DNA from: a virus
Lineage: Duplodnaviria > Heunggongvirae > Uroviricota > Caudoviricetes
Virus record (IMG/VR): IMGVR_UViG_2700989165_000009
Length of the DNA: 22,439 bases
Direction: 5' to 3' (one strand)
A model generated the notes under the pieces. The model was not told the origin of the DNA, made no database searches, and was given only the letters and a program-made list of their open reading frames with translations. Of the stretch, positions 1-22,439 are shown one piece after another. The position numbers were made by a program, and so were the translations under genes. Within the stretch, counting starts at the first letter, position 1; the number at the start of each line of letters is the position of its first letter.

Positions 1-276
1 TTACCGACTGCGGCCTGAGTTTTTTAAGTGACGTAAAATCGTGTTGAGGCCAACGCCCATAATGCGGGCAGTTGCCCGGCATCCAACGCCATTCATGGCC
101 ATATCAATGATTTTCTGGTGCGTACCGGGTTGAGAAGCGGTGTAAGTGAACTGCAGTTGCCATGTTTTACGGCAGTGAGAGCAGAGATAGCGCTGATGTC
201 CGGCGGTGCTTTTGCCGTTACGCACCACCCCGTCAGTAGCTGAACAGGAGGGACAGCTGATAGAAACAGAAGCCAC
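1..276 (-). CDS. insA: IS1 protein InsA (regulator and N-terminal part of the InsAB' transposase)
   Basis: The 91-aa translation [24 protein letters not shown]...LKNSGRSR matches IS1 InsA from memory. ATG at 276, stop TAA at 1-3. Confidence 0.92.
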
Positions 277-331
277 TGGAGCACCTCAAAAACACCATCA
301 TACACTAAATCAGTAAGTTGGCAGCATCACC
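1..331 (-). mobile_element. IS1 insertion sequence, partial: left end with terminal inverted repeat; the element continues beyond the window start
   Basis: Reverse complement of 309-331 reads GGTGATGCTGCCAACTTACTGAT, the IS1 terminal inverted repeat as I recall it. insA lies immediately inside. The IS1 A6C frameshift motif (TTAAAAAACTC on the minus strand) is at about 17-27. Confidence 0.9.
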
Positions 332-393
332 GAAATGGACTATGACATAAAGATCTGATATTTTCCTCACAAAAACTTAGGGATTTTATTTTA

Positions 394-1395
394 ATGCATA
401 AGAGCAACTGCTTTGATACGGCAAGGCTTGTGGCAGCTATGATGGTTCTAATCAGTCACCACTACGCGCTCTCTGGACAACTCGAGCCGTATATATTCGG
501 CTTTGAAAGTGCTGGCGGCATTGCTGTTATCATATTCTTTTCCATATCAGGATACCTGATTTCAAAATCAGCAATCAGAAGTGATTCCTTTATTGATTTC
601 ATGGCTAAAAGAGCAAGAAGAATATTCCCTGCTCTTGTCCCTTGCTCTGTACTGACGTATTTTTTATTTGGGTGGATGCTTAACAACTTCAGTACAGAAT
701 ATTTTAGTCATGACATTATCCGGAAGACCATAAGCTCTATTTTAATGAGTCAGGCTCCAGATGCCGACATTACATCACATTTAATTCATCCCGGTATTAA
801 CGGCAGCTTGTGGACACTACCACTGGAGTTTATGTGTTACATAATAACTGGAGTGGCTGTTGCTCTACTAAAGAGCGGAAAAACGTTCATAGTTATACTA
901 TTGATTTTTGTTTCACTTTCATTAGTTGAAAGTGTATCTGAGAACAAGGATGTAATATTCTCCATTCCAGTATGGCTGTATCCTTTGCGGGGGATGGCTT
1001 TCTTTTTTGGTGCCACTATGGCGATGTATGAGAAATCTTGGAATGTAAGTAATGTGAAAATTTCCGTGATTTCTTTGCTTGCTATGTACGCATACGCGAG
1101 CTATGGCAAAGGCATTGACTATACAATGGCTTGCTATATTCTGGTTTCTTTCTCAACAATAGCTATATGCACATCCTTTGGAGATCCACTGGTTAAGGGT
1201 AGGTTTGATTACTCTTATGGTGTATACATTTATGCATTCCCCGTTCAGCAGGTTATTATAAATACATTGCATATTGGCTTTTACCCTTCGATGTTGTTAA
1301 GTGCCATTGTCGTTCTTTTCTTGGCTCATCTTTCTTGGAATCTAATTGAAAAAAGATTCCTTACACGAAGCTCGCCAAAATTATCCCTGAATTGA
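394..1395 (+). CDS. Acyltransferase family 3 integral membrane protein; putative O-antigen O-acetyltransferase (Oac-like lysogenic conversion gene)
   Basis: ATG at 394. The 333-aa product is very hydrophobic and multi-spanning, with an N-terminal R...A...V...H signature (FDTARLVAAMMVLISHH) typical of acyltransferase-3/OafA proteins. The gene is markedly AT-rich compared with the phage genes and sits next to the tail fiber module, where serotype-converting phages carry oac/gtr genes. Confidence 0.75.
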   Translation: MHKSNCFDTARLVAAMMVLISHHYALSGQLEPYIFGFESAGGIAVIIFFSISGYLISKSAIRSDSFIDFMAKRARRIFPALVPCSVLTYFLFGWMLNNFSTEYFSHDIIRKTISSILMSQAPDADITSHLIHPGINGSLWTLPLEFMCYIITGVAVALLKSGKTFIVILLIFVSLSLVESVSENKDVIFSIPVWLYPLRGMAFFFGATMAMYEKSWNVSNVKISVISLLAMYAYASYGKGIDYTMACYILVSFSTIAICTSFGDPLVKGRFDYSYGVYIYAFPVQQVIINTLHIGFYPSMLLSAIVVLFLAHLSWNLIEKRFLTRSSPKLSLN

Positions 1396-1402
1396 ATAAT
1401 AA

Positions 1403-1420
1403 AGGGGCCATCGAGCCCCT
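1403..1420. terminator. Stem-loop downstream of the acyltransferase gene (weak terminator candidate)
   Basis: AGGGGC-catcga-GCCCCT: 6-bp GC-rich stem with a 6-nt loop, 8 nt after the stop codon. No clear U-tract follows. Confidence 0.3.
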
Positions 1421-1474
1421 GAATAAATCAAAGCCAGATATAACACTGCCTGGCAGTGGACACCGTTCTGATGC

Positions 1475-1493
1475 CTCGTCCTGCAAGGACGAG
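1475..1493. terminator. Stem-loop in the convergent intergenic region (terminator candidate)
   Basis: CTCGTCC-tgcaa-GGACGAG: 7-bp stem, between the convergent acyltransferase and tail fiber assembly genes. Confidence 0.3.
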
Positions 1494-1685
1494 CGAAGGT
1501 GGAGTTCTTTTCCACGCAGCTATTTAGTACAGTACTGAGTCATATTGTTTATGTATGAGTTAACTTCCGTAATATCAATTAAATAAAATAAGTTGAGGCC
1601 ATTGTAGAAGTGAGCATTATATCCAGGTTATCTGGACCTGTTGAAAAATGCGTATTATTCCAACAATTACCCTAGATTAACAAGT

Positions 1686-2087
1686 CTATTTATTTGGATG
1701 CATAGGCCACTCGGGTTTTACTACATTAACACGCATAAGCAGTACGCGATATTTTTTCCATGCCAGTAACAGTTTCGTTTCATCATCTGTTGCCATACCT
1801 AAATCAACCGCATCCTGAAGCGGCGCTATTACATTCGTTGCCTCTGCTATCAGTGCAGATTTCTTTTCATCATTTATTAAGGCTAATTGTTCTGGTGTTG
1901 GAGAAGGACGGTCAACAATGACAGGGTGACCGTTCTCACCACAGGTAATCATTTTTGTTACACTCTGTGAGTTAATCAGTGTTTTCCACTCTGATTCCGA
2001 GATTTCCACTGCATCATCAGGAATATTGGTGCCGTGAAATTCAGTCGAATAAAATCCGTTTGTCGATGCAGAATAAAAATATGACAT
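1686..2087 (-). CDS. Tail fiber assembly protein (Tfa chaperone)
   Basis: C-terminal ...DDETKLLLAWKKYRVLLMRVNVVKPEWP is the classic Tfa/Mu U-type signature. I place the start at the ATG at 2087 (MSYFYSASTNGFY...), 4 nt after the tail fiber stop, rather than the longer ORF start at 2183, which lies inside the tail fiber gene. Confidence 0.8.
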   Translation of the reverse strand: MSYFYSASTNGFYSTEFHGTNIPDDAVEISESEWKTLINSQSVTKMITCGENGHPVIVDRPSPTPEQLALINDEKKSALIAEATNVIAPLQDAVDLGMATDDETKLLLAWKKYRVLLMRVNVVKPEWPMHPNK

Positions 2088-2091
2088 TTCG

Positions 2092-2883
2092 TTAATATCC
2101 CATTGCAATGTAATACGCATCAGCAGATGAACCATATCCTGAACCGGGCGACACTGTAATATCAAATCCAGTGTTATGGACATTTGTCGCCGATACAGTC
2201 GGCTGCCCTGACGCGCCAGTAACGTTCAATGTAACTGTGACAGCAAGGACTCTTGAGAATGTCATCGGGAACCTCATCCCGTATGTTGAAGATACATTAG
2301 GGGAGCCATTCAACTGACCGCACTGTAAAATTAATCCAGACGGAAATTTTTGCGCAGCAGCCGTTGCGGTATTACTTGACGCGAACAGGCTCATATCAGG
2401 TATCTGATTCGCCCCTGTACCTACATTCCTTTTAGCCGCTTCTCCCAAACCAAGGTATGTGAGAATGTCAGCAATAGTATTTTTCCCAATAATGTCACGG
2501 CCAACAGAAGTTAAATCAGTCTGCGCTGCTGTATCATTTCCAGTGAAATATGGGAGTTTATTTGCACCTGTTGCGAGCCCAGCTAATGCCGACAGCGTGG
2601 CATCAAGCGCCTGGAAATCTTTCCCGAAAGCGGTCCCCATTTTGGATATAAACCCGTTCAGGTCTCCATCATCAAGCACATCCAGCCTGCTTTTGTTGGC
2701 GGTGTACTGCGCCAACGCTGCCGCGATAAAGCTGGCTTGACGAATAGCTTTGTTGACCTGTGCGCTGGATGCTTTACCTGCCGTAAACCCTGAAAGCAGA
2801 GCCGGAAGTGCTTCCCAGTCAGCTTGTGAGGTGACGTTAGCGTTCGGATCAAGCGCGAAAGGTTTAAAGTTGTTTATTGCCAT
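2092..2883 (-). CDS. Tail fiber protein (short; receptor-binding C-terminal region)
   Basis: Position immediately upstream of Tfa. Ala/Thr/Gly/Ser-rich fibrous composition. Start chosen at the ATG at 2883 (MAINNFKPFALDPNANVTSQADW...), which overlaps the upstream stop as TAATG; an alternative ATG at 2901 has a poorer ribosome-binding-site spacing. Confidence 0.7.
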   Translation of the reverse strand: MAINNFKPFALDPNANVTSQADWEALPALLSGFTAGKASSAQVNKAIRQASFIAAALAQYTANKSRLDVLDDGDLNGFISKMGTAFGKDFQALDATLSALAGLATGANKLPYFTGNDTAAQTDLTSVGRDIIGKNTIADILTYLGLGEAAKRNVGTGANQIPDMSLFASSNTATAAAQKFPSGLILQCGQLNGSPNVSSTYGMRFPMTFSRVLAVTVTLNVTGASGQPTVSATNVHNTGFDITVSPGSGYGSSADAYYIAMGY

Positions 2884-3563
2884 TAGAGTATTGTCCCCCA
2901 TGCTCCAACATCGAACCCGCCGATGTATTCGTTATCCATATCAAACCCAAAGAATTTAGAGCCCTCGGATGGTGCTTCTACCGAAGGCGTTTCAACATCA
3001 CCGGCCCATACGCCAGCTGCTTTAACGGTGAGATAGCCCTGTTTGATAGCGGCAATCAGTTCAAGAGACACATCAGAAATATCAGTCTCGGGGAATACCC
3101 AAACCGATATCGTCATGTCCTGGTTGTCGACAATTTGCATCCTCAGGCCTGAGCCTTCAGTCGCAGCGTCAAGGATGGGAGGCAGAGAGTCGTTCCGACC
3201 GTCCCAGTTGTTGATAGCGATTTTCGCTTTCAGAATGATGCGGTACGTCTCATCGCTTAGCGTCGTATAGCCAGAATCAGGATCATATGGCCCTTTCCAG
3301 ATGCCCTGGTCATACCCAAGCCCGTCAGTGTCCCAGCTGAAATAAACTCCGCTAATTGGCTGGCTGACTATGCGACTGCGTCCGATCCACAGACCGAGGA
3401 TGTCGAGCTGTACACCGACAGCAGTATCAATATCGAAGGCTGTTATAAGCCCTGACATAGTGCTGGACACATCAATCAGCGGGCGGGTGCTCAGATCTAT
3501 ATGGTCAAAAAAGAGTGGCTTGGTAGCGTGGTAGTTAGTGATCAGTTCGGTGTATTTGCTCAT
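2883..3563 (-). CDS. Baseplate wedge / tail-fiber-attachment protein (Mu gp48 or P2 gpI-like position)
   Basis: 226-aa ORF between the baseplate J-like gene and the tail fiber gene, start overlapping the upstream stop. Family assignment is by position and from memory only. Confidence 0.5.
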   Translation of the reverse strand: MSKYTELITNYHATKPLFFDHIDLSTRPLIDVSSTMSGLITAFDIDTAVGVQLDILGLWIGRSRIVSQPISGVYFSWDTDGLGYDQGIWKGPYDPDSGYTTLSDETYRIILKAKIAINNWDGRNDSLPPILDAATEGSGLRMQIVDNQDMTISVWVFPETDISDVSLELIAAIKQGYLTVKAAGVWAGDVETPSVEAPSEGSKFFGFDMDNEYIGGFDVGAWGTIL

Positions 3564-4818
3564 GAGGTCACCGTGATACTGATATTCGCGGTGCTACAGG
3601 ACGCAGAAGCATCATAGGCAATATCAATGTTTGATGCCGATACGCTGCCAGACGACTTACCGATCAGCAGGTCGGTAATATCGTAATAGCGGGCATTCCC
3701 GCCGCTCACAACGCCGAGGTTTGCCGGGGAATAAATACGGCTCAGCAGAACGTCGTCGCCAATTGTTAGGCCATTTATATAATCGGCAACAGCCTGTTTA
3801 ATCTGCTCGCCGATTTGAGAGGTATAGCCGGTAAAAACTTTCAGGGTAATGGCTACGAAAATTGGCACATCGGTAGAGCGCGAAAAACTGATGACGTGTG
3901 GATTACCGTAAGTATCCGGCACCGTGACAGAAGTTTTACCGTAAGTTGCGGTTCCCTGCCCTTTACTCCCCCGGATTGTTTGGGCTATCTCGGTAACATC
4001 CCCTCCATCGACGATGGCGGAAATAGAGTGTGGCGGCAGCCCGTTGCTGTCGGTTGCCCCAGTGTCGTTCTCATATAGTTTGTGACGTGTCACGCCAGCA
4101 ACATTAGCGATAGCACCGTCGACACCTTCAAACGGTGTGATCGATGGTAGCGCGACGCTTTGCCCCTGCCGAATGCGCAGCTCTGCGTCGGTTTCGGCTG
4201 GTGAACCGACAGTAGCCGCAACTGNNNNNNNNNNNNNNNNNNNNNNNNNNNNNNNNNNNNNNNNNNNNNNNNNNNNNNNNNNNNNNNNNNNNNNNNNNNN
4301 NNNNNNNNNNNNNNNNTGTTGATAGTGGTAATAGTCCCGGCCAGCGCCGCAACCGAACCGCTATTCGCACATGTGGCCGTCACCAGCACAGTACCATCAA
4401 CGCCGATCGCTACACTTGCGGGAAAATTCCAGATAATGCCGTTTTTATCCCGTGCGGAGCCATTCGTGATAGTCGTGCCTGCCGTACCGGTTAACAGAAG
4501 GTCAGCAGTAGAGTTTGTCGCTACTTTTCGCGTGATCCCGTTAATTTTCACATTGCTGCTAAGCGCTGCGGCCTGCGCTGTCGTCGGTGAAAAAGAGTTG
4601 TAGATCCCGATAGCGGTGTTGTTAGCGTCATGCACGGCAAGAGCCACCAGCGCGACCATCTGCCCGTCTTTGCTGTCTGGTTCGAGGTAGGCATCACTAC
4701 CGTAAATCTGCCTGAAATAGCTGGTCAGTGTATCTAGGATTGTCTGGTAATCAGGCGCACTAATCCCCTGGGCGGTTACCGTTGCCGATAGCCCCAGCGT
4801 GTCGAGGTTCAAAGCCAT
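3560..4818 (-). CDS. Baseplate J-like protein (Mu gp47-like), interrupted by an assembly gap
   Basis: N-terminal part MALNLDTLGLSATVTAQGISAPDYQTILDTLTSYFRQIYG... runs from 4818 into the N-run. Below the gap an open frame (...SPAETDAELRIRQGQ..., resembling the baseplate J EsDeALR.R motif) continues to the stop at 3560. The two parts are out of frame only because of the arbitrary 92-N spacer, so the 3560..4093 ORF is the C-terminal part, not a separate gene. Confidence 0.7.
4225..4316. other. Assembly gap (92 N)
   Basis: Run of n characters in the sequence. Confidence 1.
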
Positions 4819-5172
4819 TTATGCCTCGCTTGTTACAGTCGTCTGGCCGTAGATTGTGTCAATGGAGGAAGTGAAGGTGACGCGACGGCTGGTGCCGTCA
4901 TAATTGGTATCGAAGGAAAGAATCGACAGAACGCCCGGTGTATCCTGTATGCGTTCGCGTATAGCCAGGATGTAGACATCTGATCGCTGCTTCCCAAGCA
5001 CTGACTGAACATACGGCGTGCCTTCCGTCAGATCGAGAAACCACTGACCGCGCCACAGCTCGAAACGGGTTTTTACGGCCTGGGCGACACATTCCGGACT
5101 GTCGATAAGGAAAGTATCGTCACCCTGGCCGAAAGTGTAATCGCCTTCAGTATCTTCGCGACGGTATCGCAT
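4819..5172 (-). CDS. Small baseplate protein (gpW/Mu gp46-like position)
   Basis: 117-aa ORF coupled to the upstream gene by an ATGA overlap at 5172 and followed directly by the J-like gene. Assignment is by synteny. Confidence 0.5.
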   Translation of the reverse strand: MRYRREDTEGDYTFGQGDDTFLIDSPECVAQAVKTRFELWRGQWFLDLTEGTPYVQSVLGKQRSDVYILAIRERIQDTPGVLSILSFDTNYDGTSRRVTFTSSIDTIYGQTTVTSEA

Positions 5173-5912
5173 TATTGCGGCCCTCCGGTAGTTCCCCCGC
5201 CAGTCTGTACTCCGCCATGTTTATGCGTGGCGACACTGATACCAGAAGCTGTTACGTCATTCGTTACCGTCACCGGCCCAAGCATCGTCGCAGTACCGCC
5301 GCTTTCGCCCATTCCCTGAGACAAGTTGCCATTAATCGTTACGTTGCCGTTCAGCGTGATAGTCGGGGATGTGATTGTCGTTCCACCTTCAGCCGTAGCT
5401 GTAAGCTGGCCCGGTGTTTTAATGGTGATGTTATGTCCTGCGGCGACTTCTACAAACGCCGCACCATCATCGGTTCGCAGCTGCGCGGCGCTGGTACTGA
5501 TACCGCTGATTTTCCGTGCTTGCGACTGCGGGCCAACGATGGCGAACGCATCAGATAAGTCATGCTGGCGCGGGTCGACGGTCTCCTGAACGCCGCCGCT
5601 CTGCCACCAAAAATCGATGCAACGGTCAGCAAAAATCAGGAGGCACTCGTCGCCTTCTTTTACCGGAAAGGTCAGCGTGCAACCGCCGCCGCGCGGGAAG
5701 ATGACCGGCACATCCACCAGCGGTTTTAATTCGGTGGATCCATCGCCAACAATACCGCGTAGCGCCACCTCTACTGTGCAGGTAACAGTCTCAGGATCGA
5801 ACGACTGAATGATGCCGGGCATCGCTACGCGCATCTGGGTAGACACCGAATCGGCAATGGCCTGCGCGGTCTGCTGCTCACCGCCGATCTGTGATTGAGT
5901 TGGAATTGGCAT
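5172..5912 (-). CDS. Baseplate central spike protein (gpV/Mu gp45-like)
   Basis: 246 aa with a Gly/Thr-rich beta-helix-like C-terminal half ending ...VATHKHGGVQTGGGTTGGPQ, an HxH apex-like motif. GGGGG ribosome binding site 4 nt upstream of the ATG at 5912. Confidence 0.6.
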   Translation of the reverse strand: MPIPTQSQIGGEQQTAQAIADSVSTQMRVAMPGIIQSFDPETVTCTVEVALRGIVGDGSTELKPLVDVPVIFPRGGGCTLTFPVKEGDECLLIFADRCIDFWWQSGGVQETVDPRQHDLSDAFAIVGPQSQARKISGISTSAAQLRTDDGAAFVEVAAGHNITIKTPGQLTATAEGGTTITSPTITLNGNVTINGNLSQGMGESGGTATMLGPVTVTNDVTASGISVATHKHGGVQTGGGTTGGPQ

Positions 5913-5923
5913 AAAACCCCCAT

Positions 5924-5947
5924 AAAAAAACCAGCCGAAGCTGGTTT
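5924..5947 (-). terminator. Intrinsic terminator-like hairpin, possibly bidirectional, at the left border of the moron island
   Basis: On the minus strand AAACCAGC-ttcg-GCTGGTTT is followed by TTTT and then ATGGGGG, giving a 7-nt U-run; on the plus strand an A-tract precedes the same hairpin. Confidence 0.5.
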
Positions 5948-6134
5948 GGTATCAATTATCTCTTAGTAACTAAGCTACATCAGTGTGAAGTAAGGCTTTT
6001 CCGCTGCAATGGCACACATTCACAAGGTGTATTAGGATATGTTTGCAACAAGTAAGCATTGAAAATCAATTTCAGCCATGAAGCCGCCATAGAGTGGACC
6101 TGCACCATCGCATTATTGACTACAGGAGTAACAA

Positions 6135-6425
6135 ATGGGATTTAGATTTCGTAAAAGAATCCGGATTGCGCCCGGACTCGCGATCAACATTAGTAAAAGC
6201 GGAGTAAGCACTTCAATTGGTGGTAAAGGTTCCACCATTAACATCGGGAAAAAAGGCGTAAAGATGACAAATGGCCTTCCCGGCACGGGGCTGTCGCATA
6301 CCACTAACCTTTACTCTCCCGGGAAATCGACAGAAAAAAAACAACTTACTCATAAGCAAAAAATAATTAGAAACATCCTGTTCGTAATTATTGTGTTTAT
6401 AATAATTAAAGCTCAATATTTTTGA
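6135..6425 (+). CDS. DUF4236-like small membrane protein (moron gene)
   Basis: ATG at 6135 with a strong AGGAG ribosome binding site 5-6 nt upstream. N-terminus MGFRFRKRIRIAPGLAINISKSG...GLPGTGLS matches the DUF4236 signature as I recall it. C-terminal hydrophobic helix IIRNILFVIIVFIIIKAQYF. It is the only non-acyltransferase gene on the plus strand, and its 3' half is AT-rich. Confidence 0.65.
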   Translation: MGFRFRKRIRIAPGLAINISKSGVSTSIGGKGSTINIGKKGVKMTNGLPGTGLSHTTNLYSPGKSTEKKQLTHKQKIIRNILFVIIVFIIIKAQYF

Positions 6426-6430
6426 CGCAT

Positions 6431-6461
6431 GCCCGCCTATCTGGCGGGCTATTTTACTTTT
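6431..6461 (+). terminator. Rho-independent terminator after the DUF4236 gene
   Basis: GCCCGCC-tatct-GGCGGGC perfect 7-bp GC stem followed by TATTTTACTTTT, starting 5 nt after the TGA stop. It overlaps the last codons of the convergent minus-strand gene. Confidence 0.6.
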
Positions 6462-6793
6462 CGGCAGTCGTATGTTGCATACTGACGCGGCGAATCCATG
6501 CTGGCTTGCAGCCACTGTGCGTTGAGAATGGCTTTGCCGTTTCGATTGATGTACTCAAGACCAACCCATCTTCCAGGCTGATCGGTAGCCATACGCCAAT
6601 CCATCTTGATATTGTTATAATCGCCTTTGTTTTTCAGGAAGGTGATTTTTTGCATTTCTGGCTTTGCGCCATTGATTCTGGCTAAGCCATCATCTGCCCA
6701 ATGGATTTTAAAATCACCACATTGCTGATCCGCAAAAGCGGGTGCTGATATAAGCACCGCGAACACGGTAACAGTGCAAAGTAAATGTCTCAC
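6449..6793 (-). CDS. Small secreted (periplasmic) protein of unknown function (moron gene)
   Basis: GTG start at 6793 preceded by a GAGGTGG ribosome binding site. Predicted Sec signal peptide MRHLLCTVTVFAVLISAPAFA with an AxA cleavage site before DQQ. The roughly 93-aa mature protein has Cys near both ends. It begins 12 nt after the baseplate hub gene stop. Confidence 0.6.
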   Translation of the reverse strand: MRHLLCTVTVFAVLISAPAFADQQCGDFKIHWADDGLARINGAKPEMQKITFLKNKGDYNNIKMDWRMATDQPGRWVGLEYINRNGKAILNAQWLQASMDSPRQYATYDCRKVK

Positions 6794-6805
6794 GGCCCCA
6801 CCTCA

Positions 6806-7870
6806 CTAATTCGTCGTCCCTTGCATTGCTTTCGGGCTATAAAGATCACGAGCGCCACGCGCAAAACACATCAAATCCATGTACCACGCCTGACCTCTGG
6901 TGTCGCCAGTATAGTCGATAGCTTTGACGATATAAACGCCATCCGTCGCAATGCTGGCAGCCTGTGACGTCGTGCCGGTCAGCACACGGTTGCCGTTCTC
7001 TTCTGTTTCGGTGATACGCCCGGGCGACTGTGCTATTTCGCTATTGCCGAGCGTGGCGCGGTACACCGAAGCCTGATCGAGCTGGATAAGACCATTAATA
7101 CGGATGTTTGGGTTTATCAGGCACCGCACGTTTACTCCGCCACCCATCGTTTGTTGCGGCATACCGATCAGGCCAGTATTGGCATTCAACACAATGGCTT
7201 CGTGAATATATTTATCCTCCGGCACCATCTGGACCTGACCATCCACCAGTTGCCATGTCGCTTTGCACTGCGCAGCAATATTATCCATCACGTTGCGGCT
7301 GGATGAGTAAATCGCGCGGCCACGAGGAAACACGGTATCAGGAAAATCGCCGGTAATGCCCTGTGTCACGCCGAACGCGTTGAAATCCTGCATCGTCGCC
7401 CGGTGCAGATCCGCAACGGTATATCCAGCGGCAAGCGTGGTGATGGTGGTCGCATAGAGGAACGCTTCGTGATCACCAATGGCCTGAATCAACACCCAGG
7501 AATCCGTAATGTTGTCCTTCCCGGTGACGGTGAAGCGAATATCACCGTCAAAAATCAGGCCGTAGTTCTGACCGTTCACCTGCCCTATCTGGTCTGGTGA
7601 AATCTCCCGGGACACACCAACCTGGCTCGCATCAACATCCGGCGCTATACCGTCATACCCGGCAATGATGCGAATTTTGGCAAACTCCTGCCCAAGTATC
7701 TTGTTCGTGGTATCGGTCGAAAGGTTGTAAATTTTCACGTTCGCCACGCGCGGCCAGCGTGTGTCTGCCCACTCGATCTGGAACGTGACCTTAAAGTCAG
7801 ACAGGGAAACGCCCTGCCCGTTCTGGTCCAACAGTTGCAGCTCAAAATGGCGCATCCAGTTAAGAGACAT
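6806..7870 (-). CDS. Baseplate hub-like protein (Mu gp44 / P2 gpD-like position)
   Basis: 354-aa ORF in the tail operon between the post-tape-measure small genes and the spike gene. ATG at 7870. Assignment is by synteny. Confidence 0.5.
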   Translation of the reverse strand: MSLNWMRHFELQLLDQNGQGVSLSDFKVTFQIEWADTRWPRVANVKIYNLSTDTTNKILGQEFAKIRIIAGYDGIAPDVDASQVGVSREISPDQIGQVNGQNYGLIFDGDIRFTVTGKDNITDSWVLIQAIGDHEAFLYATTITTLAAGYTVADLHRATMQDFNAFGVTQGITGDFPDTVFPRGRAIYSSSRNVMDNIAAQCKATWQLVDGQVQMVPEDKYIHEAIVLNANTGLIGMPQQTMGGGVNVRCLINPNIRINGLIQLDQASVYRATLGNSEIAQSPGRITETEENGNRVLTGTTSQAASIATDGVYIVKAIDYTGDTRGQAWYMDLMCFARGARDLYSPKAMQGTTN

Positions 7871-7872
7871 TT

Positions 7873-8178
7873 CTACTCCTGTACGAAAATGAGGTGGCTG
7901 TATGTGCCGAGGTTGGTTTTGGTGGGCTCGTCTGGTGCGCCCTTATCGGTCGCCACCACCAGCGCGCCATCAATGCCAAGCTGTGGATATTGTCGTAAAA
8001 GGTTTACGCCGGTCAGTAGAGGTACGCCAGAGAGAAGCGCGGCACCGCCGCTATCCATCACGTCCATAATCCAGCCAGCCGCATCACGCCAGATGATCCT
8101 GAGTGTATACGTGGTATTGCCCAGCAAAACTCGGAACTGCTGATTGTCAGGAGAAAGCGGTATTTCGTTAAACTGCAT
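7873..8178 (-). CDS. Small tail/baseplate assembly protein
   Basis: 101-aa ORF, tightly coupled to flanking genes, ATG at 8178. Confidence 0.45.
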   Translation of the reverse strand: MQFNEIPLSPDNQQFRVLLGNTTYTLRIIWRDAAGWIMDVMDSGGAALLSGVPLLTGVNLLRQYPQLGIDGALVVATDKGAPDEPTKTNLGTYSHLIFVQE

Positions 8179-8179
8179 A

Positions 8180-8782
8180 TCATCCCCCGAATGCTGATGT
8201 AACGCTTCCGCCCAGCTGGCTCAGCAAGGATTCGTTTGGCGGTGTAGTGGATTTCATCCCGGAATTCTGCACCGCCGATGTGCTGACGCCATCCTGCATA
8301 TCTGATTTATCTGCAACGCTAACGCTCTGCGTCTGCGACATGATCACTTCACGCAGGGTAAGCGTGCAGTTCAGCACGTTCTCGCTGGTTTTATCCGTTG
8401 TCACCTCGATGGCTCGCACCAGCATATTGCTGTAAACCCGCTTTCCGGTCACTACATCGAACGGCACCCTAGAGGACTGGAGATCCAGTAGTTGCTGATA
8501 GGTCTCTTTCGGGCTAAGTCCGGCGCTGAGGCCGATTGACGATGTATCAATGAAGTCCAGCAACGAACCGCCACCTGCGAAGCCGCATTCCATCGTGACT
8601 TCGCTGGGGCGCTTATACGCATGATCGGCGATGAAACCCGACGCGCTATTCGTTGTTGGCTTCTCCACCGGGTGCTCAGTAATTTCGAGCGCATCAGAAT
8701 GCTTTTCAGAAACAACCACGCTGGGGATTAATATTCCAATTCGCCGGGATTGCTGGCGAAAAATTGCTGATAAAATATCCAT
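8180..8782 (-). CDS. Tail protein downstream of the tape measure gene (distal tail/baseplate component)
   Basis: 200-aa ORF whose ATG at 8782 overlaps the tape measure stop as TAATG. Confidence 0.45.
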   Translation of the reverse strand: MDILSAIFRQQSRRIGILIPSVVVSEKHSDALEITEHPVEKPTTNSASGFIADHAYKRPSEVTMECGFAGGGSLLDFIDTSSIGLSAGLSPKETYQQLLDLQSSRVPFDVVTGKRVYSNMLVRAIEVTTDKTSENVLNCTLTLREVIMSQTQSVSVADKSDMQDGVSTSAVQNSGMKSTTPPNESLLSQLGGSVTSAFGG

Positions 8783-10797
8783 TATCTCGGTCCTGCGGGG
8801 AGTTGCTGGGTTAACTGTGAATTCACGCCCTTTTGACGGTCAACAGTCAAACGGGCAGCCTCGCGCGGATCGAAAACGCCGTGGATGTTAATATTCGTTT
8901 CCTGCTGAATCACCGGGGCGCTGGTGGGCATATTGCTCATTACTTTCGGAATGTAGTTGCGCGTTTCCTGCGGCATTAGCCCCATTCCATAACGCTTAAC
9001 ATTCCCGATCCCCCAGTTATATGATGCCAGTGCTTTGCTAAGGTCTCCGCCGTTCTGCCGCAACAGCTGGCTCAGGTACTTAGCGGCTGCCTGAGCTGAC
9101 TTTTCCGGGTCGAATACATCATTCCCACGCAGGCCCATGTCGCGCGCCGTGCCATCCATAAACTGAAACAGACCTTTAGCGCCAGCGCCTGAAACGGCGA
9201 ACTGATTACCGCCCGATTCCGTTATGGCCACGCTGCGCAATAACCCCTCCGGAAGCCGGTAGAGCTGTTCCAGGTTGGTAAACATCGGCTGCATCCATCC
9301 CAGCAGTTCAGAGCCTGCTTTGGTTGGCTGTGGCCGCTTAACTGACTGGCCGAGCTGCTCAGGCTCATCATCACCGAACCAGCCGCGCACCGTTCGGCCC
9401 ACGCTGCGAGGATCGAATCCCCAGTGCTCTTTAATCCAGTCGGCGGTTCCGTTGGCGCTGTCTGTTACCATCGGCATCGCTGACGGATTTTCGCTGCCCT
9501 GATTAAGCATCTGTTTGCCGATGCTGGCGGCATCAGCCCAGCGGCCATCTTTAATGGCGTTGAGCAGGTCGGCGATCATGTTCAGCATCTTGCCGAACTC
9601 ACCCATTTGCGAAATGAAGTTGCTAAAATCCCACTTTAGGGACCATGACTTGGGGTCAATACCGAGCAACTTAGCCAGCGCTTTTGTCAGGTCCGTAACA
9701 GTCTTTTTCAGGTCACCAATCATTTTGACGGCCTGATCAATTTCAGTCTTCCATTTCCCCCAGTCAATCAGGCTTTTGCCACCTTCTTTCCACGTCTGGT
9801 AATCATCCAAGAGCAGACCAAGTGCAATAATAAGCGTCGTTATCATGCCCAAGGGTGATGACATGAAAGCGGTATTTAGCAGCCGCCATGCAACCAACAG
9901 CCCACTGAACAATGCGATAAGCTGCTGCGTGGCTGGGTTCAGCTTTTTGAACCAGGCGATCACACCCTCAACAGCTTGCCCAGTTCGCCATAACACGCGG
10001 GTAATCGCGTCACCTGCCCAGAGAATTCCTTTGATGATCTTCGTGATGACCGCTTCAATCTTCGGCCAGTTGTCGAGTATCTGCCTGCGGAAGTTATCAA
10101 TACTGCCAGCAAGGCCACCAGCTAGGTTAGAGCCAATCTTGTCTTTCGCCTGTCCAAGCGTCATCGTCAGATTACGCATGGAGGTCATGAAAATATTGGA
10201 CTGTTTAGCCGCTGACTCAGCATTAAAACCAATACGCTTTGCCGTCAACGCGTACTCAGAACTGAGCTGCCCCATCCCTCTGCGCATCGCCATCAGCGTG
10301 TTTTCATCGATGCCGAGCATCTGCGCGTATTGCTTCGCGCGGTAATACGGCATGTTGTTGAGCTTTTGGCCAACGCCAGTAAAGATGGCAGCAGTATCAC
10401 GCATCTTTCCGCTGGCATCGCGGGTCTGGACACCAAGACGGTTCAGGAACCCTTCCGCCCCCGGATTGCTACGCATGAAGCCAGCCAACCCTTCGAGGGA
10501 GGACATAGCCGACTCGGCGCTGGCACCGGTTTGCGATGCGGCGTATCCCAGCGCTTTGATGCCCTGGACACTGGCCCCCGTCCGCTGGGATGCCCAGTAA
10601 ATTTTATCCAGACCGTTCGCGATCTGAGTGGTAAATCCGACAATGCTCAGCGCTGCGCCTTTCACCACCGCGCCGACCTTCAGAACGTTCGCGGTAACGC
10701 CTTTCAGCACGGCTTCAAACTTATTAGCGCCAGCCTGATCGATATCGAATCCCAGCGAAACAAGGAAATCTTTAATCGTATCTGCGTTACCGCTCAT
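8782..10797 (-). CDS. Tail tape measure protein with a C-terminal lytic transglycosylase (SLT) domain
   Basis: 671 aa. Helical Ala/Gly/Lys-rich N-terminal half, an internal hydrophobic segment (LIALFSGLLVAWRLL...LIIALGLLL), and a C-terminal AITESGGNQFAVSGAGAKGLFQFM...YNWGIGNV region that matches the family-1 lytic transglycosylase motifs. ATG at 10797. Confidence 0.85.
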   Translation of the reverse strand: MSGNADTIKDFLVSLGFDIDQAGANKFEAVLKGVTANVLKVGAVVKGAALSIVGFTTQIANGLDKIYWASQRTGASVQGIKALGYAASQTGASAESAMSSLEGLAGFMRSNPGAEGFLNRLGVQTRDASGKMRDTAAIFTGVGQKLNNMPYYRAKQYAQMLGIDENTLMAMRRGMGQLSSEYALTAKRIGFNAESAAKQSNIFMTSMRNLTMTLGQAKDKIGSNLAGGLAGSIDNFRRQILDNWPKIEAVITKIIKGILWAGDAITRVLWRTGQAVEGVIAWFKKLNPATQQLIALFSGLLVAWRLLNTAFMSSPLGMITTLIIALGLLLDDYQTWKEGGKSLIDWGKWKTEIDQAVKMIGDLKKTVTDLTKALAKLLGIDPKSWSLKWDFSNFISQMGEFGKMLNMIADLLNAIKDGRWADAASIGKQMLNQGSENPSAMPMVTDSANGTADWIKEHWGFDPRSVGRTVRGWFGDDEPEQLGQSVKRPQPTKAGSELLGWMQPMFTNLEQLYRLPEGLLRSVAITESGGNQFAVSGAGAKGLFQFMDGTARDMGLRGNDVFDPEKSAQAAAKYLSQLLRQNGGDLSKALASYNWGIGNVKRYGMGLMPQETRNYIPKVMSNMPTSAPVIQQETNINIHGVFDPREAARLTVDRQKGVNSQLTQQLPAGPR

Positions 10798-11032
10798 TGG
10801 CCGCTCTCCATTTATCTACCCGGGCGTCGTTATCCTCGCGCATGTCGAGGTAGTCATTGAGAAGCGCGATGCGGCAAAGATCTACCGCACCGCTGTTAAG
10901 GTCTTTCTGGTCAATATGGAAGGCAAGCGCCGGGCGAAGAATAAAATCTTCACCGCCCGGCAGGCTGTTGAAGGTTATTCCGCTAGCGGGGTGGGCGTCT
11001 CGCTGGTAGGGAGTCCTTGCAAAAAATTTCCC
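10787..11032 (-). other. Programmed -1 ribosomal frameshift region of the tail assembly chaperone (G/GT-like): slippery site plus -1 frame extension
   Basis: Minus-strand slippery run GGGAAATTTTTTG (window 11020-11032; heptamer G GGA AAT, compare lambda G GGA AAG) lies 17 codons before the chaperone stop. The -1 frame is open from there across the whole 177-bp gap between chaperone and tape measure, ending at a TAA at 10787-10789 just inside the tape measure start. Confidence 0.6.
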
Positions 11033-11400
11033 AGCGAGTCGGCGACCACCCGCGCCACCAGTTGCAGCATGGTAAGCAGGTCGATATCGTCAAACGCCAT
11101 TTCGCCATGCTGGCAGACCGGCACCCAGCCTTTCATGTGCTCGCGTGAAACAACGGAAAGACAGGGGAACAGGATAGCGTCCACGTCGCCATCACTCAGA
11201 TCGGACACAGCATTGGCAATCTTTGGCAGGATAGTAGCCATCGCGCCTTCGGTGTCTTTGCTGCTGATCTTCTCCTGAACGCTCCGGAAGTCCGAAACCA
11301 TCCCGGCCAGAACCGGCAACAGCTTGCGGGACACCTTCAGCTGTTCGAAAACGCTGAGCTTTGCGGTGCGATATTTCACGCCTTTAATTTCGAATTCCAT
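10975..11400 (-). CDS. Tail assembly chaperone (zero-frame product)
   Basis: 141-aa ORF between the tail tube and tape measure genes, ATG at 11400, with the frameshift signature described above. Confidence 0.65.
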   Translation of the reverse strand: MEFEIKGVKYRTAKLSVFEQLKVSRKLLPVLAGMVSDFRSVQEKISSKDTEGAMATILPKIANAVSDLSDGDVDAILFPCLSVVSREHMKGWVPVCQHGEMAFDDIDLLTMLQLVARVVADSLGNFLQGLPTSETPTPLAE

Positions 11401-11403
11401 GCG

Positions 11404-11844
11404 TTAAAACTCCCCGAGAAGCTGGTCAATCTTGCCGCAGTCGAATACCCAGGCGACGGTTCCGCCCTCTTTAGCGTTATTGAAATCAGGCTGTTTCTGG
11501 AATGCACACGAACGCGCAGTAGAAATATCACCCGATGCCGTGTTGCGAATGACGATCACGTTATTGCCCCAGGTGGCAGAGGACTGGCTTTGCGCGTTAT
11601 ACGCCAGAGACAGCTTTTTATTCACCGGGGAGGTTTTGAGTAGCGTCACCGTAATGGTGCCTGACTTATCGGCGTGCAGGCTGTGCATCACCTCGCCATC
11701 GGCACCGATAGTCATGGTGTTTTTGTTGCCGCCCATGGTCTGGGTGATACCTTCCTCAGAGTTCGCAGAACCCTGACCAAGATCGATAACGCCGGTCGGC
11801 CCGGTGAGCGACGCGGTTACATCGAGAAAAGAATAAGTTGCCAT
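11404..11844 (-). CDS. Tail tube protein (DUF3277-like)
   Basis: 146 aa, MATYSFLDVTASLTGPTGVIDLGQG...TMTIGADGEVMHSLHADKSGTITVTLLKTSP matches the myovirus tail tube family from memory. AAGGAG ribosome binding site 7 nt upstream of the ATG at 11844. Directly downstream of the sheath gene. Confidence 0.7.
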   Translation of the reverse strand: MATYSFLDVTASLTGPTGVIDLGQGSANSEEGITQTMGGNKNTMTIGADGEVMHSLHADKSGTITVTLLKTSPVNKKLSLAYNAQSQSSATWGNNVIVIRNTASGDISTARSCAFQKQPDFNNAKEGGTVAWVFDCGKIDQLLGEF

Positions 11845-11854
11845 TTATCGCTCC

Positions 11855-13000
11855 TTAGCGAACCACGTTGATCTGCACATCGGCATAATGAACTGCGCCA
11901 GCCAGCTTACAGGCCACCTGGATTAACGGTGCTTTGCGCGCTTCACGGTCGGCCTGCGCCTGTTCGGACAGCGGTTGCGCATACACGTAATAGCCTTTGG
12001 TCAGCGTATCGCCGGAATTCAGCTGTCCGATAGGGCCACCATTCCACACGCCAGCAGCTACCAGACCGTTCGTGACGGACTGATCCATGGACTGTTCAAC
12101 GTTGGAAAGCAGACGGGTCACACCGGCATCAGTCTGCGGAATTTTGGTGGTGCTGGTGTAAAGCAGGTTATAGAGGTTGGTCTGAACGTAGTTCTGCAAC
12201 CAGTCGAGCCCGTGGCGCTCGTCGAAGAAGTCACCGTTCGCCATGACACCCTGTTGCAGGATCGCCGTGTCGTTGGCGTAGTACACGAATACATTGCAGT
12301 TTTTTGCATCAAGTGCCGATGCCTGGCTGACTGTCAGTGTTTCATACCCGACACCCGGCTCCTGCTTAAACTTGAGCGTAATCGCGGTATTACTGCCATT
12401 GAAATTAACCGTGAATGCCCGGCCAAATGCAGATAACGCAGCGTATTTATTACCCGATGAATATTGAATAAAACTGCGTGAATATCCGGCGGTTTTCAGT
12501 TTTGATGCCAAATCATCGCTGGATGCAGTCTGCAGGCATTTCTCATCGCTTGTCGTAATCGCCAGAATACGGCTTACAGAAGAGGATTCGATCGCCGCAG
12601 CCACTTTCAGCCAGTCTGCATCCGGAATATCTTCATCGTCTGCAATCCCCAGCCCATACCATGAAGTATAATCGAGCATGGCATTCACAGCCTGCTCCAG
12701 CGTCTCAGGCGTGGCCTGTTCGCTGTCTCCCTTCGTTTTCACCCAACGACCAACAAAAACCTCCTGAGGTTTCGGTGATTGTGAGAAAAACACCTGCGCA
12801 GCCTTATATTCTGGTGATTCCACGCCAAAATCTTTTCCAATATCTTCCGCGGCAGAATAACGGCGAATGCACTCACTTACCGGAATGATTGTGGACGGGC
12901 CGAGAATGAGTAATGCACCAAAATTTCGCCCTGATGCTGCACGCGGCGACATGATCACATCAACATTAACAACGTTTGATACAGGCAAGCCCTGTGCCAT
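11855..13000 (-). CDS. Tail sheath protein (DUF3383-like)
   Basis: 381 aa, [34 protein letters not shown]... Sheath-tube-chaperone-tape measure gene order. Confidence 0.7.
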
Positions 13001-13003
13001 AGC

Positions 13004-13561
13004 TTAATCTCCGAAAAAGATGACTGGTGCTTCCACCAGCGATTTAATACCGTACTCGCGCACAACCTTCCGGCGCAGACGCACCGTCATATCGTAGCGG
13101 CGGACCCATTGCTGATTAATAAGTTCAGGGAAGAGACCTGTGTAATCGCCAAGAGACAGCCCCAGCGCATTCAGTGCTGCGTTGTTCTGCGGTACAGATA
13201 TACCGTCACGAAACCGGGACGCATACACCATCCCCGCCGGACCATAAAACGAAGCCATACACTCAATCGTTTCATGCCGCCAGAGCTGAGAGCCATCATC
13301 GGTCTGTCTGGTGAATGCCGGACTGTCATCCCCTGCCCATCCGATAACCCCAAACGCACACCAGTTCGTTTCAACCGGTAGCAGTGGCGGCTGCTCTTTC
13401 TGCCAGCGCGGGCGAACCATCCCGGCAGACAGACCGGAAACGTTACGCATCCACTGGCTTAACAGCCTGTCGAGCGCTTCGTCATAATCCGGATCGCCAC
13501 TGGTTGGTATTAACCATCCGCGCTCTGTACTGGTGTTATTGCTCAACCGGAGTTCCCCCAT
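13004..13561 (-). CDS. Tail completion / neck protein (hypothetical structural protein)
   Basis: ORF in the head-tail joining block. The first ATG is at 13561; the track's start at 13564 is a TTG. Confidence 0.45.
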   Translation of the reverse strand: MGELRLSNNTSTERGWLIPTSGDPDYDEALDRLLSQWMRNVSGLSAGMVRPRWQKEQPPLLPVETNWCAFGVIGWAGDDSPAFTRQTDDGSQLWRHETIECMASFYGPAGMVYASRFRDGISVPQNNAALNALGLSLGDYTGLFPELINQQWVRRYDMTVRLRRKVVREYGIKSLVEAPVIFFGD

Positions 13562-13925
13562 CAAACGGCATCAACTCACAATGCGCCTGAACGAATCCGG
13601 CCCCATAAGCTGTATACGGGTCGACGAAGGTCACACGATAATCACGGCCCTGATACGTCACGATATCGGCATCACGGCCAGTCTGTCCCTGCGTCAGTCG
13701 CTCAGTCGTCACAATCAGAATTGCACCGCTGATTACCTGCCCTGCCTGCATACGGCGGTTTTCCAGAGAGCGATCAACAGTTACGACTCCGGCAAACTGC
13801 TTTTTAACTTCACTGTCGCTGCCGATCCCGTCCTCATCCACCGTTTGCACTCGGCGTGTTACCCACAAATTGAAGTCGCAAAAATCGGGGTCAAAAAGCA
13901 CATCTGTTACATCAAGAGTCGGCAT
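13536..13925 (-). CDS. Head-tail joining protein (hypothetical structural protein)
   Basis: 129-aa ORF, ATG at 13925, overlapping its neighbours. Confidence 0.45.
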   Translation of the reverse strand: MPTLDVTDVLFDPDFCDFNLWVTRRVQTVDEDGIGSDSEVKKQFAGVVTVDRSLENRRMQAGQVISGAILIVTTERLTQGQTGRDADIVTYQGRDYRVTFVDPYTAYGAGFVQAHCELMPFDGGTPVEQ

Positions 13926-14466
13926 CTTTATCCCTCACAACATGGGTAATAGCTCTGCGATATTGCCCGGTGTCAATTAATGGTTTCGCCAGATCGGTTC
14001 CGGGAGATTCGCCAGCAACACGCCGAGCAAGTTCCAGTGTTGCCCCCTTGCGCCCCCGACGAGCCCGGGCTTCAACGGTGCTATCAGCAAGCGGTGTAAA
14101 GCCGGTAATGGTCATGTAACGCCTGACGCCATTCGCGGCCAGCGTTCCGGCGCGGTTAAGCGCTCTTTCCGCACCCGCCGCATTTCCATCAAGCGCAGCC
14201 TGCGCCGCTGCTTTGAGCTGCGGCACCGTCTGTTCCTCTACGGATTTAACGCCGGGGATCAGGTGCGGGCGTGGGGGTATGTTTTGCGCTGGTGAGCCGT
14301 ATTCGTTGACGTAACCGATCCCGGCATTACCAAACGGAACATCCTCACGCTCGCTGTCTTCTTCCGGGATGCCCACCAGCACATCCTTTTTGGTTAGCGA
14401 CCGGAGCGCATCCAGAATGGCCTGAGCGTTATCAACCCTCGTTGTTACACCACTTTTGAAACTCAT
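13912..14466 (-). CDS. Head completion / connector protein (hypothetical structural protein)
   Basis: 184-aa ORF, ATG at 14466, ATGA overlap with the upstream gene. Confidence 0.45.
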
Positions 14467-14870
14467 AGCTGGCGACCGCCCGCACCGAACATCGTGATCA
14501 GCTGATAAAATTCAGCGCCATATCGGGTGTTATTCCAGAAGCCTGCGTCAGGGTTTAGCGTCGCGCTGGTGTCATAGCTGACGCTTACCTTGTCAACGGA
14601 CTTGGAGGACTGAACACCATTGGTTGAACCGCCCGGGCCGCCAACCAGCATTGCCCGACTATCTGCCGCCCATAGCGTCATGTAGTGAGCCACGAACAAC
14701 CCGGCAAAGTACGGAAACAAATCTTTGCCGGTGACGTTTTCGCTCAGCAGTTCATCGGCCAGATTCAGACGAAACTGGATTTGCGCTTCGGGATATTTGG
14801 CAGGGTCAGCAAACTGCGGGAAGTCGCGGCGAAAATCACTTACCGCTGGCAGGCTTTGATTCTTTGGCAT
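14463..14870 (-). CDS. Head-tail connector protein (DUF4054-like)
   Basis: 135 aa, [35 protein letters not shown] resembles the DUF4054 N-terminus from memory. ATG at 14870. Confidence 0.5.
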
Positions 14871-15057
14871 TTTTTACCTCGTTACGCGCGTCTGTGGCTT
14901 TGCCAACGGATACTTCCGCGTGCGCACGAGTGAACCAGTGCGTGGCAACGTCTTCCTCCACTGCATGACGGCCTTTAACAAACTCGCGCCGCGAACCGTC
15001 GGGAAGCGTGAGCACAAACGGGGTATGTACGTGTATTACTGCATTATTTTTTGCCAT
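14836..15057 (-). CDS. Small hypothetical protein downstream of the major capsid gene
   Basis: 73-aa ORF, ATG at 15057 with an AAGGATGA ribosome binding site 6 nt upstream. Lys/Glu-rich C-terminus. Confidence 0.4.
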
Positions 15058-15070
15058 CGGGTCATCCTTA

Positions 15071-15092
15071 ATGGCCCCGCCAGGGGGGCCAT
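15071..15092 (-). promoter_or_regulatory. GC-rich stem-loop immediately 3' of the major capsid gene (attenuator or mRNA-stabilising hairpin candidate)
   Basis: 8-bp stem (ATGGCCCC / GGGGCCAT) with a 6-nt loop, 8 nt after the capsid gene stop at 15100-15102. No U-tract follows. Confidence 0.4.
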
Positions 15093-15099
15093 GTGGCTG

Positions 15100-16041
15100 T
15101 TAAATGCCATCAACGTACGAAATGGTTTCTTTGTACACTGGCTCAACCGCACCCAGCTTGCCGTAGTAGGTCGCAATCTGATACAGACCGCGATACTGGA
15201 TAGGAACGCTCTGCAACGGCACCAGCGGATAGCGGACGTATTTTTTATCGTTGGTGTACGCAACCATGCGATCCTTATTCCCCACACCACGGCCTTTCAG
15301 CCATTTAACCGCGCGGATATTCAGCGGAACACCGTTCTGGTGATAGCTGATGGTGTTGGTCTGAAGGTACGTCAACAGGGACTGGTTACCCGCAGATGAA
15401 ACGATGATGCTGGACAACAGAGCAAACTGCTCTGGCGGGATCAGCAAATCACGCGGAACCACAGAGTAACCGGAAGCGGCCCACGCATCAGACAGCACCT
15501 GGTTAATGCTTGCGCGGATTTCGTCCGGTGTTGAGATTGCCCACGTTTTGGCAGCGTTGTTGACAGGCACGCCGTCCAGGGTAACAAGGCCTTTCAGGTT
15601 TAATGCGGAATCGCCAACATACACCTGCTCGTCGTTGTCCATCTGCCATTTGAGCTGCATCCCGTCGTACTTCTGGGTGTCAATCGGGCGACCTACCTGC
15701 TGAGCTGCTGCCAGCTCTACAACGGTCCAGCCCAGTTCCATGCCCCAGAGATTCAGCGGGTTACCGGATTTGCCGATATCCACGTTTACGCCAGCAATAG
15801 CGGTTGAGTCTTTGCCTACCCAGTTTTTGCCATTCGGATTTGCACCAGTACCCGCAGCGGCGAAGCTGGTATTCGTCCAGCTGGAAATGTCATCTGCGAT
15901 AGAGACATCTTCACGCAACTGAATATCGCGGGTCCAGGTGTCCCCCGCCAGTGGCAGGTTCAGAGTCTGGTCGAGTCGCTCCAGCTCTCCGATGAGAAAG
16001 GCACCAGAGCTGTCAACGGTTGCCTGATCAAAAGTAATCAT
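15100..16041 (-). CDS. Major capsid protein
   Basis: 313 aa. Position after the protease/scaffold and small head protein genes. TAAGGAA ribosome binding site before the ATG at 16041. Followed by the stem-loop, as is common for capsid genes. Confidence 0.65.
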   Translation of the reverse strand: MITFDQATVDSSGAFLIGELERLDQTLNLPLAGDTWTRDIQLREDVSIADDISSWTNTSFAAAGTGANPNGKNWVGKDSTAIAGVNVDIGKSGNPLNLWGMELGWTVVELAAAQQVGRPIDTQKYDGMQLKWQMDNDEQVYVGDSALNLKGLVTLDGVPVNNAAKTWAISTPDEIRASINQVLSDAWAASGYSVVPRDLLIPPEQFALLSSIIVSSAGNQSLLTYLQTNTISYHQNGVPLNIRAVKWLKGRGVGNKDRMVAYTNDKKYVRYPLVPLQSVPIQYRGLYQIATYYGKLGAVEPVYKETISYVDGI

Positions 16042-16052
16042 TCGTCTGTTCC

Positions 16053-16556
16053 TTAAATCTTCCAGGAAATTTCTGCATTGCCGTTAGCATCACCGGCACC
16101 TGTGAATTCAGCGTTGGTCAGCACCACATTTTTGCCACTGACTGACGTGGACATGAATCCACCCAGCGGCACTTTGATGGATTCATCAGTGGAGACGACA
16201 ACGTATACCGGGTCGCCTTTTTTGATGGTGCTGGCATCAAAATCAGAACCGAGATTAACGGTCACGTAGCCACGCTTCATGGCGTCGCCCGGGAAGTTCT
16301 TGCCTGTTCCCACCTGGCGAACCATGTCCGGCTGCGAAGTGGTCGGATAAGGGCGCACGTAGATCCCCTTCACCTTGTCTGCGGTATCGCCATCTGCCAG
16401 CGGCACGAAAAAACCGTCAGCATCGTATTTACCAGCCAGCCCATAGGCAGCAAAGGCGTTATCGGATTTAAGGACCACCGGTTCGACGGTTAAGTCCTGC
16501 GGGCGAGAGATAGCCCCGGCAATGCCAACAGGCATCCGGTACAGATATGCAGTCAT
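16053..16556 (-). CDS. Head structural protein (decoration/cement or scaffold-like)
   Basis: 167-aa ORF between the protease/scaffold gene and the capsid gene, ATG at 16556. Confidence 0.5.
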   Translation of the reverse strand: MTAYLYRMPVGIAGAISRPQDLTVEPVVLKSDNAFAAYGLAGKYDADGFFVPLADGDTADKVKGIYVRPYPTTSQPDMVRQVGTGKNFPGDAMKRGYVTVNLGSDFDASTIKKGDPVYVVVSTDESIKVPLGGFMSTSVSGKNVVLTNAEFTGAGDANGNAEISWKI

Positions 16557-16560
16557 TGGA

Positions 16561-17781
16561 TTATCCTTTGCGGTTAGACCAGAATTCGGAGTTTTGTTTG
16601 TTCAGGGAAGCGATACTGGTCATGCCCATGTTTGGACGTTGTGCATCGCCCGTGGTGCTGCGGGTGTTTCGCCCTTTGGCAATCTCAGACACAGCGTTAA
16701 ACGCCATATCGACCGATTGCTTAGGCAATTTGCGGATATCCGCATCACCGACAACCTGGCGAACCAGCGTTTTGTCAGCAGAAGCCAGAACCTCGCGTTT
16801 GAACACGGTCGGTTTCATCTTACGGCTCAGATCGATACCCGGAACGATAACTTCGGCACGCCAGGCTGAGTCACCAGTAATCGTGGTTTCCTCTTCATCG
16901 TCCTCGCCGTCACCGGTCGGATTATCGTCAGGTTTATTATCGTTATCGCCCGTGGCATTTCCTTCCAGCTTAGCCAGCAGGGCTTTCAGTAATGTTTTGA
17001 GGTCATCATCACTGTCGCCGGTTGGACCTCCGCCCATCTCTGGTACTTTGTCCGGTAGCGGTTGCTGCGGGGACAGGTTGATGTTGAGATTAACGCCCTG
17101 CGGCAAATCCCCCTCATCTCCTGTAACCGATGCGGGAGCCGACTCCACCAGTTCGTTCATGGTGTCAGCGTCACCCGTTTTGATGGCCGTGCGCATGCGG
17201 GTCCACCAGCTTTTCTTTTGATTTGCCATTGTGTCTCTGTCTCCAATTGCACAACGATTTCCGGCTCTGCCTTTGGGGACAAGAGCCACATGGTTTCCGG
17301 TAATATCGACCTGCTCGGCTTTACCTGGCTCGGTCTGCTCGTACTCCGCGTCATAGCCGCACGACACTTCACGCAGGCCATCTTCGATAAGCTGAATGGC
17401 GTTTTCGTCTTTGACGATAAGGTCAGCCAGCATCAAATCAGAGTGGTCACCCGTCCCGCGCCGCACATTCTGAAGATGCCCGACAGCAAGCTCTTTCCAG
17501 TTCTCGGGATTTACCAGCCGCACATTCCCGTTTTCATCTTCAGGATGCAGGATCGTGATGCTCATCCCTTCGAATGAGGCGAGCGTGGCCGGATGGAATA
17601 CCTGCTCAGGAGAGCGCGTTACGACTATCTCACCGAGCTTGTCGGGTTTGAGGTTTGGCAGATCGGCAGCGCCGTAGAGCTGTTTACCCGTTCGACCTAT
17701 CGGCACGTCTTTGCACAGCAGCGAGCCGTCAGCCAGCTGATAGCGGGTTTCCCCCAGCCGGGTATTGAAAAAATATTTCAT
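16561..17781 (-). CDS. Putative prohead protease/scaffolding protein (DUF2213-like)
   Basis: 406 aa with a highly acidic, low-complexity middle region (GDNDNKPDDNPTGDGEDDEEETT) typical of scaffold-like proteins. Located between the head morphogenesis and capsid genes. Confidence 0.55.
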   Translation of the reverse strand: MKYFFNTRLGETRYQLADGSLLCKDVPIGRTGKQLYGAADLPNLKPDKLGEIVVTRSPEQVFHPATLASFEGMSITILHPEDENGNVRLVNPENWKELAVGHLQNVRRGTGDHSDLMLADLIVKDENAIQLIEDGLREVSCGYDAEYEQTEPGKAEQVDITGNHVALVPKGRAGNRCAIGDRDTMANQKKSWWTRMRTAIKTGDADTMNELVESAPASVTGDEGDLPQGVNLNINLSPQQPLPDKVPEMGGGPTGDSDDDLKTLLKALLAKLEGNATGDNDNKPDDNPTGDGEDDEEETTITGDSAWRAEVIVPGIDLSRKMKPTVFKREVLASADKTLVRQVVGDADIRKLPKQSVDMAFNAVSEIAKGRNTRSTTGDAQRPNMGMTSIASLNKQNSEFWSNRKG

Positions 17782-17795
17782 GGTTTACCTGCGAT

Positions 17796-18569
17796 TCAGG
17801 CGAGATAAGAATGAGGGTTGGGAAAAACGATTTCTTTATAACAGCGACAATTCGGGAGCTCGCCAGCGTGACCGGTCATGCCATCAAGCGTTGGAGGTTT
17901 GCCCCATTCGACAAACTTACCTTCCATCTCCCGATGAGAATGCCGGACGTCGCCATCTTCGGCTGTACGCCAGATATAACCATTCGAGCCGATTGACAGC
18001 GCACGCGCCTGATCGAGCGCGCCGGTTGCACGTCCAAGCTCGGTACGGGCGATAAGGTTCGCTCGTGAGCGTGACACGTCACCGGACGCTGCTATCTCTT
18101 TCGCGAATGGTTCAGCGCGGCCACCAGCCACAACGGCCTCGATGGCCTTGTTCTGAATGTCATACACCCGATCGGCGGCCTCAAGAGGCAGTGACTTGAT
18201 ATACTTAATTTGCTCGGCGACGATGGATTTCATCACCTGGCCTACCGGGGCGCGGTCGACCATGTTGCGCAGCTCTGCGCTGATGTTCCGGCTGTGCTGA
18301 CGCCACTGCTTTTCATTCTGGCGTGCAATGTCGGCGGTAAAGTTCTCAGCAACCTTCGTCGCCCAGGGGGTGATGATTTCGCTGTAGCGCTCCAGCGCAT
18401 CCATTATTTCGGTAACGCTATCATTTGAACCATCGTAGCGCCCATTTACGATATCCCCGACCGCCCGCGCTATCTGCCGTAGGCTCGTTCGATATCGGAT
18501 CTCCGCCTGGCGGCTCTGGCGGTTTGTCGCCAAGTTCGCCGATGCCTGGCGGCGCTTCGTCTTCGGCAT
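17796..18569 (-). CDS. Head morphogenesis protein (Mu gpF / SPP1 gp7 family)
   Basis: 257 aa, ATG at 18569, directly downstream of the portal gene as in Mu. The ORF overlaps the portal 3' end by 149 nt in another frame. Confidence 0.7.
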   Translation of the reverse strand: MPKTKRRQASANLATNRQSRQAEIRYRTSLRQIARAVGDIVNGRYDGSNDSVTEIMDALERYSEIITPWATKVAENFTADIARQNEKQWRQHSRNISAELRNMVDRAPVGQVMKSIVAEQIKYIKSLPLEAADRVYDIQNKAIEAVVAGGRAEPFAKEIAASGDVSRSRANLIARTELGRATGALDQARALSIGSNGYIWRTAEDGDVRHSHREMEGKFVEWGKPPTLDGMTGHAGELPNCRCYKEIVFPNPHSYLA

Positions 18570-19674
18570 TCTCGATATCCTCGTCGGTAATGGATGCCCC
18601 GATGCCGGTGACGTCAGAGTTTTCGCGCAGGTCGGTCATCGCCGCCTTACGCGTCATCAATCCGTCGCCCAGCGCGGTACTAATCGCGTTGGTGGTGTTT
18701 ACGGCCACCGTTGATCGGTCAACGTCTGACATTTGCCATAGCGGGTTAAACTCAAACGTGAAATCGTCCGGCAGCGGCTTTCCGAGTTCCGAGCGGTGCA
18801 TAATGTCCAGTATCCGGCGCATCGGCAGCCGTAAGCGGCGCTCCTGCAATGAGCTCACCCGGTCGTAATAGTTGGCGAGGTCTGCATCACCAGTAGAGAA
18901 GCCTTTCGGGGATTGACCGAACAGTCGCACCAGCGGGATACCAACGGCACCGCTAATCTGCTCAGCAAACTGCGAAAGAATGTCATCCAGACCACTAAAG
19001 CTGTACTGGTGGGTTTCGAACTTATCCCGCGAGTCCATGAGCGTCATACCTTCATTGCTCTGGAACTGGCGGATCAGGTCGATGTTCTTCAGCAACGCCT
19101 CGAACGCCGGGCCTCCAAGCGCGATAAGCTCGCGCAACTTCTCCACGCTATAGGTACGCAGATGTGCTTTGTAGACCAGCTGCGCCGCGCCGACAGTGGC
19201 GCTGTCGAACGCAGTAAGCCGATCCCAGATACGCTCTACAACCGACATTCCCCATTCGTTTTCGGTCATCTTCTGCTGGAATGGCAGCGTCACCCCGTCG
19301 AAGCGAATCAGGCGGCTGTGATGGATGCGCCAGGCCGGGATGCCCGTTGCAGTGGTCACCACGTCGTAAAACTCAGGTTTGCCGAGATCTGGCCCCATCT
19401 CTTTAATGCGGCGGGTCAGGACCGGGTTAATCATCCAGCGGTCGAGCGGGAGAATGCCCTTAAACTTGCCTTCTCCAATGGTTTCGAGCCGCAGCGGGGT
19501 CATTGGTGCCTGCCCCTCGATCATGATGAAGCCGACCGCGCCGCCGTAGAGGCGAGACCATTTCAGCACGTCGTTCAGCGCATCCCAGATTTGCAACTCA
19601 TCCAGTTGTGATTCGAGAATGCCACGATCTTTTGCATCAATTTCCGAAGTGATGCGAATGCCTTTGCGGGTCAT
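18421..19674 (-). CDS. Portal protein (as the uninterrupted ORF; the true gene probably starts at 19887, see pseudogene entry)
   Basis: 417-aa ORF immediately downstream of the large terminase gene, with an acidic C-terminal tail. Confidence 0.7.
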   Translation of the reverse strand: MTRKGIRITSEIDAKDRGILESQLDELQIWDALNDVLKWSRLYGGAVGFIMIEGQAPMTPLRLETIGEGKFKGILPLDRWMINPVLTRRIKEMGPDLGKPEFYDVVTTATGIPAWRIHHSRLIRFDGVTLPFQQKMTENEWGMSVVERIWDRLTAFDSATVGAAQLVYKAHLRTYSVEKLRELIALGGPAFEALLKNIDLIRQFQSNEGMTLMDSRDKFETHQYSFSGLDDILSQFAEQISGAVGIPLVRLFGQSPKGFSTGDADLANYYDRVSSLQERRLRLPMRRILDIMHRSELGKPLPDDFTFEFNPLWQMSDVDRSTVAVNTTNAISTALGDGLMTRKAAMTDLRENSDVTGIGASITDEDIENAEDEAPPGIGELGDKPPEPPGGDPISNEPTADSAGGRGYRKWALRWFK

Positions 19675-19713
19675 ATCATCCGGGATAGCATCGACCGCTT
19701 CGCCGATAATCTA

Positions 19714-19887
19714 GGACGAACGATAGGACCATTCCACCAGCATGCGGTTACGACTGGTGAAATTAGCCCGGTAGGTGGATGCTGAGTGCTGGTTAGGTGT
19801 CTGCATCCCCACGCGGGCAACAAAGTTCTCATAGCCATCAGCGGTGGCCTGTGCCGTTCGCCGCGTGGCTTGTTTGTTTCGTGCCAT
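19714..19887 (-). pseudogene. N-terminal 58 codons of the portal gene, cut off from the rest by an in-frame TAG at 19711-19713
   Basis: An ATG at 19887 overlaps the large terminase TGA stop (ATGA coupling). It opens [58 protein letters not shown], then TAG, then continues in the same frame as IIGEAVDAIPDD-MTRKGIRI... into the portal ORF. Confidence 0.6.
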
Positions 19888-21509
19888 CAGGCCTGTCTCC
19901 CTAGCAGCTCCCAGATGTTCAGGGCTGAATTCATTGGCGCGTAGCTGATCATCACCGAGTCGGCAAGGTTTGGCGACCGGGTTCCATCAGGCTGTTTATC
20001 AATAACGATTTTTCCCACACCATTAATGGAATAGGTCGGCTGCGAAAGCTCGATGATGAGTTTATCTTTGAGTGCCATGCTACTGCTGATTGAGATGATT
20101 TCGTCCGGGTTGTAATCCATACCTTCAACCACGGCGCGCCAGGTATTCTGAAAAAGTTTACGTAACCGCCACCAGCTCTGGGCTTTGGCGTTAGCGAAGA
20201 AGTCCTTGTTCAGGCGGGCGGCCTGTCCGTTGTCACCGCGCACCGCTTCGTCGTCCGGATCAAATACCGCGCCACTACCTCGAAACGGTGTGGCGAGTAT
20301 TGACGGTCGGCGCGCAGCGTTACGCAGTTCGTTGATAGCGCGTGCATCGCCGCGAACGCCAGCGCCCAACCCGTCCTCGTCAAAGCGAAACTCTTCGAGG
20401 TTGTCCTGTTCGCAAAAGCCGAAAACCTTCTCGACGGACTGATAAATGTCGCTGCCCACACCGGACCATTCCCGCACATTCTCCAGGAGGAAGCCATGAC
20501 GGGTGGAAAAGGAATTTTTGTCCCTGCCTTCGTCGGCGACGTCCATCGCGCCCAGTCGCTTGCCTGTTGGCTGGATGCCCAGCTTGATATGCGCGTCGAC
20601 AGCAGCCTGTACCCATTCGGATGGAATCAGGACGCCTTCCGCTGATGCACTGTAGTTCAGGTCAAGTTCCTGTGCCACCACCACCGGATTGTCGATTTTC
20701 TCGCATTCCCTGCGATACCACTCTTCATCCTTGCGAGGATCATCCCGCCAGTGGAATGTGAATACCGGTATCTTCCCGCCATGACGCTTCTGAGCGAACG
20801 GGTTCGCCATGCCGTTAACTGAACTCAGGTCAATACGGCAACGCGTCGTTTGTGACAACGCCGCATCAATCAGCAGAGGACGCTGAAGGAATGCAGACTC
20901 ATCAACCAGATAAAGCGTGGTACGGTCACCACGGCCAATATTATCGCCAGCCTCACCTTTGATAACGGCACCAGTTTCAGGAAACTCAACGCGCATGTAT
21001 GGTGCGTGCTTCTTTTCGTCCCACGAACCTCGAAACTCTACAGGTAGTGTTTCCACGAACTTGCGCGCCTTCCAGAACAATGCTTTCGGGTCACCGGTGC
21101 TGTCGACGTATTCCTCTTTACGGGAGCCGAAACCGATAACCATTTCTTTGTTGAAGAGACAAAGCGAGCATGCCAGCCCGATCGCGGTCCAACTGAGCCC
21201 CATTTCACGGGATTTTTCGGTAATACCATTCTCCCGATTACCCCAGCGTTCCATAATCCAGTGGATCCACTCCTCCTGCTTAGGGAAGAGTAAAAACGGA
21301 ATGGTCACCGGCAGGCCATAATCAATATTACGCGGGTCCGTTGTCATGCCCCAGTCGATGATGAACTGAGCCGGATTGGTTCGGTAAAACTGTTTTAGTG
21401 CAGGCAATATTTCAGGATTCTGGCGAATGCGCTGTAGGCGTTCCATCCGCCATTCAAAAACCATCTGGTAATCAGGATGTTTAAAATCGAAGGGGAATGG
21501 TAACGGCAT
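19887..21509 (-). CDS. Terminase large subunit
   Basis: 540 aa. ATG at 21509, 2 nt after the small terminase stop. Located upstream of the portal gene. Confidence 0.85.
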
Positions 21510-21511
21510 AC

Positions 21512-22117
21512 TTAGCCCATCATTTTTCTATACGCCTCTGCAGCCTGCTCCGGCGTTAAGTTGGTAATTTCTGTTCTGACTGGTCCTCCGTCAGCACCAG
21601 TCACTTCATTTTTGACATTGTCTTTAAACGCCTGAACAGAAACATGACGCCCGAGCAACTCAAGGTTTTTAACCTTATCAGGCCATTTGATTTTCTTCAG
21701 GAGAGCAGCACTATCTGCTGATGCCATCTCGACGACATCCATTCCTGATAGCGTTGTACGCCACACCTTAGGCCAGTCTTTAATCTGCTTCAGTTCGCCA
21801 TTGGCAAGCAGAATGTCAAGCACGTCCATCTGATCGATTTCAGTCAGCCGTCGCAATACATAGGCAGCGTCTATACCTACCTCTTCATTGCGTTCAGCCT
21901 TTAGCTCAGCAATGCGATCTGCTATGTCAGGTTTTGACAGGTTCTCGCTACCAGTGGCGCGAGCAGTTTTCTCGCTGTAACCCGCCCTGATAGCTGCCTG
22001 AGTGGCGTTTAAATCTTTTAAATATTCCCTGCAGAACAGTTCCTGCTTAGGTGTGAGCTGTTTCAAATCACACCTCCGAAACATTGCTCCAATTTCTATG
22101 ATTAACGATGTCAGCAA
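21512..22117 (-). CDS. Terminase small subunit
   Basis: ...[56 protein letters not shown] is the classic small terminase helix-turn-helix N-terminus. Start is either the TTG at 22117 or the ATG at 22084 (MFRRCDLKQ...). Confidence 0.8.
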
Positions 22118-22409
22118 TCATGGTAGTGGATACGCCATATCTCTTTGCTAAAGACCTAAGCCCATTACCTACACTCCCGCGCACATACTCGCGGCGAATG
22201 CAGATGACATCGCACTCTTTTAATTTCGCCATTCCGTTCTTTTCACCTGAACGGTCAGGGTATGAGTTTCTGCCTCGCCTTGACCTGTCACGATTATTGT
22301 CAGCGACAGTACCTATAATCAGATGGTCAGGATTCACGCATGATGGATTATCGCATTTATGCCTAACAACAAGGTCCTTGATGTGAAGTGGCACACTGAA
22401 TTTGGCCAC
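22068..22409 (-). CDS. HNH endonuclease (terminase-associated)
   Basis: His-Me finger motif HKCDNPSCVNPDHL. Immediately upstream of the small terminase gene, overlapping it by about 50 nt. GTG start at 22409, so the N-terminus is uncertain. Confidence 0.65.
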   Translation of the reverse strand: MAKFSVPLHIKDLVVRHKCDNPSCVNPDHLIIGTVADNNRDRSRRGRNSYPDRSGEKNGMAKLKECDVICIRREYVRGSVGNGLRSLAKRYGVSTTMIADIVNHRNWSNVSEV

Positions 22410-22439
22410 CTGAACAGAGGTGATATGCTCACCTCAGAA

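Follow-up and report, generated by a model that had tools for sequence, protein, structure and literature searches.

The DNA analysed here (the window; 22,439 nt, IMG/VR record IMGVR_UViG_2700989165_000009) is the virion module of an E. coli prophage belonging to the SEN34-like (Brunovirus-type) temperate myoviruses. Its tail genes lie on the minus strand and include the tape measure protein gene (TMP, 8782–10797), Dit (8180–8782), plug (7873–8178), the baseplate hub gene (354 aa, 6806–7870; phrog_196 baseplate hub, E 3.4e-82), the gpV-like central spike gene (246 aa, 5172–5912) and two genes after the spike (4819–5172 and 4090–4818). The spike carries the PF18352 spike N-terminal domain (E 9.5e-42) and the Apex motif PF18946, and the hub scored 26.6 bits against Pfam E217_GP41, slightly under the 27-bit cut-off. 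The packed tail operon with a break of ~0.9 kb described in the initial annotation of this DNA was borne out, as tail gene junctions are gaps of 0–2 nt or overlaps of 1–4 nt and the sole interruption is the 893 nt from the hub stop codon (6806) to the spike start codon (5912). Hub and spike form the left and right anchors of this interval and both are conserved, the hub with 53–99% identity across 21 species loci. Two convergent genes with stop codons 23 nt apart occupy the interval, one on the plus strand encoding a DUF4236 protein and one on the minus strand, here called p114, in the arrangement originally reported. The AT-richness ascribed to part of the interval was also found, with a GC content of 39.2% in the DUF4236 gene, 41.0% over 5913–6134 and 45.8% in p114, compared to 53–57% in the flanking tail genes. 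Three overlapping ORFs (6213–6515 and 5980–6108 on the minus strand, 6422–6685 on the plus strand) were regarded as shadows; the conservation of the antisense ORF over p114 simply follows from that of p114 itself.

The p114 gene (6449–6793, minus strand) has a GTG start and encodes a 114-aa protein that matches phrog_3443 (E 6.9e-46). It had been singled out as a signal-peptide protein, and we likewise find a Sec-type signal peptide: the N-terminus is basic, residues 4–18 form a hydrophobic core and an A-F-A/D cleavage-type motif is present. Across alleles the N-terminus is divergent in sequence but keeps its hydrophobicity, with an A-x-A/D motif and an invariant C-G behind it; cysteines C24 and C109 are both invariant. 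The structure model predicts an 8-stranded, up-and-down beta-barrel of avidin-like fold. The allele present in the window carries AFA/DQQC, a type-I motif, and no lipobox; lipoboxes (SGC, AGC) are confined to three fused alleles of 288–296 aa (L004, L028 and L037) and a 379-aa related lipoprotein that takes the place of p114 in L031. We predict the p114 product to be a small, Sec-exported, disulfide-bonded periplasmic beta-barrel that is a lipoprotein in some alleles. Searches of Pfam and of the NCBIfam models with p114 gave no match, PADLOC gave a chance-level hit only (E 0.045), and the model had no match under E 0.06 among viral structures (Foldseek, BFVD). Against PDB sequences the p114 profile reached single-domain avidins at E about 0.7, with nanobodies scoring equally, and its best match (E 0.0045) was a tandem avidin construct summing two weak domains. 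A profile HMM search of 1.84 billion representatives returned just 60 clusters and no tie to a bigger family, and the p114 family is limited to the SEN34-like lineage (20 phage records, all Enterobacterales).

The convergent gene (6135–6425, plus strand) is antisense to the late operon and encodes 96 aa. Its description as a DUF4236-like protein with a C-terminal anchor held up well: Pfam PF14020 is matched at E 1.8e-20 (73.6 bits against a cut-off of 27, profile positions 1–54 of 55), and the protein has one C-terminal hydrophobic helix with its hydropathy peak at residues 77–95. The structure model (pLDDT 81.3) contains 6 strands and a helix at residues 73–95, and the parts that can be distinguished are a basic beta-meander N-domain (residues 1–60), a basic linker and a C-terminal transmembrane helix. 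The product is therefore predicted to be an inner-membrane protein with a cytoplasmic N-terminus and a C-terminal anchor. It matches nine PHROG families, all of unknown function, and has no match in PADLOC up to E = 1 or in NCBIfam; a Pfam scan (E up to 0.01) gave DUF4236 alone, with no HK97 gp15/YebO membership. One incidental mention of DUF4236 turned up in a limited literature search. The initial statement that neither protein is recognised as a characterised family was half right: one belongs to Pfam DUF4236 and the other to phrog_3443, but both families are of unknown function. A ribosome-binding site (AGGAG, 6124–6128) precedes the DUF4236 gene, and the AT-rich region 5′ of it (5948–6134) is the presumed promoter site. 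This 187-nt region contains no plus-strand match to the sigma-70 consensus, and the promoter scan gave nothing above chance and nothing on the DUF4236 strand.

Both hairpins that had been said to bracket the pair exist, but they do not bracket it, as one sits between the two genes. The latter is by pattern match an intrinsic terminator of the DUF4236 gene (6431–6459, plus strand), in which GCCCGCC-TATCT-GGCGGGC forms seven G-C pairs and is followed by TATTTTACTT. Its stem-loop (6431–6449) with the T-rich tail adjoins the p114 stop codon, and it is also present in L004, which has the same cassette. The other is an operon-internal intrinsic terminator on the minus strand (5920–5947) reading AAACCAGC-TTCG-GCTGGTTT then TTTTAT, with the hairpin at 5947–5928 and the T-run behind it, lying 6 nt ahead of the GGGGG ribosome-binding site of the spike gene (5917–5921). 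Terminator patterns number 4 locally against 3.4 expected in shuffled sequence, and the pre-spike terminator is significant because of its conservation in related loci and not because of this raw count. In 26 of 27 loci the spike ATG is preceded at 10–20 nt by a hairpin with T6–8, with compensatory changes in the stems, and judged from the pattern list just one other minus-strand terminator in 20 kb of the window is convincing.

Comparison of the 27 related loci, which span Enterobacterales (E. coli, Klebsiella, Salmonella, Citrobacter, Pantoea, Rahnella, Yersinia, Serratia, Erwinia and others), showed a p114 homologue 3′ of the hub in 26, with identity down to 33%. In two relatives, L029 (Rahnella) and L042 (Pantoea), the order is hub, p114, 61–62 nt and spike, whereas 536 nt separate p114 from the spike in the window; the pre-spike terminator is present in both of these empty-slot loci. 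Since these two loci keep p114 with only 61–62 nt before the spike, p114 belongs to the backbone and the insert amounts to ~0.5 kb. Relatives with other cargo lose DNA homology to the window at about 5935–5947 and about 6450–6465. The DUF4236 gene is missing from 23 of the 26 loci that have p114, and unrelated phages and further mobile elements carry DUF4236 but no p114. By this comparison p114 is a lineage-conserved backbone gene of the late operon and no recent insert, apparently translated from the late operon directly after the hub. Downstream of it, the comparison shows a recombination-exchangeable cargo slot of ~0.5 kb (about 5948–6448) that runs from the p114 stop codon to the conserved pre-spike terminator, which is its right boundary. 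The hub–spike interval thus probably consists of two independent layers, the conserved p114 and an exchangeable slot. The initial annotation had proposed checking whether hub and spike are directly adjacent in related prophages, which is the case in none of the 27 loci, and had named conservation of both genes at this position as virion components as a refutation; p114 is conserved at this position, though unlikely to be a virion component. We also considered that p114 alleles might be matched to the spike, an idea dropped on finding that they assort independently: in L025 the same p114 goes with a spike 65% identical, and L027 and L004 have a different p114 with spikes 93–99% identical. The lack of co-variation of p114 alleles with spike or hub argues against a tightly matched interaction between p114 and spike.

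At least 12 cassette types fill the slot among the 27 loci. They include Phd/Doc (as annotated) in L002 and L030, a homologue of PD-Lambda-1 in L035 (E 2.8e-82), PDC-S42 in L033 (E 1.7e-36), EACC1 in three loci and a Clp-protease-like gene. PD-Lambda-1, also known as SNIPE, is a membrane-located nuclease that cleaves DNA while it is being injected (PMC13190303). Because conserved flanks hold many alternative cargos at one position, recognised defence systems included, the slot can be described as a prophage moron and defence hotspot. The cargo of the window itself is an AT-rich antisense moron encoding the DUF4236 membrane protein, with no counterpart among known defence genes (PADLOC, E up to 1 for DUF4236). 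In the Juhala/Hendrix sense summarised in PMC3594210, morons are extra DNA missing in relatives, of distinct base composition, with their own promoter and terminator and expressed from the repressed prophage. Here the corresponding values are 61–62 nt in the empty slots against 536 nt, 39–41% GC against 53–57%, and a terminator by pattern match at 6431–6459, with 187 nt of AT-rich DNA but no plus-strand consensus match where a promoter would be expected. The moron layout first proposed for both genes consequently stands for the antisense DUF4236 cassette but not for p114. A comparable situation is known from the hotspots of P2-like phages and P4 satellites (bioRxiv 10.1101/2021.01.21.427644), which likewise have conserved core flanks, a short locus and many cargos with validated defences; the slot described here differs in lying inside the baseplate operon of the SEN34-like lineage and in having an exported-protein gene at one end and a conserved internal terminator at the other. 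As a kind the element is ordinary, both morons and defence hotspots of prophages being familiar; its proteins are uncharacterised, and a limited literature search found no published description of a hub–spike hotspot.

In a lysogen the late operon would be silent, and for this reason the antisense DUF4236 gene could be expressed there, with its transcript ending at its own terminator. The lambda late-operon morons lom and bor are read through by Q-modified polymerase. Like the slot, they are terminator-flanked accessory genes in a long late operon with lambda-like regulation, in contrast to which the pre-spike terminator is a fixed backbone element present even with an empty slot, and antitermination is presumed. 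As SEN34 has lambda-like regulation (PMC5261728), it is probable that in phages of this type antitermination carries late transcription past the pre-spike terminator and into the spike gene. Transcripts begun within cargo on the same strand would end at this terminator.

The positions of DUF4236 genes elsewhere give some indication of what the slot protein may do. Klebsiella and Hafnia phages have DUF4236 in the same slot and in the same antisense orientation. Other DUF4236 genes are found between the tail tip genes K and I in a lambda-like Pseudomonas syringae prophage, between TMP and M in a Leclercia prophage, between tail tube and TMP in Acinetobacter phage Ab11510-phi, one gene past an E217_GP41-type hub in Pasteurella phage Pmp3, and, in a metagenomic siphovirus and the phiCD111 group, at the junction of the tail assembly chaperone gene with TMP. 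The chaperone–TMP junction is also the position of the HK97 gp15 moron, which the review PMC3594210 describes, after Cumby et al. 2012, as acting in superinfection exclusion. HK97 gp15 likewise is a gene for a small inner-membrane protein that forms an independent unit inside a tail operon, with a composition that differs from the backbone as in the DUF4236 cassette. However, gp15 is YebO-like and has no sequence relationship to the window protein, and the DUF4236 gene is antisense and between the hub and spike of a myovirus, its exclusion role being our proposal. In FP_Epona, Roseburia phage Shimadzu and Ruminococcus phage RG-TP1, DUF4236 lies between repressor and integrase, an interval that holds membrane-bound exclusion genes in lactococcal and streptococcal phages (PMC7693887, PMC3952083). 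Sie2009 and Ltp are small membrane-anchored proteins encoded there, and the likeness is one of position without demonstrated homology: Sie2009 is anchored by its N-terminus and Ltp is of the lipoprotein type, whereas in DUF4236 proteins a predicted cytoplasmic N-domain precedes the transmembrane helix.

From these positions we infer, tentatively, that the likeliest function of the DUF4236 protein is that of a lysogen-expressed membrane protein that would block entry of superinfecting genomes at the inner membrane, like HK97 gp15 or Sie2009. Recurrence next to genes for the tape measure, hub and spike as well as in lysogeny modules, in both Proteobacteria and Firmicutes, would be explained if DUF4236 were an entry-exclusion family. 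DUF4236 spans many phyla and is also found in lytic or jumbo phages, in plasmid- or ICE-like contigs and, as a transmembrane-SH3 fusion, in Vibrio chromosomal islands, and its role may therefore exceed phage exclusion; the phiCD111 protein has no predicted transmembrane helix. A membrane-active toxin, an abortive-infection effector or a holin/antiholin-type protein for lysis timing is an unlikely alternative, since the cassette has no partner antitoxin gene, a gene antisense to the late genes is a poor fit for lysis, and the conserved domain, which is not hydrophobic, is predicted to lie in the cytoplasm.

For p114, our best guess is a periplasmic binder that would hinder envelope crossing by incoming phages of the same kind, or mask their receptor during and after lytic growth, and this is put forward only as a possibility. 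T5 Llp and T4 Spackle are periplasmic or lipoprotein exclusion factors. Further examples are Glo of Vibrio phage K139, a periplasmic exclusion factor as cited in PMC3952083, and the exclusion factor Cor as cited in PMC3594210. All four are exported phage proteins of small size whose genes often neighbour tail or receptor-binding genes, and p114 is similar in its export signals, lipoprotein alleles and linkage to tail-tip genes; neither its sequence nor its fold matches any of them, its predicted beta-barrel having avidin-like topology. The fixed position of p114 in the late operon with tight spacing to the hub, and its conservation throughout the lineage, including phages isolated as particles, could instead be taken to mean that it is a structural or morphogenetic factor of the baseplate whose hydrophobic N-terminus is not a cleaved signal peptide. 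We consider this quite unlikely: the N-terminal segment is poorly conserved yet always hydrophobic and ends in A-x-A, the mature part begins at the invariant Cys-Gly with the second invariant Cys at the C-terminus, three alleles are lipobox lipoproteins, and the alleles are mosaic relative to hub and spike. Because the protein is predicted to leave the cytoplasm, p114 is very unlikely to be a part of the virion.

It was initially thought that the whole 0.9 kb is one horizontally acquired island whose two envelope proteins form a single accessory system, for example a membrane protein with a periplasmic partner. The two genes are indeed adjacent and convergent and share a hairpin, both are lower in GC than the backbone, and the pair co-occurs in E. 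coli, Klebsiella and Hafnia prophages. Nevertheless this is very unlikely, since p114 persists with many other cargos and, in L029 and L042, with none, DUF4236 is found in phages that have no p114, the homology breakpoints separate the genes, falling precisely at the p114 stop codon, and p114 is confined to one phage lineage where DUF4236 is in many phyla. Highly improbable is an avidin- or calycin-type p114 that binds a small molecule (biotin or a lipid) and alters periplasmic chemistry instead of phage entry, given the tandem construct and the equal nanobody scores behind its PDB matches, the empty Pfam search, a mature protein of about 91 aa compared to about 125 aa in avidins, and the fact that no avidin-family protein was noticed among the significant matches in 1.84 billion representatives, an absence read solely from the small size of the family because that library carries no names.

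The two-layer organisation provides a sharply delimited hotspot, common in Enterobacterales, inside the baseplate operon of SEN34-like temperate myoviruses. Its flanks, the 3′ end of p114 on one side and the terminator with the 5′ end of the spike gene on the other, are easily anchored, and the hotspot can therefore be mined for new defence genes. A predicted exported beta-barrel protein conserved within a late tail operon is an unusual product for a virion module. DUF4236 is a large domain family whose genomic positions mirror those of known superinfection-exclusion genes, which gives a testable hypothesis. As with the hotspot, the limited literature searched held no description of this hypothesis or of the exported protein. 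It is conceivable, though rather speculative, that DUF4236 is a widespread and so far unrecognised entry-exclusion family on mobile elements and p114 a second, lineage-specific periplasmic factor with an avidin-like barrel. If true, DUF4236 would operate at the inner membrane and target the stage of genome injection that involves the tape measure and tail tip, and the 0.9-kb interval would constitute a two-tier envelope block to superinfection.

On its minus strand the window encodes the virion module of a temperate myovirus prophage, running from terminase to tail fibres. The region around the hub-spike interval matches part of a prophage located beside yciI/tonB in E. coli TOK-001 at 99.8% identity. 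More distant relatives include Klebsiella phages GZ7 and RCIP0034 (a Wanchaivirus record matches likewise), Klebsiella phage Mulock, Escherichia phage vB_EcoM-606R2, Citrobacter phage Omnitron and Salmonella phage SEN34 (genus Brunovirus), which is described as a myovirus whose genes for replication and regulation are lambda-like (PMC5261728). An N run at 4225-4316 masks part of the baseplate-J gene, leaving two apparent ORFs (3560-4093 and 4090-4818). Next to the tail-fibre and fibre-assembly genes lies a 333-aa Acyl_transf_3 protein at 394-1395 (+) (PF01757, E 2.5e-25), a gene type encoded by O-antigen acetylase conversion morons; at the corresponding end, the nearly identical prophage of TOK-001 encodes a DNA invertase and alternative fibre genes in its place.

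From the tape measure gene to the baseplate wedge the tail genes abut or overlap, the single exception being a gap of 893 nt that separates the stop codon of the hub (6806) from the start codon of the spike (5912). Two convergent genes occupy this gap: a 96-aa DUF4236 gene at 6135-6425 (+), with a Pfam match of E 1.8e-20, AGGAG as its ribosome-binding site and a transmembrane helix at the C-terminus of the product, and the gene for the 114-aa p114 at 6449-6793 (−), with a signal-peptide-like N-terminus (phrog_3443). The DUF4236 gene and the DNA upstream of it have a GC content of 39–41%, p114 has 46%, and the neighbouring genes have 53–57%. To this extent the initial annotation, which had described a gapless operon broken by a partly AT-rich island with a membrane-anchored protein and a convergent signal-peptide protein, was borne out. 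The hairpins it had placed around the island also exist, but they do not bracket a single unit, as the one at 6431-6449 (+) terminates DUF4236 and the other at 5947-5928 (−), with its T-run, is a terminator ending 6 nt ahead of the spike ribosome-binding site. The junction was found in 42 of 5,426 complete E. coli genomes, and of the 30 E. coli records listed out of these 42, 19 have a DUF4236 annotation at the matching position.

Twenty-seven complete hub-to-spike intervals were compared, drawn from 21 species-representative genomes, phage and E. coli records, and the window. In 26 of them the hub is directly followed by a co-oriented p114 homologue (33–96% identity); the sole exception, L031, encodes a 379-aa lipoprotein in this place (5068-6207). 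The N-terminal domain of this lipoprotein, which has no p114 domain, is related to an unrecognised N-terminal domain of ~200 aa in three further loci (L004 2699-3589, L028 5099-5989, L037 5075-5941), where p114 forms the C-terminus of a 288–296 aa lipoprotein. Coordinates of these four genes are in hub-forward orientation, and L004 is thus reverse-complemented relative to the stored locus; RefSeq annotates the L004 fusion as a truncated pseudogene. An exported protein is therefore encoded after the hub in every locus, and on this sequence comparison p114 is a backbone gene. The initial annotation had raised direct adjacency of hub and spike in related prophages, an arrangement seen in none of the 27.

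The stretch between p114 and the spike is highly variable. Its length lies between 61 nt and ~1.8 kb, at least a dozen unrelated cassettes are found in it, and two loci (L029 from Rahnella and L042 from Pantoea) have just 61–62 nt. Against relatives with other cargo, DNA homology is lost at ~5935-5947 and regained at ~6450-6465, the p114 stop codon, which places the insert at ~5948-6448. The proposed island is a real moron, in a hotspot beside a conserved exported-protein gene, but p114 is not part of it. A second mosaic point takes in the 5′ third of p114 together with the final hub codons (breaks at ~6693-6851), and relatives with a 96–98% identical hub have p114 alleles that are just 62–74% identical.

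A GC-rich hairpin followed by T6-8 stands 10–20 nt ahead of the spike ATG in 26 of the 27 loci (5920-5947 (−) in the window), irrespective of cargo and also where the slot is empty. Its stem variants are compensatory (ACCCGC/GCGGGT, AACCAGC/GCTGGTT, AGCCGC/GCGGCT, GCCCAC/GTGGGT), and this terminator too is a backbone element. Its conservation directly 5′ of the spike ribosome-binding site implies regulated read-through midway along the tail operon, probably by antitermination.

Cargo of the slot includes the antisense DUF4236 gene, Phd/Doc, an EACC1-domain gene, PDC-S42, a Clp-protease-like gene and, from reading of translations, Cys-rich membrane proteins and others. A Pantoea dispersa prophage (L035 2830-4059) carries a homologue of PD-Lambda-1 (PADLOC E 2.8e-82) with a transmembrane segment, coiled coil and T5orf172 nuclease domain; PD-Lambda-1, also called SNIPE, is a membrane nuclease and cuts phage DNA while it is injected (PMC13190303). 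A two-gene cassette (~250–263 aa and 130–165 aa) recurs in L037 6025-7186, L040 5477-6630 and L045 5057-6206. Its smaller protein looks HEPN-like in translation and had no Pfam or PADLOC match, and the pair may represent a toxin-antitoxin or defence system not yet described. Another recurrent cassette (L032 5464-6380, L034 5438-5887, L041 5468-6375) encodes a ~149-aa protein, itself without a Pfam or PADLOC match, followed in L032 and L041 by homologous ~155-aa coiled-coil proteins with a C-terminal membrane anchor and in L034 by a non-homologous gene related to one in L038.

DUF4236 homologues share an N-terminal domain of 55 residues, followed by a linker that is basic or of low complexity and by one or two transmembrane helices, a layout that fits a predicted N-in, C-out topology; some add an SH3 (Vibrio) or TM2 domain (Pasteurella and Roseburia phages). 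The window protein is modelled as a six-stranded beta-meander plus helix, whose structural neighbours were uninformative, and gene position is the informative evidence. Klebsiella and Hafnia SEN34-like phages have DUF4236 in the same slot and antisense orientation. Elsewhere it lies between tail tip genes K and I (Pseudomonas syringae lambda-like prophage), between the tape measure and M genes, antisense (Leclercia prophage), between tube and tape measure genes (Acinetobacter phage Ab11510-phi), and one gene past an E217_GP41-type hub (Pasteurella phage Pmp3). In a metagenomic siphovirus and the C. difficile phiCD111 group it occupies the chaperone-tape measure junction, as does the HK97 gp15 exclusion moron (PMC3594210). 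In FP_Epona, Roseburia Shimadzu and Ruminococcus RG-TP1 it sits between repressor and integrase; in three Firmicutes temperate phage loci of this arrangement (L049 3501-4028, L051 3501-4088, L052 3501-4532) it is co-oriented with both. This interval houses Sie2009, ltp and other exclusion genes for membrane-bound products (PMC7693887, PMC3952083) and is a typical site of prophage-expressed exclusion genes.

Based on established phage biology, the antisense DUF4236 gene could be transcribed in the lysogen while the late operon is off, stopping at its own terminator. Same-strand cargo transcripts in relatives would be halted by the conserved terminator, sparing the lysogen baseplate gene expression, and upon induction a lambda-type antiterminated late transcript would read through into the spike gene. 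From its positions, we tentatively propose that DUF4236 is a lysogen-expressed inner-membrane protein blocking genome entry. A toxin or lysis role is the rival. Some contexts do not fit exclusion: DUF4236 is also present in large lytic Klebsiella phages, in jumbo Brevundimonas phages, next to RadC on contigs of plasmid- or ICE-like type, and in Vibrio chromosomal islands.

For p114, the family alignment has a divergent, always hydrophobic N-terminus ending in A-x-A, then an invariant Cys-Gly, and a second invariant Cys near the C-terminus. The strong ribosome-binding site 12 nt past the hub stop codon indicates that p114 is made at least late. A morphogenetic role is one alternative, but a protein predicted to be exported and disulfide-bonded would be barred from cytoplasmic tail assembly, favouring a periplasmic role linked to infection or release. 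Ligand binding is another; the AlphaFold model is an 8-stranded barrel (pLDDT 83.6), and homology to avidins was unsupported by profile searches. Matched interaction with the spike is made less likely by p114 alleles assorting independently of hub and spike alleles. Within the favoured periplasmic role we propose from position, slightly more tentatively than for DUF4236, an exclusion or receptor-masking factor. A single two-gene system with DUF4236, as first suggested, is not supported, since p114 is a backbone gene and DUF4236 sits in a separate cassette.

The p114 family is tiny and lineage-bound, with 60 representative clusters among 1.84 billion proteins and 20 phage records, all with Enterobacterales hosts. 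In a limited literature search the hotspot was previously undescribed. While this kind of element is already known, the hotspot and both protein families are uncharacterised and worth modest follow-up.

Follow-up and report, generated by a model that had tools for sequence, protein, structure and literature searches.

Gp15 of phage HK97 is a YebO-like inner-membrane protein, encoded by a moron in the tail operon, that blocks genome entry and so brings about superinfection exclusion (PMC3594210). The gene described here, a DUF4236 gene in an Escherichia coli prophage, resembles gene 15 in that both encode small single-pass inner-membrane proteins (predicted for ours), both are add-on cassettes placed beside tape-measure or tail-tip genes in the tail operon of temperate enterobacterial phages, and both would be expected to be expressed from the repressed prophage. 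The two proteins have no sequence relationship, ours belonging to DUF4236 and not to YebO. HK97 gene 15 is reportedly co-directional with its tail operon, whereas the DUF4236 gene is reversed, and gp15 is said to be anchored at its N-terminus, in contrast to the C-terminal anchor and 60-residue cytoplasmic beta domain predicted for our protein. HK97 gp15, reported by Cumby et al. 2012, is the closest functional analogy to the focal gene.

Phage phi80 carries taiEcA in reversed orientation inside its Q-dependent late operon, where it is expressed in the lysogen and lowered upon Q induction (PMC11364771), and noncontiguous operons, for example tha/ith, have been described in Staphylococcus aureus prophages (PMC11087260). 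Like phi80 taiEcA/atiEcA and S. aureus tha/ith, the DUF4236 gene is an opposite-strand prophage accessory gene inside a long operon, and like taiEcA it interrupts the late operon. Since such genes are nested on the opposite strand, an overlapping transcript can switch them between lysogeny and lysis; at the focal locus overlapping transcription is deduced from the layout. The products themselves are unrelated to the focal protein, Tai being a soluble 26-kDa tail-assembly inhibitor and Tha a HEPN RNase, and no partner counter-defense gene of the taiEcA/atiEcA kind was identified at the focal locus.

The lambda-type genes lom, bor, and cor are low-GC, terminator-flanked accessory genes in or beside the tail genes of coliphages (PMC3594210). 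The DUF4236 gene shares with them the low GC content, the flanking terminators, the tail-region position, and the temperate coliphage host genome. Their products work at the lysogen's cell envelope, and, be they outer-membrane proteins or lipoproteins, they have signal peptides; the focal protein has none, and the prediction places it facing the cytoplasm.

We analyzed a window of 22,439 nt, meaning the whole stretch of viral DNA in IMG/VR record IMGVR_UViG_2700989165_000009. The reading that we favor, with a probability of roughly 0.45, is that the DUF4236 gene is a lysogen-expressed moron in a noncontiguous-operon layout, its product possibly serving superinfection exclusion at the inner membrane; in the exclusion role taken by itself, which is drawn from analogy, our confidence is low. 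The focal gene itself was previously annotated, and reversed prophage cargo of this kind is well known. What is new is the insulated structure of the cassette and the recurrence of DUF4236 beside membrane-piercing tail genes, and the locus supplies a further case, from E. coli, of a gene lying reversed within a late operon, a layout recently shown to link prophage defense genes with the life cycle.

Genomic setting

The whole window is an E. coli prophage with 99.8% identity to the TOK-001 locus beside yciI/tonB. Positions 5900-6800 were matched in 28 of 5,426 complete E. coli genomes, and a DUF4236 gene is annotated under the match in 19 of these 28 (hits H2-H20). All credible genes between 1686 and 22117 are tightly spaced on the minus strand, with the DUF4236 gene as the sole exception (Table 1), and the RefSeq annotation of the TOK-001 locus has the same strand layout. 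The initial annotation had described this gene as the only reverse-oriented member of the structural module, opposed to a late operon of about 20 kb, and the gene list bears out both statements; the second plus-strand gene, encoding an acyltransferase, lies outside the module. A plus-strand gene nested in a co-directional minus-strand operon (1686-22117) is the layout of a noncontiguous operon.

Table 1. Features of the prophage window discussed in the text
Feature	Position	Strand	Remarks
Acyl_transf_3 acyltransferase	394-1395	+	Outside the module, beyond its tail-fiber end, adjoining an IS1 fragment
Tail-fiber assembly gene	1686-2183	-	One end of the minus-strand block
Baseplate central spike, gpV-like with Apex motif	5172..5912	-	Pfam 141 bits (spike N-terminal domain) plus Apex
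Left border: intrinsic terminator	5921..5947	-	Hairpin 5947..5928, then T7; -11.3 kcal/mol, z = -3.4
Conserved noncoding block A	5948..6052	+	Upstream of the DUF4236 gene; 8 differences in 105 nt versus L008 and L040
Variable block B, presumed 5' leader	6053..6123	+	Exchanged for other sequence in L008, L039, and L040 (39 gap columns)
Shine-Dalgarno AGGAG	6124-6128	+	ATG 6 nt downstream; kept in L008, L009, and L025
DUF4236 gene	6135..6425	+	96 aa, ATG start; protein MGFRFRKRIRIAPGLAINISKSGVSTSIGGKGSTINIGKKGVKMTNGLPGTGLSHTTNLYSPGKSTEKKQLTHKQKIIRNILFVIIVFIIIKAQYF
Right border: intrinsic terminator	6431..6459	+	Hairpin GCCCGCC-TATCT-GGCGGGC at 6431-6449, then TATTTTACTTTTC
114-aa protein with signal peptide, convergent neighbor	6449..6793	-	phrog_3443, function unknown; low GC
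Baseplate hub, E217 gp41-like	6806..7870	-	PHROG 196 'baseplate hub', E = 3.4e-82
Small terminase	21512-22117	-	Opposite end of the minus-strand block

The DUF4236 cassette fills a gap of 536 nt, the only large one in the minus-strand block. The baseplate hub gene lies upstream of the cassette within the late operon, and the spike gene is the late gene directly downstream. The convergent neighbor encoding the 114-aa protein is part of the phage backbone, being found in Omnitron, Klebsiella, and Hafnia relatives. An obligate partnership between this gene and the DUF4236 gene was considered and rejected: Omnitron and E. coli ET791 have the 114-aa gene but no DUF4236, and two Hafnia loci (L016 and L017) retain DUF4236 with an unrelated 158-aa gene in place of the 114-aa gene.

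A terminator-bracketed cassette at a variable site

The DUF4236 cassette comprises 0.5 kb of low-GC DNA (5928-6449), the GC content over 5900-6800 being 0.41-0.47 as against 0.53-0.58 in the flanks on either side. It is bracketed by two intrinsic terminators, and no other clean intergenic terminator turned up when 1500-21499 was scanned. The one at the left border sits 15 nt upstream of the spike start codon and is 100% identical in L008, with other hairpins in L001, L003, L009, L015, L025, and L011; each related cassette examined has its own, different minus-strand hairpin at the equivalent place. The one at the right border shares sequence with the stop codon of the convergent gene for the 114-aa protein. 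Its hairpin has seven G-C pairs and a folding energy of -16.7 kcal/mol (z = -5.1; none of 200 shuffles folded equally well), in agreement with the clean downstream terminator claimed in the initial annotation, and read on the minus strand it is without a T-run.

As both borders carry terminators, transcripts begun inside the cassette would be stopped at either border. The 15 nt after the left-border terminator leave no room for a promoter ahead of the spike ribosome binding site, from which we infer that the late operon has to be read through the cassette, antisense to the DUF4236 gene, for the spike gene to be transcribed.

The cassette is accessory DNA, and the site that it occupies is a hot spot where the cargo varies. 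Citrobacter phage Omnitron (L001), the only record of the phage collection to match the region (92% identity over 82% of query 5000-8000), has the same tail genes and encodes an unrelated 128-aa secreted protein on the minus strand between the shared spike and hub-side genes. The cargo of E. coli ET791 (L003) consists of a 54-aa minus-strand gene and an unannotated 116-aa plus-strand ORF with its own terminator. Homology to Omnitron and ET791 breaks off near 5931-5936 and again near 6452-6463, and comparison with L007 and L032 gives 98-100% identity in the cassette (98% in the ORF) and 66% in the adjoining 114-aa gene, so that the boundaries of mosaicism coincide with the two cassette terminators. 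PHROG searches with the alternative cargo genes of the hot spot yielded no functional annotation.

Of the four sequence features expected of a moron under the Juhala/Hendrix definition, as given in PMC3594210 (extra DNA relative to related phages, a deviant GC content, an own terminator, and an own promoter), the first three are found here. We regard the DUF4236 gene as moron cargo with high confidence. The terminator-bracketed mobile cassette, the hot spot of variable cargo, and the recurrence of DUF4236 in unrelated tail modules had all been overlooked in the initial annotation. Under the favored reading, a low-GC, horizontally mobile cassette of 0.5 kb would have entered a temperate E. coli myovirus in reversed orientation, between the gene for the baseplate hub and that for the spike.

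The same comparisons bear on the proposal that the DUF4236 protein acts in the lytic cycle, whether in baseplate or tail assembly at the membrane, in DNA ejection, or in the timing of lysis. Such a role would fit the fact that in several tail types the gene keeps its place between the spike gene and that for the hub or tape measure, and its co-directional placement with the tail genes of some phages. Here, however, the gene is reversed and insulated by terminators, so late transcription cannot express it; moreover, it is absent from Omnitron, which has the same tail genes, unrelated cargo takes its place in ET791, and its GC content is foreign to the tail module. We therefore consider a lytic-cycle function very unlikely.

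The DUF4236 gene and its conservation

The focal protein matches Pfam DUF4236 (PF14020, profile length 55) with 73.6 bits, well above the gathering cut-off of 27 bits (E = 1.8e-20; residues 3-55 on profile positions 1-54 of 55), and the DUF4236-like assignment of the initial annotation is thus well founded. The invariant motifs of the domain are all present (MGFRF, PG, N-x2-K-SG, G-x2-G, and PGTG), with M1, P13, G14, N18, K21, G29, G32, P49, G50, and G52 unchanged across 53 aligned sequences. RefSeq lists the gene product as WP_000506880.1, 'DUF4236 domain-containing protein', and the nine PHROG families matched by it are all of unknown function. Pfam returned DUF4236 alone and no YebO, Imm, SieB, or other exclusion or defense family; PADLOC and NCBIfam searches gave no match to the focal protein, and no structural or functional homologue of it was found. 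In the literature searched, DUF4236 receives a passing mention in a single paper. The family has no solved structure and no assigned function, the latter as the initial annotation had supposed.

The strong AGGAG ribosome binding site at optimal spacing that had been noted for this gene is in place (Table 1), and the ribosome binding region CTACAGGAG is kept in the divergent alleles L008, L009, and L025. Compared with L008 and L040, the ORF has 23.5 synonymous and 4.5 nonsynonymous differences (dS 0.47, dN 0.02, dN/dS 0.04), and compared with L039 it has 20 and 4, respectively, giving dN/dS values of 0.04-0.05 against divergent alleles. Seventeen closer alleles differ at one to six sites each, exclusively synonymous, and allele L038 has six synonymous differences and one nonsynonymous difference. 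Loci with flanking genes that diverge by 5-8% still encode an identical protein. The DUF4236 gene is under strong purifying selection, and ORF 6135-6425, with its strong ribosome binding site and its conservation, is a real gene with the appearance of being translated.

These observations leave next to no chance that the ORF is a decaying or nonfunctional hitchhiker. Decay is suggested by truncated or frameshifted alleles (e.g., P0090, P0007, and P0114), by Klebsiella forms in which the membrane helix is missing (P0027, P0028, P0033, and P0041), and by the failure to find a promoter. Against it stand the low dN/dS, the identity of the protein between loci with diverged flanks, the conserved ribosome binding site, and a domain conserved across phyla.

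Protein architecture and topology

Residues 1-60 are predicted to form a basic six-stranded beta-meander corresponding to the DUF4236 domain (AlphaFold strands at 7-60); residues 61-76 are a K-rich linker, and residues 77-96 (I77-F96) a hydrophobic segment predicted to be a C-terminal transmembrane helix. The AlphaFold model built from the 53-sequence alignment has a pLDDT of 81 and comprises the six strands in a meander, the linker, and a helix at 73-95, for which the block-mean pLDDT is 86-96; a model from the single sequence gives 84-96 for the helix. The best hydrophobic 17-mer lies at 77-93, with 3 residues beyond it. The N-terminus (MGFRFRKRIRI) is basic, without a hydrophobic core, and is not a signal peptide. 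The protein contains 17 K+R and 1 D+E.

Among homologues of 80-120 aa, a hydrophobic 17-mer occurs in 162 of 172, and in 161 of the 162 it is followed by at most 8 residues; the same small tail-anchored architecture is thus found in 94% of the small homologues. Variants in Vibrio and Photobacterium have an SH3b domain placed after the membrane helix. The excess of K+R over D+E in the N-terminal part, together with these DUF4236-TM-SH3b variants, points to an N-in topology, and the same charge imbalance and the lack of a signal peptide argue for a cytoplasmic protein anchored by its C-terminal helix. The tail-anchored membrane protein of the initial annotation, for which a topology check had been suggested, accordingly stands as a prediction, with the N-terminus inside the cell.

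The sheet appears amphipathic, because strand residues alternate between hydrophobic (I, L, V, and M) and polar or basic; it is likely to pack onto a partner, a further copy of itself, or the membrane. Under the favored reading the protein would insert N-in as a tail-anchored inner-membrane protein, holding the DUF4236 sheet on the cytoplasmic face. Predicted periplasmic exposure is almost nil, at 3-5 residues. Proteins that stop incoming tails seldom have so little periplasmic exposure, which counts against an exclusion role.

Expression signals

The DUF4236 gene needs transcription signals of its own, because everything upstream of it on the plus strand is antisense to late genes. That it has such signals had been proposed from the start, and the proposal holds for the ribosome binding site and the terminator but not for a specific promoter. 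The candidate hexamers TTGCAA (6043-6048) and TCAATT (6066-6071), 17 nt apart, do exist, but they are no better than chance, scoring 6.3 on an approximate, self-made sigma-70 position-weight matrix against an average best score of 6.4 in 380 background windows of equal size. This promoter was rejected, its score being at background level and its -10 hexamer lying in block B, which is replaced in L008, L039, and L040. The highest-scoring plus-strand site upstream, TTGGAA-17-TAAAAA at 5900-5928, reached 6.7, as do the best sites in 45% of background windows, and a consensus scan upstream of the ORF found no plus-strand sigma-70-like site with at least 9 of 12 matches. The 104-aa alleles of Klebsiella and E. 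coli show a strong site, TTGATA-17-GATAAT, that scores 12 and overlaps the start codon of the spike gene.

Block A appears to be constrained, as it differs from L008 and L040 at so few positions (Table 1) despite a dS of 0.47 in the ORF. To judge from this pattern it is the likely seat of promoter or regulatory signals and a better place to look for them. Neither strand of block A has significant RNA structure (fold z of -0.4 and -1.0). Positions 6075-6140 have a fold z of +0.9, and the idea of a riboswitch or other structured 5' leader there was rejected. The 3' part of block B (approximately 6080-6134) has, by eye, about 75% identity to the leader of a cassette in a lambda-like Leclercia prophage (L011).

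Independent expression of the gene is a plausible interpretation of these features. Under the favored reading, the DUF4236 gene would be transcribed in the lysogen from its own weak or noncanonical promoter, probably in block A (5948-6052), and after induction terminator-resistant late transcription, running antisense, would turn it down in the manner of a noncontiguous operon.

The layout also permits an arrangement like a type I toxin-antitoxin pair, in which the protein would be an abortive-infection or toxin-like effector whose oligomers would depolarize the membrane when triggered, with the antisense late transcript or a minus-strand RNA ending at 5928 as antidote. The focal protein is small and very basic with a hydrophobic tail, late transcription would give full antisense overlap, ParE and HicB genes adjoin DUF4236 in some genomes, and a minus-strand terminator stands at the cassette border together with a weak isrK-like match (minus strand, 5925-6007). 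That match, however, reaches 23.4 bits against an Rfam gathering threshold of 50 and is mainly the terminator hairpin, which likewise accounts for most of the Trp-leader and rsmX matches on the minus strand. Block A is without significant RNA structure and without a minus-strand promoter above background, PADLOC returned nothing, and type I toxins are as a rule under 60 aa long, with no folded domain of 60 residues. We consider a toxin-like effector distinctly unlikely. A minus-strand small RNA ending at the 5928 terminator is itself not supported, given its mainly hairpin-driven weak matches, nonsignificant folds, and lack of a minus-strand promoter above background.

Relatives and possible role

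DUF4236 is a large family of 13,037 representative clusters (~13,000 at 50% identity), the members of which range from tail-anchored proteins of ~90 aa to soluble ones of ~590 aa. Almost all of the 150 best-scoring library hits are matched from residue 1 onward, fusions to SH3b and FtsK-gamma domains exist, many of the proteins are soluble or encoded outside prophages, and the domain is conserved across phyla. DUF4236 is thus a general module, and its presence therefore says little about the function of the focal protein.

This breadth favors lysogenic conversion without phage defense, in which the membrane-anchored DUF4236 sheet would modulate a host envelope, cell-division, or stress function in the lysogen. 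The size and taxonomic spread of the family, with its many members outside prophages, and the known SH3b and FtsK-gamma fusions are in keeping with this possibility, and the acyltransferase gene is another conversion-type gene in the window. The small tail-anchored forms, however, occur chiefly on mobile elements and within tail modules, and no recurring host pathway partner adjoins them; we consider such conversion unlikely.

At least 531 IMG/VR contigs encode DUF4236 relatives. The same myovirus tail is found in Klebsiella, Hafnia, and other E. coli prophages, in which the gene lies reversed between spike and hub. A Leclercia prophage with a lambda-like tail carries it reversed between gpM and the tape measure, with part of the leader in common, and in Pseudomonas syringae it is co-directional between gpK and gpI of a lambda-like tail. 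DUF4236 thus recurs in tail modules of unrelated myo- and siphovirus prophages, often but not always reversed. The survey of DUF4236 neighborhoods called for by the initial annotation returned recurrent tail-gene partners, the commonest in 24 representative loci being the spike, the E217-type hub, baseplate J, the baseplate wedge, and the tape measure. In 18 of the 24 loci the gene is opposed in strand to one or both of its neighbors (both in 8 and one in 10). In the remaining 6 neither neighbor is opposed; that reversal is thus not universal counts against the favored reading.

Interference with membrane penetration or DNA entry is suggested by this placement, which recurs beside tape-measure, hub, and spike genes, although the association may simply reflect permissive insertion sites. 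Under the favored reading, the benefit to the lysogen would lie in hampering related phages at membrane penetration or DNA entry, much as HK97 gp15 does from a corresponding place in its tail operon. Two further observations count against exclusion: no promoter rises above chance, and there is no homology to known exclusion or defense proteins.

Small tail-anchored members of DUF4236 behave as mobile, insulated morons, and exclusion at the inner membrane is the first concrete and cheaply testable hypothesis for the family; should the focal gene confer no phage-related phenotype, it would simply be one more prophage accessory gene of unknown function. A bolder and rather doubtful extension is that tail-anchored DUF4236 proteins may constitute a large unrecognized family of lysogen inner-membrane anti-entry factors, which would work from the cytoplasmic side on the tape measure, hub, and spike of incoming related phages, move on insulated cassettes among tail modules of unrelated myo- and siphoviruses, and be switched off at induction by antisense late transcription. 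In 29 diverse genomes with tail-anchored forms, the top neighbors are integrases, HTH regulators, tape measures, ParE, and HicB, which is the cargo profile of mobile elements.

Terminators and promoter-like sites at the cassette borders

On the strand of the late genes, a clean intrinsic terminator lies at 5921-5947, with the start codon of the spike gene 15 nt further on. A distinct hairpin accompanies each alternative cassette at the equivalent position in L001 (Omnitron), L003 (E. coli ET791), L009 and L025 (the Klebsiella and E. coli loci with 104-aa DUF4236 alleles), L011 (a Leclercia lambda-like prophage) and L015 (a further compared locus). Because of this clean terminator and the separate hairpin of every alternative cassette, late transcription must, as judged from sequence, be terminator-resistant or leaky at this point. 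Inside the conserved block A, the Rfam model of the prophage sRNA isrK matched 5925-6007 (-) below threshold (23.4 bits vs a gathering score of 50); the alignment consists mainly of the terminator hairpin, and the region folds without significance.

The promoter-like site of the 104-aa allele loci scored 12, against 9.4 for the background 90th percentile. Its homologous counterpart in the window, 5900-5928, is degenerate.

Features of the window and of related loci (L-numbers).
Feature	Position	Strand	Remarks
IS1 InsA fragment	1-276	-	Adjoins acyltransferase gene
Acyl_transf_3 acyltransferase gene	394-1395	+	Past tail-fibre genes; adjoins IS1 InsA fragment
114-aa signal-peptide protein	6449-6793	-	phrog_3443, function unknown; GC low as in cassette
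116-aa ORF, unannotated, reversed	L003 2597-2947	+	E. coli ET791, same hot spot; hydrophobic segment in centre
TTGATA-17-GATAAT, strong promoter-like site	L009 4670-4698; L025 4892-4920	+	Overlaps spike start codon
43-aa ORF, lipoprotein-like, starts MKKVLALLLVVAFGLMTTNSMAC	L011-L014 6338-6469	+	Leclercia lambda-like prophage; after reversed DUF4236 gene, same strand

Neighboring and alternative cargo

The hot spot in E. coli ET791 holds a second reversed gene for a predicted small membrane protein, unrelated to DUF4236; this 116-aa ORF has its own + strand terminator and a weak match to phrog_12509. The convergent 114-aa gene of the window may itself be an older moron. Its product is kept in Omnitron and in relatives from Klebsiella and Hafnia; in two loci (L016 and L017, Hafnia) a secreted protein of 158 aa, unrelated to it, occurs instead. 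A promoter-like site lies upstream of the gene at 6936-6908.

DUF4236 alleles and homologues

Truncated or chimeric forms are represented by P0114, P0027, P0028, P0033, P0041, P0090 and P0007. P0114 joins DUF4236 residues 1-39 to the C-terminal 27 residues of the 114-aa convergent product, a structure that implies either inversion or misassembly. Among the Klebsiella alleles, several carry frameshifts and have no membrane helix, one of them being found on 15 contigs.

Since the 43-aa ORF of the Leclercia prophage follows the DUF4236 gene on the same strand, the arrangement suggests that the two form a small reversed operon. Fusions are represented by the loci L022-L024 and the proteins P0011, P0017-P0021 and P0057. 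Vibrio and Photobacterium encode 167-aa DUF4236-TM-SH3b proteins in variable chromosomal islands, where the next gene invariably codes for an unknown product of 179-191 aa. In one homologue, DUF4236 is fused to an FtsK-gamma domain.

Other features of the window

The baseplate J gene appears as two ORFs (3560-4093 and 4090-4818) because 92 N mask 4225-4316. The acyltransferase possibly serves O-antigen modification; at the corresponding prophage end of TOK-001, an E. coli strain with a 99.8% identical locus, an invertase and an invertible tail-fibre segment take its place.

Follow-up and report, generated by a model that had tools for sequence, protein, structure and literature searches.

Amber codon at a conserved tryptophan position in the portal pseudogene of an IS-bounded prophage remnant, most likely arisen at a Dcm site

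The window, by which is meant the whole stretch of 22,439 nucleotides analysed here (IMG/VR record IMGVR_UViG_2700989165_000009, Caudoviricetes), holds a block of phage late genes in which the portal gene is interrupted by a single TAG codon. The question raised by this locus is whether the stop is an error of a draft sequence, a codon that the element tolerates or uses, or a step in the decay of a prophage, and by what kind of change it came about.

Read on the minus strand, the portal frame opens with the ATG at 19887-19885, and its translation gives 58 sense codons before the TAG at 19713-19711 (codon 59), which is the sole break in a 488-codon frame running to 18421. Downstream of the TAG there are 429 sense codons, followed by a stop at 18423-18421. 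The N-terminal product, MARNKQ...EWSYRSS, ends at the TAG, and the next in-frame ATG after it is found at 19674, codon 72, where it heads a listed ORF of 417 amino acids. The 58-codon ORF before the amber (19711..19887, minus strand) appears as a gene of its own, of 58 aa, among the gene calls for GCA_000566045.1 and SRR18753409, and the Pfam match of the residual 417-codon ORF from Met72 (18421..19674, minus strand) begins at profile position 24 of 357. A sequence-only reading made earlier had placed a TAG at codon 59 of the portal gene, in frame with the annotated ORF, and this is what the minus-strand reading and the translation returned. It had also described the portal start as coupled to the stop of the large terminase (TerL) gene by an ATGA overlap. 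Coupling may reasonably be assumed, but the four-base ATGA did not stand, as the TerL stop TGA (19889-19887) and the portal ATG share one base, 19887, in the sequence TGATG. The same one-base overlap is found in annotated homologues, with TerL ending at and the portal beginning from position 2714.

The identification of the gene as a portal, proposed before any search had been made, is well borne out. With codon 59 read as Trp, the repaired protein scores 351.8 bits against PF06381 (gathering cut-off 33.8), and the match covers its residues 55-402 and positions 7-355 of the 357 in the profile. The SEN34 portal aligns over 1-488 with 94.9% identity (tblastn), and the Pam3 portal structure 8hds was matched with E=1.2e-35. 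Other solved portals, namely 9l01, 9jlf and the gp19 portals 9b41 and 8fvh (E217), gave E values of 1e-13 to 1e-21. The gene order of small terminase (TerS), TerL, portal, MuF-like, gp24-like, cement and major capsid genes also fits the placement of a portal. A full-length, uninterrupted frame, as looked for in a member of this portal family, is broken in the window by the TAG at codon 59. The gene (Phage_portal_3/DUF1073; 18421..19887, minus strand, 488 codons and stop) is recorded as a pseudogene on the basis of translation, Pfam, the SEN34 alignment and the 8hds match, and the 58-aa and 417-aa ORFs are two pieces of it.

Shortened portals occur elsewhere in this prophage family. The portal of the E. 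coli B/BL21 copy (L002, 2714-3472) ends prematurely at about 253 codons, and its annotation, 'anti-CBASS protein Acb1 family protein', misleads as to what is a portal of PF06381. In four IMG/VR copies (L077, L081, L091 and L104) the first portal stop is at codon 254, as in BL21.

Alignment with homologous portals, which had been suggested together with the sequence-only reading, was carried out and gave Trp (TGG) as the residue at the interrupted position. TGG at codon 59 and a start at the coupled ATG were found in all four annotated homologues of 488-489 aa, which are those of E. coli 13C1065T, BL21, phage vB_EcoM-606R2 and Salmonella phage SEN34. The nearest of these, E. coli 13C1065T, shows one difference from the window in the first 240 nt, a G at gene position 176 where the window has A. 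The stop is no product of a spurious reading frame. Ten loci that are 99.9% identical to the window, retrieved through their identical TerL protein, each have TGG at this codon together with a gene call for a portal of 488 aa. LR213452.1 is one of them, and two of the ten come from chromosomes that papers name as S. flexneri. Among the 120 pattern matches in IMG/VR, TGG was seen in 117. Trp59 falls within the region matched by PF06381, and the portals of Pam3 (YRNSWV) and E217 (HWLV) likewise have Trp at this position. Although synonymous differences occur, the copies from E. coli, Salmonella and metagenomes encode the same, or almost the same, 58 residues at the N-terminus. The terminase-coupled ATG proposed as the true start agrees with the annotated starts of the homologues, among which no start equivalent to 19674 was seen. 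Because every homologue examined starts at the coupled ATG with TGG at codon 59, the mutation is taken to be W59amber, a single G-to-A change at a conserved Trp codon (19711..19713, minus strand; mutated base 19712), and the nonsense mutation that had been suspected is thereby specified as TGG to TAG.

The mutated base lies in a former Dcm site (19711..19715, plus strand). The ancestral coding strand TCC TGG corresponds to CCAGG on the plus strand, where the window has CTAGG, and judged from the sequence and the ancestral contexts position 19712 is the inner, methylatable C changed to T. Amber hot spots in E. coli are classically put down to deamination of 5-methylcytosine at Dcm sites, and lacI is the gene in which such hot spots at CC(A/T)GG were reportedly first described, by Coulondre, Miller, Farabaugh and Gilbert in 1978. 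In the window, the inner methylated C at 19712 would have been deaminated to give T, by which CCTGG on the coding strand would have become CCTAG. Enumeration of the one-step nonsense paths in the portal gene gave 148, of which 45 are transitions, and just two of them (2/148, or 2/45 transitions) go through the inner C of a Dcm site, at W59 and W186; the mutation struck W59. A dcm gene and C5mCWGG methylation are documented for S. flexneri 2457T (PMC12215381). Since the ancestral site is a Dcm site and the same TAG recurs on a different haplotype, as described below, 5-methylcytosine deamination at this site is most likely the origin of the mutation.

The recurrence was found in three IMG/VR records, L118, L121 and L136 (UViGs 2671180821, 2681813271 and 2671180338), different genomes that carry the same TAG and are about 89% identical to the window. 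Their flanking haplotype is TCA TCC TAG ATC and differs from the TCG TCC TAG ATT of the window. TGG versions of both haplotypes exist and are common, and the nearest TGG relative of the L118/L121/L136 lineage differs at 3 of 1470 nt. Because the haplotypes differ and each has its TGG counterparts, two independent origins are indicated, and the change from TGG to TAG at codon 59 appears to have arisen twice. Transfer of the TAG between the lineages by recombination was considered and rejected, as different synonymous alleles stand 4 and 5 nt to either side of the mutated base. The second lineage also carries Q126amber, and in L136 the end of an IS1 abuts the cement gene and the capsid and tail genes are gone, so this lineage too is a decayed, IS1-truncated remnant. 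A further stop at portal codon 59 was found in L017, a metagenome phage contig about 96% identical (ENA ERZ27274739 k141_173132, 8887-9063), where it is TGA in the context TCA TGA ATC, on a haplotype without the Dcm site. The genes upstream on this contig are Dam, Nin, Q, holin, lysis and KilA-N, and its TGA is an independent opal mutation of the same Trp. Stops at codon 59 have thus arisen at least three times, twice as TAG and once as TGA, in searches that were anchored on codon 59 and hence carry an ascertainment bias, and Dcm cannot explain all of the recurrences because the TGA lies on a haplotype without a Dcm site.

The explanation that competes best with a Dcm origin accepts a real nonsense mutation in a decaying remnant and ascribes it to an ordinary replication error or another G to A change, so that the Dcm position would be coincidental. 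This is unlikely but far from negligible, as changes of G to A happen often, TGG lies one step from a stop and is a usual nonsense target, and the Dcm change could not be told apart from a plain transition that owes nothing to methylation. It also gains from the stops that arose outside Dcm sites, which are the TGA of L017 and the Q126 stop of the L118 lineage (CAG to TAG in GGCAGG). A coincidence would nevertheless have had to strike one of the very few Dcm-type paths, and to be matched by the identical change arising independently on another haplotype. Moreover, a further CCAGG to CTAGG change is seen in the same remnant of another strain (CP055132.1), at window position 17327 in the gp24-like gene, where the window and other strains have CCAGG and where no stop is created. 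Deamination at the Dcm site accordingly stays the preferred origin of the W59 stop.

The surroundings of the portal gene bear on what the stop means. The window is a late-gene remnant of about 22 kb of a SEN34/Brunovirus-like myovirus prophage, bounded by IS1 and by an IS3-family element. The large terminase gene (19887..21509, minus strand) is intact with 540 aa, the SEN34 TerL aligning over 1-540 at 95.4% and the identical protein occurring in 2291 index blocks. It is preceded by the small terminase gene (21512-22066, minus strand, about 184 aa; gene call and Pfam) and by an HNH endonuclease gene (22068-22409, minus strand, 113 aa; HNH_3 match). The HNH gene directly upstream of the small terminase is the usual HNH-terminase pairing, and some 30 nt further on comes the junction with the IS3-family element. 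The remaining late genes occupy 1686..18407 on the minus strand (tblastn of SEN34 proteins, Pfam) and comprise the MuF-like, gp24-like, cement, major capsid, connector, sheath, tube, chaperone, tape measure, baseplate, and tail fibre and assembly genes. By tblastn they are all full length relative to SEN34 except for an N-gap in baseplate J, and of the 27 late genes that follow the small terminase in SEN34, 24 encode proteins that align with the window in the same order. The gap is a run of 92 N (4225..4316), either a scaffold gap or a masked stretch, and a frameshift in baseplate J (frames 4090-4818 and 3560-4093) was rejected as the split is due to this run.

At the other end of the window, an IS1 end (insA side; 1..331, minus strand) bounds the tail-fibre and acyltransferase side. 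The evidence for it is the gene calls at the corresponding position in L022-L027, with Zn_ribbon_InsA, HTH_Tnp_IS1 and DDE_Tnp_IS1, and the region 1..331 has thousands of chromosomal and plasmid matches. The prophage-borne acyltransferase (Acyl_transf_3; 394..1395, plus strand, 333 aa; Pfam) adjoins this IS1 at the end of the remnant and is very widely retained, the identical protein being found in 1687 index blocks; it may be an O-antigen or surface-modifying moron, which would explain the persistence of that end of the prophage. In complete genomes an IS3-family element (HTH_Tnp_1 and rve) lies directly upstream of the HNH and TerS genes, and homology to the window begins exactly at the boundary of this element, which is the window end 22439 (BLAST, L028-L033, locus position 5071). 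Beyond the IS3-family element follow a truncated integrase and then chromosomal yjbH/wza/etp/etk, and at the other border of the complete chromosomes the order is acyltransferase, IS1, and then torT, torR, torCA and cbpAM. In a chromosome of the Shigella flexneri type, the remnant has the tor/cbpAM region on one side and the gfc/etk region on the other. The host type is assigned because accessions with the same remnant are named in papers: LR213452.1 is S. flexneri AUSMDU00008355 (PMC9376355), and CP034060, which shares the left-hand part with the acyltransferase and adjoining tail genes, is named in a S. flexneri paper.

Neither an intact integrase nor immunity, replication, antitermination or lysis modules are found in the remnant in the 99.9%-identical complete chromosomes, and in the fuller E. 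coli relatives the corresponding position is filled by genes for holin, lysozyme, a lysis protein and KilA-N. The TAG-bearing strain would, by comparison with these complete genomes, carry the same remnant, its contig ending at the presumed IS junction. Related loci have been damaged in other ways. Among S. flexneri-type chromosomes, CP026871.1 has lost the entire head and tail block, an IS3-family element following directly after the tail-fibre gene, and CP034060.1 lacks two baseplate genes and has an IS in the Dit-like gene. Further loci have shortened gene calls, some of them possibly sequencing artefacts. Such varied lesions among strains are the pattern of neutral decay.

The sequence-only reading had regarded the amber as what would make the prophage defective. 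This did not hold up, since the IS-bounded remnant without early and lysis modules is also found in strains with TGG, and the amber cannot be the cause of a defect when these modules are already missing there. The portal gene is most likely no longer under selection, and the stop is best explained as one lineage-specific step of decay, that is, as ordinary pseudogenisation, an explanation which taken as a whole is held with high confidence. Translation from the coupled ATG would end after 58 residues, and any re-initiation at Met72 would yield a portal without the start of the conserved domain, as the Met72 product lacks PF06381 profile positions 1-23, the conserved Trp included. As far as comparison of the copies can tell, nothing points to programmed read-through, because the stop is not conserved among relatives, with TGG in 10/10 close loci and in 117/120 IMG/VR copies.

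It could be argued that the late cluster is functional and that the stop is tolerated or used, through amber suppression, read-through, re-initiation at Met72 or a portal that a further, related prophage provides in trans, the element then being, for instance, helper-dependent or particle-producing. All late genes in the window except the portal are full length, codon-59 stops are found in three lineages, two related copies are present in some E. coli genomes, and, as is generally known, a capsid needs only 12 portal subunits. Against this, no tRNA gene was found in the window by ARAGORN, the stop is missing from the ten 99.9%-identical relatives and nearly all IMG/VR copies, and the regulatory and lysis modules by which particles could be expressed or set free are gone. 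The other TAG lineage has, in addition to its second stop, lost capsid and tail genes, and the Met72 product is without the first positions of the domain. A tolerated or used stop is therefore highly improbable. That the recurrence at codon 59 reflects selection, because silencing of the portal benefits the host, because a leaky stop keeps portal at a low level (misreading of UGA by tRNA-Trp would then restore the wild-type residue), or because the 58-aa or 417-aa product has a new role, deserves hardly any credence either.

A sequencing error, named as an option in the sequence-only reading, would leave the portal actually intact. The contig AZPH01000220.1 (GCA_000566045.1) has the TAG, is 100% identical to window positions 8421-22439 and ends one base past the window. 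The independent Logan assembly SRR18753409 shares with the window both the TAG and a synonymous change at 16615, and differs from it at three other sites, 15942, 13336 and 13331, all of them minus-strand T>G changes private to the window. In favour of an error, the window stems from a draft scaffold with a gap of 92 N, its three private T>G changes in GG contexts look like systematic sequencing errors of that draft, and the allele is found in no complete E. coli RefSeq genome. Yet SRR18753409, a different run, has the same A without the three private T>G changes, each contig is reported from 2 samples, and the change is a G>A transition, unlike the T>G type of the suspect sites. Since the same TAG is present in an assembly that differs at three other sites, an error is very unlikely, and the TAG is best regarded as an inherited allele, its reproducibility being that of the two assemblies (GCA_000566045.1 and SRR18753409). 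As to the suspect sites themselves, the window-private T>G changes all follow GG (GGGGT to GGGGG and similar) and lead to Y34D in the major capsid protein and to S76A and a silent change in the tail terminator.

The TAG allele is rare. No exact match to either TAG haplotype was found in complete E. coli genomes, and exact-pattern scans of the GTDB species-representative genomes with the TAG and TGG haplotypes returned nothing. The exact 58-aa product occurs in a handful of contigs only, as against the 2291 index blocks with the identical TerL, and the allele could be used as a lineage marker. The 23 contigs that match the 417-aa ORF were rejected as support for a truncated gene, as most of those shown begin exactly at the ATG at 19674; they are contig-edge artefacts and uninformative on codon 59. 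Two matches to the 58-aa peptide were discarded for the same reason, L018 ending at the T of codon 59 and L019 ending in CG at this codon. At least 8 draft assemblies (L007-L014) have a contig that starts exactly at the ATG at 19674, and exact-protein look-up selects such contigs. The breaks near 19674 and codon 59 may reflect a junction with an IS or a repeat, or else a bubble between alleles in a sub-clade.

The main value of these results is one of correct annotation, with one portal pseudogene in place of two genes and a dead prophage remnant in place of an inducible phage. The gene is a pseudogene member of the known PF06381 portal family and a case of ordinary gene decay. If its origin is read correctly, it also shows, in nature, the classical amber hot spot at Dcm sites at work in prophage decay, in an IS-rich genome of the Shigella type.

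Compared with the PF06381 portals of SEN34 (gp3), vB_EcoM-606R2, Pam3 (8hds) and E217 (gp19, 8fvh), the window copy likewise lies directly after TerL and shares length, one-base overlap, domain and, ancestrally, the Trp at the mutated position. Unlike them it has an amber at Trp59, and a full-length product is impossible without suppression. The likeness to the Dcm hot spots of lacI extends to the CCAGG site, the change of the inner C to T, the amber result and the independent recurrence; the lacI hot spots change CAG to TAG, whereas the stop in the window came by way of the complementary strand, from TGG to TAG. Set beside a complete SEN34-like (Brunovirus) prophage, the late region of the window is colinear and similar, but the early and lysis modules are missing. 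IS-eroded cryptic prophage remnants and the accumulation of pseudogenes are known from Shigella, and like such remnants, and like the truncated copy of E. coli B/BL21, the window is IS-bounded and has lost its early genes. It differs from them in that the lesion of its own lineage is a point nonsense mutation rather than an IS insertion or a deletion, in a late region whose other genes look intact.
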